Shown one piece after another: positions 1 to 64,000 of a stretch of 64,000 bases of DNA (positions are counted from its first letter, which is position 1; each line of letters opens with the position of its first letter). The translations under genes were made by a program, and so were the position numbers. The notes under the pieces were generated by a model. That model searched no databases and was not told the origin of the DNA. It was given only the letters and a program-made list of their open reading frames with translations. The stretch is from NCBI GenBank assembly GCA_964366085.1, contig CAYISM010000001.1, positions 17,211 through 81,210 of the forward strand, written 5' to 3'. This DNA comes from an uncultured Gammaproteobacteria bacterium. GTDB lineage: Bacteria > Patescibacteriota > Microgenomatia > UBA8517.

Positions 1-654
1 TAACTGTTTAACCGAGTATTTTTGCCGAAGAACAACAATCAAATAAATCGGAGCGAAGATGAGAAGTGAAGCTTTTATATAAAGTGACAAAGCAAAAACG
101 ACAAGTGACAAGGTTAACTTTTTTTGTAACAAAAAATAAAATGCTAGCAGTGAGAAAAAATTAACAATCGCATCGGTTTGCCCCCAAACTGCGGAGTTAT
201 ACCAAATGACTGGATTAACTAAAAAAATAGTTGCACCCAAGATACCAAGTTTCTCATCTTTATGGCTTTTAAGAAGTTTATATATTATGTAGGCAATCCC
301 CAAATCAGATAGAATTGAAGGAAGTTTTAAAAGCGCAGGATAAAGGTTGCTTTCAAAAAAGGTGATTATTCCCGAGGGAAATAACGGAATTTTTATATTA
401 ATCCACCAGAAAACTGAAAAAACAAATTCAAAAAGTTTTTCGATTCCGGCAAAAATATAAATTGTCCCCGGAGGCTGGTTGGGCCAGGTAAAGTTCCAAA
501 CATTCGTTGATGGAGCGAAGAATTTTTGAGGACCATATTGCCAGAACCTTATCCCCCAATCGATATGATTATTTATATCAGGGTGCCAAATAATAAAAGA
601 AATAACGAACCTGAATATAAGTGCCAAAAGCAATATTTTTATGATCTTTTTCAC
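1..654 (-). CDS. Polytopic membrane glycosyltransferase-like protein (GT-C superfamily), N-terminal 218 aa only; the gene runs off the window edge. GTG start at 652-654, immediately after the stop of the upstream gene.
   Basis: Manual translation of the minus strand is open from 654 to position 1. It has multiple TM helices. The motif NPVIWYNSAVWGQTDAIVNFFSLLAFYFL is paralogous to NPAVIYLSSSWGQIESLVGFFALASFLAL in the ORF at 4771-6051. Confidence 0.5.
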   Translation of the reverse strand, partial: MKKIIKILLLALIFRFVISFIIWHPDINNHIDWGIRFWQYGPQKFFAPSTNVWNFTWPNQPPGTIYIFAGIEKLFEFVFSVFWWINIKIPLFPSGIITFFESNLYPALLKLPSILSDLGIAYIIYKLLKSHKDEKLGILGATIFLVNPVIWYNSAVWGQTDAIVNFFSLLAFYFLLQKKLTLSLVVFALSLYIKASLLIFAPIYLIVVLRQKYSVKQL

Positions 655-2358
655 TTATTTTTTGGTAAAAAGGTAAAAGGCGGGTTCACCTGAAGGGTAG
701 GCAATCGCCTTAATGAGTTTTAAATTACCTGGTGTTCTTTCCGGTTCCATAATTAAATTGATTTTTACTTCCTTCTCGCTGGCTAAATAAAGCGTTTTTT
801 TATCAAGAACCTGACCCCAATCATAGAGTCCTCCTTTGGGTATTCCAAAATAGAATTTATCTATATGAGAAACCCTTCCAAATCCGGCTAAATCAACATC
901 GTTACCTATCGGAAATTCCTTCTGCCATTTGTCAGGTGAATATTCGTACCAAGCCGCAAAAAAAATCCAAGGTGGCTCGCTTGCGGTGGAGATGACAATT
1001 TTGTCATAGTCTTTATCTATTGCTTTAATCGAGGCAATCCCATCCCTAAATCCGGTGTGCCACCATCTTTCCGATTCCCAAGGATAATGTGCCCAATATT
1101 GATGCTGATATAAACCGAAACTGATTAAATATGCCATCAAATAACCTACGGCAAAAAGTTTTCCAGATCTACCTTTTAAAAGGTTGTAAGTCTCTAGTAC
1201 TCCGTAAGAAATTAAAAAAACTAAGGGAGGCAAAATTAAAATCAGACGAGTTGCGTGCCTTCCACCTTCTCTTGTTATTGCCGCAGGAATAACCCCGGCC
1301 AAAATCCAGAATATAATCAACCATTTCGTTTTTGCATCCTTGTAACGGCTGAAAAATAAAATTAAACCAAGAATGAGGGCAAGGGATTCTACTTTGTAAA
1401 ACTCACCTATACCTATCGAGTGGCGAAGGTTTAAATCTCCCTTTATAAAAAGGAAGTCTGTTGAAAAAGCTTGAAAATAGTTTTTAACTACTGCCTCTCC
1501 CCAAAAAGTAAACTTATTATGAATTATTCTATCTATTAATGTTGGTTTTAATCCCGTACCAGTTTCACCTCTAGTCCTTGCGTCATTCTGCCTTGCGGAA
1601 CCGACCTCTGACTCAGTCGTGGGATCGGTAAAAACACTTATATAACCAAATCTTTGAGCTCCGCCGCCAAGAAAAGTGCTTACGGCTATCGGACTACCGA
1701 CCACGGCCAAAGCAATAACTGCGTAAATTAAATATTTCTTGGAAAGGGAAAAAATTTCTTTTCGGTAGACAACAAACAAGAAAATTAATAAAAGCGGTGT
1801 AAAGAGCTTGGCGGTACTGTAAACCCAGGGAGTCAAGGCAAAACATACAGCCGAGACCCACATTAATTTTCCATTATTTTTAGTACTTTTAAAGAAAAAG
1901 TATAAGCCTGCAAGCAAGAAAAACAATAGTTCAGTTACTTCAAACCCGGCACGGCTATATTGAATGTGCCACGGTGAAAGGGCCAAAACACCTGCAGATA
2001 TTAATGCCAGTGATTTATTATTTGTTAATTCGCTGATTAATAAATAAAAAACAAAAATTCCAAGAATTCCAAAAATTGCGGCCGGGAGTCTCACGCCCAA
2101 AGGGGTTATACCAAAAATGGCAACGGTTGGAACCGCAGAATAAAGGTAAAGTGGCGTTCTCCATTCAGCCAAAGAATGAAAATGTATAGGTAAAAAATTA
2201 CCAGAATAATCTTTACCGGTCTTTAGGATTGAGTAGGCGTGATACCCAACGTCTAATTCGTCGCCAAAAAGGGAAACTGGTACTTTATCTAAACCCCAAA
2301 GCCGAAGTAGCGAAGCAAGAACAATAATTCCAACTAAAATAAGTTTTTTATACTTCAC
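655..2358 (-). CDS. ArnT/PMT_2-like GT-C membrane glycosyltransferase (GT39/GT83-like)
   Basis: 567 aa. N-terminal TM helix followed by a first-loop DE motif (FGDELDVGYHAYSILKTGKDYSG), about 11 predicted TMs, and a C-terminal soluble domain typical of lipid-linked-sugar-dependent GT-C enzymes. Confidence 0.65.
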   Translation of the reverse strand: MKYKKLILVGIIVLASLLRLWGLDKVPVSLFGDELDVGYHAYSILKTGKDYSGNFLPIHFHSLAEWRTPLYLYSAVPTVAIFGITPLGVRLPAAIFGILGIFVFYLLISELTNNKSLALISAGVLALSPWHIQYSRAGFEVTELLFFLLAGLYFFFKSTKNNGKLMWVSAVCFALTPWVYSTAKLFTPLLLIFLFVVYRKEIFSLSKKYLIYAVIALAVVGSPIAVSTFLGGGAQRFGYISVFTDPTTESEVGSARQNDARTRGETGTGLKPTLIDRIIHNKFTFWGEAVVKNYFQAFSTDFLFIKGDLNLRHSIGIGEFYKVESLALILGLILFFSRYKDAKTKWLIIFWILAGVIPAAITREGGRHATRLILILPPLVFLISYGVLETYNLLKGRSGKLFAVGYLMAYLISFGLYQHQYWAHYPWESERWWHTGFRDGIASIKAIDKDYDKIVISTASEPPWIFFAAWYEYSPDKWQKEFPIGNDVDLAGFGRVSHIDKFYFGIPKGGLYDWGQVLDKKTLYLASEKEVKINLIMEPERTPGNLKLIKAIAYPSGEPAFYLFTKK

Positions 2359-2373
2359 GTCTAAATTGTAACA

Positions 2374-3942
2374 TCAATCACGATAAAAAATATAAAAACT
2401 TTCGTTGCCGTCCGGTTCCCGGATGGTTTCGATTTTTTCAAAAAACCCATATTTGTCTCGTTTCCCCAAAACATGATCTGATCTAACCATCACCAAACTT
2501 TTTGCAGGAAATTTTGAAAAGTCTTCGGTGTTGAAGTCATAGGACCTTTGTGATAAGAAATTCGTTCTAAACTTTATCTGATAAAACTGAGAATAAAGAT
2601 CAATAAATGGAATATCGCTATCTAGGTAAACAGCCTTAACTTCCCGAACTTTGGTACTTTTTATTGCTGATTCAAAAGCCCCACCGATATCGTAATTAAA
2701 CCATGAATAGCTTCGACTGCGGTAAGAAGTAAAATAATCGGAGAGGAAGAGCCCGAACTGTAAGAAGGAAATAATCAAAATTCCATAAAAAAATGACCTT
2801 AACAATTGTTCCTTAGACTTAAGAATAAAATTAACCCCATACATTGAAAGAAGGATTGCAAAAGGAATTACAATAAGTCCTCGAGAAATTCTTTCTGGAT
2901 CGTTAACAATTGCCGGAGCAATTGGATAGGTCAAAAATCCAAAAAGAACTAATTTAGAAAACCTTTCCTTTTTATTAAAAACGGAGTAAAGAACACCAAA
3001 AGCTATTAAAAATGAAACTGGAAAAAGAAAGGTCCCAGCCTTACCGGTTGAATGAATTAGGCTCCTGTCCCCCGAAACAAATAAAATCTTTGGTCCCAAA
3101 TAGGTAAAATAATTAGAAACAAAACTTCCCAGTCTTTTAAAGTTAAATACGCCGAGATATCCTTTGGCTACATCAATCGTCGTATCAATAGAACTTATAT
3201 AACTCACTTGATTGAAAAGTGTGTCCGGGTGCTTAGTGATCCAGGGAATAAATAGAATAATTGGGATCAAAAACCCAATGACGAAGACCACAAAGTTAAT
3301 TTTTTTAGACCATAATTTTTTAAAGAGAAAAATAATGCTTGCAACAAAATATATCGGCATCATAATCTTTGCGGCGTGATAACTGTGTATTCCCATTCCT
3401 AACGTTATTCCCGAAAGAAAAATGTCAATTTTACTGTTACTATTTACAAACTTTCTTAAAAAAAATAACCAAAGAAGAACAAATAGGATCGGGTAAATAT
3501 TATCGAGAAGTAGTCGTGAGTTAATAAAAAGTACAGGAGTGGTTGCGAATAAGATTCCAGAAAGAAGAGCAAGTTTTTGACTATTAAAAATCTTCTTAAC
3601 TAAGAACATAACAAGAATTGTGCTCACGATTGCAATAAGTACAGAAGGGATCCGGATAGAAACTTCGCCAAGAGGCAAAAACTTAAGAATTAAGGCAGTT
3701 AAATAAACAACCACAGGTGTTGCCCAGAAGTTGCCTAGATGCCAAAAATAAAAAGGCAAAAAAATTCCGTAATAATCGTGTCCGGTTTTTGCGATCGAAT
3801 ATCCATTCAGAGAGAACATTAATTCATCCTGGTTCAGATGAACAGGAATTTTATCCAATTTGAACAAATAAAGTATACTAAAAAATAAAATTACCAGAAG
3901 ATACGGGATGATCCTTAATTTTTCTTCAAAATTTTTATCCAT
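2374..3942 (-). CDS. ArnT/PMT_2-like GT-C membrane glycosyltransferase, paralog of 655-2358
   Basis: First-loop motif NQDELMFSLNGYSIAKTGHDYYGIFLP matches the neighbouring gene. Polytopic. The likely start is the internal Met (MDKNFEEK); the longer ORF extends to 3990. Confidence 0.6.
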   Translation of the reverse strand: MDKNFEEKLRIIPYLLVILFFSILYLFKLDKIPVHLNQDELMFSLNGYSIAKTGHDYYGIFLPFYFWHLGNFWATPVVVYLTALILKFLPLGEVSIRIPSVLIAIVSTILVMFLVKKIFNSQKLALLSGILFATTPVLFINSRLLLDNIYPILFVLLWLFFLRKFVNSNSKIDIFLSGITLGMGIHSYHAAKIMMPIYFVASIIFLFKKLWSKKINFVVFVIGFLIPIILFIPWITKHPDTLFNQVSYISSIDTTIDVAKGYLGVFNFKRLGSFVSNYFTYLGPKILFVSGDRSLIHSTGKAGTFLFPVSFLIAFGVLYSVFNKKERFSKLVLFGFLTYPIAPAIVNDPERISRGLIVIPFAILLSMYGVNFILKSKEQLLRSFFYGILIISFLQFGLFLSDYFTSYRSRSYSWFNYDIGGAFESAIKSTKVREVKAVYLDSDIPFIDLYSQFYQIKFRTNFLSQRSYDFNTEDFSKFPAKSLVMVRSDHVLGKRDKYGFFEKIETIREPDGNESFYIFYRD

Positions 3943-4784
3943 TTTTGTCCAGATCTGATGATGAAGGCGATTACTAGCTGCTTTAACCAACCGTTATACC
4001 AAATGCCGGCTTCGGTTCGGTACCTCTGCGCCGATGGTAAAGTGTTGGGAATGTTTAAAAGTTTACGAAGTGGATAGATAAGAATTTCTAAAAAATTTCT
4101 GTATTTATCGGATGAGGTTTGCTGAGCGCTTTTACCATGGCTGTGGAGAATAATCAGGCCGGGGTGGTAAACAATTTTTAGCCCTGCTTGCCTGACCCGA
4201 CGGTTGAAATCCATGTCTTCGAAATACATAAACACTTCTTCGGTAAAAAGGCCCACTGTATCCAAGGTGCTCTTTGGAAAAAACATGCAAGCTCCTGAGA
4301 CAGAATTAACTTCAAGTGGATGGGTGGTAGAAGGGGTATATTTGTCGATAAAGTTTCCTTGGTTCAGCCAGTATTGGCGGATGGCTCCGATAATGCTTGC
4401 CTCCGGAAAGACCGAGCCTTGGGGAGTTCCGTCGGTATTGACAAATTTTGGCCCCATTACCCCGACATTAGGGTGGAGTTTAATAAATTGAACTGCTTCG
4501 GCAAAAAAATCGGGGGGGATTACGGTATCCGGATTTAAAATCAAAATAAATTCTCCTGTCGCTTTCTGCAAGCCTTGATTCCAAGCCCGGGGTAAACCGA
4601 TGTTTGAGTTGTGTTGGATGAAAATAATGCGCTTGTCTTTAGGAATAGACGGTTCTGAATTTGATGCATTGTCGATAAGAATAAGTTCCAGATTGAAATA
4701 TCCGGTACTAAGAACAGATTTGACACAGCGGGCAAAGGATTTGGCTACATTCCAGTTGACGATTATGACGCTAATTTTTTCCAT
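3915..4784 (-). CDS. GT2 family glycosyltransferase
   Basis: VIIVNWN...LILIDNAS, a GT-A fold with an N-terminal DxD-type signature. Confidence 0.8.
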   Translation of the reverse strand: MEKISVIIVNWNVAKSFARCVKSVLSTGYFNLELILIDNASNSEPSIPKDKRIIFIQHNSNIGLPRAWNQGLQKATGEFILILNPDTVIPPDFFAEAVQFIKLHPNVGVMGPKFVNTDGTPQGSVFPEASIIGAIRQYWLNQGNFIDKYTPSTTHPLEVNSVSGACMFFPKSTLDTVGLFTEEVFMYFEDMDFNRRVRQAGLKIVYHPGLIILHSHGKSAQQTSSDKYRNFLEILIYPLRKLLNIPNTLPSAQRYRTEAGIWYNGWLKQLVIAFIIRSGQKWIKILKKN

Positions 4785-6051
4785 AGTTTAAATACTCTTT
4801 GAGCATAGCAAAAAAACAAAAGACTACCAAAAAGGATAAAGTTCTTTCCACAAAATCCAAACTTAGCAAATTCACCAAAAACTCAATTCTCGGAAACCAC
4901 CACCAATGATAGAGATTTAATAGATAAAGGCCGCTTAATAAGTAGAAATATTTTCTGAGTTTAGGAATGTAGAATAACAGAAGCGGAAAGAATACAAATA
5001 TTGGGAAGAGATATCTTTCATGCATTCTGGGCAAAAATAGGAAGGCTGAAAGAGATATTAGGATTAGAGTAAAAAAGATATTTTTTCTTCTCCCAACATG
5101 AAGACTGAAAATGTAAAGGTAAAAAGGTAGAAACAGTATCCAACCCCACGCATAAAGCGGGACTCTTAAGAACATCGTTTTGTCAGAGATTCGATGTAAA
5201 CCCAGCAAAAAACCCCAAAAATTAAAACCGTTGAGATTTATAAAATGCAAATTTCCGGGTCCAAACATAAACTTTTTCCAATAATTTCTAATAGTCCAAA
5301 TAAAGTAATTGTGATCGGTAAATAGTGTCCCAAAAATTATCAAAACGAATATAACGACTGTAGTAGCAATAAGAATTTGTTTAAATTTCGGTTTGGTTTT
5401 AAAAAATTCAAAAAAATAAATTGGAAGCAAGGGTAACATTGTAGCTTTGGTCATTAGAGAAAACACCATAGAAATGGTTGATTTTAGATATTTTCTAGAG
5501 ATCAACGCCAGAAAACTGGCCAAAGCAAAAAAACCAACCAACGATTCTATCTGTCCCCAGGAAGAAGATAAGTAAATTACCGCCGGATTAAACAGATAAA
5601 ACGATGCTGCTACCTTTCCTCCGAACTCGCTTCTTCTCTTCACGAATTTGTAAATTAGATATCCAATTGCCAAGTCTGCGATGATTCCGGGTATTTTATA
5701 AAGAGAAAGTTGCCCCTCGCTTTCGAACCAGGGTATAAATTTAGATGGAAAGTAGGCAAAGGAGATGTTCAACCACCAAAAAAATCCAAACAACCAACTC
5801 CAGATTGTACGAACGAACAAAAACAAAATGGTTGATAAGGGAGGATATTCTGGTAAAGCGTAGTTTCCGAAGTTCAGCCAATCGTAGTATCCTTTCAGTC
5901 CGAATTCTTGAGCATATCTTCCCCAAATCAGATTCGTATTAAGGTCTGAATGGAATGAAAGGGGTACCAAAACTATTCTTATAATAACTGCTATAAGCAG
6001 TAACTTTGGAAATGATATTTTTTTAACTAAATTTAGCAAATATAGCTTCAT
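4771..6051 (-). CDS. Polytopic membrane glycosyltransferase-like protein (GT-C superfamily), paralog of the partial gene at 1-654
   Basis: 426 aa, more than 10 TMs, with a conserved NPAVIYLSSSWGQIESLVGFFAL segment. Confidence 0.5.
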   Translation of the reverse strand: MKLYLLNLVKKISFPKLLLIAVIIRIVLVPLSFHSDLNTNLIWGRYAQEFGLKGYYDWLNFGNYALPEYPPLSTILFLFVRTIWSWLFGFFWWLNISFAYFPSKFIPWFESEGQLSLYKIPGIIADLAIGYLIYKFVKRRSEFGGKVAASFYLFNPAVIYLSSSWGQIESLVGFFALASFLALISRKYLKSTISMVFSLMTKATMLPLLPIYFFEFFKTKPKFKQILIATTVVIFVLIIFGTLFTDHNYFIWTIRNYWKKFMFGPGNLHFINLNGFNFWGFLLGLHRISDKTMFLRVPLYAWGWILFLPFYLYIFSLHVGRRKNIFFTLILISLSAFLFLPRMHERYLFPIFVFFPLLLFYIPKLRKYFYLLSGLYLLNLYHWWWFPRIEFLVNLLSLDFVERTLSFLVVFCFFAMLKEYLNYGKN

Positions 6052-6913
6052 CTGAAAGAAATCCTTCTCTTTTCTCTTTTTTTCTGGCGATAAGTACCTC
6101 TTTTATTTTTGTAAGCGCCATCAAAACTACAATCAAGTATCCGGGGTTTTTAAGTATTCTTTTTATAAGACCATTCATATGCTTTTGGGAAAGCGCGTTG
6201 CTTGTCAAATTTTTCCAAATAAAGAGAAGTTGGTTCCTCTCCATGATTCTTTGTGTAGATTTTCCGGGAAGTTTGGAAATAGTGGCTTCATGTATGTGTG
6301 TAACTATTGCTTTTGGTTCCCAGAGTAACAACCATCCCCTTTTTGCTGCTCTATAACAAAGATCGATGTCCTCCCAGTAAAAAGGTGACAGCAGTTTTTC
6401 ATCCATTCCACCCAATTTTAACCAGTGTAATTTTCTAAAGACTCCGCTTCCTCCGTTTACCCAAAAAGTGTTATGAATTTTGTTATCTTCCGGGCCTGGT
6501 TCATGAACTATAAAACCATCTTTAAAAATTCCCCTTGCCCAACCATAACTTTTTTCATGTAATGAGACTGCAAATACGTTCTTGTTTTCAAAATGCGGAA
6601 GCACGGTTACCAGAAAATCTTCTCCGGGGATAACGTCAGTATTTAATAGAGCAATAAGTTCGCCCTTCGCGCTTCTTACTCCCGTATTCACCGAAGAAGA
6701 AAAACCTTTATTTATTTTATGTTTAATTAACTTTATCTCGGGAAATTTTGTTTTTAATATCTGAACACTTTGATCACTAGAATAATCGTCAACCACAATA
6801 ATTTCAGAGATGTGATTTTCCTCGTTGGTTTTTGCATGGAGTACAAAAGGAAGATTTTCTTCCAAAAGCTTCTCTCCGTTGAAATTGGGTATAACAACTG
6901 AAACTTTTATCAT
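6023..6913 (-). CDS. GT2 family glycosyltransferase
   Basis: VSVVIPNFNGEKLL...IIVVDDYSSDQS, GT-A fold. Confidence 0.8.
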   Translation of the reverse strand: MIKVSVVIPNFNGEKLLEENLPFVLHAKTNEENHISEIIVVDDYSSDQSVQILKTKFPEIKLIKHKINKGFSSSVNTGVRSAKGELIALLNTDVIPGEDFLVTVLPHFENKNVFAVSLHEKSYGWARGIFKDGFIVHEPGPEDNKIHNTFWVNGGSGVFRKLHWLKLGGMDEKLLSPFYWEDIDLCYRAAKRGWLLLWEPKAIVTHIHEATISKLPGKSTQRIMERNQLLFIWKNLTSNALSQKHMNGLIKRILKNPGYLIVVLMALTKIKEVLIARKKEKREGFLSDEAIFAKFS

Positions 6914-7564
6914 TTAAGCTTTTCTAACTTTTACCAAATGAAGCATGTCTAAAATAAATTTTTTATTTTCTTCTATTTTAAAACCTACCCCCCTTGATAT
7001 TTTTACAAGATAATCATTTCGATAAGTTTGAATGTGAGTGTCCTGCCATATTTTCCCCCTCGACTTTGTCCAAAAAAACCAAATTATCTTAAAAAGAATA
7101 CTGTCCGAAGGAACTAAAAATACTGCATACCCTCCTTTTTTCAAAACTCTTTTTATTTCTCCAAGTACTTTTTGGGGGTTTTTTACGTGTTCCAAAACTT
7201 CAAGGGCTACAACTGCATCGAATGTATTTGATTTGAAGTCTAATTTATGAGCATCTCCAAGTTGGAATTTAAGTTTTTTACTGTTCCAATGTTTATTCGC
7301 CCAATCAACAGATTTTTTTAAAACATCTATCCCAATAATTTTTTTTGTTTTTGATTTTTGTAAGATTACATTCGTGAATGTTCCATCAGCACTTCCTATA
7401 TCTAAAATTGTTCCCTCACTGCTCTCTTCAATCATCTTGGAAACTTCCTCAAATCGCCTCTTATGCCAATATCTTTGAAGGATATTTTCTTTTATGGATC
7501 GGTAGTACCAATCAGGTGGGACATTCCCGTGAAGATGAGCCGCAAATTTTAGATCATTATCCAT
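6914..7564 (-). CDS. Class I SAM-dependent methyltransferase
   Basis: Motif I ILDIGSADGTF, motif II-like DAVVALEVLEHV; stop/start abuts the upstream GT2 gene. Confidence 0.8.
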   Translation of the reverse strand: MDNDLKFAAHLHGNVPPDWYYRSIKENILQRYWHKRRFEEVSKMIEESSEGTILDIGSADGTFTNVILQKSKTKKIIGIDVLKKSVDWANKHWNSKKLKFQLGDAHKLDFKSNTFDAVVALEVLEHVKNPQKVLGEIKRVLKKGGYAVFLVPSDSILFKIIWFFWTKSRGKIWQDTHIQTYRNDYLVKISRGVGFKIEENKKFILDMLHLVKVRKA

Positions 7565-9118
7565 TTATTTTTTAATGTCCTTTCGTAACCTCTCTTCAAT
7601 TTTTATATCACCGAAGTACCTCTCGGAAACCAATCCGGAATATGAATTCTCCTCACCTACTGTCTCGTCCAAATAACGAAGTGGAATCCCAGCCAAAGGC
7701 TCAATTACTAAAAAGTATTGCTTTGTATCCTTGTCCGTTTTCGGCAGACTATCCAACTGCCCGACTTGGTCTTTTCCATGCCACTCTGGTATATAACCAT
7801 ACTTAGGCTGGCCATACCATTTGTAAAGATAAGTCCAAACGATATTGATCCAAAGAGGCGAAGTTAAGGAATTAATACTAAAAGGTCTTCCCTTGGCCTC
7901 ATTGTAAGTATAATCTATGACTGATAACTGTTTTTTCAGAATCATATCTTTCTGTATCGCAAAAATAGTGGATCCTTTCGGATTTTCCTTAAATATCATA
8001 AGAATATTCCCCAAAACAATTACCCAAAAAACCACTAAGGCAATCGCTTTCCCCCCACTGCTTGCCAAATTGTAAATAAATATTCCTAAAATAATTGAAA
8101 CCGCAGGCCCAATTCCTACTAAGAGAAAGGGTGTACTGGTTCCTCCAACAGATACCACGGTAATATGACTTAAAAGCCATGAGACAATAAAAGGCTGCCA
8201 CCCCACCTCGCCCTCCCGGCTTCGAGAGGCAAGTGCACCACTTCTCCACTCAACAATCGCCATAATAATCAATATAAGTACAAAAACTCCTCCGTAACCT
8301 ACGTTTCCGGGATAACTCGAATAGGCAAAAACTCGTCCTATCTGGTTAATAAAAAGTAGTAAAAAATCCCCAAGCCCTTTTGAAGCAACAATACTATCTT
8401 GTGTAGTTAGCAGGGACAAAACACCTCCGATACCTTTAAAACCAAATTTTATTTCGGATATTAAAATTGTCGAAATCGAAAGCAAAAAAAATATTCCGAA
8501 CTTTATTAGGCTTTTTTTATCAATATTTTTTCTGGCAAACCACAGCCATAAAACCAGCGGTACCGCGTGGTAAAGAAGAAATATTTCCGCTTGAATACTT
8601 AAACCCAATCCGATAGCCGCAACAATTGGGCCCCAACTCTTTTTCTCTTTAATCCAGACCCACAGTCCGAGATAGAATAGCGGCACAGTCCAAACACCGA
8701 TAGTGGGATTTGAAAGCCAAGTGGCATATTGTGTTGCCTCAAAAGAAATTGCGAAAAGTATTGCGGCAACAAGTCCGGCCTTTTGACTTTTTGTAAAAAG
8801 ATAGGACAGATAAAAAACTATAAAAACCGTCAAGGCATTTAACAAAGCTATCCAATAAGCCGCGACAATCGGACTTCCATGCCCTAAATAGTAAGCGGGT
8901 GCGAGTAGGTAGTAATAAAAAACTCCATGATATAAGCCCGGTGTGGAAGCAGGTGGACCTAAAACTTTAAGATCTCCTTTTAAGATTTCTTGACTAACAT
9001 ATGCATCCCTCGCCTGATCGTATCCGAAAGTCAAAGAGAGATTCTTTAAAAAAATCACCCTTAAAAAGAAGGCTAAAACAAAAACAAGAAGTAGGGCCAC
9101 CAAAACAGTTTTTTTCAT
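7565..9118 (-). CDS. GT-C-type polytopic membrane glycosyltransferase (ArnT/PMT_2-like); member of a three-gene paralog set with 24488-26038 and 26585-28198
   Basis: N-terminal TM, then FGYDQARDAYVSQEIL, then a Y-rich YHGVFYYYLLAPAYYLG loop. The same architecture is found in the other two paralogs. Confidence 0.55.
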   Translation of the reverse strand: MKKTVLVALLLVFVLAFFLRVIFLKNLSLTFGYDQARDAYVSQEILKGDLKVLGPPASTPGLYHGVFYYYLLAPAYYLGHGSPIVAAYWIALLNALTVFIVFYLSYLFTKSQKAGLVAAILFAISFEATQYATWLSNPTIGVWTVPLFYLGLWVWIKEKKSWGPIVAAIGLGLSIQAEIFLLYHAVPLVLWLWFARKNIDKKSLIKFGIFFLLSISTILISEIKFGFKGIGGVLSLLTTQDSIVASKGLGDFLLLFINQIGRVFAYSSYPGNVGYGGVFVLILIIMAIVEWRSGALASRSREGEVGWQPFIVSWLLSHITVVSVGGTSTPFLLVGIGPAVSIILGIFIYNLASSGGKAIALVVFWVIVLGNILMIFKENPKGSTIFAIQKDMILKKQLSVIDYTYNEAKGRPFSINSLTSPLWINIVWTYLYKWYGQPKYGYIPEWHGKDQVGQLDSLPKTDKDTKQYFLVIEPLAGIPLRYLDETVGEENSYSGLVSERYFGDIKIEERLRKDIKK

Positions 9119-11610
9119 TTTGTTACCAAAGTATATCTTCCTTCTTTAGCTTTGCCAAGAGCGGAGAGTAGCAGACAAACGGATATAAGAGAAAGTAGCG
9201 AAACTATACTAATTTTCAACCCTTTATAAAAAGACTCGGGCTTGTAGGTGAAGAAAATTTCATACACACCTGCTCTAATTGGAACTGCTCTGAAGGCAAA
9301 ATCTGCTCGGTAGATTTTCGTTTCAACACACCCATCAACCCCACTTCGTCCTTCGGACTTCGAGGGGCAAGCATACGCCTTCCACCCTGGATAAAATGTG
9401 TCCGAAACAAAAAGTATTCCATCCTGGCTGCTTTCTGTTTTAATAACACTTTCATTCTCCGAATACTTCCGGTACTCAACTTTTGATACATTTGGCATTC
9501 TTACTACCTTTTCACCATCTAAATTTTCTTCAAGTATTACCTTTTTCCCCAGAGGAAATTCTGGGTCTAATAATTTGTCTATTATCCTATTTTCATCTTT
9601 CTCAATCTCCCAGTCATAAACAATAAATGCCCTGGGCAAAACATTTTTATTTTCTAAAATTGCGACTGATTTATCTTCAAATACCTTTTTAAAACGAACA
9701 TTTTGGAATTCCTCGGGAATTTCCCCGACCTGACTAGGGTTACCCCTATTATCCCTCTTTAATGTTAAGAAATATTTTGTGTTTACTAAATTCATAAGCG
9801 GAGAATAAACATTATCGATAGTTCCATATCTTCCGACTGGATCTGTTCCACTTCTTTGGCTATTGATCGCTGCGATCAACTTTGAAATCCTTAAGGGGTA
9901 AACCGCATCATATCCTTCCAAGGAATCAAGTCCATAGTTCATTCTCATATTAATGGGGATAACCCGAGAACCGGTAATTCTTACTGGTTTTTCTTGGGAT
10001 ATCAAAAAATCAAGAACCGGAGTTTTCGGAAAAACTATATTTCTTGGAGAGAAAGGAGTAAATTTCCAGCCAAACTTAAAAAGCTCGACAATGGCAACGC
10101 CAAAAAGTACTACGAAAAAAATCTTTCTAGAATTTTCTTTTGATTTCCGGGACAGGAAAAAAAATATAGTAACAAGTGTAAATGCACATAAAGGTATCAC
10201 CATGTTTCTTAAGGCAACTGTAAATTTCGGAATACCTCCTTCTGTTAAAATGCCAAGAAAATTAGGATTTATCCTTCCCAGATAAAAATAAACTAAGGAA
10301 TAAATTCCAAAACTGAGTAGAATGATCCCGGAGGGAATAAGCGACTTTAGTCTTATCTTTCCTTTCAAAAAGAGATCCACTCCAAAACCGGCAAGAATAG
10401 CGATCGATAAATTAAATAGTACTAGAGATCTATGGGCGCTTGCTGCGTTAAGCCCAAAAATTCCACTTTTCCAAAGAAAAACCGAGACGGGCGTGGGGAA
10501 GGCGAAAATGAGGCTTACGACAAGTAAGATAAATCCATAAAGAACTTCTCTCTTCTTTTTAACAATAATATATGTGGCCGAGGCGAGACCGAAAGCAACG
10601 ACGCCAACAAAGCCGGTATTGGAAGTATAATCTTGGGGTCCCCAATAATTTTTAGTTGAATGGTTACCAAAAAAATCAGCGGCCAAAAAGGTAATTGTCT
10701 TTGTCCAAGGCAAAAAAGCCCATTCAAATGGATGTGGTTCAACCGTTCTTTGAGATAGGGAAAGTAACTCCGCTCCCGGTAAAATCTGAAAAGCGGCTAA
10801 ACCCAAACCCAAGGTGAAAAATATTCCCAAAAAGGCAGTTTTGTAAATCCAATCCTTCCTTCTCCAAATCCTCACAATCCATAAAATAAAAACTGCCAAA
10901 AGTAAATAAAGAGCAACTTGTGGATATCCCGAAAGGAAAAGTAGTCCCAAAGAAATCGTCATCCCTATGCCACCTAAAATCTTTCCTTCCAAAAGCCATA
11001 TGTCAACAAAAAGAATAATCAGAGGAATAAAAGCAGCCGCTAGAGTATGTCCATTCCACTGGGACCAGATCAGATTAAATCCTGAAAAAGCAAAAACTAC
11101 CCCTCCGAAAATTGCTCCTTTTTTCGAAACTTTCCAATATCTCAGTAAAAAATATGTAAAAGTGGCCGCTAAAAAGTGCTGTAAAATTATTTGAAAACTC
11201 CAGGCGCTTAATTTGTCAAAAATAAAATACACGAAATTTGTCGGAGAAAAAGGAGCCGACTGAAAATTTGCGAGGAGTGGTGTCCCGGCCAGAATGTAGG
11301 AATTCCAAAGAGGAAGCTTTCCACCTTTAAGAAGATCAATTGCTAACATCTGCATTGGATATGTAAAAGAGACAACGTCTGTAGTTAAGGGATTTTTTAC
11401 AGGAACTCCCACGGAATAGCCCCACTTATAATCAAGCCAAGGAAAATAAACTCCAACGACAAAATCTCCGGGTATAGGAACCTGTTTAAGCAGAAAAACT
11501 TTCCAGAAGAAAAGAAAAACAATTCCAACAATTATTAAGTAAGGGAGGAGAAAATTATATGATTTCCAAGATTTCTCTTTCAAATCTCTCATACGAGAAG
11601 TTTTGAGCAT
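9115..11610 (-). CDS. YfhO-family large membrane protein (GT-C-like glycosyltransferase)
   Basis: 831 aa. The N-terminal segment PGDFVVGVYFPWLDY...LPLWNSYILAGTPLLANFQSAPFSP resembles the YfhO family. Many TMs with a C-terminal extracytoplasmic domain and a final TM. Confidence 0.55.
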   Translation of the reverse strand: MLKTSRMRDLKEKSWKSYNFLLPYLIIVGIVFLFFWKVFLLKQVPIPGDFVVGVYFPWLDYKWGYSVGVPVKNPLTTDVVSFTYPMQMLAIDLLKGGKLPLWNSYILAGTPLLANFQSAPFSPTNFVYFIFDKLSAWSFQIILQHFLAATFTYFLLRYWKVSKKGAIFGGVVFAFSGFNLIWSQWNGHTLAAAFIPLIILFVDIWLLEGKILGGIGMTISLGLLFLSGYPQVALYLLLAVFILWIVRIWRRKDWIYKTAFLGIFFTLGLGLAAFQILPGAELLSLSQRTVEPHPFEWAFLPWTKTITFLAADFFGNHSTKNYWGPQDYTSNTGFVGVVAFGLASATYIIVKKKREVLYGFILLVVSLIFAFPTPVSVFLWKSGIFGLNAASAHRSLVLFNLSIAILAGFGVDLFLKGKIRLKSLIPSGIILLSFGIYSLVYFYLGRINPNFLGILTEGGIPKFTVALRNMVIPLCAFTLVTIFFFLSRKSKENSRKIFFVVLFGVAIVELFKFGWKFTPFSPRNIVFPKTPVLDFLISQEKPVRITGSRVIPINMRMNYGLDSLEGYDAVYPLRISKLIAAINSQRSGTDPVGRYGTIDNVYSPLMNLVNTKYFLTLKRDNRGNPSQVGEIPEEFQNVRFKKVFEDKSVAILENKNVLPRAFIVYDWEIEKDENRIIDKLLDPEFPLGKKVILEENLDGEKVVRMPNVSKVEYRKYSENESVIKTESSQDGILFVSDTFYPGWKAYACPSKSEGRSGVDGCVETKIYRADFAFRAVPIRAGVYEIFFTYKPESFYKGLKISIVSLLSLISVCLLLSALGKAKEGRYTLVTK

Positions 11611-12580
11611 CCTTTCTTGCTTGAGACAAAATTTTTCTGTATAAGGAGTTATCTTTAATAAGCTTTTTGGTCTTGGAAACTAGTTGTGATGTTGAAGACC
11701 AAAGATACCCGTTTATAGAATTTTTGATTATCTCCTTATGGCCACCGGCCGCATACGCAAAGACAGCTGCGCGAGCGGACATTCCCTCCACAACTGATAT
11801 ACCGAAATGTTCAACCTTGCCGGGTTCTTTATTTTCATTTATCTTATACCCTGCCGCCGACCAGAATATTTTCGCCTTGGAATATAGCTCTTTGATTTCT
11901 TTAAAAGATGGGCTTTCTAATATTTTTACAGGATAATATTTAGCTCTATTTTTAAGCTTATCAACAAAAGACGTTCTGCCGACTTCACTGCCTCCCGCTA
12001 AAATCAAGTTCCAATCCTTAAAACCGGAATCATATAGCCTTTTGAATGCAGATAGTAGTACATCTTGTCTTTTTGACTGTTCCAGTTGAGAGAATCGACC
12101 AACATATAAAATAATATTTTCTTTTTTACCTGACTTAAATTTAGAAATATCAACTGGCGGATATAAAACTACACTATCGATTGGATATTCTTTATCAACC
12201 CAACTCTTGGTAAACCTGGAATTAACAATTACTTTATTAATTCTAAAAAACTTCATTCTATTGATAAGACTCTTGCCGTCAACTTTATAAAATGGTCTTT
12301 GAAAATGAAGAATATTTCTCCTGGCAAAAAGAGTTGGAATGCTTCCATCCGAAAGCCAAAAACATAGATCATAACCGTCTCCCCTTTTAATACTGTTTAT
12401 AACTTCTATTCCCTGAAGCTTCAAGCCGAATTTGTCTTCCAGTTTAGATACTACTTCTTTATCTGCCGATTCTAAATCAACACTCCAATTGTGGTCTAAC
12501 AAAACTTTGGCAACAGACATAATATATCTTTCACCACCACCCAACGTCTCTAAGTAAGGACTATATATTGCTGCTTTCAT
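11555..12580 (-). CDS. GT4 family glycosyltransferase
   Basis: C-terminal EHFGISVVEGMSARAAVFAYAAGGHKEII motif (GT-B, glycosyl transferase group 1). Probable start at the internal Met (MKAAIYSPY). Confidence 0.8.
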   Translation of the reverse strand: MKAAIYSPYLETLGGGERYIMSVAKVLLDHNWSVDLESADKEVVSKLEDKFGLKLQGIEVINSIKRGDGYDLCFWLSDGSIPTLFARRNILHFQRPFYKVDGKSLINRMKFFRINKVIVNSRFTKSWVDKEYPIDSVVLYPPVDISKFKSGKKENIILYVGRFSQLEQSKRQDVLLSAFKRLYDSGFKDWNLILAGGSEVGRTSFVDKLKNRAKYYPVKILESPSFKEIKELYSKAKIFWSAAGYKINENKEPGKVEHFGISVVEGMSARAAVFAYAAGGHKEIIKNSINGYLWSSTSQLVSKTKKLIKDNSLYRKILSQARKDAQNFSYERFEREILEII

Positions 12581-13338
12581 GAATTCCGATTTTTCAATTG
12601 CATTTCCCAAAGTTTTGCGTAAGTCACCATTCTACTAAATATTTGGTAAATTATTTCTATAACTCCTACTGTTCCATCTCTAAATCCCATCTCTAATATG
12701 CCCCTCTTCCAAAATTCTCTCATCGCAACACTAAAAAAACGCCACCATGTCATTTGTGGGTGTCCGGCCTGTAATAACAACTTCGCTTCAATTTCTGACC
12801 ACTCATTAGTTTTGTCTACCATTTCTGTCAACGACCTGTGAGTTATATGAACAAAAGGCTCTTTAAGCTTTCCTATTTCACCCTTAATTTCTGGCTGTTC
12901 GTGCAAATCACCGTGCCATTTTGCCAGCGCCTCTTTTTTAATTAGTCTTAAGACATAATCCGGCCACCAGTCACCATATTTCATCTCATGTCCTAAAAGT
13001 ATATTTCTGCGGGGAATCGCATAAGCAGAGTATTTTTCCTCTTTTCCTATCTTTGAAAGAATTTCTTTTCTTAGAAGAGGAGTGACTCTTTCATCAACGT
13101 CTATATATAAAACCCAAGGACAGTTTGCTTTTTTTGCACCAAAGTTTCTCCAATCGGAAAAAGTTCCCCCTTGGGGGTATTTATATACTTTTGCATCTTT
13201 CTCTTTTGCTATTTTTACAGTGTTGTCGTCTGTCGCGTGATCTACTACAACTATCTCATCTACCCAAGAAACAGAATCAATACATTCTCCAATTAATTCC
13301 TCAGAGTTGATTGCGATAATAATTGCGCTAATTTTCAT
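12577..13338 (-). CDS. GT2 family glycosyltransferase
   Basis: ISAIIIAINSEELI...IVVVDHATDDNT, GT-A fold; paralog of 14256-15179. Confidence 0.8.
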   Translation of the reverse strand: MKISAIIIAINSEELIGECIDSVSWVDEIVVVDHATDDNTVKIAKEKDAKVYKYPQGGTFSDWRNFGAKKANCPWVLYIDVDERVTPLLRKEILSKIGKEEKYSAYAIPRRNILLGHEMKYGDWWPDYVLRLIKKEALAKWHGDLHEQPEIKGEIGKLKEPFVHITHRSLTEMVDKTNEWSEIEAKLLLQAGHPQMTWWRFFSVAMREFWKRGILEMGFRDGTVGVIEIIYQIFSRMVTYAKLWEMQLKNRNS

Positions 13339-13341
13339 TGT

Positions 13342-14259
13342 TTACCCACCTCTGGTGGGCCAGCTTCCTTTTCCAAAGTTACACAAATAAAAATCTATAA
13401 CTCCAATTTTCTGCCATTTTCTCCCATTGAGTAATAATTTTACACTTTCTTTAATTAGAGCAAATTTTGTATGCATTGGTGCGTATTTAATACCAAAAAG
13501 CAAGCGGTTCCTAGTTGTGTAGTAATCGTTTAATTCGCTTCCAATCGCTGAACTTTGGCTTACCTTATGCCAAAGAGTTGCTTTTGGAACAAACCATACT
13601 TTGTAACCGGTTTTTTTGGCCCTCAAAGATAAATCAACGTCTTCAAGATATAAATAATACCTTTCATCAAAAAATTCTACCTTCTTAAACATTTCGCTTC
13701 TTATAAACATGCAAGCTCCTGTGGCAAAATCGATCTCCTTAACTTTGTTAAATTGTCCACGATCAATTTCATCGACGCCATGATTTGATCCATATACATT
13801 TTTCCAGTCCATATCTCCTCCTGCATACCAAATAACTTTTCCTATTTCACTTTTTTTATATCTGTTTTTATGGAACTCAAACCCACGCGCAAAATACATC
13901 TTTGGAGAAAAAATCCCTCCATCAAGATCCTTCTCTGCCGCCTCAACTAATCGAACAACTAAGTTTTCGTGAGCTATTGTGTCGTTGTTTATAATCAAAA
14001 CGTAATCAGCGCCTTTGTCTAAAGCGTATCTTATCCCAATATTATTTCCTCCGGCATAACCTAAATTCCTTTTATTTTCGATTAGAGTAACACCCGATAA
14101 TCTTTCAAGTTTCTCAATCTCGTCGGGCTTCGAGCCGTTATCCACAATAACTATGTTTAGTTGAGAATCTTCAAGCCTCATCTTTTTAAGGAATTTCACA
14201 CAGCCTATGGTGTCATCCGCTCCATTCCAATTAAGAACCACAGCGAAGATTTTAATCAT
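13342..14259 (-). CDS. GT2 family glycosyltransferase (rhamnosyltransferase-like)
   Basis: FAVVLNWNGADDTIGC...IVIVDNGS, GT-A fold. Confidence 0.8.
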   Translation of the reverse strand: MIKIFAVVLNWNGADDTIGCVKFLKKMRLEDSQLNIVIVDNGSKPDEIEKLERLSGVTLIENKRNLGYAGGNNIGIRYALDKGADYVLIINNDTIAHENLVVRLVEAAEKDLDGGIFSPKMYFARGFEFHKNRYKKSEIGKVIWYAGGDMDWKNVYGSNHGVDEIDRGQFNKVKEIDFATGACMFIRSEMFKKVEFFDERYYLYLEDVDLSLRAKKTGYKVWFVPKATLWHKVSQSSAIGSELNDYYTTRNRLLFGIKYAPMHTKFALIKESVKLLLNGRKWQKIGVIDFYLCNFGKGSWPTRGG

Positions 14260-15179
14260 GGAAGTTTAAATTTCCTCTTAATTCTTGCCTTAATACCACC
14301 GCCATTTTTGAGCTCGGTGTCTGCTTCCCAATAATGAAAGTCCGATTCTGATTTTTTCAATCTATCTATAATTTCCAATACATTCAAATCTTCTTCCTCA
14401 AAATCGGCTAATTGCCAAATCTTAAGATACAAAACCAATTCAGAAAACGCCTGGAGTAAGGACAATGCTAAACCATGTAATCCGTCTTTGTATCCTTCAC
14501 CAAAAAAGTATCTACTCAAGAATTCGTCTGTCGGTTTTTTAATCAAATCAACCCAAGAAAACTTATATCCTTTCTCTATAATTATTTTGGCGTGCTCTGA
14601 GGTATATCTATTAAGACGGTCTATATATTGTTCCAAAGAATCGTAATGAAAATGAACTATCGACAACTCTTCTTCGGAGGGCAAATCTTTGCCCTTTCCC
14701 TGTGTCATTGGAACAGAGTGTATAACTTCATTCCAAATAACAAATCCTTTTTGGAAAAAACGAATATTGTAATCAGGCCACCAGCGAGAGTGTTTCATCC
14801 ACTTTTTGAAAATAATGTTTTTCCTAGGAATTCGATAATAGTCGGCATCACTCTTCTTTACCAGTTCTTTTATTTTTTTTGCAAGAGTCATCGGAACTTC
14901 CTCATCAGCATCAAGAATGAAAATCCATTCTCCTGTCGCCTTAGAAATGGCAAAATTCCGAGCTGGTTCAACATATCCAACTCTTTTGTATTCATAAACT
15001 TTGGCTCCAAACTTTTTAGCAATATCTCTCGTTTTATCACTTGACATCATATCAACCACAACAATTTCATCTGAAAAATCCCTGACAGAAACGATAGCCC
15101 TTTGAAGATTTTTTTCTTCGTTTAAAGTATTTATTACGGTTGAAATCTTACTCACAATCTTAATTTTACCACCTACCAA
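14256..15179 (-). CDS. GT2 family glycosyltransferase
   Basis: ISTVINTLNEEKNL...IVVVDMMSSDKT; similar to 12577-13338. Confidence 0.8.
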   Translation of the reverse strand: MVGGKIKIVSKISTVINTLNEEKNLQRAIVSVRDFSDEIVVVDMMSSDKTRDIAKKFGAKVYEYKRVGYVEPARNFAISKATGEWIFILDADEEVPMTLAKKIKELVKKSDADYYRIPRKNIIFKKWMKHSRWWPDYNIRFFQKGFVIWNEVIHSVPMTQGKGKDLPSEEELSIVHFHYDSLEQYIDRLNRYTSEHAKIIIEKGYKFSWVDLIKKPTDEFLSRYFFGEGYKDGLHGLALSLLQAFSELVLYLKIWQLADFEEEDLNVLEIIDRLKKSESDFHYWEADTELKNGGGIKARIKRKFKLP

Positions 15180-15201
15180 TCATTTATTCCTAAAGTTTAA
15201 G

Positions 15202-16965
15202 TCAAATTACTTTATATAGGTCAACATTACTATTTTCGAAGATCTTCTCAACTCCAAGCTGGGTCTCACCCAATTTGGCTCTTTGTCCTTTTAACCAATA
15301 GATATAAGTAATGTTGTTATTTTTAAGAAACGCTCTTGCCTCTGTTTGATCTAAACTATTTAAGAATGATTCTACAGCCTTCTTGCGATCTTTCCACTCA
15401 TATTGGGTAATATCCAAATTTACTTCATCCTCTAAAAAAGTAGGCTTGTTTGAAAAAGCTGAAACGTAAGCTGTTGACTCATAGAGATACAAAGGCCTTG
15501 GAGGATTTGGTTCGGCCTCTTTTGCTTTTATTCGATCGAAAGGATGGGTAAGAATAGTACCATTGGGTTGTTTTGAAAGAAAGTTAAGCGCTGAAAGTTC
15601 CTCTTTTGAAATCATCGCCGGTGGTCTGGATGGCAGATAGTGTGGAAGGGTTCCGATAGTCGTTGGAATAGTAAGTAGAACAATTCCCACTTCAATACTA
15701 TATAGTATTGAAGTTTTTAGCCTCGATTCTCGCAAAAATTCGCCGATTGCGACTCCGGCTAAGATCCCAGAAAAGAAAAGAGAGTAATAAAAAAATTGGA
15801 TTGTGTTCCAGGAAGTGCCTTTCTGTAAAAAAAACATTGGTATTAAAGTTCCAGCAGCGATCATTGAGAAAATAAATACATCAATGAAAGAGAGATCTGA
15901 AAATTTTCTCTTCCCGGCACCACTCACTAGCCACCAACCACTAGATACCAAGCGAGTTCCCATATTGCCTACCCAAAATATTGCAAAGGCAATTAAGTAA
16001 GTTGGCACTGCTTTAATCCACATACCTCCCATGCGGTATGTGGTCATTGCCGAAAAGTATCTTATCCATCCGATCCTATCCGTCAGACCCATCATTGTTT
16101 CCAAAAACCAAAAAGGTTGAAAAATGATTAAACTTTGTGCGCCCCTGTTAAAGAAGAGAAATAAAACCAACGATACTGCGACCGATCCAATAAGTACCTT
16201 CACTACACTACTACGTAGTGGTGTAGTGAACAAAAGGGTCCATATTGTAGCTACAAATAAACCAAGAAGTACTAAAATCCCAGCATAAGCTTTTACCTCA
16301 ATTAATATCCCAAAGAAAAACGTAGCAAGTACTAAATAGTATGTAGTATGAGATTTAATATATTTTAAAAGGAAGATTAACCCCAAAAGAATAAATATTA
16401 AAGAAAGTGCAAATGGCGGATTAATTAATGTAGAGATTGCTTGTTGCGACCAAAACATCGACTCCCCACTCAAATTTCCGTTTCTTAAGAGATTTACTAT
16501 CCAACCAAAACTACCTCCAAAATAAGTAAAAAAAACGGCCCAAAAGGCTTGAACCTTGGATTTCCTCCATATAAAGACAAATTTATAGGTTAGTATTCCT
16601 ATAAGAAGAGCCAGAATTGGTGGAATTATTTGAAAATACAATAAGTTAATTGGCAAATTTGTTAATTTGTTAATTAGTGCAAGTAGTAAATCGAAAACGA
16701 TGTGGTAATTCTTCAGCCCCTCACCGGCAAAGGTAGGCATTTCAAAACTTCCACGAGCAAGGCTTTGCGCCAAAGCAATATGCCAAACACCGTCGTGACC
16801 ATTAGGTCCCCAAAATCCCATCCCGTAAGGATAAATTATGCCGCTTTTGACCATGGTAACTGACCATGTCAGTACTCCAAAAAGCAAGAGAATTATTAAC
16901 TTTTTATTTAGAGAAAATCGCTGAAATGCCTTTTTTAACATCCGTAAATAATGAAAGCCCAACAA
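15202..16965 (-). CDS. Polytopic membrane protein with a C-terminal extracytoplasmic domain; probable GT-C glycosyltransferase or polymerase
   Basis: 587 aa, more than 10 TMs. No confidently recognised family. It sits next to the Wzx flippase. Confidence 0.4.
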   Translation of the reverse strand: MLGFHYLRMLKKAFQRFSLNKKLIILLLFGVLTWSVTMVKSGIIYPYGMGFWGPNGHDGVWHIALAQSLARGSFEMPTFAGEGLKNYHIVFDLLLALINKLTNLPINLLYFQIIPPILALLIGILTYKFVFIWRKSKVQAFWAVFFTYFGGSFGWIVNLLRNGNLSGESMFWSQQAISTLINPPFALSLIFILLGLIFLLKYIKSHTTYYLVLATFFFGILIEVKAYAGILVLLGLFVATIWTLLFTTPLRSSVVKVLIGSVAVSLVLFLFFNRGAQSLIIFQPFWFLETMMGLTDRIGWIRYFSAMTTYRMGGMWIKAVPTYLIAFAIFWVGNMGTRLVSSGWWLVSGAGKRKFSDLSFIDVFIFSMIAAGTLIPMFFLQKGTSWNTIQFFYYSLFFSGILAGVAIGEFLRESRLKTSILYSIEVGIVLLTIPTTIGTLPHYLPSRPPAMISKEELSALNFLSKQPNGTILTHPFDRIKAKEAEPNPPRPLYLYESTAYVSAFSNKPTFLEDEVNLDITQYEWKDRKKAVESFLNSLDQTEARAFLKNNNITYIYWLKGQRAKLGETQLGVEKIFENSNVDLYKVI

Positions 16966-18400
16966 GAACTAAGACTGCTAAGAAATAAACAACTGCCCCG
17001 ACTAAAATCATTATCCAAAGGGAATAAGTCGTAACCGGTAAGAACATTCTCAACATAAGAAGGGTAATACCCATGAACATCGCCGCAAGAGCTGTCTTGC
17101 CTGCAGACTCAAAGAAAGAAAAATCTACATATTTCTTGGCAACAACGATTGCCACAATCGAACTTGATCCGACCAGTGCGTACCCGATCGAGGCCCCAAT
17201 TACACCGAATTTAAAAGACAGAAAAGGAATTAAAACCAGTGTAAGGACTGTCCACATGATCATAAGCTTGAATGTTACTTTTATTTTGCCTATGGCGTTT
17301 AGTACATTTGTTAACTGCGTCGTTACCGATGCGAATATCGTATCAATGGAAACTATAGCTAAGGGAATGAGTGCCGGAGTCCATTTGTAATATTTAGGTA
17401 TTACACTAATCAGGACAGGAGAGAGAATTGTAAGACCGACAACCGACGGGAAAACCAGGAATGTAATGAAAAAGATTGATCTTGTAACGATTCTTTTTAA
17501 GTGATCCTGACTATCTTGCATTCTGGAAAATGCCGGAAATGTGACTTTTGTGACATTGTCCATAAAAAATCTCAGAGGGTACTGGGAAAGTCTTCTAGCG
17601 GTACCCAAAATTCCCACCCCAAATGGTCCCAGAATGGTCCCTAAGGCGATAGTCATTCCATCATCCTTCAAAACGGCTAAGAAAGTATTAAGCTGGTACG
17701 GAAGCCCAAATCTTAACAGCTCACGAAGTGAAGACCTGGAAAAATGCAATCCCGGTTTCCAGGGCTTAAGAATATAAATAGCCACAAGACCGATAATCCC
17801 TCTAATCAAAACCGCATATGTAAAACTAGTTATGCCGAACCCACGCCACGCAAAAAATACAACCGCTATATTATAAAAAAACGTTTCCAATACTTGAGGT
17901 AAAACAAACTTCCCGAATTCCAGTTTTCTCTCAAGTAGTACCGATGGAATACTCTTTAGAGAAGACATAAAAAACGAGATTCCTAAAGCGTAAAGAAGTA
18001 TCTGTCCTTCTTGAGTCAGGGAATTTACTTTTGCAAGAATCGGACTAACGATAAATAGAATCAGAAGCAAAAATAAAACTAATGCTTGCTGAACCGTAAA
18101 AGTTGTTTTCAGGTCCTCGTCACTCGGCTCTTCTTTCTTTTGAATAAGCGCCGCGGCAAGACCTATATCACTAAAGTAACTCAAAAAATTTATGATTGCC
18201 GATACTATCCAAAATATCCCAAACTCTTCCGGCGACAAGTATGCCCAAAGAAATCCCTGTGCGACAAGTGTAACCACATTGAGGACTAAAGTACGGCCGG
18301 TAAGGGCAAGTACTCCCCTGACGGAGCGACTCTTAACTGTTTCCAGGGCAATCTCGTTGGTTGGATCTAAATGTTCTTCTTCTTGCTCCACGCTTATCAT
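16904..18400 (-). CDS. wzx: Wzx-type oligosaccharide flippase (MOP/PST family)
   Basis: 498 aa, about 12-14 TMs. The N-terminal segment (RGVLALTGRTLVLNVVTLVAQGFLWAYLSPEEFGIFWIVSAIINFLSYFSDIGLAAALIQKKE) is typical of polysaccharide biosynthesis flippases. Confidence 0.75.
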   Translation of the reverse strand: MISVEQEEEHLDPTNEIALETVKSRSVRGVLALTGRTLVLNVVTLVAQGFLWAYLSPEEFGIFWIVSAIINFLSYFSDIGLAAALIQKKEEPSDEDLKTTFTVQQALVLFLLLILFIVSPILAKVNSLTQEGQILLYALGISFFMSSLKSIPSVLLERKLEFGKFVLPQVLETFFYNIAVVFFAWRGFGITSFTYAVLIRGIIGLVAIYILKPWKPGLHFSRSSLRELLRFGLPYQLNTFLAVLKDDGMTIALGTILGPFGVGILGTARRLSQYPLRFFMDNVTKVTFPAFSRMQDSQDHLKRIVTRSIFFITFLVFPSVVGLTILSPVLISVIPKYYKWTPALIPLAIVSIDTIFASVTTQLTNVLNAIGKIKVTFKLMIMWTVLTLVLIPFLSFKFGVIGASIGYALVGSSSIVAIVVAKKYVDFSFFESAGKTALAAMFMGITLLMLRMFLPVTTYSLWIMILVGAVVYFLAVLVLVGLSLFTDVKKGISAIFSK

Positions 18401-18411
18401 TTTAGCAAAAA

Positions 18412-19878
18412 TTATTGGATTTCGGCGGTTAACACGAATAATTCATCTTTAGAAACTTTCTGAGGCGTACCATTCACATCTTCAAAATAAACTTTCAGGG
18501 TCTTATCTTTGTAAAGTAGTTGCAAAGCATCATCGTTCGAAAGTGCATAATAAGCTTGCTTTGAAGTACCTCCCCACTCATCAGAGATGAAAGGATAGCT
18601 CGGATCATTTACAAAATAGATAACTGCTCCCCTGGGCAATATCGGATACTTACTTTTTATTTCATTAATTAATTTTTTTGCGATCCTTCCTCTTGAGACT
18701 GCCCAAAATGTTTTTTCTCCCAGATTAATCGAGAATGTTGAAAGTGTAACCAAAGAAATTGTCAGTACCCAAAACAAAATTCTTGATTTCTCCTTGATTT
18801 TAAAAGCAATATACCCAACAACTGCCCAAAATGCCGGTAAGGACACTGCCAGATAATAAGTCGATTTATGAAGGGGTAAAAAAATAACCGGCGCTATAGC
18901 AAGCGGAAACCAAAGGATAAAATACCAAAACTTACTGTTTCTCAAAAGGTCTTTGTTTTTAAGTAAAGATATCGTCCCGAAAAGCAAAATGCCAAAAGAA
19001 ACAGCAAATGATGAAAATATCACTTTGAAATAACTTCCAAAATATTTCATTAAGTCAGGGTTTAACTTAAATCCCGGGGAAACGAAATCTATGAGCATTT
19101 CGGGAAGTCCTAGTGCCCAACCTAAGTACCAACCCAAAGAATTAATAACGTTTTTAATTCCCAAGATCGGTCTGTATTGAATTTCATCTTTTGAGAAACC
19201 TATTACTCTAAAATCAAAATAAAGATAAATAACCGTGAAGATAATAGGTATGTAAATTTCTTTTATGGTTCTTTTTAAAAATCCCTTAAAATTTTTCTCC
19301 TTCAAATAAATTAGTCCGGTAATAAGAGGAAGCCCTACAACTCCCAATTCATGAGAAGCAAGGCCTAAGAGAAAAGTTACAAAAGATGTAATTTTCAGCT
19401 TCGTATTTTTTTTCTCGAGATATTTATGGAAAAAAATAATAGATAATAAAATAAACATTGTTGCCCCCATTGCTTGGATTCCTCCGGCTAAATAATAAAA
19501 AGCGGCGACATTGGCAGCGGTTATCCCAAAAAAGAAGCTCGAGAAAAGTGCTACCTTTCTATCTTTAAATATGTTTTTTATTAAAACATAGACGAGGTAT
19601 GTATTAAGAAAATGTATTAAAAATTGAAGAATTCTAAGCGGTGAGGAGTTTAGTCCAAAAATAGAGTAAGAGATATGATATAAGATTTCTCTAAAAATCG
19701 GCCTATAAAATGCAACGGCTCTTTCACTAAAAGGATAAAATCCGAAAAGCTTTAAAAAACCCAGTAATGTTCCGTCTGTTTGAGAAACTTGGAAGTGAAA
19801 AAAATCATCTCCTGAGAAATAAGTGCCTAAAACATTACGGTAAAGAATAAACTCAACGACAAAAATAAGTAGAAACAT
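18412..19878 (-). CDS. Polytopic membrane protein, probable GT-C-type glycosyltransferase
   Basis: 488 aa and many TMs, with an N-terminal FSGDDFFHF acidic motif in the first loop. Confidence 0.4.
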   Translation of the reverse strand: MFLLIFVVEFILYRNVLGTYFSGDDFFHFQVSQTDGTLLGFLKLFGFYPFSERAVAFYRPIFREILYHISYSIFGLNSSPLRILQFLIHFLNTYLVYVLIKNIFKDRKVALFSSFFFGITAANVAAFYYLAGGIQAMGATMFILLSIIFFHKYLEKKNTKLKITSFVTFLLGLASHELGVVGLPLITGLIYLKEKNFKGFLKRTIKEIYIPIIFTVIYLYFDFRVIGFSKDEIQYRPILGIKNVINSLGWYLGWALGLPEMLIDFVSPGFKLNPDLMKYFGSYFKVIFSSFAVSFGILLFGTISLLKNKDLLRNSKFWYFILWFPLAIAPVIFLPLHKSTYYLAVSLPAFWAVVGYIAFKIKEKSRILFWVLTISLVTLSTFSINLGEKTFWAVSRGRIAKKLINEIKSKYPILPRGAVIYFVNDPSYPFISDEWGGTSKQAYYALSNDDALQLLYKDKTLKVYFEDVNGTPQKVSKDELFVLTAEIQ

Positions 19879-19884
19879 ACCCGC

Positions 19885-21597
19885 TTAGGCAAAATTCGAA
19901 AAATCTTTTCTCTTGTTAAACAATAGACACAAAAATAATGCCAAAAAGATAATTGATGTTGCGTTTGCAAAACTTCTTATCGGAGTATTCAAAAATTTAG
20001 CCGATATACTGTGTTCTCCTTTGGAAACTTCTATCCACATCCTCCCCCATTTTTCTTCTGTTGGAACCCTAGTTCCGATAATTTTGCCGTCTATGTAAAC
20101 ATTCCATCCTGGAAACTTAAATATTCCTAAACGAATAGTAGCTTTGTCACTTTCAACATTCACTTTAAATTTAGCCCATTTTGTACCTTGGGATGGGTCT
20201 GTAATTTTTGCCTCTCCGTCAATAATCTCCGCTAAATTCTTTTGGGGTTCTTTGGGAGCGGTATATGCATCTTTTGGAAGATAGTCATAAATTCCTGCCG
20301 TCTGTTGAAGTTCCCAGGCAGCTCCTGAAAACTTTTGTTTGTCGGTTAAGGGCCCCATATGCTCTGGTCTAAAGTAGTTCCAATTTAATATCATAAGTCC
20401 CGCAATCAACAATCCAATAACCAATAATTTGTATAGTTTCTTTTTTAAGAAAAGAACTATACTCCCGACTGCAAAAGAGAAAGTTAAAATAACTATTGTT
20501 AAAAATCTCCAAGGGAATTGAACAAACTTCAAGGGAGGGATAGCCTGCCAAATAAAAGTAGATTTTGAATGGGCCATAAAGGCTGCAAACCAACCGATAA
20601 AAAGCATTAAACCAACCATCATTGACAAACTTTCCAATTTTCTAGTCTTTGTATACTTCCAAATCAAAAGTGCCAAAATTATTAAAGAGACAACCCAATG
20701 AATATGACCGATTTGAAAAGGCATTCCATCGTTGTCTCCCCAAATGGAGGGACCATAACCCCAAAATCTGGATACAAAAAGCTGGTTTAAAGTCGCAAAA
20801 TGGGCAATATATTCATAATATCCAACCACTAAAGTGTTCACTTGAACGTATTTCTGCTCGAAAATTGCCGGAAGAGTAAAGAACGCAGCCAAACCGAGCG
20901 CCAGAGCTCCACTCAAAACTAAGACCGGAAGAGTTTTCCATGTTTTCTCTCTCCACAAAAAGAGTAAGCACCAAAGCCCAAAAACAGGTGTAAAAATCAA
21001 AACCATTAGATTGTGCGACAAGAAAAGACCGGTCCATGAAAGTGCAAGTAAGAGAGACCATTTTTTGAGACTATCATCCTTTTTAATTAACCGATACGAA
21101 GACCACAAAATAAGAGGAAACCAGACCAAGGCCCAAGCTTCGTTCATAGCCCCTCTCACATAGACATCTATCGCGTGATATGGCGCCCACACATAAAAAA
21201 TTGAAGAAAGTACTCCACCAATTCGACCGAAAAATTCTTTCGCAAGAAGATACATAGTTATTCCGGAAAAAATAAAGGATAAGGCAGATACAATCTTTAT
21301 TGTATCTACAAAAGAAAAACTCAAAACCCTAAAAACTTCCCCTATTAGATAGGGAAGCGGAGGATAAAAATTAAAAAGCGGAAACCCGAAGCCATAGCCC
21401 ATATCGGGAATCCAGCGACATGGAATTTGCAGATCCAAAAAACACTTTTCCATCTCAAGCTGTCTCATCATCTGCAGATCGTCGTGCATATTAAAGTACC
21501 CTGGTGTAAAAAGAAATCTCGCAGCCAAAATTGCGAAGACAATCACAACTGAAAGGCCGATAAAGTTAGAATTTTTGAATAATTTTTTGAGGCGCAT
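19885..21597 (-). CDS. Large polytopic membrane protein, possibly PTPS-related (PF10131-like) or GT-C family
   Basis: 570 aa. The N-terminus reads FNMHDDLQMMRQLEMEKCFLDLQIPCRWIPDMGYGFGFPLFNFYPPLPY, followed by many TMs and a C-terminal soluble domain. The family assignment is from memory and is not certain. Confidence 0.4.
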   Translation of the reverse strand: MRLKKLFKNSNFIGLSVVIVFAILAARFLFTPGYFNMHDDLQMMRQLEMEKCFLDLQIPCRWIPDMGYGFGFPLFNFYPPLPYLIGEVFRVLSFSFVDTIKIVSALSFIFSGITMYLLAKEFFGRIGGVLSSIFYVWAPYHAIDVYVRGAMNEAWALVWFPLILWSSYRLIKKDDSLKKWSLLLALSWTGLFLSHNLMVLIFTPVFGLWCLLFLWREKTWKTLPVLVLSGALALGLAAFFTLPAIFEQKYVQVNTLVVGYYEYIAHFATLNQLFVSRFWGYGPSIWGDNDGMPFQIGHIHWVVSLIILALLIWKYTKTRKLESLSMMVGLMLFIGWFAAFMAHSKSTFIWQAIPPLKFVQFPWRFLTIVILTFSFAVGSIVLFLKKKLYKLLVIGLLIAGLMILNWNYFRPEHMGPLTDKQKFSGAAWELQQTAGIYDYLPKDAYTAPKEPQKNLAEIIDGEAKITDPSQGTKWAKFKVNVESDKATIRLGIFKFPGWNVYIDGKIIGTRVPTEEKWGRMWIEVSKGEHSISAKFLNTPIRSFANATSIIFLALFLCLLFNKRKDFSNFA

Positions 21598-21600
21598 TGT

Positions 21601-23163
21601 TTAAAATGATACCAGTTCAAGTAAATTAAATGTATCCCTTGGGCCACATTTAACATACTCCTTATTACCGTCGGGCCGAACGGCCTTAGGATAAGCTGCA
21701 ATTATCTTTAGTCCTCTTTCTTCCGGATTCTTAATATGAAGGCGGCAACTATTTATTGCCAGATAAGTTTTATTTCCGGCTTTCTTTGAATCAATCAAGC
21801 TTTGAGGAATTTCAGAAAGATCTATTCCAACCCCCATTACCGTTACTTTTTCAGTGAGCAAATCATTAAGATACATCTGAAGCCCATCTGGCAAGGTTCC
21901 AAAATACCCCTCCGTTCCTACTACTATTTTTTCTTTATTTACTGCTGCCTCTTTTCTTATTAAATCTGCTACTTCTTTTATTCCAGTCCCTGCCGTCCAT
22001 TCCTCAAGATATCCCGACCTTTCGCTTCTCGGAAGATTCGCTTTCTGGGGATTTGTTAAAAGATAATAATCAAAAAAAAGGGCCTGAAGAACAAAAACTA
22101 TCATAAACCCCACGACAAGCTTTTTTATCAATTTCTTGTTTTGGGTAAAGGCCGAAGCGGAAAGAATAAAAAGATAAGGAAGAGAAAAAAGGATATAACG
22201 TGCTGTAATGACTTTGGCAAATTCTGACTGAACAAGTATTGGAAAAAGAAACCAGGCAGAAAGTAAGAGAATTTGTCTATAATTTTTACGAATATTGAGA
22301 ATTATTCCCAAGAACGCGAGAGCCAAAACAAAATTCGGTCCCATCATCCGAATCCATTCAAACGATCTGTCTATATAAAAAACAAATGGATCTCTAGGAT
22401 TAGTCAATAAATGACTCAGTGGAAAGATGTAGTCCTGGTTTCTTGTCCCAACTAAATGAAAATTTGGACCTAATCTTAGGATGTTATACATTGCGTAACC
22501 AATAAAATAAGTCACAGCTAGTAAAAATAGTAGTTTAATCAAATGAACTAATTTCTCATTTATTTCCTGTGGCCATTTTGAAAGAAGCCAAGTAGTCGGA
22601 AGAAGAATTGTAAAGAATATTCCCGGAGACTTTGTCAAGAGTGCCCCTCCTAAGGAAAATCCTGTCAACATCGCAAAATCAAGTCTTTCTGTCTTGGCGG
22701 TAAGAAGTCCAAAATAAAGTGTCCAAACTCCAAACAGACTAAGGAGAGAATCTACAAGCGCCATTCTGTCAAAAAACAAACTAAAGGGAGAAATAGCATA
22801 GATAAAAGAGGCTGCAAGCGAAACCTTTTTTGATCTAAAAAGAAAATAAGAAATTAGAAATATTCCGAGCATAGTTCCTAGCCCAGCTGTGATCGAAGTA
22901 AAACGTCCGGCAAAAAGAGGATTGGAAAATAACTTCAAAAAAGGAATGACTAGCCACATAAAAAGAGGCTGTTTTCCGTCAGAAAGCGGCAAGAACCGAA
23001 GGGTAGATTCTGCTCTCATGACTTGTGCCCAACGAATATAGATTGCCTCATCGGCAAAAATAGGAAGAAGAGTAAGATTAAAAAGTCTAAGTCCAAGTGC
23101 AAGTACGAAAATGGCCGCTCCGGCCAATATTACCCATCTCCATTCTTTCCAAAAGTTCTTCAT
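21601..23163 (-). CDS. ArnT-like GT-C membrane glycosyltransferase
   Basis: First-loop motif IFADEAIYIRWAQVMRAE resembles the ArnT DEARYAE signature. Polytopic, with a C-terminal periplasmic-type domain. Confidence 0.65.
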   Translation of the reverse strand: MKNFWKEWRWVILAGAAIFVLALGLRLFNLTLLPIFADEAIYIRWAQVMRAESTLRFLPLSDGKQPLFMWLVIPFLKLFSNPLFAGRFTSITAGLGTMLGIFLISYFLFRSKKVSLAASFIYAISPFSLFFDRMALVDSLLSLFGVWTLYFGLLTAKTERLDFAMLTGFSLGGALLTKSPGIFFTILLPTTWLLSKWPQEINEKLVHLIKLLFLLAVTYFIGYAMYNILRLGPNFHLVGTRNQDYIFPLSHLLTNPRDPFVFYIDRSFEWIRMMGPNFVLALAFLGIILNIRKNYRQILLLSAWFLFPILVQSEFAKVITARYILFSLPYLFILSASAFTQNKKLIKKLVVGFMIVFVLQALFFDYYLLTNPQKANLPRSERSGYLEEWTAGTGIKEVADLIRKEAAVNKEKIVVGTEGYFGTLPDGLQMYLNDLLTEKVTVMGVGIDLSEIPQSLIDSKKAGNKTYLAINSCRLHIKNPEERGLKIIAAYPKAVRPDGNKEYVKCGPRDTFNLLELVSF

Positions 23164-23173
23164 TCCTTATTCA

Positions 23174-23185
23174 AATTCTAGCACA
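23174..23185 (-). promoter_or_regulatory. Extended -10-like motif TGTGCTAGAATT, 11 nt upstream of the ATG of the ArnT-like gene; probable leaderless or short-leader promoter
   Basis: Minus-strand reading gives TTTGTGCTAGAATTTGAATAAGGAATG. An identical 12-mer lies upstream of the next gene. Confidence 0.4.
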
Positions 23186-23198
23186 AATATGAGTGGAG

Positions 23199-23684
23199 TT
23201 ACCTGACTGGAGAGTTTATATGATAGTGAACAAAAACTAAATGGTCGCGAAATCTAATTTCTTCTTCGGCAACATCCACGGGAATTTTTCGAACGGACTT
23301 CAAAATCTTATATCTATATATCCAATCACCTTCCTTTAATTCCGCATCCTCATCCAACCTTGTCTTATCTCCCAACTGATTAACAAAAAAGACCAGCTTT
23401 CCAACTACATCTTTACCAGTTAGTCCCAATTCTTTCAGACCTTCTTCATCCAACGAACCTCCTGCATATACCCTAATCGCTTTTTCTCCATTCACCGCTT
23501 CTACTAACTCTTGCCCGCCTCCGTTTTGGTGAGCAGCCCATTCGTCATGATATCTTCCTTCAGGACCTTCGTAATCGCTTGTCTCCAAGTTGAAATCGGC
23601 CCGGACAGTTTTTCTGCGGATACTATTACCAGCATAGCCCTCACTAAGACCCTTTGCCAAAATCGCCTTGATTTCTTTTTCCAT
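23199..23684 (-). CDS. Hypothetical soluble protein
   Basis: 161 aa ORF. It has its own upstream TGTGCTAGAATT promoter-like motif. No family recognised. Confidence 0.5.
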   Translation of the reverse strand: MEKEIKAILAKGLSEGYAGNSIRRKTVRADFNLETSDYEGPEGRYHDEWAAHQNGGGQELVEAVNGEKAIRVYAGGSLDEEGLKELGLTGKDVVGKLVFFVNQLGDKTRLDEDAELKEGDWIYRYKILKSVRKIPVDVAEEEIRFRDHLVFVHYHINSPVR

Positions 23685-23689
23685 CCCCC

Positions 23690-23701
23690 AATTCTAGCAC
23701 A
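23690..23701 (-). promoter_or_regulatory. Extended -10-like motif TGTGCTAGAATT, 5 nt upstream of the ATG of the hypothetical gene 23199-23684
   Basis: Minus-strand reading gives TTGTGTGCTAGAATTGGGGGATG. Confidence 0.4.
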
Positions 23702-23738
23702 CAATGTCCTGAGTGAAATCGAATGGCAAGGTCAAATT

Positions 23739-24491
23739 TTAGAGTTTGTAGTAACCCGTTAGAGATTTTAGTCTAACCGCAATTATTCCTTTGAATCCAA
23801 TCCAGGATTCGGTGATAGGATTCTTCTTCGTTCCCTCACGATAATGCCATGTAACAGGAACTTCTGCTACTTTAAAACCCATTTTTCTAGCTAAATATAA
23901 GACTTCAACATCAAATCCGGCATTTAATGAAGATCCTTGCACATTTTTTCTTTCGAGTAAGTTTTTCATCTTACTAAATATCGTAATTGCAGCGCCTCTT
24001 TCGAAGGCCTTAAACCCTGCCTGTGTATCCTTGTAGGGAATTCTTAAGACTATCGTCCTTAATAAAGAAAAACCGTATGCCATAGCCTTTCTTATAAGAG
24101 GCGCTCCCTCTCTCCCTGATCTTGATCCAATCACAATTTCATATCCCTGGTCAAACTTTTGTAAAAAATTTTCAATTTGATCTATGGGCGTTGATTGATC
24201 CATATCCGTAAATAAAACAATATCCCCGGAAGATTTTAGTACTCCTGCAATTACTGTTCCCCCTTTTCCTCTATGTGGTTCTTCCAAAACCTTAAAGCCC
24301 TCGTGTTTTTTAGAAAATTCCTTTACCAACTTTACAGTACTATCGCTTGACCCATCATCAACTATCAAAACTTCCCAAGAATATTTTTGGTTTTTGAGAT
24401 AATCATAAACGGTTTTTAAAACATCTTTCTTCAAATTATGCGCTTCGTTGTATGATGGAATTACAACCGATAAAAATATACTTTTTTTCAT
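23739..24491 (-). CDS. Polyprenyl-phosphate sugar synthase (Dpm1/GtrB/ArnC-like GT2)
   Basis: LSVVIPSYNEAHNL...LIVDDGSSDST...FTDMDQSTPI...KDTQAGFKAF, the classic Dpm1-like GT2 signature. Confidence 0.85.
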   Translation of the reverse strand: MKKSIFLSVVIPSYNEAHNLKKDVLKTVYDYLKNQKYSWEVLIVDDGSSDSTVKLVKEFSKKHEGFKVLEEPHRGKGGTVIAGVLKSSGDIVLFTDMDQSTPIDQIENFLQKFDQGYEIVIGSRSGREGAPLIRKAMAYGFSLLRTIVLRIPYKDTQAGFKAFERGAAITIFSKMKNLLERKNVQGSSLNAGFDVEVLYLARKMGFKVAEVPVTWHYREGTKKNPITESWIGFKGIIAVRLKSLTGYYKL

Positions 24492-26038
24492 TTCCTTATT
24501 CTTCTTTCAATCGTTATTCCTCCAAACCTAGCGGTTTTCTCAATCTTTGCAATACCTCTCTGTCTATCGAGCCAGGCTTCAAGTCTCTCTGGATGCGGAG
24601 GATCAACTTCGAATAACGTATAAAGCAAAGGAACTTTATCTTCAACCAACTTCCCGCTCGCCCCGCGAAGATTCTCTGTAGTTGAGTACCAAGCAAACAA
24701 ATAGTCATAAGCGTAAGGAATAACCGGAGGAACATAAACATCAACATTGAAATCTTTTCCGTTACTATCCTGATAAATCCAGTCGATTGTTTGTTTTTGG
24801 TTTATATAGCAAATAGATAATTCTCCCGAACATTTATTTGAAAGTTTATAGTTAAGTACATCTGAATTGCTGACGAAAAATAAATACATAAAATAAACAA
24901 CAAAGATCTTGCCAAAACGAGATCGCCATAAATACCCCAAAGGAAGCGCAACAAGGAGAATGAAAATAAGGTAATATCCAGTGAGATAATAATCATAAAT
25001 ATTCCCAAAATTACCCTGGAAAAAAATTAATCCTAAAATCGGGGCAATAAAAAGCAAAAGCAAAACTTTGATCTTTTCGTTTCGAAGCATTTTAGAAAGA
25101 TAAAAGACAAAAAAGAATGCCAATAGGCTCAAAACTATTTTTTCCCGGTCGTATCTGCCGTGGAAAATTTTATTTGTAAAAACCTCGTAATAAAATCCAA
25201 TTTTCTCGTTTATAAATTTCCATGTCGGAAAAGCAAAGCTCTTTTCTCCAACTAAAAACTTTGAAATATTGTTCCGCAAAATTCCTTCGTGTTTTAGGTC
25301 AAAAATCAAAAGAGGTAGAAAAGTCAAGAAAAAAATAAATGCTGAAATCAGAATAACCTTATTATTAAGACTGCTGCGACCTCCGTAGCCTTGGCGAAGG
25401 ATGGTCCAAACGATAAAAACTAAAAGTGCCGGAAAATAAAATACTTCTCCGGAGGAGCCGAAATGAAAAAGAGATGCACCCGTGACAAAAGCAATTACCG
25501 GCCAAGCCCACTTTTTACCCTCAGTTACTTTGATCATAGCCCACACCAAAATCATGCTCAAAAGAAGCATCGGGGTAGGATTTGAAAGCCAGCGGGAAGT
25601 CATTACTAAGTTAAAAGAAAAAGAAGCAATTATAGCTCCTATTATTCCGGTTGTTCTATCAACAATTTTCGTTCCCAAAAGATAAACAAAAAAAATTGCC
25701 GCTACCGTGGTAAAAGATAAAAATACTGACGGCCAAACCGGGTTTCCCCCTCCCAATAAATAAAATGGGGCAATTAGATAGTAATAAAAAGGCCCCCGAA
25801 AAATTCCGGCAATTCCGGTAGTTGGACCTATTAAAAAAAACTTAGCCTTATGCCAAAAATCCCAGATAACCAAAGCATCTCTTCCCTGATCATAATAAAA
25901 CCCCAAAAGATCATTTAATCGATAAACCCTCAAAAAAAATGCAGCAACCAAAATAAAACTCAGTAGCAAATATACGGCTCTATTGCCAGAGATTTCTGAT
26001 GCTAACTCTTCCCACCAAGTTTTAATCCTATTTACCAT
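24488..26038 (-). CDS. GT-C-type polytopic membrane glycosyltransferase (paralog set with 7565-9118 and 26585-28198)
   Basis: FFLRVYRLNDLLGFYYDQGRDALVIWDF...GPFYYYLIAPFYLLG; 516 aa and many TMs. Confidence 0.55.
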   Translation of the reverse strand: MVNRIKTWWEELASEISGNRAVYLLLSFILVAAFFLRVYRLNDLLGFYYDQGRDALVIWDFWHKAKFFLIGPTTGIAGIFRGPFYYYLIAPFYLLGGGNPVWPSVFLSFTTVAAIFFVYLLGTKIVDRTTGIIGAIIASFSFNLVMTSRWLSNPTPMLLLSMILVWAMIKVTEGKKWAWPVIAFVTGASLFHFGSSGEVFYFPALLVFIVWTILRQGYGGRSSLNNKVILISAFIFFLTFLPLLIFDLKHEGILRNNISKFLVGEKSFAFPTWKFINEKIGFYYEVFTNKIFHGRYDREKIVLSLLAFFFVFYLSKMLRNEKIKVLLLLFIAPILGLIFFQGNFGNIYDYYLTGYYLIFILLVALPLGYLWRSRFGKIFVVYFMYLFFVSNSDVLNYKLSNKCSGELSICYINQKQTIDWIYQDSNGKDFNVDVYVPPVIPYAYDYLFAWYSTTENLRGASGKLVEDKVPLLYTLFEVDPPHPERLEAWLDRQRGIAKIEKTARFGGITIERRIRK

Positions 26039-26588
26039 TTCTTTTCATTAACTTCTTAAAAATCTCATAAGTCATCTGAATATCTTCTTCCGCCCCATGA
26101 ATTTCAGCAAGTTTAATTCCAAAGTAAGAAGCTACCGGCCTTAGTCCCAACTTTTTCACTTCTCCTTTGCCATAAAGCTTCGAATAAGCAATCGATTGGA
26201 CGTCTAATTTGTGATAGTCGAAACCATGAGAAATTCTAAAATTAGCAAACGCTCTTTCTAAAAAACTCCAATCAAAAGATATGTTCCACCCGCTAATTAT
26301 TCCACCAGGTGCAATTTTTGCCAACCTTTCTATAGCTTCCTTTAGCTCTTTTGCTTCTCCCCATCTTTCAGGCGAATATCCATTTATCTTTAATGCTTCA
26401 GGATCTGCTGTTTCAATATGGATTGGCTTGACTTTGGCATTATATTCTTCGATTTTTTTAAATGTTTCCCCATTTGCGACCAAACATCCTACCTCCAGAA
26501 TTTCGTGCCTTAAAGGATTGACCCCTGTGGTTTCAAGGTCTATAAAAACAAGGGGTCTTTGCCTAAAGTCGATAACTTCTTTATTCAT
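26028..26588 (-). CDS. DEDD-family 3'-5' exonuclease (DnaQ/epsilon-like)
   Basis: Exo I motif FIDLETTG, Exo II-like GWNISFDWSFL and Exo III HGAEEDIQMTYEIF. It overlaps both flanking GT-C genes. Confidence 0.8.
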   Translation of the reverse strand: MNKEVIDFRQRPLVFIDLETTGVNPLRHEILEVGCLVANGETFKKIEEYNAKVKPIHIETADPEALKINGYSPERWGEAKELKEAIERLAKIAPGGIISGWNISFDWSFLERAFANFRISHGFDYHKLDVQSIAYSKLYGKGEVKKLGLRPVASYFGIKLAEIHGAEEDIQMTYEIFKKLMKRNGK

Positions 26589-28198
26589 TTTGTGCGTCCG
26601 AGCTTAAAAAGAGTCCCGCCCCAGACGGGCCATTCGTCAACAATTTTAGTCCAACCAAAACTTGTAATCCAAGCGGAGGGATCATGAACAGGGTCACATT
26701 TTTCTCTGGATATTTCACAGACAACAAAGAGCTGGTCGGTCAGTGTATAAGTTGTGGCACTGGGATCAGTATCCACAATTTTGGCTCCCCATAATTGTAA
26801 AAAATATTGATATACGTCCCTATTATTTCTTTCTGAAATAGTTGCCAGATTAAATCTTTCCCCATTTGCTTTTTCCTGTATAACTTTCGCAACCGAGATA
26901 GATCTTTGCATTTGCATATTGGGAGAATGTTTAATTGGAACGTTTTGTAAATTGACGGCGAGTAGTAAGAGACAAAAAATAAGTAAGGCTAAACTTATTA
27001 TTCTACGCTTACTTTTTATTACATCAGCTGTAATTCCTCCGACGAGCAAAAATGGTGCGGCGAAGAAAAACCCGAAGTAATGGTCATAAATTTCTTGTTT
27101 ATAAAGTCCCAAGCCAAGAAGTGCAAAGCCGAACCATGTAGCAAGTAGAATGTAGCTAGTAGCATGGTAGACTAACTCTTTCTTCTTGGTTAACACTAAC
27201 CATATCAAGAGTGCGACAATCGCAACTGACAACCACTTTCCTACCAACTCGTTTCTACCGGTAACAAGACGGGTATTGACTTTGATAAACTCGGGCCACA
27301 TCTTGGGAATTGCATTCCAAGGTTTTGCCGAAACTGTTTCCTGGCGAACGCTGAAAAATTGTTTCATGGCAGCAAAATTGCGCCAACCATGTCGGGCATC
27401 AAAAATTAGCAGTGGAGACATGAGACCTGCGAACAGCACAAGGCTAACTATGCTGTATCGCAGAAATTTTCCAATTTCCCTGCCTCGCCGGCAGGCAGGC
27501 AATTTCCAATTTCCGATCAATTCAGAATTTCTAATTCTCAAATATGTCGCTAGCCAAAACATCGCTAAAGTTGGTGCAAGAAGGAGACCTAAATAATGAG
27601 ATTGGAGAACAAAGGCATAAGAAATTCCCAAAATTATTAACCACCATCCCACTCCGCGCGAGGCTCCGCGGGATTCATATACTTTCCATATTGAGTATAT
27701 AGAAAGTAATGAAAAAAACGGCATAATATTCGGATTCCAAGAAGAACGGGAATAGATGATAACTGTTGGAGCCACAGCAAATAAACCCGAGGCTAAAAGG
27801 CCGGCGATTTTTCCAAACCATTCTCTACCTATCCACCAAACCCAAAAAATCGTTATTACTCCAAGAAGTGCAACCTGAATGGCAGGTCCCACAGGTGAAA
27901 AACCTGCCAAAAAAAGTGCCGGCGCCATCATGTAATAATAAAGGGGCCCTAAATACATATTTCCAATGGAAGTTCCTGGGCCGATTAAAATCGGATCTCC
28001 GTAAACTAAAAGGCGCCTGACGATAATCACGTCCCGCCCCTCATCTCCCAAGAAAGTCATATACTGATCAATTTTATAAAGTCTTAAAAAAGCACCTACG
28101 ATAATAATAAAAAGAAGAAGAAGAAATTCAGTCTTATTCCCTTTCATCCAAGAGTAGATTTTCCCCAAAATTGAGAATTTCACCTTAGTTTTTTCCAT
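26585..28198 (-). CDS. GT-C-type polytopic membrane glycosyltransferase (paralog set)
   Basis: FLRLYKIDQYMTFLGDEGRDVIIVRRL...GPLYYYMMAPALFLAG; 537 aa. Confidence 0.55.
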   Translation of the reverse strand: MEKTKVKFSILGKIYSWMKGNKTEFLLLLFIIIVGAFLRLYKIDQYMTFLGDEGRDVIIVRRLLVYGDPILIGPGTSIGNMYLGPLYYYMMAPALFLAGFSPVGPAIQVALLGVITIFWVWWIGREWFGKIAGLLASGLFAVAPTVIIYSRSSWNPNIMPFFSLLSIYSIWKVYESRGASRGVGWWLIILGISYAFVLQSHYLGLLLAPTLAMFWLATYLRIRNSELIGNWKLPACRRGREIGKFLRYSIVSLVLFAGLMSPLLIFDARHGWRNFAAMKQFFSVRQETVSAKPWNAIPKMWPEFIKVNTRLVTGRNELVGKWLSVAIVALLIWLVLTKKKELVYHATSYILLATWFGFALLGLGLYKQEIYDHYFGFFFAAPFLLVGGITADVIKSKRRIISLALLIFCLLLLAVNLQNVPIKHSPNMQMQRSISVAKVIQEKANGERFNLATISERNNRDVYQYFLQLWGAKIVDTDPSATTYTLTDQLFVVCEISREKCDPVHDPSAWITSFGWTKIVDEWPVWGGTLFKLGRTK

Positions 28199-28890
28199 AA
28201 TCTAAGAAGATCGATAAAACTTTTGATTATTACATCAAGATTCGCTCCCGTTCCTTTTCCTTTTATTCTTGGATAATGATGAACACTCAATTGGACAATT
28301 CTAAAATTTTTCTTATTTGCCTTTATTAGAAATTCGCTACTTATAAAAGCCCCTCTTTCAGATTCGAGCTTGGGAATAGAATCTATAACTTTTTTAGATA
28401 TTAATTTGAAACCGCAATCTATATCTTTTACTTTCAAACCAAAGAGGCTAAAAATAATTAACTCCCAAACAAAAGTATTAAACTTTCTATAAAATGCTAC
28501 TTTTCTGTCTAAATAATATCCAACCACTAAATCGGCGTCAGTTTCGTGCTGTTTTTGGACAAAATTAACAATTTCTGAAAAATCAAATTGTCCATCAGCG
28601 TCAGTAAAGGCAATCCAATTATATTTAGAGTTGTAAAATCCGCTTTTAAGAGAAGCCCCATAGCCTTTATTTGGGACGTGTGTAATTAGTCTAATCCTTC
28701 TATCTTGAAGACTTAACTCATTTGAAATTTCTCCAGTTTTATCTGTCGACCCATCGTTTATTATTAAAATTTCCCATTTTTCCGCTATTTCTTCCAAAAT
28801 TTTTTTTGCATTAAGAACCGTGTTCTTTATGTTTTTCTCCTCGTTATATGCCGGGAAAAAAACTGAAAGTTCGTCTATAAATTTGGCCAT
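28180..28890 (-). CDS. Polyprenyl-phosphate sugar synthase (Dpm1-like GT2)
   Basis: LSVFFPAYNEEKNI...ILIINDGSTDKT...FTDADGQFD...DCGFKL. Confidence 0.85.
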   Translation of the reverse strand: MAKFIDELSVFFPAYNEEKNIKNTVLNAKKILEEIAEKWEILIINDGSTDKTGEISNELSLQDRRIRLITHVPNKGYGASLKSGFYNSKYNWIAFTDADGQFDFSEIVNFVQKQHETDADLVVGYYLDRKVAFYRKFNTFVWELIIFSLFGLKVKDIDCGFKLISKKVIDSIPKLESERGAFISSEFLIKANKKNFRIVQLSVHHYPRIKGKGTGANLDVIIKSFIDLLRLWKKLR

Positions 28891-28942
28891 GTTTATACAA
28901 GAAGTCTAGCATAAACTGCCGTGACCGTGCTAATATTTAAGC

Positions 28943-30100
28943 ATGAAAAGAATTCTTAAAAACCTTATTTTTATTTCTCTCCTCTCCCTCATCCCAACGG
29001 TAATTATATGGATACCGTTTTTTCTGAAGTTAAAAAGTATTTGGGGAATTCCGCTTCCGAATGGCGGAATGGCAACCATAGTTTCAAATTATGACGGACC
29101 ACTTTTTATTGTGATCGCAAAAACTTTCTATAACATAGCGCAAATTAAAGCGAATTATTCATTTCCTCTCCCTACTGAATATTATGCAGCTCATTTTCCT
29201 TTGTTTCCTGTCATTATCAAAATTTTTGCCTTTATTTTTGGTTTCCCGTATGGAATGTTGGTTGCAACTTTAATATCCTCAATTCTTGCAATTTATTTTT
29301 TTAACAAATTAATAAGAAGATATGTCGAAGAAAAGGAGGCTCTTTGGATAACTTTTGTCTTTTGCCTGTTTCCTGCGAGATGGCTTGTCGTTCGTTCAGT
29401 AGGAAGCGCTGAACCGTTATTCCTGGCTGCAATAATTGCTTCGGTTTATTATTTTCAATCAAAGAAATATTGGCAGGCGGGAGTTTGGGGGGCTATAGCA
29501 CAACTTACAAAATCCCCGGGAATTCTTCTTTTTATTGCATACCTTGGAGTAATAATGCTTCCACAATTTAAACGTCTTGCAACAGAAAAATTCCAGATTT
29601 GGGCAAGAGAGTTAAATTGGAAAGCTTATCCAATACTATTTATTCCAATTTCACTTCTGGGAATTTTTGTTTTATATAAGTTCACCTTTAACGATTTTTT
29701 TGCCTATTTCCATTCGGGCGACAATGTACATTTAATGTTTCCGCCATTTTCAATATTTAACTCCAGCCAATCTTGGGTGGGCACGTTTTGGCTTGAAGAA
29801 GTAATTTTTGTTTATCTTTTTGGAATTTTGGGGCTACTTCAATTGATCAAACAACGGGAAAATATACTCGCCGCTGTTGTTGGAGTATTTTTTACTTCCT
29901 TACTTTTCGTCGCACACAGAGATTTGATCAGATATTCGCTCCCGATCGTTCCATTTTTATTTGTCGCATTTGCAAATGTTATTATCAAAAAGGAATTTAA
30001 AATTGTTATGGCAATACTGGCGCTTCCGATCTTTCTTTTCTCTATCTCCTACATCTCCCAAAATGTAATGCCCATCGGGAACTGGTCCCCATTCCTCTAA
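28943..30100 (+). CDS. Polytopic membrane protein (possible GT-C-like glycosyltransferase)
   Basis: 385 aa, about 10 TMs, plus strand. A TGCTAATAT extended -10-like element lies 8 nt upstream of the ATG. Confidence 0.4.
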   Translation: MKRILKNLIFISLLSLIPTVIIWIPFFLKLKSIWGIPLPNGGMATIVSNYDGPLFIVIAKTFYNIAQIKANYSFPLPTEYYAAHFPLFPVIIKIFAFIFGFPYGMLVATLISSILAIYFFNKLIRRYVEEKEALWITFVFCLFPARWLVVRSVGSAEPLFLAAIIASVYYFQSKKYWQAGVWGAIAQLTKSPGILLFIAYLGVIMLPQFKRLATEKFQIWARELNWKAYPILFIPISLLGIFVLYKFTFNDFFAYFHSGDNVHLMFPPFSIFNSSQSWVGTFWLEEVIFVYLFGILGLLQLIKQRENILAAVVGVFFTSLLFVAHRDLIRYSLPIVPFLFVAFANVIIKKEFKIVMAILALPIFLFSISYISQNVMPIGNWSPFL

Positions 30101-30124
30101 AAATGTATAATCGGCTTCATTCAG

Positions 30125-30574
30125 ATGAGCAAAGAAAATACCAACATACCATACACAGCTTGGAGAGAACGACAAGCTCGACTGTCGTTAGTAGGGAAAC
30201 TATGTTTAAGCTGTAAAGCTGTAACCTTCCCGCCTCGCAATATTTGTTCGAACCCAGACTGTACAGAAAAAACCCGTCTTAAAGAATTTAAACTTAGTGG
30301 AAAAGGAGAAATAATCTCCTACACTACCATCTCCAATCCGAAATATGCACCAGAAGGATTCGACGAAGATTTCGTCCCATACCACTTAGTACTTGTTAAA
30401 CTTTATGAGGGACCGATTCTTTTTACCCGTTTCACAGATTTTGATCCTAAACAAAAAATCCAAGAAGGAATGAAAGTTGAGTTAATAACACGAATTTGGA
30501 AAAAGAATGGCAGGAAAGGACCAATTGAATATGGTTATGCGGTAAGATCAATATTTATACCCAAAATACTTTGA
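30125..30574 (+). CDS. DUF35-family protein (N-terminal rubredoxin-like Zn ribbon plus OB fold)
   Basis: CLSCKAVTFPPRNICSNPDC four-Cys ribbon followed by LSGKGEIISYTTIS...PYHLVLVKLYEGPILFTRF, which matches the archaeal/bacterial DUF35 pattern. Confidence 0.55.
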   Translation: MSKENTNIPYTAWRERQARLSLVGKLCLSCKAVTFPPRNICSNPDCTEKTRLKEFKLSGKGEIISYTTISNPKYAPEGFDEDFVPYHLVLVKLYEGPILFTRFTDFDPKQKIQEGMKVELITRIWKKNGRKGPIEYGYAVRSIFIPKIL

Positions 30575-30646
30575 TTTGCAATCATGAGTAGCATTTTGGG
30601 GGATCAAAATCACTTAACGAGAATTGCAAATTCGAGTAAGTGGAGT

Positions 30647-31786
30647 TTACTTCTTCCCAAACCTCCAGGTCTTCCAGATAACGAGATTATACATAAGATA
30701 GTTGTAGGGAAGAACCAAAAAGAGAACTATAAAAGGAAGAAGAATTTGTCTATATTGCGGACCGAGAATTGAAACACCAATGGTTCCTGCGGCTGTCTGA
30801 ATGATTAGAGCGCCTGCGGAAGTCAAATTAAACTGCAAAAACTTATAAATTAGCTTGCCAACTCCTTTTATCTTTTCATTCTTAAAAGTCCAGAGATTGT
30901 TTAGTGTAAAGTTGCTTATAATAGCCAACTCTGTTGATCCGGCCCAAGAAAGCCACTCGACCAAATTCATTTTTGAGAACAAATAAAGAAATAGAGCATT
31001 TATTACATATCCAATAAATCCTACTATGCCAAATTTAAAAAATCGCGAACGAAAAAAATCCAGTGCTCTGGTTTTTACTACAAACCAAAACGTTTTGATC
31101 GTACTTTGTACTCCTGGCATTTTGGAAAAGCCTTTCCACCTTTCTTTGAAATTAAGAGGTATCTCAATGATCTTTACGCCCTCCTTTTTGGCGTAATAAA
31201 GGAATGAAATCTGAAATGAATAAGTCTTTAGTTCGGTAATTTTGTCTTTAACTTTCAAAAAAACCCAGGGTTTTAATGCCCTATATCCCGTTGTCCAATC
31301 GTGAATTTTGTTATCTAACATCATTATTCGAATAAAAATGTTTCCTCCAACTGATAGAATTTTTCTTGTTATCCCCCAAAATTTAGGAATTGACCCTCCC
31401 TTCATATATCTTGATCCGATGACAAGATCCGCCCCTTCGTCGATTTTTTCCAAAAATTCGGGGATTAAATCAGGATCGTGCTGAAAATCGGCATCAAATT
31501 CAAAAAGCAAATCTGCCTTAATCTTATCTACTGCATATGTCATCGCCTTAATGTATGCACCACCCAACCCAACTTTTTCTTTATTCAGAAGGAGATAGAC
31601 ATTTTTATACTTCTTCATGTAATTTCTCACTATCTCATAGGTTTTATCCGGAGAAGTATCGTCAACTACCAAAATGTTCATGTCCCACTTTTCGGGAACT
31701 TTTTTAAAGACTTCTTGCAATGTATCGAGCAAAAGCCCGATATTTTCAGCTTCGTTATAGGTAGGAATAATTATTATGACTTTCAT
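30647..31786 (-). CDS. Polyprenyl-phosphate sugar synthase (Dpm1-like GT2) fused to a C-terminal GtrA-like membrane domain
   Basis: IIIIPTYNEAENI...ILVVDDTSPDKT...FEFDADFQHDP, then a C-terminal 4-TM region FGIVGFIGYVINALFLYLF. Confidence 0.8.
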   Translation of the reverse strand: MKVIIIIPTYNEAENIGLLLDTLQEVFKKVPEKWDMNILVVDDTSPDKTYEIVRNYMKKYKNVYLLLNKEKVGLGGAYIKAMTYAVDKIKADLLFEFDADFQHDPDLIPEFLEKIDEGADLVIGSRYMKGGSIPKFWGITRKILSVGGNIFIRIMMLDNKIHDWTTGYRALKPWVFLKVKDKITELKTYSFQISFLYYAKKEGVKIIEIPLNFKERWKGFSKMPGVQSTIKTFWFVVKTRALDFFRSRFFKFGIVGFIGYVINALFLYLFSKMNLVEWLSWAGSTELAIISNFTLNNLWTFKNEKIKGVGKLIYKFLQFNLTSAGALIIQTAAGTIGVSILGPQYRQILLPFIVLFLVLPYNYLMYNLVIWKTWRFGKK

Positions 31787-31920
31787 ACAGGATTAACTTT
31801 ATACCAATTTTACCTTAATTTACAATATAAAATAGTAAAATTGGGGATCATAGCCATCGCAGTTTGCTTGCAAACTGGAGTATGATGGATATATCAAACT
31901 ATACTGATAAACAAGCTATG

Positions 31921-32619
31921 AAAATAGATATCCTAACTCTCTTTCCCGAAATGTTTAAAGGACCGTTTAGCGAAAGCATTCTTAAGAAAGCCCAAGAAAA
32001 AGGAATTATCGATATAAAAGTCTATAATATCCGCGACTGGGCCAAAGACAAACACAAGATGGCAGACGATAGACCTTACGGGGGTGGACCCGGAATGGTT
32101 TTAATGATCGAACCGATCGATCGGGCCATAGCTGAACTCACAACTCACAACTTACAACTTACAACCCGAGTAATTTTACTCGACCCTGCGGGAAAAACTT
32201 TCAACCAAAAGGAGGCTGAAAGATTGGTTAAATATGACCACATAATCTTAATCTGTGGACATTATAAAGGGATTGATGAACGGATTCGCGAACATTTAGT
32301 CGATGAGGAGATTTCGGTTGGGGACTTTGTAGTTACCGGAGGTGAAATTCCGGCAATGATTGTTGTTGATGCAACCGTAAGACTCATCCCTGGAGTCATC
32401 GGCAAAGAAGAATCTTTAAAAAAAGAATCCTTCTCGGACTTTGACGAACCGGGGGTTCCAAGGCTTTTGGGTTTTCCTCAATACACCCGTCCCGAAGAAT
32501 ATAAAGGCTGGAAAGTTCCCGAGATGCTTTTGGGTGGAAATCATAAAGAAATCTTAAGGTGGAGAATAAAAGTGGCAACCAAAAGAACCAAAGAGCGAAG
32601 GCCGGATTTACTCAAATAA
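31921..32619 (+). CDS. trmD: tRNA (guanine37-N1)-methyltransferase
   Basis: MKIDILTLFPEMF...YGGGPGMVL...LICGHYKGIDERI...VGDFVVTGGEIPAMIVVDA. Confidence 0.9.
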   Translation, partial: KIDILTLFPEMFKGPFSESILKKAQEKGIIDIKVYNIRDWAKDKHKMADDRPYGGGPGMVLMIEPIDRAIAELTTHNLQLTTRVILLDPAGKTFNQKEAERLVKYDHIILICGHYKGIDERIREHLVDEEISVGDFVVTGGEIPAMIVVDATVRLIPGVIGKEESLKKESFSDFDEPGVPRLLGFPQYTRPEEYKGWKVPEMLLGGNHKEILRWRIKVATKRTKERRPDLLK

Positions 32620-33523
32620 GTTTATTTATTATTTCGTCCGTTGTACTAAAATTCATATCCAGAACCTCTTCTGTTTTTCTTGGATCAAGCCCTCCCTTTA
32701 AAGGGTATCTTCTCGGGTTACTTACTGTGCCCTTCTCAAAATCAATTTCTTTACCCAGTGCTTTCTTTATAAATTTAGAAATTAACTTATACGGTGTAGT
32801 CGTATCTGGAGAGCTTACATGGAAAACACCGGTTAATTTATTTTCAATTATTCTTCTTAATGCCTCGCATGCTTCATCTATAAAAGTTATAGAAACCTGC
32901 TGGTCGGTAAAAAGTGGATATAATTTGTCTTCTTTTTTGAATTTCTCCAAAGGGAACCTTAAGTAGTCTAATTTCTTTTTAAATTCTTTTCTGACTGGAT
33001 AAATAATTCTGACAATCGTTGCGTTATCTCCGAGTCTTTCTTGGACTAACCTTTCGGCTTCCGCCTTTGTAAAACCATACCAAGTAAGTTTATCGGGGTT
33101 GGTTTCTGGGAGATGGTCTTCGCTATATGGACCCGGGTCATCGGGCGAGCCACTAAAAACCATATCGGTGGAAATTTGTATAAATCGCGTTTTTTCAAGG
33201 TCAATTGCGTCAAGTATATTTCTTACTCCTTCAACATTTATCCTCCAACAATCACCTCCCTCATTGTCCCTTTGTTTCTCTTCATCGTTTACATTAGTGT
33301 CCGCTGCGAAATTAATAACAACATCCGGCTTTTCTCTACTAATAAATTCTTTAACCGCTTTGGCGTCGGTTATGTCTAGTTCAGAATGTGAAGGTGTCAC
33401 AAATTCTCCGTCAAAAAGTTCCAAAAATCTTTGACCTACCAATCCCGATCCACCCAGAATTAATACTTTTCCGACATTGAGTCTTTCCTTTGATTCTTTT
33501 GTTGTTACTGCCAGTTCTACCAT
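32612..33523 (-). CDS. rmlD: dTDP-4-dehydrorhamnose reductase
   Basis: KVLILGGSGLVGQ Rossmann motif; RmlD-like short epimerase/reductase; last gene of the rml operon. Confidence 0.8.
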   Translation of the reverse strand: MVELAVTTKESKERLNVGKVLILGGSGLVGQRFLELFDGEFVTPSHSELDITDAKAVKEFISREKPDVVINFAADTNVNDEEKQRDNEGGDCWRINVEGVRNILDAIDLEKTRFIQISTDMVFSGSPDDPGPYSEDHLPETNPDKLTWYGFTKAEAERLVQERLGDNATIVRIIYPVRKEFKKKLDYLRFPLEKFKKEDKLYPLFTDQQVSITFIDEACEALRRIIENKLTGVFHVSSPDTTTPYKLISKFIKKALGKEIDFEKGTVSNPRRYPLKGGLDPRKTEEVLDMNFSTTDEIINKLI

Positions 33524-34107
33524 TATTTAAATTTGTCCGGAAAAGTTTCTCTTAAAGATTTTGCGTTCAAATCCTTTTCCGCAACAATCGGATTTTTAAT
33601 TGGCCACTTGATATTCAGATCTTCATCGAACGGTTTTATTGCAAAAGAAGAGCCGGGTGTCCAATAAGCATTGACTAAGTAAAAGTAATGAACGGGGCCT
33701 TCGATTGCACAGATAGAATTTCCGATACCTTTCGGCAGAAACAAAGCCCTCTTTGGTAAATTCCCGCCAGTATTGTCAAAAAGAAATTCTTCGTATTGTC
33801 CAAAAGTTGCGCTTTCCGGCCTTAGGTCAACAACAGGCACCCACATTTTACCAGTTGCCGAGTAAACAAGTTTGTCCCATCTTTCGGCATGAATTCCCCT
33901 TATGGCCCCTGTTTCAGACATCGAGTGGTTCATTTGAACAGGCAAAAACTCAATTCCTTTTTCTTTGAGGAGAACTTCTCGCCAAACCTCTCTGAAAAAA
34001 CCTCTTTCATCTGAAACTGCAGATCTTTCAATTATTAAAACACCTTTAATTTTTCCTTCAGTAATTATAAATTCTGGAATCTTAATGCCAATCTTGGTTT
34101 CTGTCAT
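33523..34107 (-). CDS. rmlC: dTDP-4-dehydrorhamnose 3,5-epimerase
   Basis: Cupin-type RmlC motifs (GAIRGIHAERWDKLV, FLPKGIGNS). Start taken at the internal Met MTETKIG. Confidence 0.8.
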   Translation of the reverse strand: MTETKIGIKIPEFIITEGKIKGVLIIERSAVSDERGFFREVWREVLLKEKGIEFLPVQMNHSMSETGAIRGIHAERWDKLVYSATGKMWVPVVDLRPESATFGQYEEFLFDNTGGNLPKRALFLPKGIGNSICAIEGPVHYFYLVNAYWTPGSSFAIKPFDEDLNIKWPIKNPIVAEKDLNAKSLRETFPDKFK

Positions 34108-35144
34108 TTTCTTTCCCTTGCCCTTAGATTCTTTTGAACCTCCGGGTCGACAATCGGACGGCCTTCGCGCAAAGGCTTCCACCACCACTTATTTTCCTTA
34201 TACCATTTTACCGTCGCCGGAAGCCAGTCTTCAAATTTATGTTCCGGTTTCCAACCCAATACTCTTTTTATCTTAGAAGAATCAATTGCGTATCGTGAAT
34301 CGTGTCCCAATCTATGCTCGATATGGGTAATCCAAGATTCGTCCTTGCCCATCAATTTTAAAATTTCGCGGGTTATCTGGAGATTACTTCTTTCGGAGTT
34401 TCCGCCCACACAAAATGTCTGACCGATAATTTTTTCATCTTTCAGGGCGGCGTGGATAATCGTATCGATTGCGCGGCAGTGATCAAGCACGTAAATCCAA
34501 TCCCGAACATTTTCCCCTTTACCCATCAAGGGAACCTTCTTCCCCAAAATAAGATTAGTTATAAATCTGGGAAGAAGTTTTTCTGTGTCCTGCCAAGGCC
34601 CATAGTTATTCGAAGTATTGGTAATCGTTACAGGAAGGCCATAAGTTCTGTGCCAAGCCCGAACCATGTGATCAGCCGAAGCTTTTGCGGCAGAGTAAGG
34701 ACTATGCGGATTATAAGGACTTTTTTCGTTAAATTTTAAGTCCGGCCGATTTAAGGGAAGCTCTCCGAAAACTTCATCGGTTGAGACGTGATGAAAAAGT
34801 TTTACCCCCGCACCCAGCGCATTTTGCAGCATGACCTGGGTTCCGACTACATTTGTTTGCACAAAAACATCCGGGCCCAAAACACTTCTATCGACATGGG
34901 TTTCCGCCGCGAAATGGGCAACCACATCAATTCCTCTAATTGCTCTTTTTACAACTTCGGGATCACAAATATCGCCTTTAATAAACTTAACCTTCTTGCC
35001 TTCAATATCTTTTAAATTCTCTCTGTGGCCCGCATAAGTTAATTTATCAAGAACTACAATTTCATCTTTGGGGTATTTTTTGTGCCAGTAGTGGACAAAA
35101 TTGCTTCCGATAAATCCCGCCCCGCCGGTTACAAGTATTTTCAT
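34104..35144 (-). CDS. rmlB: dTDP-glucose 4,6-dehydratase
   Basis: MKILVTGGAGFIGSNFV...HFAAETHVDRS...YSAAKASADHMV (YxxxK). Confidence 0.9.
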   Translation of the reverse strand: MKILVTGGAGFIGSNFVHYWHKKYPKDEIVVLDKLTYAGHRENLKDIEGKKVKFIKGDICDPEVVKRAIRGIDVVAHFAAETHVDRSVLGPDVFVQTNVVGTQVMLQNALGAGVKLFHHVSTDEVFGELPLNRPDLKFNEKSPYNPHSPYSAAKASADHMVRAWHRTYGLPVTITNTSNNYGPWQDTEKLLPRFITNLILGKKVPLMGKGENVRDWIYVLDHCRAIDTIIHAALKDEKIIGQTFCVGGNSERSNLQITREILKLMGKDESWITHIEHRLGHDSRYAIDSSKIKRVLGWKPEHKFEDWLPATVKWYKENKWWWKPLREGRPIVDPEVQKNLRARERK

Positions 35145-35872
35145 ATTTTTACACCGTTCTTCCCGGCCCAATAGGCGCTGGCCTCAACAAGTGCATCAAA
35201 GGTACCGGCATCCCGCCAATAACCTTTTAGTTCCTCCCATTTCATTGTTCCTTCCTTTATGTAGAAATTTTGTATGTCAGTTATCTCCAGCTGGCCTCTT
35301 TTTGAGGGCTTAAGCTTTTTTGCGACTTGGAAACATCTGTTGTCAAAGATATAAAGTCCGGTTGAGGCATATTCTGAGGGTGGATTTTTGGGCTTTTCGA
35401 CAATTCCCACAATCTTTTTCTTGTCCTTTTTATCAAATATCGGAACTCCAAAGCGCTCGGGATCAGGAACCTTCTTAACAAACATTACCGAGCCTTTCTC
35501 AAAACGGGAAACCGCTTTTGAAATATCCGCATCGGTAGTGTTATCTCCGAGAATGACAATCACGGGTTCCCCTCCGGCAAAATCTTCGGCAACCTTAAGA
35601 GCATCCGAAATGCCTCCGGATGGATTTTCTTGATATCCATATTCGAGATGATTTAGACCAAGCTCTTTACCGTTTTTCAAGACCTGAATAAATTGTCCGG
35701 AATGGGGACCGCTAGCTATTACTATAATATCTGTGATTCCTGCCTTGACCAAAGTTTGAATCGGATAAAAAATCATAGGGCGATCGTAAATGGGAAGAAG
35801 ATGCTTGTTAGTCGCGTAAGTAAGCGGATAAAGACGTGTTCCCAAACCCCCTGCGAGAATTACGCCTTTCAT
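35141..35872 (-). CDS. rmlA: Glucose-1-phosphate thymidylyltransferase (short form)
   Basis: MKGVILAGGLGTRLYPLTYATNKHLLPIYDRPMIFYPIQTL. Confidence 0.85.
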   Translation of the reverse strand: MKGVILAGGLGTRLYPLTYATNKHLLPIYDRPMIFYPIQTLVKAGITDIIVIASGPHSGQFIQVLKNGKELGLNHLEYGYQENPSGGISDALKVAEDFAGGEPVIVILGDNTTDADISKAVSRFEKGSVMFVKKVPDPERFGVPIFDKKDKKKIVGIVEKPKNPPSEYASTGLYIFDNRCFQVAKKLKPSKRGQLEITDIQNFYIKEGTMKWEELKGYWRDAGTFDALVEASAYWAGKNGVKI

Positions 35873-35915
35873 ATAGTGTGCATTGTAAATTGTAAATTGA
35901 AAATTGTAAATTACT
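35873..35915 (-). promoter_or_regulatory. AT-rich region with three tandem TTTACAAT units upstream of the rmlA start; probable rml operon promoter or operator
   Basis: Minus-strand reading gives TAATTTACAATTTTCAATTTACAATTTACAATGCACACTATATG. Confidence 0.4.
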
Positions 35916-36424
35916 TAAGTGTGCTTGTCTGCAACTGAGGATGCGCCCCAGCTTTCGGGCTTGGTTTTGGCAACATACCCGTTTCCGGTAACCATACCCA
36001 CAACTTCCTTAATCATATCGCGGGTAGGTCCTAGGGGGCCTACGTCTATATGAATTTCCAAATCGTACTTGGCGGGAGTAACGGCGCGTCTAAGATCAGG
36101 AACAAGCTCTTGCGCAGTCTCAAGAGATAGAAGTGTTTCTGTATAAATTTTGTCGCGAAGAATAGGTTTCATCACAATCTTTTTCTTTTTCCAAAAATAT
36201 CTTGCTCCCCGGCCTTTCCTATGAATAACTATTGCTGTAACAAAATCAATTTCAGAGTTGCCGTTGGTATTTTTTGCCTGAGAATCAGTCCCAATCACGA
36301 GTCTATAAAAACTATCAGGCTCTTGGGATACAAAACTGGAAATTTCCGAAACCATCTTTTCTACACTTAAAGCCCCTATTGAAGGGCTGTAAAATCCATT
36401 TTTCACACTTTCCGTCATGCCCAA
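35915..36424 (-). CDS. DUF458/YkuK-like RNase H-fold protein
   Basis: YRLVIGTDSQ...EIDFVTAIVIH pattern. Confidence 0.45.
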   Translation of the reverse strand: MGMTESVKNGFYSPSIGALSVEKMVSEISSFVSQEPDSFYRLVIGTDSQAKNTNGNSEIDFVTAIVIHRKGRGARYFWKKKKIVMKPILRDKIYTETLLSLETAQELVPDLRRAVTPAKYDLEIHIDVGPLGPTRDMIKEVVGMVTGNGYVAKTKPESWGASSVADKHT

Positions 36425-36473
36425 TTATACCTCTTTTGAAGCTTTCGAGGCAAACTTTAACTGAAGCCAAATT

Positions 36474-36734
36474 TCAGACTCTGAAGATTAAAGAAAGGAC
36501 CACAACTAAGCCCAAAATCGCAATTAGCGTATATTCAATAACCACTTCGGGATATAAATCCTCATGAAGCATATGATGAACCACTCCCCAGATAACATAA
36601 GAAATAGCAGTCGCTGAAGCTACCGCGACTTGTAGAATCCGATCGTTAGGGAAAAACATAAAGATAGCGATAGCTGTCACGAAGATCGAAAAAAGAATCA
36701 CATAATGCGGTAAGTCTCGTAAAATTCTCTTCAT
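36474..36734 (-). CDS. Small 2-3 TM membrane protein, hypothetical
   Basis: 86 aa, hydrophobic helices. Confidence 0.4.
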   Translation of the reverse strand: MKRILRDLPHYVILFSIFVTAIAIFMFFPNDRILQVAVASATAISYVIWGVVHHMLHEDLYPEVVIEYTLIAILGLVVVLSLIFRV

Positions 36735-36756
36735 GGTAAGTGTTAATGGTTAATCA

Positions 36757-37644
36757 TTAAAGAATAATTCCGCCTCTTGCAATTAAGAGAATCGTTAGGA
36801 TCATTCCCATAAAAGATATGTGTGCCAAAGCTCTGCCGCCAATTCTTACAATTCTCTTTCTTGATACAACTATTACATCAATGGCCATAACTAATAAAAG
36901 AAATATTACCAGAGCCAAAGAAATTGATTGGGTAGATTTAAACGGAGAGATTGACGCAATTTTTTGCGGTTGGGGATTTGGAGCCGCTAGCGTACTTGCT
37001 ACTCCTAGTTGAGATTCCCCGGAAGGAGGCTTTACCGACTCGGACTTGGCAATTGGCACAGCAGGTATAGTATCTACATACTTACTGCCAAAAAACTGGA
37101 CAACAATCGTCGTGTCTACTCCGGCCAGATTGCCTTCAACAACGGCGACTCCGATATCTTTATATTTTGGAGACAGAAGATTCTCTTTGTGTGATGATGA
37201 ACTCATCCAAGCCTCAACTACGGATTTTGGATCAGAAAAATCCCGAGCCAAGTTCTCTCCGGCATAACGATATTTGTATCCCACGTCAGCAAAGAACTTC
37301 CAAGGCTGGTTCCCATCCGGAGAAATATGTGCCCAATATTCTTTAGCTAGCATATCTGTGCCCTTTGCCTGCGCTCCAGATGAAAGATTGGAATTCGCCT
37401 CAAGAGGAAGAAGTCCATTGGCAACCCTTTTCTCATTTGTAAGCCTTATTATCTCCTCCGGAGAAATATTTGCAGCATATCCTAAAACCTGCGGGCCAAA
37501 TCTTGAAACAGACGAAAGAACTACCTGATAAAAAACTAAAAATATTACAAAAAGAGCCAGACTTGAAGAATGTAAAATCTTGGCTTTTTGGTTATTCGAC
37601 TCTCTTGGAAAAAATAGATGCGCTAAAGACCGGGCAAATCTCAT
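36757..37644 (-). CDS. CAP (SCP/PR-1, YkwD-like) domain protein with N-terminal signal anchor and C-terminal TM
   Basis: GENLARDFSDPKSVVEAWMSSSSHKENLLSPKYKDIGVAV is a CAP domain signature. Confidence 0.7.
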   Translation of the reverse strand: MRFARSLAHLFFPRESNNQKAKILHSSSLALFVIFLVFYQVVLSSVSRFGPQVLGYAANISPEEIIRLTNEKRVANGLLPLEANSNLSSGAQAKGTDMLAKEYWAHISPDGNQPWKFFADVGYKYRYAGENLARDFSDPKSVVEAWMSSSSHKENLLSPKYKDIGVAVVEGNLAGVDTTIVVQFFGSKYVDTIPAVPIAKSESVKPPSGESQLGVASTLAAPNPQPQKIASISPFKSTQSISLALVIFLLLVMAIDVIVVSRKRIVRIGGRALAHISFMGMILTILLIARGGIIL

Positions 37645-37686
37645 ACTACAACCATGTTAGTTTCTATTTAGCTCAGAATCAATGAG

Positions 37687-37965
37687 TTACTTTATGATCG
37701 TTTTTCCCAAGAGAAAAGCCAAAAGGTAAAGAGAGAAGAGGATCAAAACTCCCCAACCAAAGCTAAAATTATTTATTCCCAAAACTTCCGGTTCAGGAGA
37801 GGAAGTTGCTTCTGGCGATGGCGATGGGGTTGATTCGGAGGGGACAGGACTTTCGTAAACTGCTTCTTCCTGGGCGTAAACAGTTGACGGAGTCAAATAA
37901 ATAAATGGAGACAGCGAATTTAAAACCACCAAAAAAGAAGCGGCAATCTTTGAAAGAATATTCAA
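37687..37965 (-). CDS. Small secreted/anchored Pro/Ser-rich protein, hypothetical
   Basis: Signal peptide, a PSxSTPSPSPE linker and a C-terminal TM. Confidence 0.35.
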   Translation of the reverse strand: MNILSKIAASFLVVLNSLSPFIYLTPSTVYAQEEAVYESPVPSESTPSPSPEATSSPEPEVLGINNFSFGWGVLILFSLYLLAFLLGKTIIK

Positions 37966-38029
37966 GTTTGCCGAAGTATATCATATCAACTCAAAAAAAG
38001 AAAACGGGGAATTTTTGATGCTTAAGGGC

Positions 38030-38628
38030 TTAAGGATTGTAGATCTTATATGCACCAGACTTATCTCCTGTGGTAAGCGTTACTTTCTTGACTTCTCCTT
38101 TTGCTCCATATCCAAACATGGTTGCGTTTTGATAATTTACGGAATCGTACATATCATCCATTCCGATCCAATGTCCCAACTCGTGAGTCAAGATGTTTTC
38201 TGCGTCATATGAATTTGAATCCGCACAGGCATTTGAATTTGCCTATCTATTGTTGTAGTACTGCCAGGGACAAAATTTACTTTTCCTCCGGAAGCAGCCG
38301 ACCAATCGTTAAATCCGTTTACCGCAATTGTTGAAAGATTTGAGGAACCAATCGACGAGGGAACACTTGCCGAATTTAAATTATATGTCCAGCTAGAGGG
38401 CAAATGCCAGTTTGTTGATCCGACAATGTTTGAAGACTCTGGATCAGTCAAACCACAAATTAAACTAGGCGAGGATATCCTCGCCGGCTTTTCTTTGTGG
38501 ACAAAAACTCGAACCTTAACTCCTTTGACATCGGGATCATCGTAAGTCTCATTTTCTTCGGGAATTTCTTTTCTTTCCTTACCTAAACTTAAGGAGGCCC
38601 CGACCAAAAAAGATAGCACTACTAACAA
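38030..38628 (-). pseudogene. Secreted snapalysin-like zinc metalloprotease (HExxHxxGxxD), apparently split by a frameshift near 38190-38245
   Basis: The ORF at 38188-38628 encodes a signal peptide and pro-region and stops at 38188. A different minus-strand frame at 38030-38242 encodes ...ADSNSYDAENILTHELGHWIGMDDMYDSVNYQN...KIYNP stop. Confidence 0.45.
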
Positions 38629-38658
38629 AACTAAAAGTATACTCTATTTGTCAATAGC

Positions 38659-39102
38659 TTAAATTAACTGAAATCTCTCTGCCAACTTTTTTAAATTTCC
38701 CGAGGATTTTGGTAAAACCTTCAGAATAATATACGAACTCAAACTTGCCCCAATTGTATCGAAAACCACATCCCTTACCTTTGGCTCTCTCCCGGGAGTA
38801 AAAATCTGATGAAACTCGTCGCTAATTCCATAAATTACTGCCAAAACAATTGAGTAGATAGCCGCTTTTTTCCTCTCGATTCCCGACCCTTTCAGAGCTC
38901 TATAAAGTAGTGTTGCGAATACGCCATACTCTAAAATATGTGCTGTCTTTTTCAAAATAAAATCCTGCCAATAAATTTCGGATGTTTTAATCGTTTGAAG
39001 GGAAGAAAACAGAAAAATTAAAGCCGCCCATAAAAATGGCGGCAACCAAAGATTTAAGACTTTTGAAGAATTATTCTTTCCCGTTTTCCCCATTCTCTTC
39101 AT
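38659..39102 (-). CDS. VanZ-like family membrane protein
   Basis: ISDEFHQIFTPGREP...DVVFDTIGA, characteristic of VanZ-like proteins. Confidence 0.65.
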   Translation of the reverse strand: MKRMGKTGKNNSSKVLNLWLPPFLWAALIFLFSSLQTIKTSEIYWQDFILKKTAHILEYGVFATLLYRALKGSGIERKKAAIYSIVLAVIYGISDEFHQIFTPGREPKVRDVVFDTIGASLSSYIILKVLPKSSGNLKKLAERFQLI

Positions 39103-40057
39103 TATACCCAACTTTTCTATTTTTAAACAAACTAAACAAAGCCGTAAAGATTAACGCAACTCCGGAAAAAATTAATATTAATGGTACGATTAGAGTCTTA
39201 AACTTATTATCTACAGATCCCTCGGAGGAAGAAGCTTCTTGGGAAGTCGGGCTTTGATCTCCTTCTCTTATTCCCAAAACAATTCCCTCTTGAGTAGCCG
39301 AAACTTCTTCTGTCGGTCTTGGAGTCGGGCTGGAAATTCTGGTCGGGGAAGGCGTGGGGGTTTTAGTTGGCGTGGGAGTTGATGTAGGAGTTAGGGAAGG
39401 AGTTGGTGTGGATGTGGATGTTGGAGATGGAGCAGGATCTGACGTAGGTAAGGGCGTTGAGGTTGCGCCAGAACTATTTGCACTTCCCGGTGTCCCACCG
39501 CTACTGATACTAACTTGCCAGTTAAAAGAATCATTACCAGAACCAGTCACACTTTTTCTTTCTAAAGACTTTCCATCTCCATCCGCTCCCCACGAATTTA
39601 AATAAGATACACTATCTACAATCAAACCTAAATTATTAGCTACTGCTACCGTATCTCCAGAATTATCAAATCCCCCACACATAGAAGATGAAGCTACGTG
39701 TAATGCCAAAGCATCAAGGTTAATACTAAACTTCTCATACGCTTCCGTTCCACTCCCACCATCCGTTATAATCACGTACTGACCTGCAGTAAGTAAAAAT
39801 CCAGACGATTGATATGTTTGTCCATCAGATTTCTTAACGTAACCAGCTTGTAATTGGCTATCACAAACTGTCCAATTTTCAAGGCTTGTACTTTCAGTTG
39901 TATATAGCTCAATCCACTCATTGTAATTATCATCTCCTTGATTAGGGTTATACATTACTTCATTTATCACCACCTGCGCTAAAATCTTTTGGGGAGAAAC
40001 CAAAATAAATAATATAACTATTAATAGAGTTTTAAATACTTTGATAAATCGATTCAT
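39071..40057 (-). CDS. Lamin-tail-domain (LTD) surface protein with Pro/Thr-rich linker and C-terminal TM anchor
   Basis: Signal peptide, then VVINEVMYNP...NEWIELYT LTD signature, then PTSDPAPSPTSTSTPTPSLTPTSTPTPTKTPTPSPT, then a C-terminal TM. Confidence 0.7.
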   Translation of the reverse strand: MNRFIKVFKTLLIVILFILVSPQKILAQVVINEVMYNPNQGDDNYNEWIELYTTESTSLENWTVCDSQLQAGYVKKSDGQTYQSSGFLLTAGQYVIITDGGSGTEAYEKFSINLDALALHVASSSMCGGFDNSGDTVAVANNLGLIVDSVSYLNSWGADGDGKSLERKSVTGSGNDSFNWQVSISSGGTPGSANSSGATSTPLPTSDPAPSPTSTSTPTPSLTPTSTPTPTKTPTPSPTRISSPTPRPTEEVSATQEGIVLGIREGDQSPTSQEASSSEGSVDNKFKTLIVPLILIFSGVALIFTALFSLFKNRKVGYNEENGENGKE

Positions 40058-40066
40058 CGAAGTGAG

Positions 40067-40510
40067 TTAAAGAACTTTATTGCTTCTCTTTTTCTTTAAT
40101 TCGTTTCTTAGATAAATCCACCCGCCAGATTTAGAACCTCCCATTGCTCCAATAGAGGCTATCTTTTCTCCCAAGCTTAGAAGAAACCTTTCAATTTGCT
40201 TACTCTTCAATATCTGATTAACAACTTCTTTGTAGCCATTTTTGTACTTATAAACAATCGCGTAATCAGCAATGGTCGATGTACTTACTCGAAGCAAATC
40301 AGAAATCTCTTGGTAGTTGTAACCCTTGGATATAAAAAGCCCTATTGCAAGCCTTTTTGCCAACATAATCCGCTCAGTCGGAGTAAGAAATTCCTCAAAG
40401 AAGACAGCTACTTTTTTCTTTGTATCAAGATTTGCGATTGTTTCTAAAAATACTTCAAATATCTCGTTATAAACGTCTTTTCGTACCGGATATTTAGAAA
40501 TTTGTGCCAT
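40067..40510 (-). CDS. TrpR-like (YerC/YecD family) DNA-binding protein
   Basis: FLTPTERIMLAKRLAIGLFISKGYNYQEISDLLRVSTSTI helix-turn-helix. Confidence 0.5.
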   Translation of the reverse strand: MAQISKYPVRKDVYNEIFEVFLETIANLDTKKKVAVFFEEFLTPTERIMLAKRLAIGLFISKGYNYQEISDLLRVSTSTIADYAIVYKYKNGYKEVVNQILKSKQIERFLLSLGEKIASIGAMGGSKSGGWIYLRNELKKKRSNKVL

Positions 40511-40546
40511 ATACTTCGATAAATCGAGTTATCGATATAGTTAATT

Positions 40547-41698
40547 CTACTGCAGATGCAAATATAAAGTCATTTTGCCACTGGAATGAAATATTCTAAC
40601 ATTGTTGCCAAGTGATGTTGTCCCTCTATAAAAATATGCCACTCCATCCTCAACTGCCCGCACAATCTTATCCGAACTGTCCACAATGTCTATTCCGTGA
40701 TGGAAACTTTCGTAGGGAGTGTGTCCGTAACACTGCGTTACCTTGGGGTTCGCCATCGGCCACGGCAAATTCCCTGAACCAATTGCACGATCCAACCCAT
40801 TTTTCTGTTGGACGTCGTCACACGACAAATACTCAAAATGAAAGGTTCTATTTTGCAAAACAGAAATGGGTGATTCGTTTCTGGTTGAATACCAACCAAT
40901 ATTTCCCTTAAAATCCTCGTTATGCTGTGATTCTGTAAGATTATAATACCCAAAATGAAGATGGGGGCCGGTTGAACGGCCGGTATTGCCCATTAAGCCT
41001 ATCATCTCTCCTTTTTTAACTTCTCTTTTGCCTGTAAATTGTGAATTTGCAAGCGCTTCAAGTTCTAATTGTGCCTCTCTCAAAAGACTCTGATACCTTT
41101 TCTCATCATTCCTAGTTACCAATAACAAACTTGCCTTTGCAATTTTCTGGCTATTTAAGTTTGCCTTTTGTTTTTCCAATTGTGCCTGCAACTCTTCCTG
41201 AGTCTCTTTTTCTGCCTTATAAGAAGTTTGTGCTTTTTGAAGACGCATAAGTAGATCTCTGTCGGCTTCTTGAATTTTTTGCAAAAAGTTAAATCTTAAC
41301 GCCGCTTCAGATAGGTCGGATGCCGACAGTAAAAAAATCATCGGATCTCCCAACCTTGCCATCTTGTATGTTTCAACTGCCCTTGAAGAAAATGCCTCAG
41401 TTAACTTTCCCAATGACCCCTCCAAGAGATCTATTCTGCCTGTCAAAAGAGATATCTTTTCTTCAATTTGTGAAATCTTAAGCGAAGTTAATTTAATCTG
41501 TGCATCAAATTGTGCGATTTGATTAGATAAAGTTTTTGATTGGGCGGAGAGTCGGTCTGTTTCTTTTTGATACCTATCTATTTCTTGTTGAATTTCCTCT
41601 AATGTTTTTGATTCAACTGAACTTGTAAAATACCCTAAGCCCAGAAATACAAAGAAGAGAACCGAAAGAAGAACTAATAGTTTTTTGAAAAGATTCAT
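40547..41698 (-). CDS. EnvC/PcsB-like coiled-coil M23 (LytM) metallopeptidase, with catalytic motifs in permuted order
   Basis: N-terminal signal/TM and about 200 aa of coiled coil, then GNTGRSTGPHLHF (HxH motif), then HHGIDI (HxxxD motif), then GNNVRIFH...TLYLHL at the C-terminus. The 4-bp overlap with ftsX supports an FtsEX partner. Confidence 0.75.
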   Translation of the reverse strand: MNLFKKLLVLLSVLFFVFLGLGYFTSSVESKTLEEIQQEIDRYQKETDRLSAQSKTLSNQIAQFDAQIKLTSLKISQIEEKISLLTGRIDLLEGSLGKLTEAFSSRAVETYKMARLGDPMIFLLSASDLSEAALRFNFLQKIQEADRDLLMRLQKAQTSYKAEKETQEELQAQLEKQKANLNSQKIAKASLLLVTRNDEKRYQSLLREAQLELEALANSQFTGKREVKKGEMIGLMGNTGRSTGPHLHFGYYNLTESQHNEDFKGNIGWYSTRNESPISVLQNRTFHFEYLSCDDVQQKNGLDRAIGSGNLPWPMANPKVTQCYGHTPYESFHHGIDIVDSSDKIVRAVEDGVAYFYRGTTSLGNNVRIFHSSGKMTLYLHLQ

Positions 41699-42609
41699 TT
41701 CTCACGTCTTGCCCGAGAAATTGCAAGCAAACTCCCAACAAAAGCCAGTGTTAAAGCAATAATAATTTCACCGGCCAGAAAAATTCCAAAAAGAGAAAGA
41801 AAGTTTGGTATTCCTTTTGGAATCGTTGGAATATCACCAAAATAAGAAACTATCGAAGGCGCTAGGTATAGAACTGACACCAAAGCAGTTGTCCATCCAA
41901 CCAAAACCCCTGCCAAGCTATAAAGCGCCGACTCTATTAAAATTGGGTTTCTGATAAAACTCGGGGTTGCGCCTATTAGATTAAGTATCTCAACTTCAGA
42001 CTTTCTTGTTGATATTCTCATTCCGATTACTACTAATAGTACAAAAAACGAAGTTGTGCCCAGTACTGCTACCAACGCTATTCCTCCAAGCCTTAAATAC
42101 CAAGTAACGCGTCTTAATCTGGAAATAACATCCTCAAGTTTTGTCTCTCCTCCCAAACTTGCAGTAAAACCTACCTCGGAAACAATTGGTTCTTTTTTAA
42201 CCTGTTCTACCAGCTGGTTCGCAAAAGACAAATTCCTTAAGGAAAACTCAAGACTCGCGGGAAAAATTGAAGGATTTACAAGCTCCGATAAAAGAGGATT
42301 TCCCGAAGTTGCTTTCTTATAAATCCCTAACGCTTCTTCTTTTGTCACATATTTAACTTCCTTAACTTTAGGATCATTTGTGAGACTATTCTGTAACACC
42401 GCGATCTCGTCTGCCTTGGCACTATCTTTTAAAAAAGCAATAACTTGCGGTCTGGTCTCAAAGTAATTTAAAACCTGACTTGAGGAATAAACAAGAAGTG
42501 CCAAAATTGTGGAAGCAAAAAAGGTTAATCCTAAAACTAAAACTGCTGCAAGCGCTTGAAAAGGCGAGCGTCTTATATAATCAAATGCGGTTTTAAAGTG
42601 AATGTTCAT
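41695..42609 (-). CDS. ftsX: Cell division ABC transporter permease FtsX
   Basis: 304 aa; 1 TM, large extracytoplasmic loop, then 3 TMs; directly downstream of ftsE. Confidence 0.8.
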   Translation of the reverse strand: MNIHFKTAFDYIRRSPFQALAAVLVLGLTFFASTILALLVYSSSQVLNYFETRPQVIAFLKDSAKADEIAVLQNSLTNDPKVKEVKYVTKEEALGIYKKATSGNPLLSELVNPSIFPASLEFSLRNLSFANQLVEQVKKEPIVSEVGFTASLGGETKLEDVISRLRRVTWYLRLGGIALVAVLGTTSFFVLLVVIGMRISTRKSEVEILNLIGATPSFIRNPILIESALYSLAGVLVGWTTALVSVLYLAPSIVSYFGDIPTIPKGIPNFLSLFGIFLAGEIIIALTLAFVGSLLAISRARREK

Positions 42610-43265
42610 TTTCCAGTCTTTCCTTCTTTTAATTCTATAACTCTTTTACCCAGTTTAGAAATTATTTCTTTATTGTGAGTTGCCATTATGATAGTTTTTC
42701 CTTCTTTTTTAATTTTTTCGAAAAGATCCATCATTGAATCTGCCGTTTCCCAGTCCAGGTTTCCGGTAGGCTCATCTGCCAAAATAAGTTTTGGGTTAAC
42801 AATCAAAGCTCTCGCCAAAGAAACTCTTTGAAGTTCTCCCCCGGAAAGTTGTGCCGGAAAAAGATCGGATCGGCTTGAAAGTCCGACAAGATTAAGTACA
42901 TGTTTCACTCTTTCTGCCCATTTTTCCTGAGGCAAATCAATAACTGCCAAAGCAACGTCGACATTTTCTCTCACGGTTCTTTCGGGAATAACTTTGAAGT
43001 CCTGGAAAACGACGCCTATTTTTTGCCTATATTTTGGAATTTCACCCTTTCCCAATTTGGATATATCTTTACCGCCAAAAAGTATCTGTCCCGTGTCGGG
43101 CAATAGTTCGTGTAAGATAAGCCGCAAAATTGTTGTTTTTCCTGCTCCTGAAGCTCCGGTTATAAAAACAAATTCTCCCTCTTTGACTTCAAAAGAAATA
43201 TCCAGAAGTGCCTTTATATTACCAAAAAATTTTGAAACCTTTTTAAATTCAATTAGAGCAGTCAT
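42606..43265 (-). CDS. ftsE: Cell division ATP-binding protein FtsE
   Basis: Walker A GASGAGKTT, LSGGELQR signature, Walker B ILADEPTGNLD. Confidence 0.9.
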   Translation of the reverse strand: MTALIEFKKVSKFFGNIKALLDISFEVKEGEFVFITGASGAGKTTILRLILHELLPDTGQILFGGKDISKLGKGEIPKYRQKIGVVFQDFKVIPERTVRENVDVALAVIDLPQEKWAERVKHVLNLVGLSSRSDLFPAQLSGGELQRVSLARALIVNPKLILADEPTGNLDWETADSMMDLFEKIKKEGKTIIMATHNKEIISKLGKRVIELKEGKTGK

Positions 43266-43316
43266 TACTTAAGAAGATTAGCAAATGAAAACGAAGAAAA
43301 CCAGGGCAAAGTACTT

Positions 43317-43832
43317 TCACTCGATCACTTTAACCTTACCAACATCCATAAGCCAACCGGCTTTCTTGCCTTTTGTCGTTTCTCCCCAAACCACTACTTT
43401 TTTGCCTATAAAATTCTGAAGATCAATTACGGTTGAGGTTAAGTATACGTTTTGTGAAGGCCCACCCGTTCTTTCCAGATGATGCGTTCCTTCGCCGCTT
43501 ATCCCGCCTTCGACAAGTGTTCCTTCGGCAGAATCTCTGAACGTTTTATCGTCAACTATTCCGACCTCGCCGGATCCTACTTTTGCTGCTGAGCCGGCTT
43601 TACTGCCCAATACCGAACTTTTGCCCGTTAAAATCCATCCGCTTCCTACCCCCGCCAAAACCAAAACACCTACAATTAAAACTGTTTTAAGAAAGTCCTT
43701 ATTTTTTATAAAAGAAACTTTCTTGACCAACGAGTCAACACTGGGCGTCTGGGGAATTACCGGCTGTGAAGTGTTTGTACCTTCCATATTGGGTCCAATA
43801 TAGCACCTTATATTACGTCTAGCAAGTAGCAC
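43317..43832 (-). CDS. Hypothetical membrane-anchored protein
   Basis: 171 aa ORF with one TM. Its start overlaps the prfB stop in TAATG fashion. An internal Met at residue 15 is an alternative start. Confidence 0.4.
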   Translation of the reverse strand: MLLARRNIRCYIGPNMEGTNTSQPVIPQTPSVDSLVKKVSFIKNKDFLKTVLIVGVLVLAGVGSGWILTGKSSVLGSKAGSAAKVGSGEVGIVDDKTFRDSAEGTLVEGGISGEGTHHLERTGGPSQNVYLTSTVIDLQNFIGKKVVVWGETTKGKKAGWLMDVGKVKVIE

Positions 43833-44905
43833 TACATCTTAAGTTCAGCCTCGATAAACTCGTCCAGTTCCCCATCCAAAACTCCTTCGGTATTTCCCGT
43901 TTCAACGTTTGTTCTTAAATCTTTAACCATTTTATAGGGATGCAGAACATATGAGCGGATCTGTGTTCCCCAAGAAGCCATGGTTCTTCCGCCCTTCAGC
44001 TCCTTTCTCTCGCTTGCCAACTCACTTTCCTTAAGGTGCCAAAGTTTGGATTTAAGAAGACTCAGGGCGTTTTTTCTGTTTTGCTCCTGGAAGCGCTCTG
44101 ATTGAGCAGAAACGGTAATCCCTGTGGGTTTATGAATAATCCTGACTGCGGTTGAAACCTTTTGGACGTTTTGCCCTCCTTTTGAAGAACTTCTAAAAAA
44201 CTGCAATTCTACATCTTCGTCCTTTATCTCAGTATCCGGCAAATCTACTTCTTCAAATTCCGGCAAGATTTCGACGAGGGCAAAAGAAGTCTGTCTTAAT
44301 TTATCAGCATTAAAAGGCGATTGTCGAACAAGTCTATGCGTTCCGGCCTCTTTTTTTAGATATCCGTAAGAATATGTCCCGGAAACTTTAAAAGTAACAC
44401 TTTTTATTCCTGCTTCCTCTCCCTCAGTCATGTCTAGTACATCCGTTTTCCACCCTCTTCTTTCGCAAAACCGGTGGTACATACGAAATAGCATGCTTGC
44501 CCAATCCATGGCTTCGACTCCGCCTTGCCCTGCGTGGATTGAAACTATGGCATTTTTGGCATCATACGGTTCGGAAAGAAATGAGGCCAGTTCAAATTTC
44601 TTTAAATCTTTTTCGATTTGATTAACTTCCTTCGTAAACTCCTCAGAAAATTCTTCGTCTTTGGAAAATTCTTCAAGAGTGTTAATTTGACTTTGCAAAT
44701 TCTCAAACTCGTCAATTTCTCTTTTTAAGTCCGAAAACTCTCGCATTAGCCTCTTTGCATTTTCCGGGTCATTCCAAAGATCAGGGTCGGTAGTTTTTGC
44801 CTCCGTCGAAAGTAACTCCGTTTTTTTTACTTCCAAGCTAAAGTTTTTGTCAATACCGGAGAATCTTTCTGTGAGTTCTTTTATCCTTTCCTTAAAATCC
44901 TGCAT
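43832..44905 (-). CDS. prfB: Peptide chain release factor 2 (single ORF, no programmed frameshift site evident)
   Basis: SPF tripeptide motif (RQSPFNA) and GGQ (SSKGGQNVQK). Confidence 0.9.
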   Translation of the reverse strand: MQDFKERIKELTERFSGIDKNFSLEVKKTELLSTEAKTTDPDLWNDPENAKRLMREFSDLKREIDEFENLQSQINTLEEFSKDEEFSEEFTKEVNQIEKDLKKFELASFLSEPYDAKNAIVSIHAGQGGVEAMDWASMLFRMYHRFCERRGWKTDVLDMTEGEEAGIKSVTFKVSGTYSYGYLKKEAGTHRLVRQSPFNADKLRQTSFALVEILPEFEEVDLPDTEIKDEDVELQFFRSSSKGGQNVQKVSTAVRIIHKPTGITVSAQSERFQEQNRKNALSLLKSKLWHLKESELASERKELKGGRTMASWGTQIRSYVLHPYKMVKDLRTNVETGNTEGVLDGELDEFIEAELKM

Positions 44906-44920
44906 GCGTAAAGTATACCA

Positions 44921-45388
44921 TTACGGAGCGCAAATGAGGGCTTTTACTTTTTTGGCATCGGTCGGGGTAAGTGTTTGAAATTTTTCAATGAAGCTCCCAA
45001 AAGATGTTTTTATTACGGACTCCTTTGCGTTTGATTGTGGGATCTGATTTGTTACTCCCAAAACATCAGCCAGTTTAGATCTTCCAATATCAATTGCGTT
45101 TACAATTGGTTTAGGAGCGTTTTTCCACCCTAAAACTTCAGTTAAAGCCGTCCTTCCACCAACAATAAGAAAACCCTCTAAAATAAGAGCCATTAAAAAT
45201 CCAAAGAAAAAACCAAAAAGTGCACCTTTAATTGACCAATCAAGCATGTGGCGTCTTAAGGAAGCAAGAGAAATTAAAAGTAAAAAAAGAAGGGCAATGA
45301 TTGCTCCGGCTTGTAAGTATGAAGGAGAGAAGGAATAGGACCCGAAGTTAAAGTTAAATTTACCGAATAAAGCTTGGACAGCATTCAT
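44921..45388 (-). CDS. Hypothetical membrane protein
   Basis: 155 aa, 2-3 TMs. Confidence 0.4.
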   Translation of the reverse strand: MNAVQALFGKFNFNFGSYSFSPSYLQAGAIIALLFLLLISLASLRRHMLDWSIKGALFGFFFGFLMALILEGFLIVGGRTALTEVLGWKNAPKPIVNAIDIGRSKLADVLGVTNQIPQSNAKESVIKTSFGSFIEKFQTLTPTDAKKVKALICAP

Positions 45389-45403
45389 ACCTTAATAATA
45401 GCA

Positions 45404-46024
45404 TCACTGGACTACTTCTTCCTCTTCAACTACATCGCCAGATGAGGGGGTACCCGAAGAGTTTGAGGATTCGGTTAGGCTAAACGTTGATGCAATTTTG
45501 TTTTGGGCATCTTCCCAAAAACCAGTATCTTTCGGCCCGCCTTGACTCTGTGAGGCAGGCCCTTCAACTAGATACAGAATTCCTCCGTCTATTGCTACTG
45601 TTAAAAGTTTAGAGCTTGTCGAGTATTGTTTAGCGGAAAGTCCAGCCAAAGTCGTTGCGCCAACCAACGACGCTTCTTTTACCCCCGAGGTTGACTTTAT
45701 CCATTCATCGGCTGTTTTGGCCGTTGTGTCAATAACGGTAATTTTTATCTCTCCTCCGGTCTTAGTTAAAGATAAAACCGAATAGGAAGAATCGTCATTT
45801 GGGGTTACATCTTTTACTTTTATCGACTTCGGGTATTCAAAAGAAAAACCTGCGTTGTCTTTGTATACTAAGGTTGCTTCTGTCGATTTTTCTGATGTAT
45901 CCGACTGGCCGGTATTTTTAACCTGACTTCCGGTTTTTGATTTGAAAAGAAAATAAGAAGTCGCCCCACCCAAAATAATGATCCCCATAACTACTAAAAT
46001 AATAAGTATTTGCTTCTTTGACAT
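45404..46024 (-). CDS. Hypothetical N-terminally anchored extracytoplasmic protein
   Basis: 206 aa, N-terminal TM, Ser/Thr-rich, with an acidic C-terminal tail. Confidence 0.4.
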   Translation of the reverse strand: MSKKQILIILVVMGIIILGGATSYFLFKSKTGSQVKNTGQSDTSEKSTEATLVYKDNAGFSFEYPKSIKVKDVTPNDDSSYSVLSLTKTGGEIKITVIDTTAKTADEWIKSTSGVKEASLVGATTLAGLSAKQYSTSSKLLTVAIDGGILYLVEGPASQSQGGPKDTGFWEDAQNKIASTFSLTESSNSSGTPSSGDVVEEEEVVQ

Positions 46025-46057
46025 GGTCTAATCTTCACTATATCATGAATTAAGTCC

Positions 46058-46486
46058 ATGAGAAAACTAGTCTTTTTAATTACCCTACTTTTTACTTTTT
46101 CATTACTATTTCCTAAGGGAGCGGAAGCAAAAAAGACACTACCAACAAGATCCGCAAAATCAAAAATAGCCTCTACAACCGGAAAAGTTGCAGTTTCGGC
46201 AAGATTCAGAAAAGACAGACGGGCAATTGTTGTATCTTTTGCAAATCTTGGTTCTGCATCTTCGGTTTCCTATATGTTAAGTTACGACACGCGGGGAACT
46301 TCACAAGGCGCCTCGGGAACAATAAGGCCAACTTCAGAAACCTCAATAACACGCGAACTTCTTTTCGGGACATGCTCACACGGAGTTTGCCGATATGATA
46401 GCGGAATTACTAATGCGAAATTTGTTGTAACTTCAAAATTAAATAGCGGAAAAACGATCGTCAAGACTTTCAGATTGAAAGTTTAG
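46058..46486 (+). CDS. Hypothetical secreted protein
   Basis: 142 aa with an N-terminal signal peptide; divergent from 45404-46024. Confidence 0.4.
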   Translation: MRKLVFLITLLFTFSLLFPKGAEAKKTLPTRSAKSKIASTTGKVAVSARFRKDRRAIVVSFANLGSASSVSYMLSYDTRGTSQGASGTIRPTSETSITRELLFGTCSHGVCRYDSGITNAKFVVTSKLNSGKTIVKTFRLKV

Positions 46487-46487
46487 A

Positions 46488-47174
46488 TTATCCAGGTGGA
46501 AAGGTTGGAGAAGCAGACGGTGATGCGCTGGGTGTTGGTGTCGCTGTTGGTGAAGGCTTTGGAGTCTGTCCCTTTCTAAGTCCGGTCACTACTTCAACAC
46601 TTTTTCCACTCAATATTCCTGTTTTGGTTTGTACATCTTTATAAATATCGTTTAAATTTACAGTTATTTCATCGATTGCCGATTGTGCCAGACTTTGATC
46701 GAAAATAACAATTGTTGTGTCAACGTCAGTTCTTTCCTTATTTCCAACCGTTATGGATGTGTAACCCAAACCCTTTAGCTTGCCTTGCAAATAAGCCGCC
46801 TCACCTGAGATAGAAGTACCATTTAGTACCTCTATTTTTATTTTCGTCTTATCAATCGGCTCAGCCGTTGGGGTTGGGGTTGGGGTTGAAGGTGAATTAA
46901 ACTCAACCGACCCGGTTGTTTCAGGAGGAATAGTTTCTTGAGAAATTCGTAATTTCCTTACTATAAAAAATCCGCCTATCAACGCGAGTAAAAGTAGGAA
47001 TACTAAAAGCATTACCGAGCTCTTATTCGAGGATTTGGGTCCTGGGCTATAATTTGAAAAAGATTGCGGTTCTTCTTTCGTCTCTTCCACGACTTCTTGC
47101 TGCGTCTCACCTTCTACTTTTGTATTCTCTTCCATGTGGCCGCAAGTATAGACATACCAAAACCTTTTTGTCAA
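46488..47174 (-). CDS. LytR_C-domain (LytR/CpsA/Psr C-terminal) membrane-anchored protein with Pro/Thr linkers
   Basis: IKIEVLNGTSISGEAAYLQGKLKGLGYTSITVGN resembles the LytR_C domain; TM anchor; TPTPTPT linkers. Confidence 0.5.
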   Translation of the reverse strand: MTKRFWYVYTCGHMEENTKVEGETQQEVVEETKEEPQSFSNYSPGPKSSNKSSVMLLVFLLLLALIGGFFIVRKLRISQETIPPETTGSVEFNSPSTPTPTPTAEPIDKTKIKIEVLNGTSISGEAAYLQGKLKGLGYTSITVGNKERTDVDTTIVIFDQSLAQSAIDEITVNLNDIYKDVQTKTGILSGKSVEVVTGLRKGQTPKPSPTATPTPSASPSASPTFPPG

Positions 47175-47251
47175 TTATCATTTTAGCCACGCTTTCTTTA
47201 GTTGAACTAAATCGTCATTTAAGATTAACTCTCTAATTCGTTTCATTAAAT

Positions 47252-47283
47252 TTCTTCTGAAGTTAGAAGAAGTCACTTTTTTT
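47252..47283. terminator. Weak hairpin (TTCTTCT-gaagtt-AGAAGAA) followed after 5 nt by a T7 run; possible terminator downstream of the FKBP and LytR_C genes
   Basis: 7-bp stem read from the sequence. The T-run is offset and the strand is ambiguous. Confidence 0.2.
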
Positions 47284-47289
47284 AAATTA

Positions 47290-47778
47290 TCACTCGACCT
47301 TTAGAAGTTCTACTTCGAAGATTAAAGTTGCGTTGGGGCCAATTACGCCACCCGCACCGTTTTCCCCGTAACCCAAATCAGGTGGAATCGTGAGCCGGCG
47401 CTTTCCGCCAACTTTCATTCCGGATACTCCCAAATCCCATCCTTTTATAACCTCGCCGACGCCTAAATTAAAGCTAAATGGTTGCTTTCTGTCATAAGAA
47501 CTGTCAAATTTGGTTCCATTCTCAAGGGTTCCCAAATAATCAACAGTTACCTTTTTGCCGGATACTGCTTCCTCTCCCGTACCAATCTTTATATCTTCGA
47601 TTTTTAATTGATTCATATCTTTTTCCTTCTCTTGATTAATGATATCAGACGGGGAACTTTGCGTCTCAATTAATGACGGATTAATTTCTTTTTTGTTTCC
47701 ATCCTTCAAAAAAATAAAGGCAATTAAGGCTACGAAAATTAAAATAACTATTATCAAGACAATTTTGACTTTTGACAT
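47290..47778 (-). CDS. FKBP-type peptidyl-prolyl cis-trans isomerase with N-terminal membrane anchor
   Basis: VTVDYLGTLENGTKFDSSYDRKQPFSFNLGVGEVIKGWDLGVSGMKVGGKRRLTIPPDLGYG. Confidence 0.8.
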   Translation of the reverse strand: MSKVKIVLIIVILIFVALIAFIFLKDGNKKEINPSLIETQSSPSDIINQEKEKDMNQLKIEDIKIGTGEEAVSGKKVTVDYLGTLENGTKFDSSYDRKQPFSFNLGVGEVIKGWDLGVSGMKVGGKRRLTIPPDLGYGENGAGGVIGPNATLIFEVELLKVE

Positions 47779-47800
47779 GCTGAAATATTTTAGCACTCTT

Positions 47801-47995
47801 TCAATTTGTAAAAAGATGGTAAAACTTATCATTTTCATCGTGTCCGGTTCTTGAAAGAAGGGTTGCGTTATATCCGAAGGCTGCTTCGTCAACGGTCAAG
47901 CCGGGAGGAGTATTAAGAATTCTATAAGAAAAAAATAAGGCCAGGGCGATTAAAACGATGCCCGCCAGAAAAATTTTCTTTAAAGTTTTATTCAT
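47801..47995 (-). pseudogene. Truncated N-terminal fragment (64 aa) of an ArnT/PMT_2-like GT-C glycosyltransferase
   Basis: TM helix then LTVDEAAFGYNATLLSRTGHDENDKFYHLF, which closely parallels the first-loop DE motifs of the genes at 655-2358 and 2374-3942. It stops after 64 codons and sits 10 nt from the left direct repeat. Confidence 0.4.
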
Positions 47996-48005
47996 TTCTT
48001 ACTCT

Positions 48006-48026
48006 TCCGCCTCTGCTGGAAAATGC
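48006..48026. repeat. Left copy of a 21-bp perfect direct repeat TCCGCCTCTGCTGGAAAATGC; a degenerate match continues about 25 nt further
   Basis: Exact match to 54503-54523. The flanks AATGGGGTACTGCACAG and AATAGGGAACCACACAG are also similar. Confidence 0.8.
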
Positions 48027-48071
48027 CAGTTAAATGGGGTACTGCACAGCATGGATCTAAATTATCCAATC

Positions 48072-51000
48072 TCATCCTGTTTGATCAATTATGTCAAAAA
48101 TCCGTTGTCGCTCCTTGATATCCTCAATTTTTGGACCAATTACTTCTTTAATTGCTGCTTTGGGATCAACTGTATGATTCATAATTGCAGCTACCCTTGT
48201 CGTTGCCCTAAGAGAGAACGGAAAATCAACCTGCTCTAAGCTTCTGCCACTTTGATAAGCATCGAAGGCTTCTCTGATTTTGTTGGCAACTTTTACGACA
48301 ATAAGTAGACGCTTTACCGCATCCTCTCGCTCCGCAGTTTTGAACTGTTCTCCCCCTTTACCTTGCTCTTTATTTACTACCAAATTCCAGAGCGAAACAA
48401 ATTCCGTTTGATTAAGCGCTTTAAGTGGTTCCATCATCTTGGCTGCCATTTCTGCCTCGTCCGAGCGATACCTCACTTGATTCTGGCTACCCGTTTCCTG
48501 CAAAGGTGGATAGCCATACAGTAAAATATCAGCTCTGTCTTTGACCTCTGGTGATAACTTTTTGGTTCCAATATAACGAGTAGGATTCATGTCTCCAACA
48601 AACAAAACGCTTGGATGGGCACGAATTTGTTGTTTTCGATTGCCCTCTGTAACGAAAACCGAACGACGATAATCAAAAAGGGAGTTGAGCAATTTGAGGA
48701 CTTCCGGTGGTAATGTATTAATTTCAGTGAAGTCAATCATTGTCCCTGGCCTTTGTATACCATTAATGAGTTGAGAGGGAATCTTTACAGTTCCTGTCTT
48801 GGGGTCAAACCAATATTCATAGATCAAATCCTGCCTTTCCATGGAAAAGTTACATGGAATCGTAACAATTTCCTCGTTAGTAAAATGGCCGAACATGTCC
48901 CAAAGAACATTTTTGCCTGCGCCAGCTTCACTCTCAACGACCAAAATCCCATCCTGCATCTCTAATTGTAATTTGGCTCTCTTGGCAATCCTGCCATGCA
49001 TTTCTCGCATGTATTGAGTGTAAACCCATTTTTCATTCCAAGTCGGGACTGTCCTTTCTTGGGCCGCAAAAAACGCTCGAGCTTCAGGAGTAGTCAAAGA
49101 AATTACTTGCTCAGTAGTAGGATCAGTTAAGGATAGGGGAATGGACCCTAATCTATCAGGAACAAATTCTCGGCCGCTAGTGTCCGCATAGACTAAATGA
49201 CCAAATTGACTGCCTGGAGACAAGGGGACAATTTTTGGTGCCCAAGCAGCTTTAGACTGGGCAAAAACAGGAAATTTTTCCCCTGCAAAATCAACCTCGC
49301 CTGCTTTTTGTAATACTCCTGCACTTTTAGCAATACGAAGATTCGTGGTTGCCTTAGCTAATAATGCCTCTAGTTTAGTCTCCTCTTCTTGCCTCAATTC
49401 TGACGGGAGTGAGAGAATTTTTGCTCGCAGTTGAATAAGTTGGGGACTTCTTCTCAGCCTTTCCAAATCCGCATTTGATGCTACCGTTTCTATAATTCTT
49501 GTTTCAAATTCACTGACGCCCTGACGGATAATGTCAACTTCGCCGACCAATTTCGTCCTTTTCGCTTCTTCTGCTAGTACCGCAGACTGCCTGATTTGTT
49601 CTCGTTTAGAGTTTATTACTCCTGATAATTTTTGCTGCCACTCAGCTGCTGCCTTAGGATCTTTAATGAAAAAGGTAAGTTGATCAAACTTGAGAATTGC
49701 TTCGTGGCCTGAGAGGTCAGAAAGCTCATCGAGAGAGCCCGCCCTGTCAATTAACGCTTGTACGCGGGTTAACTCTCCAGGAAGAATTGAGGTGATTTGT
49801 GCTTGATAATGCTCAACTACCGTATCTCTTTTCTGTTTTAATGCTTGGATTCTTTCATCTATTTCCCTTCTCTTCTCCGGATCAATAATATTGGCCTTCC
49901 CTCTTTCTAACTCCAATTCTGTTACTTTAGCATCCAAATTGGCCGCTTGGTCGACAGTTTTTATATCTTTCCCCAAAGTTTCGACCCGACTAATTGCCTG
50001 GGCAAGTCCCTCGACTTGAATGGCAGAAATTCTGCCACCGATATCAGCCTCCATTTTATTAAAGCTCTGGGGGTAGTCTATAAATCGTGAATCCTGTTTG
50101 AGTCTTTCTATATCTGAGGAGACCAGAGCCAATTCATTAGGAGTTTTAGCCTTATTAATTCTCTCACCAAATAGCTTCTGTAACTGGGCTTCAAGTGCTT
50201 TATTCACGTCTATTTCAGTAAATTTACGCGGGGTTCTGGCTTGCGCGGTGTCTACAGTCAAGTTCCCGGCTGCTTCTATCAGTTGACGTAATCTTTCCTC
50301 ATGCTGTCTTTTAACTGCTTCAACACCCCCAGGTGGAATACCTGCAAAGTTGGTCTGAACCAGGCGGACTCGATTTTGATCGTCTGAAAAATAGATCTGT
50401 CCATCAGGCGCTACCGTCATATCTCCACCGACTCCATCGATTTCCTTTACTTTTTTACCCGAAGCTTTGTCAACGATTACCAATTTGCCTGAGGTTTCAC
50501 TTGGGTCTTTTTTAACTGTCAGAACAAAAAAATTGCCATTTGGTTCTAATGCAAAGTCTGTCGGTCTACCTCCTAAATCTTCCATGGGGACTGGCCGAAC
50601 GTCTGGATTTCGGCTTTTGACAGAAGAAATGTTTATCGTTTGAACTTTCCCGGTGGCTTGATCCAAAACATAGATCAGTTCAGGATCGTTGGGGTTATAA
50701 GAAGCCTCTTGAGTCAATTGTCTATAAAGAACTTCCTTAGTTTTCGGATCGGTAATTGTTAATAAGCCCTGATAATCCCGTTTCATTTCGACATCGTATT
50801 TTGTAATACTTATTGTTTGTTCTCGTGGTGTTGCTAGTTGTGGGGGAATGTCGCTAATAGATAATATGCCATCCCCTCCCATTATCTTTGAATCGATTAG
50901 TGAACGATATCTCCACTTACCCGGTGAAACAATCTGACCTTTGTTGGCAACTTCAGCAATAATTGGTTTTCCAGCAACCACTATTCTGATGAAATTCCCA

Positions 51001-51581
51001 TCAGGAGAGATCTCAAGATGAGGGTCTACGGTTAAGAGAGGAGTTGTTCCAAAAACAGTTTTGGGCGATTGAGCCAATCCACTTCTTAGCTTACTCATTT
51101 CTATATACAGTTTTTCATCACTTTTTTCTACTATGTTGTGAGTGATTTGCTTGGCAAGTTCAAATACTTTACTAGCCAACTCTAACCCTATCGGTTCAGA
51201 TAGATCTTGACAGTACTTCTTTGGAAATTCATCAAAACGTACCCAATTGCCGCCTTTTTTTGTGGATAATTCAGCAATATCCTCCAGTGTTAGTGCTCGA
51301 TAAAAAGGTAGAATAACTTTGTCTCCTTGATTGTCATAAATGTCAATAACGTAGCCGTTAGGTTCGCCCCGAACAACAAATGTATAACCCCGCGCGGCTG
51401 TAATACTTTCAATTCTAGTTGTGGAATTGTCTTTAAGTATTTCTGGTGGTTGGAGTTCGGCTTGAACGAACGATCCCAAACCACTTTCGGCAGGTACGGG
51501 CCTGAGAGCGTCCCCCATTTGTCCAGTAATTCGTTCTGATGCAAGTGGTTCTGTCATTTTATCCGATAATAAAAGCTTCAA
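48072..51581 (-). CDS. Giant multidomain protein: N-terminal NHL/beta-propeller-like repeats, long coiled coil, C-terminal MoxR/AAA_5-like ATPase module with non-canonical Walker motifs
   Basis: 1169 aa. The repeats include VAPDGQIYFSDDQNRV and EPNGNFFVLTV. About 400 aa are heptad-rich. The C-terminal module reads ESEAGAGKN (Walker A-like), MIDFTEINTLPPEVLKLLNSLFDYRR (Walker B region, D to T) and VLFVGDMNP...LSPEVKDRADILL (sensor/Arg region), which parallels MoxR. Confidence 0.65.
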   Translation of the reverse strand: MKLLLSDKMTEPLASERITGQMGDALRPVPAESGLGSFVQAELQPPEILKDNSTTRIESITAARGYTFVVRGEPNGYVIDIYDNQGDKVILPFYRALTLEDIAELSTKKGGNWVRFDEFPKKYCQDLSEPIGLELASKVFELAKQITHNIVEKSDEKLYIEMSKLRSGLAQSPKTVFGTTPLLTVDPHLEISPDGNFIRIVVAGKPIIAEVANKGQIVSPGKWRYRSLIDSKIMGGDGILSISDIPPQLATPREQTISITKYDVEMKRDYQGLLTITDPKTKEVLYRQLTQEASYNPNDPELIYVLDQATGKVQTINISSVKSRNPDVRPVPMEDLGGRPTDFALEPNGNFFVLTVKKDPSETSGKLVIVDKASGKKVKEIDGVGGDMTVAPDGQIYFSDDQNRVRLVQTNFAGIPPGGVEAVKRQHEERLRQLIEAAGNLTVDTAQARTPRKFTEIDVNKALEAQLQKLFGERINKAKTPNELALVSSDIERLKQDSRFIDYPQSFNKMEADIGGRISAIQVEGLAQAISRVETLGKDIKTVDQAANLDAKVTELELERGKANIIDPEKRREIDERIQALKQKRDTVVEHYQAQITSILPGELTRVQALIDRAGSLDELSDLSGHEAILKFDQLTFFIKDPKAAAEWQQKLSGVINSKREQIRQSAVLAEEAKRTKLVGEVDIIRQGVSEFETRIIETVASNADLERLRRSPQLIQLRAKILSLPSELRQEEETKLEALLAKATTNLRIAKSAGVLQKAGEVDFAGEKFPVFAQSKAAWAPKIVPLSPGSQFGHLVYADTSGREFVPDRLGSIPLSLTDPTTEQVISLTTPEARAFFAAQERTVPTWNEKWVYTQYMREMHGRIAKRAKLQLEMQDGILVVESEAGAGKNVLWDMFGHFTNEEIVTIPCNFSMERQDLIYEYWFDPKTGTVKIPSQLINGIQRPGTMIDFTEINTLPPEVLKLLNSLFDYRRSVFVTEGNRKQQIRAHPSVLFVGDMNPTRYIGTKKLSPEVKDRADILLYGYPPLQETGSQNQVRYRSDEAEMAAKMMEPLKALNQTEFVSLWNLVVNKEQGKGGEQFKTAEREDAVKRLLIVVKVANKIREAFDAYQSGRSLEQVDFPFSLRATTRVAAIMNHTVDPKAAIKEVIGPKIEDIKERQRIFDIIDQTG

Positions 51582-53809
51582 ATCTGTCTCATTCTTGAGA
51601 CATATAAAAGTGTGTTTCGCAAAACCTGGAATGCTGATTCTGGTAATTGACCGAATGTCTCCGGCACAGCAACATTTTCTTCACCAAAATAGAAAGCCAG
51701 ATCTCTTTTCAACTGCTCTCTTTGGACAGGATCCTGAGCTAGTGCAAAGGCTTTAAGAATGGTACTTGATTTTCTCGTACCGATGTAATCTTTGAGTTCT
51801 TGACCTGTCCTTCCCGCATTAGCTCTACCATCAGAAATGGTGAAAATGGCGCCAAAACTTTCCGGAAAAATCCTCTGCGCTTCACTTGTTTCCTCTAAAG
51901 CTTTTGTTATACCGCTATCTAGATCAGTCGATTCACCACTGGCATTAGTCATAGTTACCAGTTTTTTCTTAATCGCATATCTTGGCTCATCGAAAGGTTG
52001 TGTAAAGTCCATAATTTGTTCCGTTTGACTGCCAAATAATTTGATAGCGAAAGGCATTTCGTAATGCTTAAAAACTTGGGCAAAGAAAATAGCGGTTTTG
52101 ATAGCTACCTCCATTTTTTCGCCCGACATACTACTACTGTTATCGATAAGTAGGGTTGCGTAGAGTAAGGCCTCGGGCAAATCTACGACTTCTTTTCTTT
52201 TAAGGATTCTATAATCTCCTACCGGTATTCTTTGAGCCGCCGTTCGACTATCCGGTCTACTTCCGGTTATAAAGCGTCCTGTTCTTACTACGCGATACTT
52301 TTTGGGAACATACGGGTCGATCATGTCGATGAATCGTCGGGTGTAAGGAAGTATTTCTGCTTCAAGTTGTTGATAACGGCGGTAGTGTTCTAAATCCTGC
52401 TCGTCAAATCCTGCTCGTAACATTTCTGTCTTTTCCTGCATCTTCCCCTCTTTACTTCGTCGTTCCGAGTCCCTTGTCTGTTGAGCCTGTGACTCTTTAC
52501 TAAGACGTTCCATTTCTCCAGTTTCCATTTCTGATAACATTTTTTCGAGCTCAGCCGCTGTTTTTTGACCATTCTTTGGATCTTCCCCCTTAAGATGAGC
52601 CTTGTATTCTCCTGTTTTTTGGTCTTTTTCCATCCGAAGAAGTTTTGGGAGCTCTTTATTTAGTGTTTCTGATTGTTTACGGTCAAGTTCCTCCCGAGCT
52701 TTGGCCATTAATCTCTGTTTTAAATCTTCTGGTAGTTGTTCGATGGCCTTCTCAAGAGCTGCTTCCTGCTCTGGTGATAGTTCGCCTGGTTGTTGATCCT
52801 CTGATCCGCCTTGTTGGCCACCCCTAAGCGATTTTTCAAGTTCTCGCTTCAAGTCTTGAGGCAATTTCTGGGTGGCTTCTCGCCCCGGATTGTTACCGAT
52901 CTCTTCTCCTGATTGCTGGCCCTTACCTTGACCACGTCTCTCTTGTCCCTGTCCTTGTTGACCTTGGCCTTGGCCTTTCTGCTCCTGCTGGAGGTTTTGC
53001 TTTATCTGGTCTTTAGCTTCGTCTTTCTGAGCTTGCGCTTCCAAAACTTTAAAAGTTGGCCAGATTTTTTCTCTGAAGAGTTTGTGATTATCTGCCGGGG
53101 TTGCCCCGTAAAAATATTCTTCTAGTGCTGGTTTTATTTGTTCAAAGGCGCTTCTAACTCTTTCATCTTTAAGAGTGGGTAAATTCTCTCCAGTAAGCCA
53201 GTAGTAAATGACATTTAATCCTAGTTGGTGGGTAATTGGCTGAGTAGATACATGGGGAATAATTTCTGCCGTGCTGGCTGCGTATCTTGTTTTCATCTGC
53301 TGCTCTACTACCGTGGAGTCTTCAATTTCTCGAATATTTACCCAAACATCCTCGGGATAGTTAATTGCCATGGCATAGGTACTAGGCAAAACGCCTTGCT
53401 CTTGTGCCCACCTTTGCCCTTCAAGGAATAATCTATAATCTGTATTATTGACATGTCCCACTTCGTGACGAAGTACACCCAGAACTTCATCCTCTGGCTT
53501 GGTGGCTACTTCTTTCTCATCATAGTGAATTTGGGTTGGGTGAAATGTTGAGTTTGGTAAGCCGTCCAAGGTGGGTCTTTGACCCATGACATATTTCTCT
53601 ACTTCCTCTAAATGTTCGTTGTCTAAACCCGCAGACCAACCCCCGTGTTCTGAAGGAACAACGGTGAGACTATAAGTTCTAGAAAATACCCGTGCTATCC
53701 AAGCCATTTTCTGCTTCCGCTCGGCAACCATTTCCGAAGTCAAAGCCTCCTCTGATCTACTAAGGGCTGATCCAGTCACTTGCACGTTTTTATCTATTAA
53801 CTCGGTCAT
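51578..53809 (-). CDS. HExxH metallopeptidase-like N-terminal domain plus Q/G/E-rich low-complexity linker plus C-terminal VWA (MIDAS) domain protein (DUF2201-like architecture)
   Basis: 743 aa. VLGVLRHEVGHVNNTDY HExxH motif, QQEQKGQGQGQQGQGQERRGQGKGQQ linker, and C-terminal LLIDNSSSMSGEKM...TNASGESTDLDSG VWA/MIDAS. It overlaps the downstream giant gene by 4 bp. Confidence 0.65.
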   Translation of the reverse strand: MTELIDKNVQVTGSALSRSEEALTSEMVAERKQKMAWIARVFSRTYSLTVVPSEHGGWSAGLDNEHLEEVEKYVMGQRPTLDGLPNSTFHPTQIHYDEKEVATKPEDEVLGVLRHEVGHVNNTDYRLFLEGQRWAQEQGVLPSTYAMAINYPEDVWVNIREIEDSTVVEQQMKTRYAASTAEIIPHVSTQPITHQLGLNVIYYWLTGENLPTLKDERVRSAFEQIKPALEEYFYGATPADNHKLFREKIWPTFKVLEAQAQKDEAKDQIKQNLQQEQKGQGQGQQGQGQERRGQGKGQQSGEEIGNNPGREATQKLPQDLKRELEKSLRGGQQGGSEDQQPGELSPEQEAALEKAIEQLPEDLKQRLMAKAREELDRKQSETLNKELPKLLRMEKDQKTGEYKAHLKGEDPKNGQKTAAELEKMLSEMETGEMERLSKESQAQQTRDSERRSKEGKMQEKTEMLRAGFDEQDLEHYRRYQQLEAEILPYTRRFIDMIDPYVPKKYRVVRTGRFITGSRPDSRTAAQRIPVGDYRILKRKEVVDLPEALLYATLLIDNSSSMSGEKMEVAIKTAIFFAQVFKHYEMPFAIKLFGSQTEQIMDFTQPFDEPRYAIKKKLVTMTNASGESTDLDSGITKALEETSEAQRIFPESFGAIFTISDGRANAGRTGQELKDYIGTRKSSTILKAFALAQDPVQREQLKRDLAFYFGEENVAVPETFGQLPESAFQVLRNTLLYVSRMRQI

Positions 53810-53836
53810 CAGTTCAGATACTCCTTACATAGATTC

Positions 53837-53845
53837 ATATTACCA
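53837..53845 (-). promoter_or_regulatory. Extended -10-like element TGGTAATAT upstream of the VWA-protein gene; an AAGGAG SD lies at 53821-53826
   Basis: Minus-strand reading gives TGGTAATATGAATCTATGTAAGGAGTATCTGAACTGATG. Confidence 0.35.
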
Positions 53846-53931
53846 ATTAGCCAGTCCGTAAACAACGAATGATTTTCTGTTACCAAACAAAACTGAAACC
53901 TTTGTAATTGAGGTTACTGACATTTCTTGAA

Positions 53932-54183
53932 CTATTTGTAAATTTCTCTTCTGTGACCAACTCGGAGAATAATGATATTTTTACCACCAATGTCGAAAAT
54001 TACTCTGTAATTTCCAGCTCGAAAGCGATATGTTCCTAATCGAGGATCTGTCAGCTTTTTGGAATACTTGAAAGGGCTCAGAGAAAGAAATTCTAACCTC
54101 TTTTTTATTTTCTTTCTGGCAACTCTGTCCAGTTTCTTAATATCCCTTACCGCAGATTTTGTATAAAGAAGATTGTAAACCAT
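53932..54183 (-). CDS. RelE/ParE-superfamily toxin (YoeB/Txe-like)
   Basis: 83 aa; ...YRFRAGNYRVIFDIGGKNIIILRVGHRREIY; start overlaps the antitoxin stop. Confidence 0.75.
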   Translation of the reverse strand: MVYNLLYTKSAVRDIKKLDRVARKKIKKRLEFLSLSPFKYSKKLTDPRLGTYRFRAGNYRVIFDIGGKNIIILRVGHRREIYK

Positions 54184-54431
54184 TAGATCTCACCAAAAAC
54201 TTGGGAGTGCGAAAGAATATCGCCTTTTTTATATTCCTCCCTGGCTTTTTTAATGCTTGCAATATATTTTTTATTGGAGAAAGCCAAAAGATCTTCGAAA
54301 AAATCTATATTAACCAAGGCAGAAGTTATCCTTCCTTTGCGAGACACGAGAAGAAAATCTTTCTTGGATGAAACTTCCTTGATCGCATCCGCTAAATTAT
54401 TCCTAAGCGTCGCAGAACTTACAACATTCAT
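54183..54431 (-). CDS. Phd/YefM-family antitoxin
   Basis: MNVVSSATLRNNLADAIKEVSSKKDFLLVSRKGRITSALVNIDFFEDL is the YefM pattern. A TGTACAATA -10-like element lies 12 nt upstream. The longer ORF extending to 54542 is unlikely to be the real start. Confidence 0.7.
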   Translation of the reverse strand: MNVVSSATLRNNLADAIKEVSSKKDFLLVSRKGRITSALVNIDFFEDLLAFSNKKYIASIKKAREEYKKGDILSHSQVFGEI

Positions 54432-54502
54432 GTCAGTTTCTATTGTACATCTAAAGTGTACGATATCAAGACAACAGTTCCGGTAACGACATTTTTTGCT
54501 TA

Positions 54503-54523
54503 TCCGCCTCTGCTGGAAAATGC
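54503..54523. repeat. Right copy of the 21-bp direct repeat TCCGCCTCTGCTGGAAAATGC
   Basis: Exact match to 48006-48026. Confidence 0.8.
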
Positions 54524-54577
54524 TATACGAATAGGGAACCACACAGTTAGCTCGCTTACTGCTTGCCCCTTCTAAAC

Positions 54578-55630
54578 TTATTGTTGAAAATAATTATTAA
54601 TTGCGAATTGAAGCTGTCCCATATAAAGACGCTTAAAGTTATATAAATTGTTGGTTTCATAGAAAACAACCATAGCACTTCGATATTCGTTAACATCAAT
54701 ATTTCGATAAGATAATGGAAAATAATCGTAAGCCATTAAAACTGCATTTGAAAGCATGCGTGAAGTCCTTTTATTTCCATCAGCAAATGGCTGGATATAT
54801 GCGATCATTATCGCCAATATCAATGCCTTTTCAGGTGAATATTCAGTTTTATTTACACGTTCAATTAATTGCCTTAGTACGTTTTCGATCTGATGTTTAT
54901 CAGATAATGGCTCATACTGCGTCCCGGAAATCTTCACCTTTTGCGATCTAACTCCAGAAGTTATTAGACCTTTCGTTAACACTTGGTGTAACTGAATAAT
55001 ATCGGCAAAATCTAATTTTTTAAATGAATCCTTTTTATCTAAGATCACTTCAAATGCTTTTTTGTGGTTTAAAATCATCACAGCCTCTTCATCTGAATGT
55101 CCATGGGCCTTGATATTCTGTTTAATCAAGGTTTCCGTTTCGATTAAAGTATATGTGTTTCCTTCAATTTGTGATGATTTCCATGAGAGTTCAATGATAA
55201 ATCTCTCAAGTTCTCTTTTATAAATTGATGGATCTAATTTGTTCCCCGCCTCTTTAAAGATTTTTTTGCTTCTTTCCCATAGGTTAATCTCATCCGGTGA
55301 ATATAAATTATTTAGACGAGAAAACACATTATTGTTAAATTTTTTGCTAATAATCCTAGCTTCAATTTCCGTTTTAAAATAATCATCTAGGTCAAGATAT
55401 GTAAGCAGGGAGTTTGTTTCAACCAACCCGTAAATAGTATTTTTCCCCTTCCCCGACATTTCAACAAGATTTAAATCAATAAGGCGATTAAGGTCCCGAA
55501 TAAAAGTGATCCTCGAAATACTTTCGTCAGGTGAAATTTGGCTGGCCAAAACAAGACGGGATATGCTACCCGCCTCTTTTAAGATCTTGAGAATTTTCTT
55601 CTGGCGATCGTTAAGATTCGTATCATTCAT
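54578..55630 (-). CDS. Fic/Doc-family protein with N-terminal winged HTH; core motif QPFADGNKRTSR (catalytic His replaced by Gln)
   Basis: IAYIQPFADGNKRTSRMLSNAVLMAYDYFPL aligns with the canonical Fic HPFxDGNGRTSRLL. Codons were checked directly: CAG at 54791-54793. Start taken at MNDTNL; the ORF track extends to a GTG at 55705. Confidence 0.7.
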   Translation of the reverse strand: MNDTNLNDRQKKILKILKEAGSISRLVLASQISPDESISRITFIRDLNRLIDLNLVEMSGKGKNTIYGLVETNSLLTYLDLDDYFKTEIEARIISKKFNNNVFSRLNNLYSPDEINLWERSKKIFKEAGNKLDPSIYKRELERFIIELSWKSSQIEGNTYTLIETETLIKQNIKAHGHSDEEAVMILNHKKAFEVILDKKDSFKKLDFADIIQLHQVLTKGLITSGVRSQKVKISGTQYEPLSDKHQIENVLRQLIERVNKTEYSPEKALILAIMIAYIQPFADGNKRTSRMLSNAVLMAYDYFPLSYRNIDVNEYRSAMVVFYETNNLYNFKRLYMGQLQFAINNYFQQ

Positions 55631-55639
55631 ACTCTTTAA

Positions 55640-55659
55640 TCGTATCATAAATGATACGA
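55640..55659. promoter_or_regulatory. Perfect 9-bp inverted repeat TCGTATCAT-aa-ATGATACGA upstream of the fic-like gene
   Basis: Read directly from the sequence. It lies between the secA stop and the probable fic start, so it is a candidate operator. Confidence 0.35.
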
Positions 55660-55699
55660 ATAGTGAACACTCCGAAGAGCTCGGCGAATGGAACTCAAT

Positions 55700-55718
55700 G
55701 TACACCTCGGAGGTGTAC
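55700..55718. promoter_or_regulatory. 8-bp stem, 3-nt loop hairpin GTACACCT-cgg-AGGTGTAC just downstream of the secA stop; candidate terminator or operator
   Basis: Read directly from the sequence; no clear U-tract follows on the minus-sense strand. Confidence 0.3.
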
Positions 55719-55729
55719 TAGCTTGGCAC

Positions 55730-58477
55730 CTAAGGAATTACCGGATAGTGACAACGTTTCCACTTCTTCCCGGACCCACAGGGACAGGGGTCGTTGCGAC
55801 CCAACTTTTTTTTATTTGATGTTGATTGTTGGTTGTTGGTTGTTGGTTGTTTGAAGGCGGGCTCGCCAGTTACTAAAGCTTCTTCAGCCCCACCAGCAAG
55901 GCCAGTCATGTCGGTTGTATCAATATTTTCTCGGACTTTCTCAAGCGGGATTTCTGGTGCCGGAGCAACTCCGATTCTAAAGAGTCTTTGACAAAGCTCC
56001 TCATCAATTCGACCGAACAAATTTTCAAAAAGGGCATATGCCTCGTTTTTAAATTCAACTAACGGATTCCGCTGGCCAACACGTCTTAATTCAACCGCTT
56101 CTCTCAAGTCATCAATGTGGTCAATATGATCAATCCAAAGGTGGTCAATTGACCCAAGATATGCGTATTTTTCAACCTGTCTCATCGCACCCTCACCAAC
56201 TTGCTTTTCTCTTGACGCATAAACATCTGCCAGGACTTTATTCAAAAATTCTTTGATCTCATCTTTGCTTTTGAGATTTGCCTGCCCGACGGCAAGGCGG
56301 GAGATTTGAGATTTGAGATTTTTTATCGATTCATCATCAAAAGGAACAACCTCCAAAAATCCTGCGAGAACTCGTTCATAATCAATAGTTTTATCTTCCT
56401 GTAAAGATGCGCTCAAAGTTTTTTCTATCTGACTTAACAGTTTTCCATTTACTTCCTCTTTAATGTTCGAAGACTCAAGTATCCTTTTCCTTAATCCGTA
56501 AATAATTTCTCTGTGTTGATTTGTTACGTCGTCAAATTCAACCAGTCTTTTCCTCATATCAAAATTAAATCCTTCAACTTTAACCTGCGCCTGCTCGATT
56601 GCCCGCGAAACTAATTTATTTTCAATGGGTTGATCTTCCGGAATTTTAAGAGCTCCCATCAAAGATGCTATTTGTTCTCCTCCAAAAATCCGCATTAGAT
56701 CATCCTCAAGTGAGAGATAGAATCGGGAAGAACCCGGATCTCCCTGACGGCCTGATCTGCCTCTTAATTGGTTATCAATTCGTCTTGATTCATGCCTTTC
56801 GGTTCCAATTACATGGAGGCCTCCCGCTTTAATAACTGCGTCGTGGACCACCTGCCATTTTTTATAAGCAGGGGTTTTTTCATAGACTTCTCTATCCATT
56901 CCGGGAGTCATGTCTGAGGGACTCCCTCCGAGAATAATGTCAACTCCACGGCCTGCCATATTTGTTGCAACAGTTACGGCCCCCGGCCTGCCTGCATCAG
57001 CAATAATCGTCGCTTCTTTTTCATGGTTTTTAGCATTAAGTACGTTGTGAGGAATTTTTCTTCTTTTTAGATATTCTGAAACGATCTCATTTTTTTCAAT
57101 CGAGACAGTTCCAACCAAAACCGGCTGGCCCTTTTTGTGTTTCTCCTCGATTTCGTCAATTATTGCAGTGTATTTCCCTCTTAAAGTTTTATAGATTGAA
57201 TCGGAATTATCGATCCTTATCATTTGTCTGTGCGTTGGAACAACTACAACGTCTAATTTATAAATTTTCCTGAATTCTTCGGCCTCTGTTGCTGCCGTTC
57301 CCGTCATTCCTGATAAAGTTTCGTAGAGCCTAAAGTAATTCTGAAAAGAAATCGTTGCGAGTGTTTTTGATTCTTGTTGGATAGGGATTTCTTCTTTTGC
57401 CTCAACCGCTTGGTGAAGTCCATCGCTCCAGCGCCTGCCGATCATAAGTCGTCCCGTAAATTCGTCGACTATCATTACCTGATTATCTTTGACAACATAA
57501 TCACGATCTTTCAAAAAAAGCGTCCTTGCGCGAAGGGCATTTTCAATATGGTGGATTGATTCAAAATCTTTCTCATACAGATTGGTAACTCCCAGAATTT
57601 TTTCGACTTTGGAGATTCCGTGTTCGGTTAAAGAAGCGCTTTTTACTTTTTCGTCGACTTTATAATCGGTATCCGGATTGAGTTTTTCAACAATTTTTGC
57701 GAACTTGTAATATTTCTCCGTCGGCTCTGTATCCGGCATTGAAATGATAAGCGGCGTTCTTGCTTCGTCAATCAATACAGAGTCAACTTCGTCAACAATG
57801 GCAAAATAGTGGCCCCTTTGACTCATTTCGGGTATGGAACTAACCATGTTGTCACGCAGATAATCAAAACCAAACTCATTGTTTGTCCCGTAAGTAACAT
57901 CGGCCTCATAAGCTAATTTTCTTTCAACTGGTTTTAGATGTGAAAGTCTCTCGTCTCCATGGCTGGTATCAACATATTCGGGATCATAAACAAACGATTT
58001 TCCTTCCTGGACAATCGAACCTGTCGAGAGACCTAAAAGGTGAAAAATTGGTGCGTTCCAACCGGCATCACGGCGGGCTAGATAATCATTAACCGTAACC
58101 AAATGAACTCCACGACCTGAAAGCGCCCTAAGATAAAGCGCGGGAACTGCTGAAAGAGTTTTTCCTTCTCCGGTTTTCTGTTCGGCAATTTTCCCTTCAA
58201 ACAGAGAAACCCCCGCCATAAGTTGGACGTCATAATGTCTAAGTCCAATCGCGCGATATGAAGCCTCCCGGACCAAAGCATAAGCCTCCGGTAAAATGTC
58301 TTCTAAACTTTTACCCTTAGTCAGTTCTTCCTTGAAGAATTCTGTTTTTTTTGCAAAATCTTTGTCTTTTAACTTTTTAATTTTGGGTTCAAACTCGTTT
58401 ATTTGATCAACGATTTTTCTTAATCGATCGACTTCTCTTTGGTTAATGTCAAGGAGTTTGGAAAAAATATTAAACAT
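55730..58477 (-). CDS. secA: Preprotein translocase ATPase SecA
   Basis: 915 aa, DEAD-like motor motifs (GEGKT, MTGTA, VDEVDSVLIDEARTPLIIS), C-terminal zinc-binding CPCGSGKKWKRCH. Confidence 0.95.
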   Translation of the reverse strand: MFNIFSKLLDINQREVDRLRKIVDQINEFEPKIKKLKDKDFAKKTEFFKEELTKGKSLEDILPEAYALVREASYRAIGLRHYDVQLMAGVSLFEGKIAEQKTGEGKTLSAVPALYLRALSGRGVHLVTVNDYLARRDAGWNAPIFHLLGLSTGSIVQEGKSFVYDPEYVDTSHGDERLSHLKPVERKLAYEADVTYGTNNEFGFDYLRDNMVSSIPEMSQRGHYFAIVDEVDSVLIDEARTPLIISMPDTEPTEKYYKFAKIVEKLNPDTDYKVDEKVKSASLTEHGISKVEKILGVTNLYEKDFESIHHIENALRARTLFLKDRDYVVKDNQVMIVDEFTGRLMIGRRWSDGLHQAVEAKEEIPIQQESKTLATISFQNYFRLYETLSGMTGTAATEAEEFRKIYKLDVVVVPTHRQMIRIDNSDSIYKTLRGKYTAIIDEIEEKHKKGQPVLVGTVSIEKNEIVSEYLKRRKIPHNVLNAKNHEKEATIIADAGRPGAVTVATNMAGRGVDIILGGSPSDMTPGMDREVYEKTPAYKKWQVVHDAVIKAGGLHVIGTERHESRRIDNQLRGRSGRQGDPGSSRFYLSLEDDLMRIFGGEQIASLMGALKIPEDQPIENKLVSRAIEQAQVKVEGFNFDMRKRLVEFDDVTNQHREIIYGLRKRILESSNIKEEVNGKLLSQIEKTLSASLQEDKTIDYERVLAGFLEVVPFDDESIKNLKSQISRLAVGQANLKSKDEIKEFLNKVLADVYASREKQVGEGAMRQVEKYAYLGSIDHLWIDHIDHIDDLREAVELRRVGQRNPLVEFKNEAYALFENLFGRIDEELCQRLFRIGVAPAPEIPLEKVRENIDTTDMTGLAGGAEEALVTGEPAFKQPTTNNQQSTSNKKKLGRNDPCPCGSGKKWKRCHYPVIP

Positions 58478-58540
58478 ATAATTATCTCTCTATACCAAAT
58501 ATACCTTTGTTTGCATCTTAGAATAGCATGTTTTATCAGC

Positions 58541-59203
58541 TCAATTCTTGCATATAAACATCACATTAGCCTCTGGGTAAAATATTTCAACCTCTCCGAA
58601 TACCTTTTTTAGCTTATTTCCAAATTTAACCGCTTCTACCCTTTTCCTATCAAAATAAAGCCTATTGAAAACCGCAATACCGCCACCAGACAACAGTTTA
58701 AGTATAAATCTAAGAAAAAAGTCTGTAGTAAACTTCTCCGGCACTCCGTATCCGACATAGAGGTCCATTAAAATTAGATCATATTTTTGAGTTTTAACAT
58801 TTGAGACTTGAGTTACGAACTCATAAGCATCCTGTATTTTTATATCAACGTCTATATTGCCTAACCCCAAGTATTTTTTGCCTAGTCCTATCATGATCGG
58901 GTCAATCTCGACACCTGTAATTTTTGCATCGGGCTCGCCTCGTGAAGCGGGCCAAAGTTTTCTAACAATTTTCGCAGCTGTTCCACCCCCCAAGCCCAAG
59001 ATAAGTGAGTTATGAATTATGAATTTGGAATTATGAATTTTCTTGAGAGTTTTTCGCCAGATTTCTTCCACAACTCCTCCAGATTGGGTAAGATTGTCAA
59101 CCTGGATATACGTCCCAAAAGCTAAACTTCTTACTACTCTTATTCTTCCATTAATGGGTGAGTCAACTTCCTCCAAAATTTTCGTCCCCAAAACAAAGTC
59201 CAT
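58541..59203 (-). CDS. Spermidine-synthase-like class I methyltransferase-fold protein
   Basis: LILGLGGGTAAK...ITGVEIDPIMIGLGKKY...DLILMDLY. Confidence 0.55.
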   Translation of the reverse strand: MDFVLGTKILEEVDSPINGRIRVVRSLAFGTYIQVDNLTQSGGVVEEIWRKTLKKIHNSKFIIHNSLILGLGGGTAAKIVRKLWPASRGEPDAKITGVEIDPIMIGLGKKYLGLGNIDVDIKIQDAYEFVTQVSNVKTQKYDLILMDLYVGYGVPEKFTTDFFLRFILKLLSGGGIAVFNRLYFDRKRVEAVKFGNKLKKVFGEVEIFYPEANVMFICKN

Positions 59204-59253
59204 GGATCAATTATATATGTAAATTTTGTGTCAGGTGTTATAATGCCACCCTA

Positions 59254-59496
59254 ATGAGAGAAGAAAGGAAAACAAGCGGTCCTATTGAAGCGGGAAGGTA
59301 TAGATTTTTCTGCGCCAGACTCGCTACCTGCCAAGTTTTTTTGAACGAACGATTAGAACAAAGAAGGTTTGTCAGAAAAGTTGGAAGTCCGGCTCCCGAA
59401 TGGATAGAAAAAGATATTAAGAACCTTTTCAAACTTAAAAGAGATCTAAATCGGGAAAGAAGAAAAATCGAGAGGAACCTCGGGATTTCTAGGTGA
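59254..59496 (+). CDS. Small basic hypothetical protein (81 aa); weak call
   Basis: ATG is preceded by an extended -10-like GGTGTTATAAT at 59233-59243. Arg/Lys-rich. Could alternatively be non-coding. Confidence 0.25.
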   Translation: MREERKTSGPIEAGRYRFFCARLATCQVFLNERLEQRRFVRKVGSPAPEWIEKDIKNLFKLKRDLNRERRKIERNLGISR

Positions 59497-59538
59497 CTTC
59501 TTTACTTCGGATTTTGTTTGGATGTAAAATGACCGGAT

Positions 59539-60699
59539 ATGGTTTCTATTCCATTACCAGAGGTTTTACGGCCCAAAAAATTATCCCAGTTTGTTGGGCA
59601 GGAAAATTTAGTGGGAAAAAACGGCATCATTAGCAGGTTGCTAAGTAACCAAATAATCAATGCTTACTTCCCTTCTCTCATCTTCTGGGGCCCGCCAGGG
59701 TCAGGTAAAACAACGCTGGCAAAAATAATTGCCAATACCTTAAAAAGGGAATTCTTTGAATTTTCGGCGGTTTCGGTTTCAATAAAAGATATTCAAAAGG
59801 TTATGACTGTGGGGAATCTTTTTCCGCCTGTAATTTTGATTGATGAAATTCATAGATTTAATAAAGCCCAGCAAGATAAACTTCTTCCCTTTGTAGAACG
59901 CGGTGATATAACTTTAATTGGAGCAACAACAGAAAATCCATCCTTTGAGGTCATTGGTCCGCTTTTATCCCGCACTCGCGTACTCATCCTAAATCAACTT
60001 ACCCAAAAAGAACTCAGGAAGATTATTAAAAGAGCAGAAAAACATCTTAAAGTTAAACTTGACAAAAAAGCACAAGAATTTTTAATTGAATCATCTAATG
60101 GTGACGCCCGAGTTCTTCTGAATGTTCTCGAAATCGCTCATAACTTAAATACTAAATACAAAATACTAAATACTAAACATATCGAACAGGCACTTCAAAG
60201 AAGACAATTAACTTTCGACAAACAGGGTGAAGAATTTTACAACGTAATTAGCGCATTTATCAAATCAATGCGGGCAAGCGATGTCGACGCCGCGCTTTAC
60301 TATCTCGCCAGAATGGTTGAGGCCGGCCAGGACCCTTTATACATTGCAAGGAGAATGGTAGTGTTTGCCAGTGAGGATGTTGCCTCCCCCACCGCTTTAG
60401 TAGTAGCAAATGCAGTGTTCCAAGCTTGCAATACGATTGGTTATCCAGAGTGCCAAGAGAACCTAGCGGCAGGGACAGTTTATTTGGCTACAGCAAAGAA
60501 GGATAGGAGTGCTTACGAGGCCTACATGAGAGCCCTAGAGGATGTTAAAAGGTTCGGAAACCTCCCTATTCCACTCCAAATCCGCAATCCGGTTACAAAA
60601 TTAATGGAAGAAATCGGCTATGGAAAAGGCTACGAAAAGTACGATAAAACCAGTTATTTGCCCGAAAAATTAAGAGGTAAGAAGTATTTTAGAAACTAG
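59539..60699 (+). CDS. rarA: Recombination factor protein RarA/MgsA (AAA+ ATPase)
   Basis: Walker [12 protein letters not shown], Walker [15 protein letters not shown], and a C-terminal MgsA helical domain. Confidence 0.9.
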
Positions 60700-60722
60700 C
60701 AACTAGATTCTAGTTCCTATTC

Positions 60723-60746
60723 TGTCTTTCCCAACCCACTTTTGAA
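60723..60746. repeat. 24-bp exact duplicate of the serS 3'-terminal coding sequence (TGTCTTTCCCAACCCACTTTTGAA), here intergenic
   Basis: Identical to 62909-62932. The reverse complement would encode QKWVGKD, as at the SerS C-terminus. Confidence 0.75.
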
Positions 60747-60996
60747 AAACTTGATTTCGGCAATTGACAACCTTGTTCCCACGATATTAAATCAAAATAT
60801 GATCACCAACACTGATATTGAGTTACTCAAAGATACCTTTGCTACCAAAGAAGATCTTCAGCAGATGAAAAGCGATCTTTTAGATAAACTCGATTCTGTT
60901 TTAAAAGAAATTCTTGCATCTAGAGAAGAAGAAACAATATTATCTCATAGGGTTTCAGACCACGAAGATAGAATCACAAAACTTGAATCAAACTAA
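60742..60996 (+). CDS. Small coiled-coil hypothetical protein
   Basis: 84 aa with heptad-like charged repeats. Confidence 0.35.
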   Translation: MKNLISAIDNLVPTILNQNMITNTDIELLKDTFATKEDLQQMKSDLLDKLDSVLKEILASREEETILSHRVSDHEDRITKLESN

Positions 60997-61057
60997 TTTC
61001 TAGACTGCTAACTAAAGATTACTAGCTACTATTTTTTCCTTCCCAGCCCATTTAAAT

Positions 61058-62878
61058 TTATTGATATCCAATCGCTTGCTTATTAAACATTCTTGCATAA
61101 ACTCCATTTTTCCTTATTAAATCTTCATGGCTTCCTTGTTCAATTATTTTCCCTTTATCAAGGACGATAATCTTATCAGCATTTCTGACTGTCGAAAATC
61201 TGTGGGAAATCAAAAACAAAGTTTTATCTTTATAAAACTTTTTAAGGTTGTTAAAAATCTCAAACTCGCTATCGGCATCGATTGCCGAAGTCGGTTCGTC
61301 TAGTATCAAAACGGGTGCAGACTCGTAGAAGGCTCTGGCAACGGCCAATTTTTGCCATTGCCCTTGAGAAAGTTCAATCCCTCCTTCAAATTGACGACCC
61401 AAAAGTTGATTATATTTTTTTGGTAGTTCTTCGATAAACTCTTTCGCTCCGCTTTTCTCGGCAGCGTCTAGCATTCTTTTGTGATCCTTAACTTCAGTAT
61501 TCCCTAGCATTATGTTTTCGGCGACTGTAAAGTCATAGTGCATAAATTCTTGAAAAAGCGTGCCCAAAAACGCATACCAGTCCGAAATTTTTAGGTCTTT
61601 TATACTCACCCCATTTATTAAAATTTCTCCCGAAGTTACATCGTAAAAACGACAAAGAAGCTTGACTATCGTTGTTTTACCCGCCCCATTTTTTCCGACA
61701 ACCGCAATATTCTCCCCTGGGTCAATCGTAAAACTTACGCTTTTTAAAACCGTTTCTTTGGCGCCGGGATACGAGAATGAAACACCCTTAAATTCAATTC
61801 TCGGGGGCAAATCTTTTCTAGAAATTCTTACAGGGTGACTTGTCTCCTTAATTGTCGGCGAGAGACCCAGAACTTCAAAATAATGATCTACGTATAAATT
61901 ATTCTCGTACATATCACCAAGATTCAAAATCATATCCGCGACAGCACCCGAAATCCTGTCCAAGATACTTACAAAAAAAGTAAAATCTCCAACCGACATT
62001 TTGCCAGACAGGACAACCGGCAACTTAAGGTAGGCAAAAATAAACACCACCGAAACTTCAAAAAGCTGAGGGAAAATTGCAACATTCAAAAACTTTTCTA
62101 CCGGCCCTTTGTTGAGGTTATATAGATAATCTTGTGTTTTCTTAAAACGACCCAAAAGCTCTTTCCCCGATTGAAAGATTCTTGACTCGACAATCGCCAT
62201 CTTAGTTGAAAGTAACCAGCGAAGGTACCAAAGTTTACGGACTTCTGGGGCACCCGAACCATATATTGACCACTCAAGTTTTCCGAATTTGGTCCTTAAA
62301 TATAAGCGCGGCAAACTCAGAAAAGACACTGTAATCGGAATCCACCATCCGTAAGGAATCAAGATAAGAAATGAAGAGACGTAGCTAACAAAATTGTTAA
62401 AAAGATACGAAGATTGTCTCAAAAAATCAGGGGGTCTCCAGGTAAAAGTATCCGAAGCTTTTGCAATTAAATCTTCCGTTTTCGGATTTTCCAAGTGAGC
62501 AATATCTAAATTAGAAACTTTCTCAAAGAATCTATAATTAAGTGCGTTCTGGATTTTGTACCTAAACAAAAAATCAAAATATGTGTTTTTCAGGCCCCAC
62601 ATCACAAAATCCCAGGCAATGTTCAAAATATATCTCGACCCGAGAAGCGCAATTAAGATAAGGGGGATTGTGGTAGTGATATTTTGTGACTTAATTAAAT
62701 AGTCAACCAAAAGTTTATAAATATAACTCGTGATAATCGGGAAAAATGCGCCGATGCCGGCAGTGCCAAAATATCCGATTGTAAGAAACTTATCAGTTTC
62801 CCACGCCAAAGAAAGCATTCTTCCAAGGTTGATAAGAACGTTTTGTGCAGATTTAGCTAATGACGAAAACCGTTGCAT
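61058..62878 (-). CDS. ABC exporter, fused permease plus ATP-binding domains (MsbA/multidrug-type)
   Basis: 6 TMs, then Walker A GKNGAGKTT, LSQGQWQKLAVARA signature and Walker B ILDEPTSAID. Confidence 0.85.
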   Translation of the reverse strand: MQRFSSLAKSAQNVLINLGRMLSLAWETDKFLTIGYFGTAGIGAFFPIITSYIYKLLVDYLIKSQNITTTIPLILIALLGSRYILNIAWDFVMWGLKNTYFDFLFRYKIQNALNYRFFEKVSNLDIAHLENPKTEDLIAKASDTFTWRPPDFLRQSSYLFNNFVSYVSSFLILIPYGWWIPITVSFLSLPRLYLRTKFGKLEWSIYGSGAPEVRKLWYLRWLLSTKMAIVESRIFQSGKELLGRFKKTQDYLYNLNKGPVEKFLNVAIFPQLFEVSVVFIFAYLKLPVVLSGKMSVGDFTFFVSILDRISGAVADMILNLGDMYENNLYVDHYFEVLGLSPTIKETSHPVRISRKDLPPRIEFKGVSFSYPGAKETVLKSVSFTIDPGENIAVVGKNGAGKTTIVKLLCRFYDVTSGEILINGVSIKDLKISDWYAFLGTLFQEFMHYDFTVAENIMLGNTEVKDHKRMLDAAEKSGAKEFIEELPKKYNQLLGRQFEGGIELSQGQWQKLAVARAFYESAPVLILDEPTSAIDADSEFEIFNNLKKFYKDKTLFLISHRFSTVRNADKIIVLDKGKIIEQGSHEDLIRKNGVYARMFNKQAIGYQ

Positions 62879-62894
62879 TAATTAAATTTTAGAC

Positions 62895-64000
62895 CTATCT
62901 GGAGATTTTGTCTTTCCCAACCCACTTTTGAAGCACTTTGGGGATTTTGACCGAACCGTCTTCCTGCTGATAATTTTCCAAAATTGCGATGATTGTGCGA
63001 CCAATTGCAAAAGCTGTCCCGTTAAGAGTGTGGGCAAATTCAGTTTTGTCTCCTTCGCGATACTTTATATTCAATCTCCTTGCCTGAAAATCTGTTGTTG
63101 TTGAAGTTGAAGTTAGTTCGCGATACTTCTCTTGCGAAGGAATCCAGGCCTCCAAATCATATTTTCTGGCAGCCGGCATTCCTAAATCCCCCGAACACAT
63201 TTTGACAACTTGATAGGGGAGTTTCAGTTTTTGCAAAAGTTTTTCCTCCAAAGAAAGTAAGAATTCGTGCTCGCGATCTCCGTCTTCGGGCTTAACGTAC
63301 GAAAACATTTCTACTTTATCAAATTGGTGAACCCTTAAAATTCCTCTTGTGTCCTTGCCATAAGTCCCCGCTTCCCTTCTGAAACAAGTAGAAAAGCCCA
63401 TGTATCTAAGAGGTAAGCTGTTAGCCATAAGCGTTTCGTTTGCGTGCATTGGCCCAATTGATTGTTCAGAGGTTCCGACTAAAACCAATCCATCTTTATC
63501 GAAAATATACATCTGTTCATTTCCTCCATGTTCCATATATCCCATTCCCTGCATCATTTCGGTTTTAATAAAAACCGGAGGAACAACCGGAGTAAAACCT
63601 TCTTTTGTCAAAGTTTCAATTGCAAGTTGTACTAATGCAAATTCCAAAAGAACTGCATCCCCTTTTAAATATCCGAATCTTGCTCCCGAAACTTTTGCAG
63701 CGCGTTCTACGTCAATTATTCCCAACTTCTCGCCAAGCTCAAGGTGGTCTTTAGGTTTAAAATCAAATTTTTTAGGCTCTCCGTGCTTCCTTAAAACTTC
63801 ATTTTCAGTATCGTTTTTGCCTTCTTTTACGTCATCAGCTGGCGAATTCGGAATCTTAAACATTGTCTTTTTATATTTCTCTTCGACTTCTTTTAATTCC
63901 GGTTCGAGCTTTTTTAGTTTCTCTTTAATTTCCTTGCCCTTGCTACTTACTACATGCTCCTTACTACTAATCTCATTTCTCTCAGCCCGAAGTTCCTCAA
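62895..64000 (-). CDS. serS: Seryl-tRNA synthetase; the N-terminus runs off the window
   Basis: Class II aaRS core (FSTCFRREAG, GRTIIAILENYQ). The minus frame stays open to 64000 and encodes the SerS N-terminal coiled coil (…EEFRAERNEISSKEHVVSSKGKEIKEKLKKLEPELKEVEEKYKKTMFKIPN…), so the Met at 63863 is internal. Confidence 0.9.
   Translation of the reverse strand, partial: EELRAERNEISSKEHVVSSKGKEIKEKLKKLEPELKEVEEKYKKTMFKIPNSPADDVKEGKNDTENEVLRKHGEPKKFDFKPKDHLELGEKLGIIDVERAAKVSGARFGYLKGDAVLLEFALVQLAIETLTKEGFTPVVPPVFIKTEMMQGMGYMEHGGNEQMYIFDKDGLVLVGTSEQSIGPMHANETLMANSLPLRYMGFSTCFRREAGTYGKDTRGILRVHQFDKVEMFSYVKPEDGDREHEFLLSLEEKLLQKLKLPYQVVKMCSGDLGMPAARKYDLEAWIPSQEKYRELTSTSTTTDFQARRLNIKYREGDKTEFAHTLNGTAFAIGRTIIAILENYQQEDGSVKIPKVLQKWVGKDKISR
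62909..62932. repeat. serS 3'-terminal 24 bp within the coding sequence; source copy of the duplicate at 60723-60746
   Basis: Exact 24-nt match. Confidence 0.75.

Follow-up and report, generated by a model that had tools for sequence, protein, structure and literature searches.

Two adjacent genes on the reverse strand of a 64,000-nucleotide stretch of DNA (the window, numbered from its first letter) raise the question of whether they encode a known kind of AAA+ machine or something else. The preliminary description had read them as a MoxR/AAA_5 ATPase with a MIDAS-VWA partner, a reading borne out by Pfam, where AAA_5 and VWA both exceed their cut-offs, and had placed a 4-bp overlap between the two genes. 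The overlap exists only if the ATPase is translated from the TTG; in the NCBI gene model, a protein of 1161 aa that begins at the ATG 24 nt downstream, a 20-nt spacer separates the genes instead. With either start, the VWA gene and the ATPase gene are tightly linked (Table 1).

Table 1. Features of the gene pair and its immediate surroundings; positions are those of the window.
Feature	Position	Strand	Residues	Basis or remark
VWA adaptor gene, zincin-like/VWA	51578..53809	-	743 aa	ORF and translation, ATG start
N-terminal alpha/beta and helical domain with HExxH	53024..53737	-	~25-262	Candidate gluzincin-type metallopeptidase or metal-binding head
HEVGH motif	53453..53467	-	115-119	From translation; family-invariant
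Q/G/E/K-rich low-complexity segment, predicted disordered	52781..52981	-	277-343	pLDDT <50 across 277-317 and 330-343
Charged helical linker	52310..52774	-	346-500	Long helices 411-465 and 470-500 (AF2)
Extended VWA/MIDAS domain, type partnering AAA+ rings	51581..52303	-	~503-743	Pfam VWA, Foldseek, CobT_C
MIDAS DxSxS (DNSSS)	52130..52144	-	556-560	Invariant columns D556, S560
Propeller-stalk-AAA+ ATPase gene	48072..51581	-	1169 aa or 1161 aa	From TTG 51581 or ATG 51557, respectively
N-terminal beta-propeller region	50337..51461	-	~41-415	Low-confidence helical insert 99-170
Long helical stalk	49320..50327	-	419-754	AF2 helices <=58 residues, pLDDT ~80-90
Small beta domain and pre-AAA helices	48957..49313	-	757-800 and 821-875	AF2 model
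MoxR-type AAA+ module	48075..48956	-	876-1169	Alpha/beta core, helix-2-insert and pre-sensor-1 hairpins, helical lid
Variant Walker A SEAGAGKN	48909..48932	-	884-891	
Walker B MIDFTE	48723..48740	-	948-953	Glu retained, Asp to Thr in window protein
Phd/YefM-like antitoxin and ParE toxin	53932..54431	-		Immediately upstream, context only; probable antitoxin ATG at 54431, ParE 53932-54183
57-nt direct repeat, downstream copy	47993..48049			
57-nt direct repeat, upstream copy	54490..54546			

The larger protein contains a single AAA_5 module (49.1 bits against a Pfam cut-off of 22, E = 7.6e-13) with the AAA+ core-plus-lid fold, including a helix-2 insert and a pre-sensor-1 hairpin. A threshold of E<1e-30 gives 83 relatives; about 45 are full-length proteins, and none of these carries a name. 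Throughout the family the Ser/Thr of the canonical Walker A, GxxxxGK[S/T], is replaced by Asn or Asp, and the P-loop GxxGxGK[N/D] is found in 38 of 39 full-length members and in nearly all of the top 150 relatives. The window protein also has Ser for the first P-loop Gly, and Thr at the position before the Walker B glutamate (E953), where most members have Asp and some have Gly, Asn, Ile or Thr. K890, E953, the sensor-1 residue N999 and the arginine finger R1016 are invariant across 39 members. The helix-2-insert region (D918, G930, T931), which in NorQ contacts the VWA finger (PMC13036017), is among the best conserved parts of the ATPase. A Walker A ending in GKN is compatible with ATPase activity in TorsinA (PMC5628414), and by analogy the GKN P-loop is compatible with the activity predicted here; this activity could be low or regulatory in the window protein, given the P-loop without Ser/Thr, the Walker B Asp to Thr change and the P-loop Gly to Ser change. 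Torsins share the non-canonical GxxxxGKN with this family (PMC5628414); however, they form a different AAA+ clade and have no arginine finger, which in the present family is the invariant R1016.

Outside the AAA+ module, F770 and P771 are invariant in a four-sequence alignment of the ATPase (A1), and F770 and P846 are nearly so across the 39 members. The size and domain order of the pair had been called unfamiliar, and the curated families agree: nothing in Pfam, NCBIfam, PADLOC or PHROG matches the arrangement, and the accessory domains of both proteins are covered by no family in these collections.

The smaller protein, which we call the adaptor, has seven homologues at 33-43% identity, and its AF2 model (pLDDT 75.6) consists of an N-terminal domain, a disordered linker and a C-terminal VWA domain, the layout of NorD (PMC9976466). 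The HEVGH and DNSSS motifs reported earlier are both found in it. The VWA domain is recognised by Pfam (E = 1.4e-5, 25.9 bits against a cut-off of 23.8), and Foldseek places its model closest to the MIDAS domains of MDN1 and Rea1 (2.8e-8, TM 0.77, ~295 columns), with the NorD VWA also matched (8.4e-6, 256 columns); 256-298 columns align with the ring-docking, finger-bearing domains of MDN1, Rea1 and NorD, against ~190 with integrin-type VWA domains. CobT_C is weakly matched by six of the eight adaptors, with a best E of 6.3e-6, and the window adaptor, at 14.7 bits against a cut-off of 21, is not a Pfam member of that family. The MIDAS is complete (DxSxS, T, D) and conserved, with D556, S560, T628 and D660 invariant and residue 558 being Ser or Thr across members. 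A candidate for the docking finger is the segment 503-547, whose tip (510-538) is of low confidence in AF2. All homologues have the Q/G/E/K-rich disordered segment, at variable length, and region 262-500 contains 21% D+E, with a net charge of -7 (family range -5 to -25).

The N-terminal domain of the adaptor is matched by no Pfam domain and has no relatives beyond its own family. H115, E116, H119, D124, E153 and D154 are invariant among 8 to 12 family members, and in the AF2 model the HExxH and the downstream acidic pair E153/D154 fall within a predicted arrangement of one strand (93-96) and two helices (106-122, 142-162); a zincin would have its HExxH on a helix that follows an edge strand, with an acidic third ligand further along the chain. 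Peptidase_M48 is matched below threshold at the HExxH in four of eight adaptors (best E 0.043), and weak zincin matches are centred on the same motif (MJ1213 minigluzincin 0.18, Ste24 0.27, HtpX 0.64). Motif invariance and these sub-threshold profile matches (E 0.04-0.6) make the domain a candidate zincin. The earlier assignment to a DUF2201_N plus VWA architecture had to be given up, as none of the eight members matches DUF2201_N or DUF2201 (PF13203, PF09967), even at E<=5, and Pfam finds only the sub-threshold Peptidase_M48 at the HExxH. DUF2201_N/DUF2201 proteins that are paired with MoxR ATPases have an HExxH head and a VWA-like tail and are encoded beside an AAA_5 gene; the window adaptor has about double their length and includes an extended linker with disordered and helical stretches.

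A survey of co-occurrence, suggested in the preliminary description, supported the pair and not its surroundings. At 10 distinct loci of various lineages, found in Patescibacteria and in some metagenome-assembled genomes of Gammaproteobacteria, both genes are on one strand with the VWA gene immediately upstream of the AAA gene, while the genes around the pair differ from locus to locus and are unrelated. Neighbours in four other annotated contexts are housekeeping genes (DnaJ, PurF, UDG, AP endonuclease and HAD hydrolase), no toxin-antitoxin pair is present beside the gene pair at the annotated loci (L001, L002, L003-L005 and L006), and no third conserved gene or client gene accompanies it where neighbours are annotated. 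In Aquificaceae, the ATPase relatives of ~940 aa lack a VWA gene over a distance of 8 kb, so it appears that the motor can do without the adaptor.

The solved structures closest to the ATPase are NorQ and CbbQ. NorQ/NorD and CbbQ/CbbO, the CGN subgroup of MoxR AAA+ proteins with VWA adaptors, share with the window pair the adjacent genes, the conserved helix-2 insert and a separate adaptor composed of an N-domain, a disordered linker and a C-terminal MIDAS-VWA domain. However, the window ATPase is about four times larger than NorQ or CbbQ, its AAA+ module being preceded by a beta-propeller and a ~335-residue helical stalk, and has a GK[N/D] P-loop in place of GKT; the adaptor N-domain, unlike that of NorD and CbbO, bears an invariant HExxH; the gene order runs from adaptor to motor; NOR and Rubisco genes are absent nearby, and sequence identity is ~16-22%.

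The resemblance to a split midasin noted earlier holds at the level of domains, since the VWA model is best matched by the MDN1/Rea1 MIDAS and a profile of the ATPase hits midasin, but it is no closer than that to CbbQ/NorQ. The large midasin E-value comes from adding up six AAA domains; the best single one scores 32.5 bits against 37.3 bits for CbbQ, and by structure comparison CbbQ and NorQ are also closer. Midasin (Rea1/MDN1) has a charged, partly disordered linker before its MIDAS, as does the adaptor, whose linker is just mildly acidic, which we count as a difference, and its system includes WD40 propellers, the substrates Ytm1 and Rsa4. Midasin itself was rejected as an identity for these proteins: it carries six tandem modules and the MIDAS in one chain and has no HExxH domain, whereas here a single AAA_5 module is accompanied by a MIDAS on a separate protein.

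The vWA-MoxR ternary systems of the beta-propeller subtype described by Kaur et al. 2020 also combine a MoxR and vWA core with a propeller and, occasionally, metallopeptidase effectors (PMC7159879). In those systems the propeller comes after the vWA domain, a variable third component is always required and the P-loop reads GXXXTAKS (PMC7159879); in the window pair the propeller is on the ATPase, the third gene is absent and the P-loop is GxxGxGK[N/D]. With this different architecture and P-loop, no match to Pfam bpMoxR and no conserved third gene, the pair was not assigned to them.

The pair is an undescribed, conserved version of the known bacterial remodelling pair of AAA+ motor and VWA adaptor. 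Its novelty probably lies in the architecture, with a beta-propeller and a long stalk of helices on the motor and a probable zinc-protease head on the adaptor. We think it fairly likely that the pair is a co-transcribed and self-contained remodelling machine of the MoxR-class AAA+/VWA type, of the same mechanistic kind as NorQ/NorD, CbbQ/CbbO and CobS/CobT and, more distantly, midasin; remodelling is possibly coupled to proteolysis. In such a machine, the large protein would form a hexameric ring through its C-terminal AAA+ modules, from which the helical stalks would hold out six beta-propellers, and a client or a surface would dock on these. One adaptor would plug its extended VWA domain onto the ring, presumably by docking a finger in the pore, and its MIDAS metal would capture an acidic residue of the client protein. 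ATP-driven movements of the ring would then be relayed by the VWA domain and the charged, flexible linker, and the client would be pulled or twisted relative to the N-terminal HExxH domain, which may cleave it as a putative protease or, as in NorD, serve as a second anchoring point.

A stronger form of this proposal makes the pair a "split midasin with teeth", a hitherto unrecognised machine for ATP-dependent proteolysis or processing. Its GK[N/D] ring, on stalks that end in WD40-like propellers, would use the midasin-like MIDAS to seize a specific acidic residue of the client and would then feed or position the client mechanically, so that the adaptor zincin could cleave it. We regard this as unlikely. 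If true, it would mean an architecture unrelated to the FtsH, Lon or Clp proteases, concentrated in ultra-small Patescibacteria, where it could serve the maturation of a cell-surface or host-interaction apparatus.

Among the rivals, and rather improbable, is a strict cofactor or metal-insertion chaperone of the NorQD/CobST/BchID type, whose HExxH domain would bind metal for delivery and not act as a protease. The CobT_C matches, a PHROG match to "porphyrin biosynthesis" (CobS-like, 1.2e-7), the nearness of the NorQ and CbbQ structures and the invariant His/Glu/Asp cluster of the adaptor are all consistent with it; however, at the four loci where neighbours are annotated, CobN/BchH-like and NOR genes are absent from the vicinity, and the 840-residue propeller and stalk are without counterpart in chelatases. 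To our knowledge, insertion pathways of these types are not expected in reduced-genome Patescibacteria, which are most of the hosts.

The suggestion of a mobile defence or addiction module had been drawn from the local context alone, and that context is as described: a toxin-antitoxin pair adjoins the genes (Pfam ParE 4.8e-14; Phd 6.7e-5, from residue 38 of the listed ORF and below the Pfam cut-off), and the two copies of a 57-nt direct repeat, for which 0 chance matches are expected and whose 21-nt core is exact, flank the whole cassette. A Fic gene and a truncated glycosyltransferase remnant adjoin as signs of rearrangement, the phyletic spread is patchy (Patescibacteria, Gammaproteobacteria and Bdellovibrionales), and peptidase effectors are on record for vWA-MoxR conflict systems (PMC7159879). 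In this reading, a vWA-MoxR sensor of invaders would unleash the HExxH protease as effector and travel with Phd/ParE. Yet the PADLOC-DB 2.0 models match neither protein (0 families, E<=1), plasmid matches are none and phage matches are limited to the AAA core, the four other annotated contexts are without toxin-antitoxin or defence genes, the variable third component or effector-associated domain of the described ternary systems is absent, and the repeat copies are just 77% identical, with no empty site found; we consider an anti-phage or addiction role improbable.

Very improbable is a catalytically dead ATPase in a static scaffold or adhesin-like propeller/coiled coil/VWA assembly, for although the Walker A is non-canonical throughout the family and the window protein has lost the Walker B Asp and the first P-loop Gly, no signal peptide or hydrophobic segment is evident at either N-terminus in the translations judged by eye, the N/D substitution is itself conserved and not decayed, torsin is active despite its GKN (PMC5628414), and the lysine, catalytic glutamate, sensor 1 and arginine finger are retained in all 39 members.

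The motor (an ATPase with a beta-propeller, a helical stalk and a C-terminal MoxR-type AAA+ module) and the adaptor (an HExxH N-domain followed by a VWA/MIDAS domain) are the products of a real, conserved and unannotated two-gene family. An HMM survey covering every fetched locus placed the adaptor gene immediately 5' of a co-directional motor gene in 10 distinct places, listed in the table. Among named organisms, Candidatus Shapirobacteria, Magasanikbacteria and Uhrbacteria are the closest relatives, and the window probably comes from a Patescibacteria (CPR) genome. The neighbours of the pair are housekeeping genes, different at each locus, and no third conserved gene was found beside it across the loci compared. 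NCBIfam and PADLOC gave no match for either protein, PHROGs returned CobS-like and CobT-like core matches only, PLSDB plasmids held no match to the pair, and phage genomes matched at the CobS-like AAA core only.

Beyond these loci, one Acidobacteria MAG and some 30 genomes of Aquificaceae, an Aquifex aeolicus MAG among the latter, encode a shorter motor relative of ~940 aa, with a propeller-like region and AAA_5, and no such VWA gene was found within 8 kb of it. Two Gracilibacteria/Peribacteria loci (L044 and L046) have the AAA core alone in common with the motor. An example of the ~940-aa form, among loci L012-L049, is L023:6528-9356 (AAA_5 E=2.2e-28); at this one locus examined, a zinc-ribbon/HEAT protein and a DUF6789 protein are encoded upstream. 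For L044 (Candidatus Gracilibacteria), table-11 ORF lists are misleading, since table 11 yields just 2 ORFs of 150 aa or more and code 25 (UGA sense) yields 19; with code 25, an 890-aa ORF (6429-9098) covers the stretch (8001-8540) that tblastn matched with the AAA_5 core.

The preliminary description gave the two genes a 4-bp overlap, which holds when the motor is read from its TTG; the NCBI gene model starts at an ATG 24 nt downstream of it, yielding 1161 aa and a 20-nt spacer instead. As the spacer measures 2-41 nt in homologous loci, co-transcription of adaptor and motor is likely with either start.

Features of the window and of the two proteins, and places where the pair is present
Feature	Position or place	Strand	Source
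Adaptor gene, 743 aa, ATG start	51578-53809	-	ORF + translation
Motor gene, 1169 aa from TTG	48072-51581	-	ORF + translation
57-nt direct repeat, downstream copy	47993-48049
57-nt direct repeat, upstream copy	54490-54546
64-codon ORF	47801-47995	-
375-aa Fic/DOC-domain protein	54578-55705	-
328-aa lamin-tail-domain protein	39071-40057	-
Motor, beta-rich region	residues ~41-415		AlphaFold model
Motor, long helices	residues 419-754		AlphaFold model
Motor, small beta domain and connecting helices	after long helices		AlphaFold model
Motor, AAA+ core, hairpins at helix-2-insert and pre-sensor-1 positions	residues 879-1021		AlphaFold model
Motor, helical lid	after AAA+ core		AlphaFold model
Adaptor N-domain, alpha/beta and helical	residues ~25-262; HEVGH on helix 106-122		AlphaFold model
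Adaptor, Q/G-rich disordered stretch	residues 277-343		AlphaFold model
Adaptor, long charged helices	residues 346-500		AlphaFold model
Adaptor VWA domain	C-terminal		AlphaFold model
Pair present	the window	-	HMM survey
Pair present	L001, L002, L006		HMM survey
Pair present	L003 (Shapirobacteria); L004, L005, L009 = same locus		HMM survey
Pair present	L007 (Gammaproteobacteria MAG)		HMM survey
Pair present	L008 (Magasanikbacteria)		HMM survey
Pair present	L010 (Uhrbacteria)		HMM survey
Pair present	L011 (Patescibacteria single-cell genome)		HMM survey
Pair present	L030 (Pseudomonadales MAG)		HMM survey

Pfam places an AAA_5 domain at motor residues 885-1016 (E=7.6e-13). A word-indexed homologue search with the motor returned its own fragment only, and the family surfaced through an exhaustive HMMER search, which gave 877 relatives at E<=1e-3. 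Of these, 83 pass E<1e-30, and among the 83 some 45 are full-length (1058-1229 aa, 21-35% identity). The AlphaFold model of the motor was built on 39 sequences and has a pLDDT of 81. A special affinity to midasin was considered and dropped: the family profile matches midasin at 3.8e-29, a value that is the total across six repeated AAA domains and was therefore set aside, and the best single midasin domain reaches 32.5 bits, below the 37.3 bits of CbbQ.

The Walker A motif reads GxxGxGK[N/D] in 38 of the 39 full-length family members (SEAGAGKN in the window protein), and the motif also occurs in nearly all of the best 150 relatives. K890, E953, N999 and R1016 are invariant in the family; this P-loop looks like a conserved variant rather than decay. 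Precedent for a GKN-type Walker A comes from TorsinA, in which GxxxxGKN is reported as not impairing chaperone function (PMC5628414). Among these 150 relatives is a second, larger uncharacterised family (proteins P0080-P0158, 1240-1390 aa), which has only the C-terminal AAA_5 module in common with the motor and carries the P-loop GHAGTGKD; GK[N/D] is therefore the mark of a wider AAA_5 ATPase branch that is so far undescribed.

The adaptor has 7 homologues that can be aligned end to end at 33-43% identity, and Pfam recognises its VWA domain (E=1.4e-5, over the cut-off). The complete MIDAS is invariant in this alignment (D556, S560, T628 and D660, with S or T at position 558), as are H115, E116, H119, D124, E153 and D154. 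When the whole AlphaFold model (pLDDT 75.6) was compared with the PDB by Foldseek, the list consisted mostly of VWA matches and was headed by MDN1 (human) and Rea1 (Chaetomium) MIDAS domains (2.8e-8, TM 0.77, ~295 aligned columns). The NorD VWA came next (256-276 columns), and integrin-type VWA domains aligned over ~190 columns only. From the length of these alignments, the predicted VWA domain is of the extended type that docks on AAA+ rings.

The N-domain of the adaptor belongs to no Pfam family. DUF2201_N, to which it had been assigned at first, was matched by none of the eight family members, and the sole Pfam match was Peptidase_M48, in four of the eight (best E 0.043). A profile built from 12 N-domains and run against 5.8 billion proteins recovered family fragments only and reached no named family; against the PDB it gave weak matches only, centred on HExxH (MJ1213 minigluzincin, 0.18; Ste24, 0.27; HtpX, 0.64). 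The invariance of the HExxH motif makes a zincin-like metal site likely, with the fold assignment below statistical significance, and the adaptor head is a probable zinc peptidase.

MoxR/VWA pairs are widespread; to our knowledge, clients are established for just a handful of them (NOR, Rubisco, chelatases and pre-ribosomes). We think it fairly likely that the present pair is an ATP-driven client-remodelling machine of the MoxR-class AAA+/VWA kind, like NorQD and CbbQO, rather than strictly a metal-insertion chaperone, which we consider unlikely. For NorQD and CbbQO, published work shows or proposes docking of a finger in the pore and twisting of the adaptor linker (PMC13036017, PMC9976466). 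Remodelling by the pair might in addition be coupled to proteolysis, a protease step that we hold with much lower confidence. Relative to the characterised MoxR/VWA pairs, three features are new here: a stalk-borne propeller fused to the motor, an adaptor head that is probably a zinc peptidase, and the conserved GK[N/D] P-loop. A defence module is improbable: in the preliminary description the two genes sit on a repeat-bounded cassette beside a toxin-antitoxin pair, as would fit a mobile defence, addiction or host-interaction module, and a 57-nt repeat does enclose Phd/ParE and the two genes, but no toxin-antitoxin or defence genes stand by the pair at the other loci with annotated neighbours. 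The present pair departs from the published vWA-MoxR beta-propeller ternary conflict systems in every defining feature testable here. The Walker B aspartate is replaced by threonine in the window motor, a caution on activity; that the pair is an inactive scaffold is very improbable.

As a compact two-gene system in reduced genomes, this putative remodelling machine should be tractable. It could test the generality of the 'finger-in-pore, twist the linker' mechanism and reveal whether AAA+/VWA motors can couple to proteolysis, as well as how Asn/Asp replaces the Mg-coordinating Ser/Thr of Walker A.

In the window, the genes around the pair are ordinary chromosomal ones (SecA, a Fic protein, Phd/ParE, an FKBP isomerase, LytR_C, FtsEX, an M23 peptidase and a PCRF/RF-1-type peptide chain release factor), and tRNA and Rfam searches gave no matches. 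The two copies of the 57-nt repeat, which bracket a 6.5-kb segment, are 77% identical and share an exact 21-nt core, TCCGCCTCTGCTGGAAAATGC, where none is expected by chance. On the coding strand, each copy terminates in a ribosome-binding-like stretch and an ATG. The downstream copy runs up to the start codon of a 64-codon ORF (MNKTLKKIFLAGIVLIALALFF...DEAAFGYNATLL...), 34% identical to the N-terminus of the ORF at 655-2358. From its sequence, this ORF resembles a truncated N-terminal part of a GT39/PMT_2-type membrane glycosyltransferase, and it is probably what is left of a gene at the border of an inserted or rearranged segment. The arrangement of repeat and remnant speaks for an earlier rearrangement or insertion here. 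The FKBP gene downstream of the remnant is listed with TTG 47892 as its start, but an internal ATG is probably the true one.

When metagenomes were scanned with the 21-nt core, no empty insertion site was found; the scan returned only two unrelated matches and two short contigs of the same organism, both from Hainich groundwater (0.1-um fraction, label Hain-H43) and identical to parts of the window. These contigs, L051 (3015 nt) and L053 (4765 nt), are 100% identical to window 47933-50558 and 51797-56061, respectively, and their alignments end ~400-500 nt short of the contig ends, inside the propeller-coding part of the motor gene and inside secA; such breaks suggest strain-level variants or assembly chimeras. 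Between SecA and Phd/ParE, the Fic/DOC-domain protein could be a further toxin-like element at the locus. Elsewhere in the window, the gene for a protein that carries an LTD (lamin-tail domain, E=5.9e-12) neighbours the FtsEX/M23 peptidase cluster and the gene for an HTH protein resembling the Trp repressor.

Follow-up and report, generated by a model that had tools for sequence, protein, structure and literature searches.

The window, by which we mean the whole 64,000-nucleotide stretch of DNA that was analyzed, includes on its minus strand a gene for an AAA+ protein of 1161 amino acids (48072..51557, from the ORF list and its translation; stop codon at 48072-48074). Residue 1 is the Met encoded by the ATG at 51557; in the ORF list, a TTG at 51581 is taken as the start. 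Full-length homologues of 1058-1229 amino acids aligned with the protein from end to end at 22-32% identity. The N-terminal region (approximately residues 30-405; 50343..51470, minus strand) was assigned as a beta-propeller-like domain by AlphaFold2 and Foldseek. The model, obtained with a 14-sequence alignment, has a mean pLDDT of 71 that rises to about 90 for residues 270-420, and it includes a poorly modelled insert at residues 103-170. The Foldseek matches of this domain in the PDB were beta-propellers (Lp49, WD40, NHL and YVTN). A middle region of about 440 residues (approximately 406-844; 49026..50342, minus strand) lies between the propeller-like domain and the AAA+ module. It is repetitive, rich in L, A, E, I, K and R, and conserved in length in the homologues; a Pfam search found no match in it, and a coiled coil was not supported by its composition and a crude heptad score. 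The remainder of the protein (approximately residues 845-1161; 48075..49025, minus strand) is a complete MoxR/midasin-type AAA+ module, with alpha/beta core and helical lid, as determined by the structural model, Foldseek and the family profile. Residues 877-1008 (48534..48929, minus strand) match Pfam AAA_5 (PF07728; E=7.5e-13, 49.1 bits against a gathering cut-off of 22), covering profile positions 7-138 of 139, and this is the only AAA_5 stretch that Pfam found in the protein.

Upstream of the AAA+ gene there is a gene for a protein of 743 amino acids (51578..53809, minus strand), the stop codon of which is located directly before the AAA ORF. The N-terminal domain of this partner bears an HExxH motif and is followed by a long linker rich in E, Q, K and G and by a C-terminal VWA domain of the MIDAS type (Pfam VWA, E=1.4e-5, residues 553-706; 51692..52153, minus strand). 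The VWA domain includes the DxSxS motif D556-N-S-S-S560 (52130-52144, minus strand), and residues D556, S558, S560 and D660 are invariant in six orthologues. The best match of a profile of the partner was the midasin MIDAS domain (6qt8, E=2.2e-7), with CobT next. The zincin-like HExxH of the N-terminal domain, H115-E-V-G-H119 (53453..53467, minus strand), was found in five of the six orthologues; that of locus L091 has HQVGR instead, and R114, H115 and G118 are invariant. No Pfam family matched the domain that bears this motif, and neither NCBIfam nor PADLOC models matched the AAA+ protein or its partner. The order of the AAA and VWA genes is the same in five related loci (L085, L086, L091, L081 and L087), and a distant GKD/NE group has an adjacent VWA protein too. 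The AAA+ gene has, in this respect, the adjacent VWA/MIDAS partner gene that is expected of the MoxR class. In L081, a split relative, a diversity-generating retroelement (DGR) targets the genes on either side of the ATPase. Since a BLASTP comparison of the L081 DGR-target protein with the AAA+ protein of the window gave no match, no identity between the accessory proteins of the split locus and the fused N-terminal domain could be detected. A search of the literature found nothing specific on Patescibacteria-encoded MoxR/VWA systems.

The AlphaFold2 model of residues 820-1161 has a mean pLDDT of 92.3 and an AAA+ fold. The closest solved structures found by Foldseek for the module were CbbQ (6l1q, E=6.8e-16) and NorQ (9qh4-9qhg, about 1e-15 to 1e-10), with target-normalised TM-scores of 0.70-0.79. 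Both hairpins characteristic of the MoxR class are present in the model: the helix-2 insert, formed by strands 94-99/103-108 between the two pieces of helix 2, and the pre-sensor-1 hairpin, formed by strands 147-152/155-160 ahead of the sensor-1 strand. Midasin was matched by a profile of the AAA family (E=6.8e-62), most strongly over AAA3. From this fold, together with the arginine finger described below, the protein is predicted to form hexameric rings and carry out ATP-dependent remodelling.

The catalytic motifs, all on the minus strand, were located by translation, phmmer against PDB sequences and the family alignment. The Walker A motif or P-loop, S876-E-A-G-A-G-K882-N883 (48909..48932; context VVESEAGAGKN), departs from GxxxxGK[ST] at the first Gly, which is replaced by S876, and at the residue following the Lys (K+1), where N883 (48909-48911) takes the place of Ser/Thr; the Lys itself is kept (K882, 48912-48914). 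The Walker B strand, M940-I-D942-F-T944-E945 (48723..48740; context GTMIDFTEIN), departs from hhhhDE in that T944 (48726-48728) fills the Asp column, while the catalytic Glu is kept (E945, 48723-48725). The sensor-1 strand ends in D989-M-N991 (48585..48593; context FVGDMNP), where N991 is the polar sensor-1 residue, and the AAA_5 match ends at the arginine finger, R1008 (48534..48536; context VKDRADILL). In the phmmer alignments, midasin AAA3 has its Walker A Thr opposite N883, its Walker B Asp opposite T944 and its Glu opposite E945, and R1008 is aligned with the Arg in the midasin R-N-R segment. The motifs fall in the same columns in a 150-sequence family alignment. Two lid-domain arginines, R1095 and R1117 (48207..48275), are both candidates for sensor 2; the former is invariant and the latter at least 90% conserved in alignment A1, and both are invariant in alignment A2.

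An earlier note on this DNA had proposed an AAA_5-like ATPase module at 48492-48974 whose Walker A is non-canonical (G-A-G-K-N), with a Walker B of the form hhDFTEIN in which Asp is replaced by Thr and Glu is retained, and preserved NP sensor (VGDMNP) and DRx arginine (VKDRADILL) regions. The Pfam match and the modelled CbbQ/NorQ-type fold supported the module, and the AAA_5 profile match, together with the minus-strand translation of 48072-51581, phmmer and the family alignment, found the substituted and the preserved residues where the note had placed them. The agreement goes well past what chance would give. As a correction to the note, the strand of the module is the minus one. Its description of the module as embedded in a giant protein also needs correction. 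With 1161 amino acids the protein is large, not giant, and the module is its C-terminal end rather than a mid-protein segment.

The family was collected with a HMMER search of a protein library, which gave 1208 matches at E<=1e-3, 82 of them at E<=1e-30; about 60 representatives have the same architecture of approximately 1100-1200 amino acids. In a word-indexed homologue search, relatives were recovered with an alignment of the module only, and full-length queries gave only a fragment of the protein itself, probably since the 8000 candidates considered were mostly unrelated proteins with words in common with the repetitive middle region. From the cluster names of the relatives nothing could be learned about taxonomy, and about function no more than "AAA family ATPase", "MoxR-like ATPase" and "predicted phosphohydrolase". 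A genome scan with SecA placed the source organism probably in a CPR/Patescibacteria lineage, the best match being a Candidatus Collierbacteria genome with 54% identity. An artefact was considered as the source of the unusual residues, be it a sequencing or assembly error, a decaying pseudogene, or true Walker motifs located elsewhere. The metagenome-type origin of the sequence and its lack of a close relative (the closest other cluster shares 47% identity over the module) would be compatible with an error. However, the ORF is intact across 1161 codons, an identical 803-amino acid fragment is present in a public ENA assembly, and K+1 Asn is common to more than 80 independent clusters. In addition, the change from Asp to Thr requires two nucleotide changes, compared with one for Asn, which is present in the same subclade. 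Canonical Walker motifs elsewhere were ruled out, as Pfam, the midasin alignment, the family alignment and the model with Foldseek agree on the same residues. We consider an artefact effectively refuted.

Column counts were carried out on cluster representatives at 50% identity, 140 of which cover the K+1 column. This column holds N in 82 representatives, D in 47, T in 10 and S in 1, i.e., Asn or Asp in 129/140. The first Gly of Walker A is G in 120 and S in 14 of about 140 representatives, and the Walker B Asp column holds D (94), N (43), G (3), E (2), T (1), I (1) and V (1). The other catalytic residues are invariant or nearly so: the Walker A Lys in 140/140, the Walker B Glu in 145/145, the sensor-1 Asn in 148/148 and the arginine finger in 145/148, the latter being invariant in alignments A1 and A2. 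The pairs formed by K+1 and the Walker B Asp column are N/D (77), D/N (40), T/D (10), D/G (3), D/D (2), N/N (2) and N/T (1), and nine of the ten T/D pairs belong to multi-AAA midasin-like proteins. As read from this alignment, Asn/Asp at K+1 is a family hallmark that covaries with the Walker B Asp column, an Asn in either column going with an Asp in the other. The D/D and N/N representatives show that this pairing has exceptions. A neighbour-joining tree calls for 8 changes in the K+1 column and for 10 in the Asp column. The covariation counts are phylogenetically non-independent, most D/N cases coming from one clade of this tree. The sole N/T pair among the 140 representatives is that of the protein of the window, and its Walker B Thr is private to it; its subclade in the tree includes members with D/D, D/N, D/V, D/I and N/N. 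A search of the literature found no description of the swap in which K+1 Asp is coupled to Walker B Asn, and this midasin-like ATPase family with K+1 Asn/Asp, from small-genome uncultured bacteria, is undescribed.

These counts bear on the idea that the protein is a fully competent motor, with ordinary rates like the NorQ/CbbQ MoxR hexamers, in which K+1 Asn/Asp and the Walker B Thr are neutral. The remaining catalytic elements are all conserved, the fold is MoxR-like and the VWA partner is conserved, as this idea would predict. Furthermore, the N109T variant of torsinA, a natural K+1 Asn protein, behaved like wild type in a yeast refolding assay, which indicates that a K+1 Asn is not always limiting (PMC5628414). 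On the other hand, Ser/Thr at K+1 is near-universal in P-loop NTPases and the known natural replacements go with low activity (preprint 10.1101/2022.06.23.497301). Neutral drift would yield neither Asn/Asp in 129/140 representatives, with almost no reversion to Ser/Thr, nor the coupling of N/D and D/N. A fully competent motor is, in our opinion, quite improbable.

We favor, with slightly better than even confidence, the explanation that the protein is a midasin-like AAA+ ATPase of the MoxR class that includes an Asn/Asp pair and acts as a slow or partner-gated switch together with its VWA partner. Judged by the family alignment, the Walker A Asn is not a defect, since K+1 is Asn or Asp throughout the family and covaries with the Walker B Asp column. 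The residues in these two columns would make up an amide/carboxylate pair, joined by a hydrogen bond, which occupies the Mg2+ site in either orientation. Such a pair may take part in Mg2+ coordination and support Mg-ATP binding and slow or partner-gated hydrolysis, which would make the protein a switch-like remodeller. The ring would then engage the VWA domain, as in NorQ/NorD, CbbQ/CbbO and midasin, with the VWA partner or the propeller holding the target. A precedent for the contact is the torsinA-LULL1 structure, in which the K+1 Asn hydrogen-bonds the Walker B Asp (preprint 10.1101/2022.06.23.497301; PMC5628414).

The earlier note had put forward a nucleotide-binding but impaired or altered ATPase, perhaps a scaffold or switch. 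An extreme version of its scaffold is a pseudo-ATPase with weak or static nucleotide binding and no hydrolysis, whose sole task is to provide the VWA partner with an oligomeric platform. Both canonical Mg2+-site residues are absent (N883 and T944), the N/T combination is the only one among the 140 representatives, and constraint at the Asp column is relaxed in the subclade of the protein. In many P-loop NTPases, mutants with Asn for the Walker B Asp lack activity, as nucleotide is bound but catalysis is lost, and torsinA and E. coli DnaC, AAA+ proteins with K+1 Asn (GKN), are very weak ATPases discussed as nucleotide-dependent switches (preprint 10.1101/2022.06.23.497301; PMC5628414 for torsinA and DnaC). 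The Thr-to-Asn change in Walker A of ClpB also lowers activity (cited in PMC5628414). These facts must be weighed against the retention of the Lys of Walker A, the Glu of Walker B, the sensor-1 Asn, the arginine finger and the two arginines of the lid, which are invariant or nearly so in the family. Moreover, there is one AAA+ module per polypeptide and no other site to supply activity and, therefore, a dead site would leave the ring without any active site. The protein deviates at 9/57 conserved columns. When 94 members of the close family and the protein itself were scored in this way, it ranked 30th; by this count it is not unusually degenerate overall. A pseudo-ATPase is rather unlikely, and a slow or partner-gated, switch-like MoxR/midasin-class ATPase, rather than a dead scaffold, is the most likely function. 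The altered ATPase or switch of the earlier note is supported by analogy with torsinA and DnaC, and the impaired scaffold is disfavored by the family-wide K+1 Asn/Asp, the conserved catalytic residues, the single AAA+ module and the ordinary level of degeneracy. Points that go beyond the note are the protein-specific character of the Walker B Thr alone, the covariation of K+1 with the Walker B column and the MIDAS-VWA partner upstream.

With Asn at K+1 and Thr in the Walker B column, the protein has no carboxylate at either canonical position. The change from Asp to Thr probably passed through Asn. Adjacent to the site, this protein has two aspartates that no other representative has: D942, two residues before T944, and D989, two residues before the sensor-1 N991, are each the single D among the 148 sequences with the respective column, and the other sequences have mostly S, T, L or A at the D989 column. 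They lie a rung further in along the Walker B and sensor-1 strands and may stand in for the carboxylate that was lost, and they look like compensation rather than the decay expected of a pseudo-ATPase. There is a natural case of this kind in the GTPase MglA, where the Walker B Asp has changed to Thr and a relocated Asp makes up for it (preprint 10.1101/2022.06.23.497301). Being two residues deeper in their strands, D942 and D989 may be too far from the Mg2+ water shell. The complete proposal, that the clade turned the pair of Walker A Ser/Thr and Walker B Asp into a two-way Asn/Asp couple and that in this protein the carboxylate moved to D942 and/or D989 with hydrolysis kept, is a tentative one and on balance doubtful.

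Few residues in biology are as conserved as the Ser/Thr after the P-loop Lys, which normally binds Mg2+, and the Walker B Asp. Departures from them in nature are uncommon and informative; among AAA+ proteins they are known from torsinA and DnaC. In the present family, Asn/Asp at K+1 is found, with the other catalytic residues kept, in at least 129 representatives of clusters at 50% identity, and the natural variants N/D, D/N, D/G, N/N and N/T could be used to probe the role of the pair in holding Mg2+, relaying protons or gating hydrolysis. If the Asn/Asp couple and the moved carboxylate were true, these variants would serve to test the proposed proton-trap role of K+1 and Walker B in NTP hydrolysis, and the family would be a new bacterial, single-module branch of the midasin-like machines. 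The family is a split, single-module relative of midasin, from small-genome uncultured bacteria, with a MIDAS-domain partner that has peptidase-like domains; the DGR-diversified proteins linked to some relatives hint at a role in ligand sensing or conflict.

Known systems share different parts of these characteristics. In torsinA and DnaC, too, Asn occurs naturally in place of the Walker A Ser/Thr, and both may likewise be partner-dependent switches, but the AAA+ clades they come from are unrelated: torsin, which is Clp/Hsp100-like, has no arginine finger, and DnaC is an initiator-clade loader. Despite its GKN, the protein is not torsin-like, as its family keeps the arginine finger and has a MoxR-type fold, and the coupling of K+1 Asp to Walker B Asn is a feature of this family that the papers cited on torsinA and DnaC do not describe. 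The MoxR-vWA ternary conflict systems (Kaur et al. 2020, PMC7159879), which show enrichment among multicellular bacteria, also combine a MoxR-vWA core with beta-propeller and peptidase-like domains. In their beta-propeller subtype, however, the propeller is fused to the vWA protein, whereas here the propeller-like domain is on the ATPase, and none of their VMAP, iSTAND and FtsH components is present at the locus. The DGR-target genes beside the L081 ATPase echo the DGR-diversified sensors found beside MoxR ATPases (PMC10907252).

The closest solved folds, CbbQ and NorQ, belong to the NorQ/NorD, CbbQ/CbbO and CobS/CobT pairs, with which the protein has in common the helix-2 insert, the pre-sensor-1 hairpin and the adjacent VWA partner with an intact MIDAS motif. 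In NorQD, a finger of the VWA protein enters the pore of the ring and ATP hydrolysis remodels the partner (PMC13036017). NorQ, CbbQ and CobS are proteins of about 260-330 amino acids with canonical GK[ST] and D-E; in contrast, the protein of the window has about 840 extra N-terminal residues, including the beta-propeller-like domain, a P-loop Asn and a Walker B Thr, and its partner has the HExxH domain where NorD and CbbO have their N-domains. Midasin (Rea1/Mdn1) differs in that six tandem AAA modules and the MIDAS domain are part of a single eukaryotic polypeptide of about 4900 amino acids, instead of one AAA module per 1161-residue bacterial protein with the VWA domain on a separate protein, and the midasin-like matches keep GK[ST] where this protein has GKN. 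Some midasin AAA modules have a degenerate Walker B as well; I-L-F-T-N-I-E of S. pombe AAA1 aligns to the M-I-D-F-T-E-I-N region. Midasin is nonetheless the best relative among PDB sequences of both the AAA module (AAA3) and the VWA partner (MIDAS domain), and it shares with the pair the combination of AAA_5 ring, long charged linker and MIDAS-type VWA domain.

The interval 48492-48974 lies within a minus-strand open reading frame (48072-51581) whose product, counted from the ATG at 51557, is a protein of 1161 amino acids with the ATPase module at its C-terminal end. The earlier note described this module as AAA_5-like, with non-canonical Walker A and Walker B residues, and as embedded in a giant protein. 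The last part needs correction: the protein is large rather than giant, and the module is terminal rather than embedded. All the motifs it quoted are found in the minus-strand translation, namely Walker A (VVESEAGAGKN, with K882 and N883), Walker B (GTMIDFTEIN, with T944 and E945), sensor 1 (FVGDMNP, with N991) and the arginine finger region (VKDRADILL, with R1008), and the codons match the raw DNA (minus strand; N883, AAT, 48909-48911; T944, ACT, 48726-48728; E945, GAA, 48723-48725). The N-terminal 440 residues are predicted to adopt a beta-propeller-like structure (mean pLDDT 71, about 90 for residues 270-420) that matched Lp49, WD40, NHL and YVTN propellers in Foldseek. The middle 440 residues gave no Pfam match.

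Profile, sequence and structure comparisons agreed on the fold and on the placement of the substituted columns. Pfam AAA_5 matched residues 877-1008 (E=7.5e-13, 49.1 bits against a threshold of 22). A phmmer search of all PDB sequences returned midasin first (E ~1e-20), followed by CbbQ and NorQ, and in the alignment with midasin AAA3, K882 and N883 fall on the Walker A Lys and Thr, and T944 and E945 on the Walker B Asp and Glu. Residues 820-1161 were modeled with AlphaFold2 from 29 sequences (mean pLDDT 92.3, pTM 0.86), and the model includes a beta-hairpin inside helix 2, a hairpin before the sensor-1 strand and then a helical lid. Its best Foldseek matches in the PDB were CbbQ 6l1q (E=6.8e-16) and NorQ 9qh4-9qhg, with dynein and MCM more distant. 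Neither canonical Walker residues elsewhere nor a fold other than AAA+ was found. The family profile matched midasin at E=6.8e-62, far ahead of CbbQ (7e-17), NorQ (1e-11) and CobS (2.5e-5), and therefore the module is midasin-like by sequence; among solved folds, its predicted structure is closest to the small MoxR ATPases.

A word-indexed protein search recovered nothing beyond a fragment of the protein itself. With residues 780-1161 as the query, an exhaustive HMMER search identified 1208 relatives at E<=1e-3, 82 of them at E<=1e-30. The module is C-terminal in about 60 cluster representatives with lengths of 1100-1200 amino acids, and 34 of these align with the query over the full length (22-32% identity). 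In databases the relatives are called simply "AAA family ATPase" or "MoxR-like ATPase", and where a source is named it is a metagenome-assembled genome of Patescibacteria, Bdellovibrionales or Aquificota. The best match of the SecA encoded in the window is from a Candidatus Collierbacteria genome (54% identity), which makes a CPR/Patescibacteria bacterium the probable source of the window. Several stored family sequences (P0075, P0079, P0080, P0086, P0091, P0099, P0102, P0109 and P0135) have Trp at invariant Gly positions, for example WILEWEAWVGKN in place of GILEGEAGVGKN, and for the member P0068 the database reports that the gene does not translate to its stored protein. This fits lineages in which UGA encodes Gly (code 25, Gracilibacteria/Absconditabacteria) and whose proteins were stored with Trp at UGA codons.

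The catalytic columns were counted in an alignment of the 150 best representatives out of the 1208 relatives. The Walker A Lys (140/140), the Walker B Glu (145/145) and the sensor-1 Asn (148/148) are invariant, and the arginine finger is Arg in 145 of 148. The residue after the P-loop Lys (K+1) is Asn in 82 representatives, Asp in 47, Thr in 10 and Ser in one, and nine of the ten Thr cases are multi-AAA midasin-like giants. Asn or Asp thus predominates at K+1, and N883 is a family hallmark, not a private lesion. The Walker B Asp column contains Asp (94), Asn (43), Gly (3), Glu (2), and Thr, Ile and Val (one each). As further peculiarities of the P-loop, Ser replaces the first Gly of GxxxxGK in the query (S876, 48930-48932) and 13 other representatives, and an acidic residue (Glu/Asp) occupies the second position in the close family, against His in the distant clade described below.

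Judged from the alignment, the K+1 and Walker B Asp columns are coupled across the family, the counts being descriptive, with no phylogenetic correction. The pairs are N/D in 77 representatives, D/N in 40, T/D in 10, D/G in three, D/D and N/N in two each, D/I, D/V, N/E and S/E in one each, and N/T in the query. On a neighbor-joining tree built without these columns, K+1 has to change 8 times and the Asp column 10 times. The D/N cases belong mostly to one distant clade of proteins of about 1290 amino acids with the motifs GHAGTGKD and NE (the GKD/NE group). Within the close family, Asp at K+1 arises several times, and the Walker B Asp is usually lost there too. The query's own subclade is labile, including D/D (P0024), D/N (P0015), D/V (P0049), D/I (P0039) and N/N (P0046 and P0030).

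The Thr in Walker B is private to the query, the only one among the representatives aligned. Its codon is one substitution away from Asn (AAT), carried by relatives of the same subclade, and two from Asp. Of the 57 columns with at least 75% conservation in the close family, the query deviates at 9, which ranks it 30th among the members scored (94 plus the query); as far as residue conservation indicates, it is not generally decayed. Two aspartates are unique among the 148 sequences in which their columns are present: D942, in the Walker B strand two residues before T944 (Tyr, Val, Leu or Ile in relatives), and D989, in the neighboring strand two residues before the sensor-1 Asn (Ser, Thr, Leu or Ala in relatives). 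In the GTPase MglA, a natural Walker B Asp-to-Thr change is rescued by an adjacent-strand Asp (preprint 10.1101/2022.06.23.497301), and by analogy D942 and D989 are candidates for such a role.

The Walker A of torsinA is GxxxxGKN (PMC5628414). Among AAA+ proteins, a comparative analysis names torsinA and E. coli DnaC as the exceptions that carry Asn at K+1. In torsinA-LULL1 (PDB 5J1S) this Asn forms the canonical hydrogen bond with the Walker B Asp. According to the same analysis, torsinA and DnaC are very weak ATPases that may act as switches, and Walker B Asp-to-Asn mutants generally bind NTP and are catalytically incompetent (preprint 10.1101/2022.06.23.497301). These properties fit a slow, gated ATPase, and they leave real room for reading the N/T site of the query as that of a pseudo-ATPase. 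The suggestion in the earlier note of an impaired or altered ATPase, perhaps a switch, is partly supported: it gains from the weak ATPases torsinA and DnaC and loses the Walker A Asn as a sign of damage. Most likely, we infer, the site would bind Mg-ATP through Lys882 and the Asn883-centered pair, and hydrolysis would be slow or occur only when gated.

Immediately upstream of the AAA gene, a minus-strand gene (51578-53809) encodes a 743-amino acid partner whose C-terminal domain is of the VWA type; the stop codon of this gene lies directly next to the AAA open reading frame. The MIDAS motif (D556-x-S-x-S and D660) is invariant in six orthologous partners, which also have a long E/Q/K/G-rich linker in common. 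The partner profile best matched the Rea1/midasin MIDAS domain (6qt8, E=2.2e-7), followed by CobT. Its N-terminal domain, which has no Pfam family match, includes the zincin-like HExxH motif R-H-E-x-G-H (residues 115-119, 53453-53467), found in five of the six orthologues and replaced by HQVGR in that of locus L091. In the GKD/NE group, a downstream 1091-amino acid partner combines a transglutaminase-like core with a VWA_2 domain. Given these peptidase-like features, the VWA partners may be regulated peptidases.

In related loci L085/L086 (with P0002) and L091 (with P0015) the VWA gene again precedes the AAA gene, and L081/L087 keep this order in split form; the genes beyond the pair vary. In the window, the housekeeping neighbors SecA (915 amino acids), an FKBP-type peptidyl-prolyl isomerase and a LytR_C-domain protein are encoded on the minus strand at 46488-47892 and 55730-58477, and none of them is conserved beside the pair in related loci. 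Between secA and the VWA gene (54183-55705, minus strand), genes for a Fic/DOC-domain protein (375 amino acids) and then a small Phd/YefM-like antitoxin protein (119 amino acids) look like a toxin-antitoxin pair. In L081 (Patescibacteria MAG JAMDBA010000002.1, 2981-10614), paralogous genes of 295 and 320 amino acids flank the AAA gene, a layout similar to that of L087. At the 3′ ends of both genes (7660-7821 and 10453-10614) the sequence matches a minus-strand template repeat (~4400-4560) adjoining a reverse transcriptase and a bAvd gene, with mismatches at template adenines. This arrangement is a classic diversity-generating retroelement with two variable regions, which suggests a ligand-sensing role for relatives of the AAA/VWA system.

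CbbQ/CbbO and midasin share the working principle of NorQ/NorD. In the latter, the VWA domain inserts a finger into the central pore of the ATPase, and the partner is remodeled through hydrolysis (PMC13036017). By analogy, the ring of the window protein would engage the VWA protein and spend ATP on altering it or a bound target, with the propeller and the partner's peptidase-like domain as candidate target-binding or effector parts. On the alignments and the model, the motif pattern is real and conserved, and it is relevant to a debated point in P-loop chemistry. Neither the ATPase class nor the GKN exception is new. The sources consulted on K+1 exceptions give no description of Asp at K+1 coupled to a Walker B Asn, and three features appear to be undescribed: the family-wide Asn or Asp at K+1 in a midasin-like bacterial clade, its reciprocal swap with the Walker B column, and the query's Thr with two relocated aspartates. 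No PADLOC model matched the system. Its retained arginine finger and MoxR-type fold show that the protein is not a torsin. The MoxR-vWA-beta-propeller conflict systems described so far carry their propeller on the vWA component (PMC7159879), unlike the ATPase-borne propeller-like domain predicted here. Midasin is the closest in sequence, but its six modules in one chain are absent, and the system would work like a MoxR/VWA pair.

Follow-up and report, generated by a model that had tools for sequence, protein, structure and literature searches.

The window analysed here is a stretch of 64,000 nucleotides from a small groundwater bacterium of the Microgenomates group (CPR). Towards its end lie, in order: a spermidine-synthase-like methyltransferase gene (58541-59203, minus strand; Pfam Spermine_synth); a spacer of 335 nt; the AAA+ ATPase gene rarA/mgsA (59539-60699, plus strand; Pfam MgsA_C, AAA_assoc_2 and AAA); a small coiled-coil ORF of 65 aa (60799-60996, plus strand); an ABC exporter gene (61058-62878, minus strand); and the 3′ part of serS, encoding seryl-tRNA synthetase (62895-64000, minus strand; Pfam tRNA-synt_2b and Seryl_tRNA_N). 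The serS gene continues past the window end; its full product (412 aa) and the N-terminus were taken from locus L001, which is 99.99% identical to the window. The exporter protein (606 aa) has fused membrane and ATPase domains (Pfam ABC_tran, 1e-30) and, judged from its predicted domains, is a type-I ABC exporter half-transporter.

Both the exporter gene and the small ORF are preceded by promoter-like elements. The 16-nt spacer between serS and the exporter gene (62879-62894, minus strand) contains a −10-like TAAAAT at 62886-62891, 7 nt before the ATG, which is a putative promoter element; in exporter orthologues, a TATAAT-like box precedes the ATG by 6-10 nt. The sequence AAGACA, within the serS core, lies 17 nt upstream (AAGACA-17-TAAAAT), a type of match that overall is not above chance. 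The element of the small ORF (60764-60792, plus strand) consists of TTGACA (60764-60769), 17 nt, and TTAAAT (60787-60792), the last 6 nt before the ATG. Its columns are invariant in the window and in the related loci L086, L127 and L097 (alignment A1), and it too is a candidate promoter.

The end of serS is represented three times in this region. The functional tail, copy A, is a 34-nt repeat unit at 62905-62938 (minus strand), whose exact core at 62909-62932 encodes QKWVGKD; its reading frame runs to the true serS end, ...PKVLQKWVGKDKISR, with the stop codon at 62895-62897. The relic tail VFQKWVGKDRIGTRI, copy B, spans 60703-60752 (minus strand), and its frame, ...NQVFQKWVGKDRIGTRI*, stops at 60703-60705. 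The sequence-only reading had reported an exact 24-nt duplication between the serS end and the intergenic space, and this is confirmed: TGTCTTTCCCAACCCACTTTTGAA recurs at 60723-60746 and is otherwise absent from the window, even with 3 mismatches. The repeat is in fact longer than 24 nt, with 31/34 identity between the copy A unit and 60719-60752 in copy B.

Copy B matches a profile HMM of the SerRS C-terminus (E=0.0045). Sequence upstream of its repeat also resembles serS (score 30; shuffle p=0.0013, empirical p ~0.002), and this decayed serS-like sequence may continue to ~60810. Derivation of copy B from the junction between the exporter and copy C was rejected, the upstream flank being serS-like (p ~0.002) and not like the exporter 3′ end (p=0.30).

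The third copy, the relic tail KWAGKEKIVASNL* at 61012-61054 (minus strand), was recognised through repeat search, alignment to copy B and positional homology. It contains CCTTCCCAGCCCATTT at 61038-61053, a few bases from the 61033-61050 first proposed for it, and its stop lies at 61012-61014. Copy C is squeezed between two genes: it follows the exporter stop by 3 nt, and 15 nt separate it from the stop of the small ORF. Alone it gives no significant match to the SerRS C-terminus HMM (E=2.9). Its alignment to copy B over ~85 nt scores 60, against 22.8 +/- 4.4 in shuffles (0/3000 reach 60), and it occupies the same columns as the real serS tails of the small-ORF loci L086, L127 and L097 (alignment A1). 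By alignment and position, copy C is a true serS-tail relic.

The three copies are unequally related. The cores of A and B are identical (24/24), and the next best tail among ~85 relatives reaches at most 21/24. Copy C matches the core at ~18-20 of 24-25 positions (~20% diverged), though it sits between A and B.

The repeat might be fortuitous, belong to a dispersed motif, or act as a functional element (a terminator or regulatory box, for instance) unconnected with insertion. Some DNA similarity between lineages is indeed expected, since it codes for the best-conserved stretch of the SerRS C-terminus. The data effectively refute this explanation. None of 100 dinucleotide-preserving shuffles produced a second copy of the 24-mer (chance expectation 0). 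Across 2.27 Mb (177 loci), with up to 4 mismatches allowed, every match to the 24-mer is a serS tail or a relic located downstream of one, bar a single match probably due to chance, so the motif is not dispersed. The relics keep the strand and reading frame of serS, and their stop codons stand beside former neighbours. None of the copies is overlapped by a terminator-like structure.

Comparison with relatives reveals what the site looks like when empty. In the closest relatives (L087, L091, L017, L103, L143-145 and L154), serS and rarA stand tail to tail with stops abutting or overlapping, the arrangement that the sequence-only reading had proposed to look for. (Identities to the window are 81% for serS and 81% for rarA in L087, and 85% and 77%, respectively, in L091.) From this gene order, rarA is judged to be the ancestral convergent neighbour of serS, and the abutting pair the empty site. 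Because its stop lies 3 nt from that of rarA, copy B would be a fossil of the ancestral serS-rarA junction.

A second junction can be read in the same way. Homologues of the small ORF abut or overlap the real serS stop (+/-11 nt) in 6-7 lineages (L086, L097, L100, L127, L171 and L173), so copy C would be a second fossil junction. Gene order in these relatives marks the small ORF as a habitual convergent neighbour of serS. Three of them (L097, L173 and L171) have serS, an opposite-strand small ORF and rarA, without the exporter; L171 has two extra genes before rarA. The proposal that the 2.2-kb segment was inserted into the 3′ end of serS, within its last ~40 nt and with reconstitution of the terminus, is upheld by the empty sites and the geometry of copy B. 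The notion of a single insertion is not: copy C separates two nested layers.

Only two near-identical contigs of the same population were found, both occupied at the serS tail, and the population yielded no variant in which one of the layers is missing. The best serS match among GTDB representatives is 64-66% identical. Among the 120 closest SerRS proteins none ends in DRIGTRI or KISR, so that tail B has no extant carrier in this set. The SerRS of L021 ends in an identical QKWVGKDKISR*, which was set aside as conservation and not transfer: the organism is high-GC, and synonymous differences run throughout.

Relic tails are not peculiar to this genome. They occur downstream of serS in at least four other lineages (L086, L089, L092, L104/L105 and L127; HMM E 5e-12 to 3e-5). 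Some still abut an older convergent neighbour: a 296-aa ORF in L086, and a second small ORF in L127. The inserted genes vary, being the small ORF in L086 and L127 and two small membrane peptides in L089. Five of six relic types begin no more than one codon from the same position, P|[KE]VLQKW; the left edge of copy C (K|W) is unlike the others. In both the window and L086, the small-ORF start follows the relic at a distance of 41-48 nt. In L166, no significant relic follows the exporter (p=0.23).

What do the inserts carry? The exporter has more than 3000 homologues in Microgenomates, 55-75% identical, an identity like that of core genes. Its best NCBIfam matches are MsbA-like, all exporter models scoring below their curated cut-offs; assignment as an equivalog of MsbA, the lipid A exporter, was rejected (TIGR02203, 265 bits against a cut-off of 602). 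The usual place of the gene (~18 loci) is between the methyltransferase gene and rarA, across rarA from its present position and ~1.5 kb distant. Adjacency to the methyltransferase gene is seen in L083, L085, L168/L169 and about a dozen more loci; in L084 an HD-domain gene lies between. An exporter following serS is found in only one other lineage, L166, whose serS is 50% identical. By its orthology the exporter is clade-native, not foreign. The small ORF has 25 homologues among 5.8 billion proteins, all of them in Microgenomates. It belongs to no Pfam, NCBIfam or PHROG family, its PHROG matches being weak coiled-coil noise.

The usual location of the exporter raises the possibility of a purely intragenomic reshuffle. 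From the order serS, rarA, exporter, methyltransferase, a tandem duplication of the serS tail, rarA and exporter, followed by reciprocal loss of one rarA and one exporter, would swap the two genes and leave a duplicated tail. Neither foreign DNA nor a recombinase is required; the exporter normally lies immediately on the other side of rarA; and copies A and B, identical at 24/24 positions, would be copies from one lineage. The scheme is nonetheless improbable. It demands one duplication and two precise deletions, and it leaves copy C and the small-ORF cassette, between the exporter and copy B, unaccounted for. The closest relatives, L087, L091, L092 and L093, have no exporter between the methyltransferase gene and rarA as a starting point. 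The 335-nt spacer holds no convincing exporter remnant, its weak blastx matches being mutually inconsistent. Moreover, the exporter follows a very different serS in L166.

A second alternative invokes a mobile element. A decayed or trans-mobilised integrative element (CIME-like), with its recombinase encoded elsewhere or lost, would use the serS 3′ end as attB. A serS-tail mimic at attP would rebuild the gene, attL and attR would be the direct repeats, and successive integrations would accrete in tandem. Much of the architecture fits: direct repeats, one of which includes the serS 3′ end; an unoccupied site in relatives; three att-like copies in tandem; and a relic boundary that is the same in 5/6 relic types despite different inserted genes. 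Repeats bound a segment in which no integration or transfer genes were found, as expected of a CIME. The arrangement also agrees with published accretion of ICEs, IMEs and CIMEs at housekeeping-gene 3′ ends (PMC5704250) and with the tandem ssrA islands of Dehalococcoides (PMC3146451).

The contents of the locus argue the other way. No integrase or recombinase domain was detected in the 2.2-kb insert, in the scanned window ORFs or in the ten rarA-serS ORFs of relatives that were tested, so no element-encoded integrase stands beside the att-like site; nor were transposases or transfer genes found in the insert or the scanned window ORFs. Among ~170 related loci and viral contigs (the sample consisting of contigs), no integrase-bearing element was seen at the same site. 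Viral contigs gave 0 matches to the 24-mer and to the degenerate pattern KWMGKEKI, and no relative of the small-ORF homologue (query, the L127 protein). The literature searched yielded no report of serS serving as attB. The inserts are tiny (0.3-1.9 kb), and the GC content of the window insert (0.32-0.40) is the same as that of the flanks (0.35-0.47), with no compositional signal. The cargo, a clade-native gene of housekeeping type together with an ORF that habitually neighbours serS, is foreign neither by composition nor by orthology. Finally, a crossover within a shared core should yield identical cores, but that of copy C is ~20% diverged. An integrative element of this kind is accordingly rather unlikely, if less so than the reshuffle, and the original suggestion that the repeat is the footprint of an integrating mobile element is not sustained.

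Two further element types were rejected. A transposon or insertion sequence would leave a target-site duplication of 2-14 bp, and the repeat here is 34 nt; no inverted repeat pairing the two insert ends was found, and no transposase. An integron cassette array was dismissed because no integrase was found among the scanned window ORFs and the repeats are in-frame serS coding fragments.

We lean, with some reserve, towards a different history, in which the three copies are the record of serial insertions at the serS 3′ end. In the starting state, serS and rarA would have converged with stops abutting or overlapping. A first layer, the small-ORF cassette (putative promoter, 65-aa ORF and tail C), would have been placed ~12 codons before the serS stop, leaving the original tail B stranded at rarA. 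A second layer, comprising the exporter, a −10-like box for it and the new tail A, would then have come to lie between the serS body and tail C, leaving C stranded at the small ORF. Each displaced tail would thus remain with its former convergent neighbour. A replacement tail would be needed with each layer because the conserved SerRS C-terminus, VL[QR]KW.GK[DE][KR]I, would otherwise be cut off. The exporter itself would have been relocated from its usual place beside the methyltransferase gene, on the far side of rarA.

The mechanism would most likely be recombination with DNA from related Microgenomates, the conserved serS 3′ motif providing a short homology anchor on the right-hand side. 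After a cassette has come to lie between two copies of the motif, an ordinary double crossover could carry it into naive genomes, and an element-encoded integrase would not be required. Exchange between lineages is suggested by the identities of neighbouring genes: L086 resembles the window at 81% in rarA and 81% in secA, and at 57% in serS. (L086 contains, in addition, part of another rarA, with 88% identity to that of the window.) Sliding-window comparison of serS with L087, L091, L097 and L166 gave no clear recombination breakpoint near the 3′ end. The 24-nt direct repeats of A and B could also drive precise loss of the 2.2 kb and so return serS to a DRIGTRI* ending.

Several observations count against the serial reading. 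It predicts that the oldest relic, B, should have diverged from A at least as much as C has; the opposite is observed. Identity of A and B alongside a diverged C therefore calls for an extra assumption: either a more divergent allele was the source of C and a close relative that of A, or short-patch conversion intervened. Double-crossover recombination cannot create the first duplication. An anchor of 34-45 nt is near the lower limit for RecA-dependent exchange. Moreover, a site-specific recombinase would likewise give several lineages a common left boundary.

A bolder generalisation must be regarded as doubtful, about on a par with the reshuffle. Microgenomates might harbour integrase-less mini-cassettes (0.3-2 kb, one gene, own promoter) that home to a fixed point ~12 codons before the serS stop by means of a SerRS C-terminus mimic, accrete in tandem and leave a series of displaced tails. 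The driver would be an unrecognised trans-acting recombinase, or competence-dependent recombination at a portable anchor of 35-45 nt. If true, this would amount to a site-specific gene-capture system aimed at coding sequence.

The genomes of CPR bacteria are tiny, with few mobile elements recognised in them, and the ways in which genes are gained and reordered there are poorly understood. In this setting the serS locus offers a dated, layered insertion record at one essential gene, in a pattern that recurs across lineages without a visible recombinase. A truly site-specific boundary would point to a system of recombination not yet recognised, or to exchange of cassettes driven by competence. 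Otherwise, the locus is still a clean example of how overlapping convergent gene ends constrain rearrangement, because tail duplication is needed to keep both genes intact. The locus is a neat if modest instance of a reshuffled genome and bears no mark of a mobile element. In practice, relic tails can serve as markers of rearrangement order, misassemblies and strain heterogeneity near serS.

Among known systems, homology-facilitated or short-anchor recombination after natural transformation acquires related DNA through a conserved anchor and generates mosaic alleles. The serS locus may share with it this mosaicism, serS being incongruent with rarA and secA, and the lack of need for element-encoded machinery. 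Such recombination normally replaces sequence and does not duplicate it, and for that reason does not account for the first duplicated tail.

Integron cassette arrays display the same alternation of site, cassette, site, cassette and site, with small one-gene cargo. They differ in other respects: no intI was found adjacent to the serS array; the serS sites are in-frame coding fragments, those of integrons attC hairpins; and the serS cassettes have their own promoter-like elements and occur in both orientations.

Integration at housekeeping-gene 3′ ends without disruption of the gene has been described (PMC5704250). Like ICEs, IMEs, prophages and genomic islands that enter a housekeeping or tRNA/tmRNA gene at its 3′ end and rebuild it, the serS inserts show a direct repeat with the gene 3′ end, an incoming new terminus and an empty site in relatives. 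Unlike them, the inserts span only 0.3-1.9 kb and are devoid of recombinase, transfer, replication and phage genes, and the cargo is a clade-native exporter plus a 65-aa ORF with no compositional anomaly.

A further parallel is offered by CIMEs and tandem accretion, as in ICESt1-type elements at fda and in Dehalococcoides, where multiple tandem islands are bounded by a 20-bp ssrA repeat (PMC3146451). Here too, integrase-less segments are stacked between att-like repeats, and the genes vary by strain. In those systems, full integrase elements occupy the same site in other strains, whereas none was seen in the ~170 loci compared here. The serS repeats, moreover, are non-uniform, with A and B identical and C ~20% diverged, and each relic keeps its former convergent neighbour.

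In minus-strand order, the region comprises serS (minus strand, ending at 62895); a 16-nt spacer; a 606-aa ABC exporter (61058–62878, minus); serS tail copy C; a small ORF (60799–60996, on the strand opposite serS); tail copy B; rarA (59539–60699, likewise opposite); an 80-aa lineage-specific ORF (59254–59496, plus); and, last, a spermidine-synthase-like methyltransferase and secA. Two Hainich groundwater metagenome contigs, L001 and L002, are 99.98–99.99% identical to the window and continue beyond serS with a His_Phos_1 gene, two hypothetical genes, and greA. Among the GTDB species representatives, which do not include the organism's own genome, the nearest serS genes (63–66%) come from Roizmanbacteria, Levyibacteriota, and Microgenomates MAGs, which places the organism within the Microgenomates group of the CPR.

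The sequence-only reading held that the end of serS is duplicated exactly over 24 nt, and so it is: TGTCTTTCCCAACCCACTTTTGAA occupies two sites in the 64-kb window, 60723–60746 and 62909–62932, with no further site at up to 3 mismatches, and 100 dinucleotide-preserving shuffles yielded no second copy. Nor is it a dispersed motif: when up to 4 mismatches are allowed, its matches in 2.27 Mb are serS tails and their relics, plus one probable chance hit. The repeat widens to 34 nt, 31 of them identical (60719–60752 versus 62905–62938). Copy A is the true serS end, closing with IPKVLQKWVGKDKISR and a minus-strand stop codon at 62895–62897. Copy B, also on the minus strand, closes with NQVFQKWVGKDRIGTRI and a stop at 60703–60705, 3 nt from the rarA stop (60697–60699). 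The proposed third, degenerate copy is real but was placed a few bases off: copy C, CCTTCCCAGCCCATTT at 61038–61053, encodes KWAGKEKIVASNL followed by a stop and begins 3 nt past the exporter stop codon. B and C can be aligned over ~85 nt, through the conserved core and beyond (score 60; shuffles 22.8 ± 4.4); the tails by themselves score 35 (shuffles 16 ± 3.3). Copy B may reach ~60 nt farther upstream as a decayed serS-like stretch (score 30, empirical p ~0.002), which, if real, makes the well-preserved 34-nt end even more striking.

Relatives supply the ancestral comparison: 80 metagenome loci with rarA at 67–81% identity, plus GTDB loci. The clade-wide order is secA, methyltransferase, sometimes the ABC exporter, rarA, a variable gap, and serS, sometimes followed by His_Phos, hyp198, and greA. 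Loci with rarA directly against serS do exist. The 3' ends overlap by 11 nt in L087 (serS and rarA both 81% identical to the window), the gap is 0 nt in L091 (serS 85%, rarA 77%), and the ends abut or overlap in L017, L103, L143–145, and L154. Copy B, 3 nt from the rarA stop, retains this empty-site geometry, which argues for insertion into the serS end with rebuilding of the terminus. That much of the proposed 3'-end integration footprint stands; no evidence points to a classical integrating mobile element. SerRS residues after ...GK[DE][KR]I are hypervariable in sequence and 1–14 aa long, even between alleles 75–82% identical, which fits frequent tail replacement or absence of constraint.

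The 2.2 kb between A and B had tentatively been read as one old insertion; instead it holds two nested layers with relic C between them. One layer is the small ORF. Its family (25 members among 5.8 billion proteins) has no Pfam, NCBIfam, or PHROG match, and its homologues are always convergent with serS, abutting or overlapping it or at most ~11 nt from its stop (L086, L097, L100, L127, L171, and L173; a 70-aa gene in L167 is probably another). When the window is aligned with L086, L127, and L097, a single homologous cassette emerges: a promoter-like element (TTGACA-N17-TTAAAT, invariant, 6 nt ahead of the ATG); the small ORF; and, on the other strand, a serS tail, whose place in the window is taken by copy C. 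Together with the ~85-nt B/C alignment, this indicates that C was the functional serS tail while the small ORF adjoined serS, a state still present in L097, in L173, and, with two more genes before rarA, in L171. In L127 (7922–8185), a second small coiled-coil ORF family, of 87 aa, converges on a relic serS tail; in L090 (8934–9191) it adjoins rarA. The gene converging on serS seems to alternate among different small ORFs.

The other layer, the exporter, is a native gene that has been relocated, not a foreign one. Homologues number more than 3000, the best (55–75% identical, the same range as for secA and rarA) in Woesebacteria, Levybacteria, and other Microgenomates, and GC content is flat over the insert. 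"MsbA-like" is apt as a fold class but not as a function, because the protein scores under every curated NCBIfam cut-off. In ~18 loci (including L083, L085, L110, L112, L113, L126, L130, L140, L148, L150, L153, L156, L158, and L167–L170) the orthologue sits between methyltransferase and rarA, mostly 1–17 nt upstream of the methyltransferase. Between rarA and serS, no relative has an orthologue of at least 50% identity; L131 has an ABC gene there that is only 34% identical. Adjacency of serS and exporter recurs only in L166 (21-nt spacer), which carries the best-scoring exporter homologue (74%) and a serS just 50% identical to the window's, on a contig that stops 97 nt past the exporter. Possibly, duplication and loss reshuffled rarA and the exporter, but this requires three precise steps and leaves copy C unaccounted for.

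A −10-like TAAAAT lies in the serS–exporter spacer, 7 nt before the exporter ATG, matching the TATAAT-like boxes 6–10 nt before the ATG of orthologues; AAGACA, the end of the serS core, is 17 nt upstream of it. From these motifs we infer that the serS tail may double as part of the exporter promoter, with promoter-like matches in the region no commoner than chance. Within the exporter, an A-run at 61973–61979 has seven A's in the window, leaving the 606-aa ORF whole, and eight in L001 and L002 (replicate Hainich assemblies, ~4x coverage), which breaks it into pieces of 291 and 321 aa; the difference may stem from assembly or polishing, or may be a true population frameshift variant.

The surroundings have features of their own. 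The 80-aa ORF is rich in arginine and lysine, matches nothing in Pfam, NCBIfam, or PHROG, lacks homologues in ~170 related loci, and widens the methyltransferase–rarA spacer to 335 nt (~50–100 nt in relatives). Just 5' of the rarA start, a 30–36 nt non-coding element (~59497–59532), overlapped by a promoter-like TTTACT-18-TAAAAT, is 88–94% identical in L091, L097, L017, L157, L139, and L165; the adjoining intergenic DNA is unconserved. At 48072–55705, large co-directional ORFs of 1169 aa (AAA_5 domain) and 743 aa (no Pfam match) precede a 119-aa ORF and a Fic/DOC-family protein; the block might be defence- or toxin-related. Some 35 kb (655–35872), a considerable fraction of so small a genome, holds mostly glycosylation genes: PMT_2/PMT-type membrane glycosyltransferases (seven or more); numerous GT2 and GT1 enzymes; and YfhO, a Wzx-like flippase, and rml dTDP-rhamnose genes.

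The insertion footprint recurs inside one CPR clade. An HMM covering the SerRS C-terminus (last 30 conserved residues), run against six-frame translations of ~1.3 Mb of related loci, matched, besides true serS ends, short relics that lie downstream of serS, in frame and on its strand: L127 (E-value 5e-12), L104/L105 (4e-6), L092 (8e-6), L089 (2e-5), L086 (3e-5), and copy B (4.5e-3). The L086 relic still adjoins its older convergent neighbour, a 296-aa ORF, and the L127 relic adjoins the second small coiled-coil ORF. The inserted DNA varies: L086 and L127 carry the small-ORF cassette, L089 two small hydrophobic peptides. Relics start within one codon of P|[KE]VLQKW in five of six types (that of L127 is longer). 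Those in the window and L086 lie 41–48 nt upstream of the small-ORF start.

A and B agree at 24/24 core positions and other tails, from ~85 relatives, at no more than 21/24, indicating that A and B are copies from one lineage. Copy C should, by its position between them, be the younger relic, yet it is ~20% diverged and of the KEKI type found in L091 and L097. C could derive from a more divergent allele, brought in along with the cassette, and A could have arrived later from a close relative in which the original allele persisted; a short conversion tract could have homogenised A and B; or the layer order may not be simply oldest-farthest.

Identity to the window spans ~50% to 85% for serS across L086–L165, 67–81% for rarA, and 68–81% for secA. 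In L086, serS (57%) is incongruent with its flanks (rarA and secA, 81% each), which suggests that whole serS alleles have been replaced within the clade. L086 also carries a second, partial rarA (8460–8897; C-terminal 145 aa), 88% identical to the window rarA and so closer than its full-length copy (81%); the 296-aa ORF lies between this fragment and the downstream serS-tail relic, and the intact rarA is ~5.5 kb away, across a stretch of housekeeping genes.

Insertions are position-specific, ~12 codons before the serS stop; each brings a replacement tail; the displaced tail remains beside the gene it used to adjoin; the genes brought in are native or clade-restricted; and serS alleles are incongruent with flanking genes. 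Recombination would swap related DNA, with the serS 3' motif (26–32 of 33 positions identical between divergent alleles) as a short right-hand anchor. A cassette bracketed by two motif copies could then enter naive genomes by double crossover, and inheritance of the bracket would explain the boundary shared across lineages. This model leaves the origin of the first tail duplication unaccounted for.

The main rival to the recombination model invokes a site-specific recombinase, either acting in trans or since lost, and treats the layers as CIME-like accretions; it would fit the sharp insertion boundary, but integrase, transposase, and other recombinase domains are absent from 51 scanned window ORFs, the insert, and ten tested ORFs between rarA and serS of relatives, which are ordinary genes (among them DNA-alkylation repair, HD-domain, DUF5677, and membrane proteins). 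Neither the 24-mer nor a degenerate KWMGKEKI pattern turned up in viral contigs, and these also lack any relative of the L127 small-ORF homologue (the query). Accretion has been described for ICE/IME elements and for Dehalococcoides ssrA islands (PMC5704250, PMC3146451).
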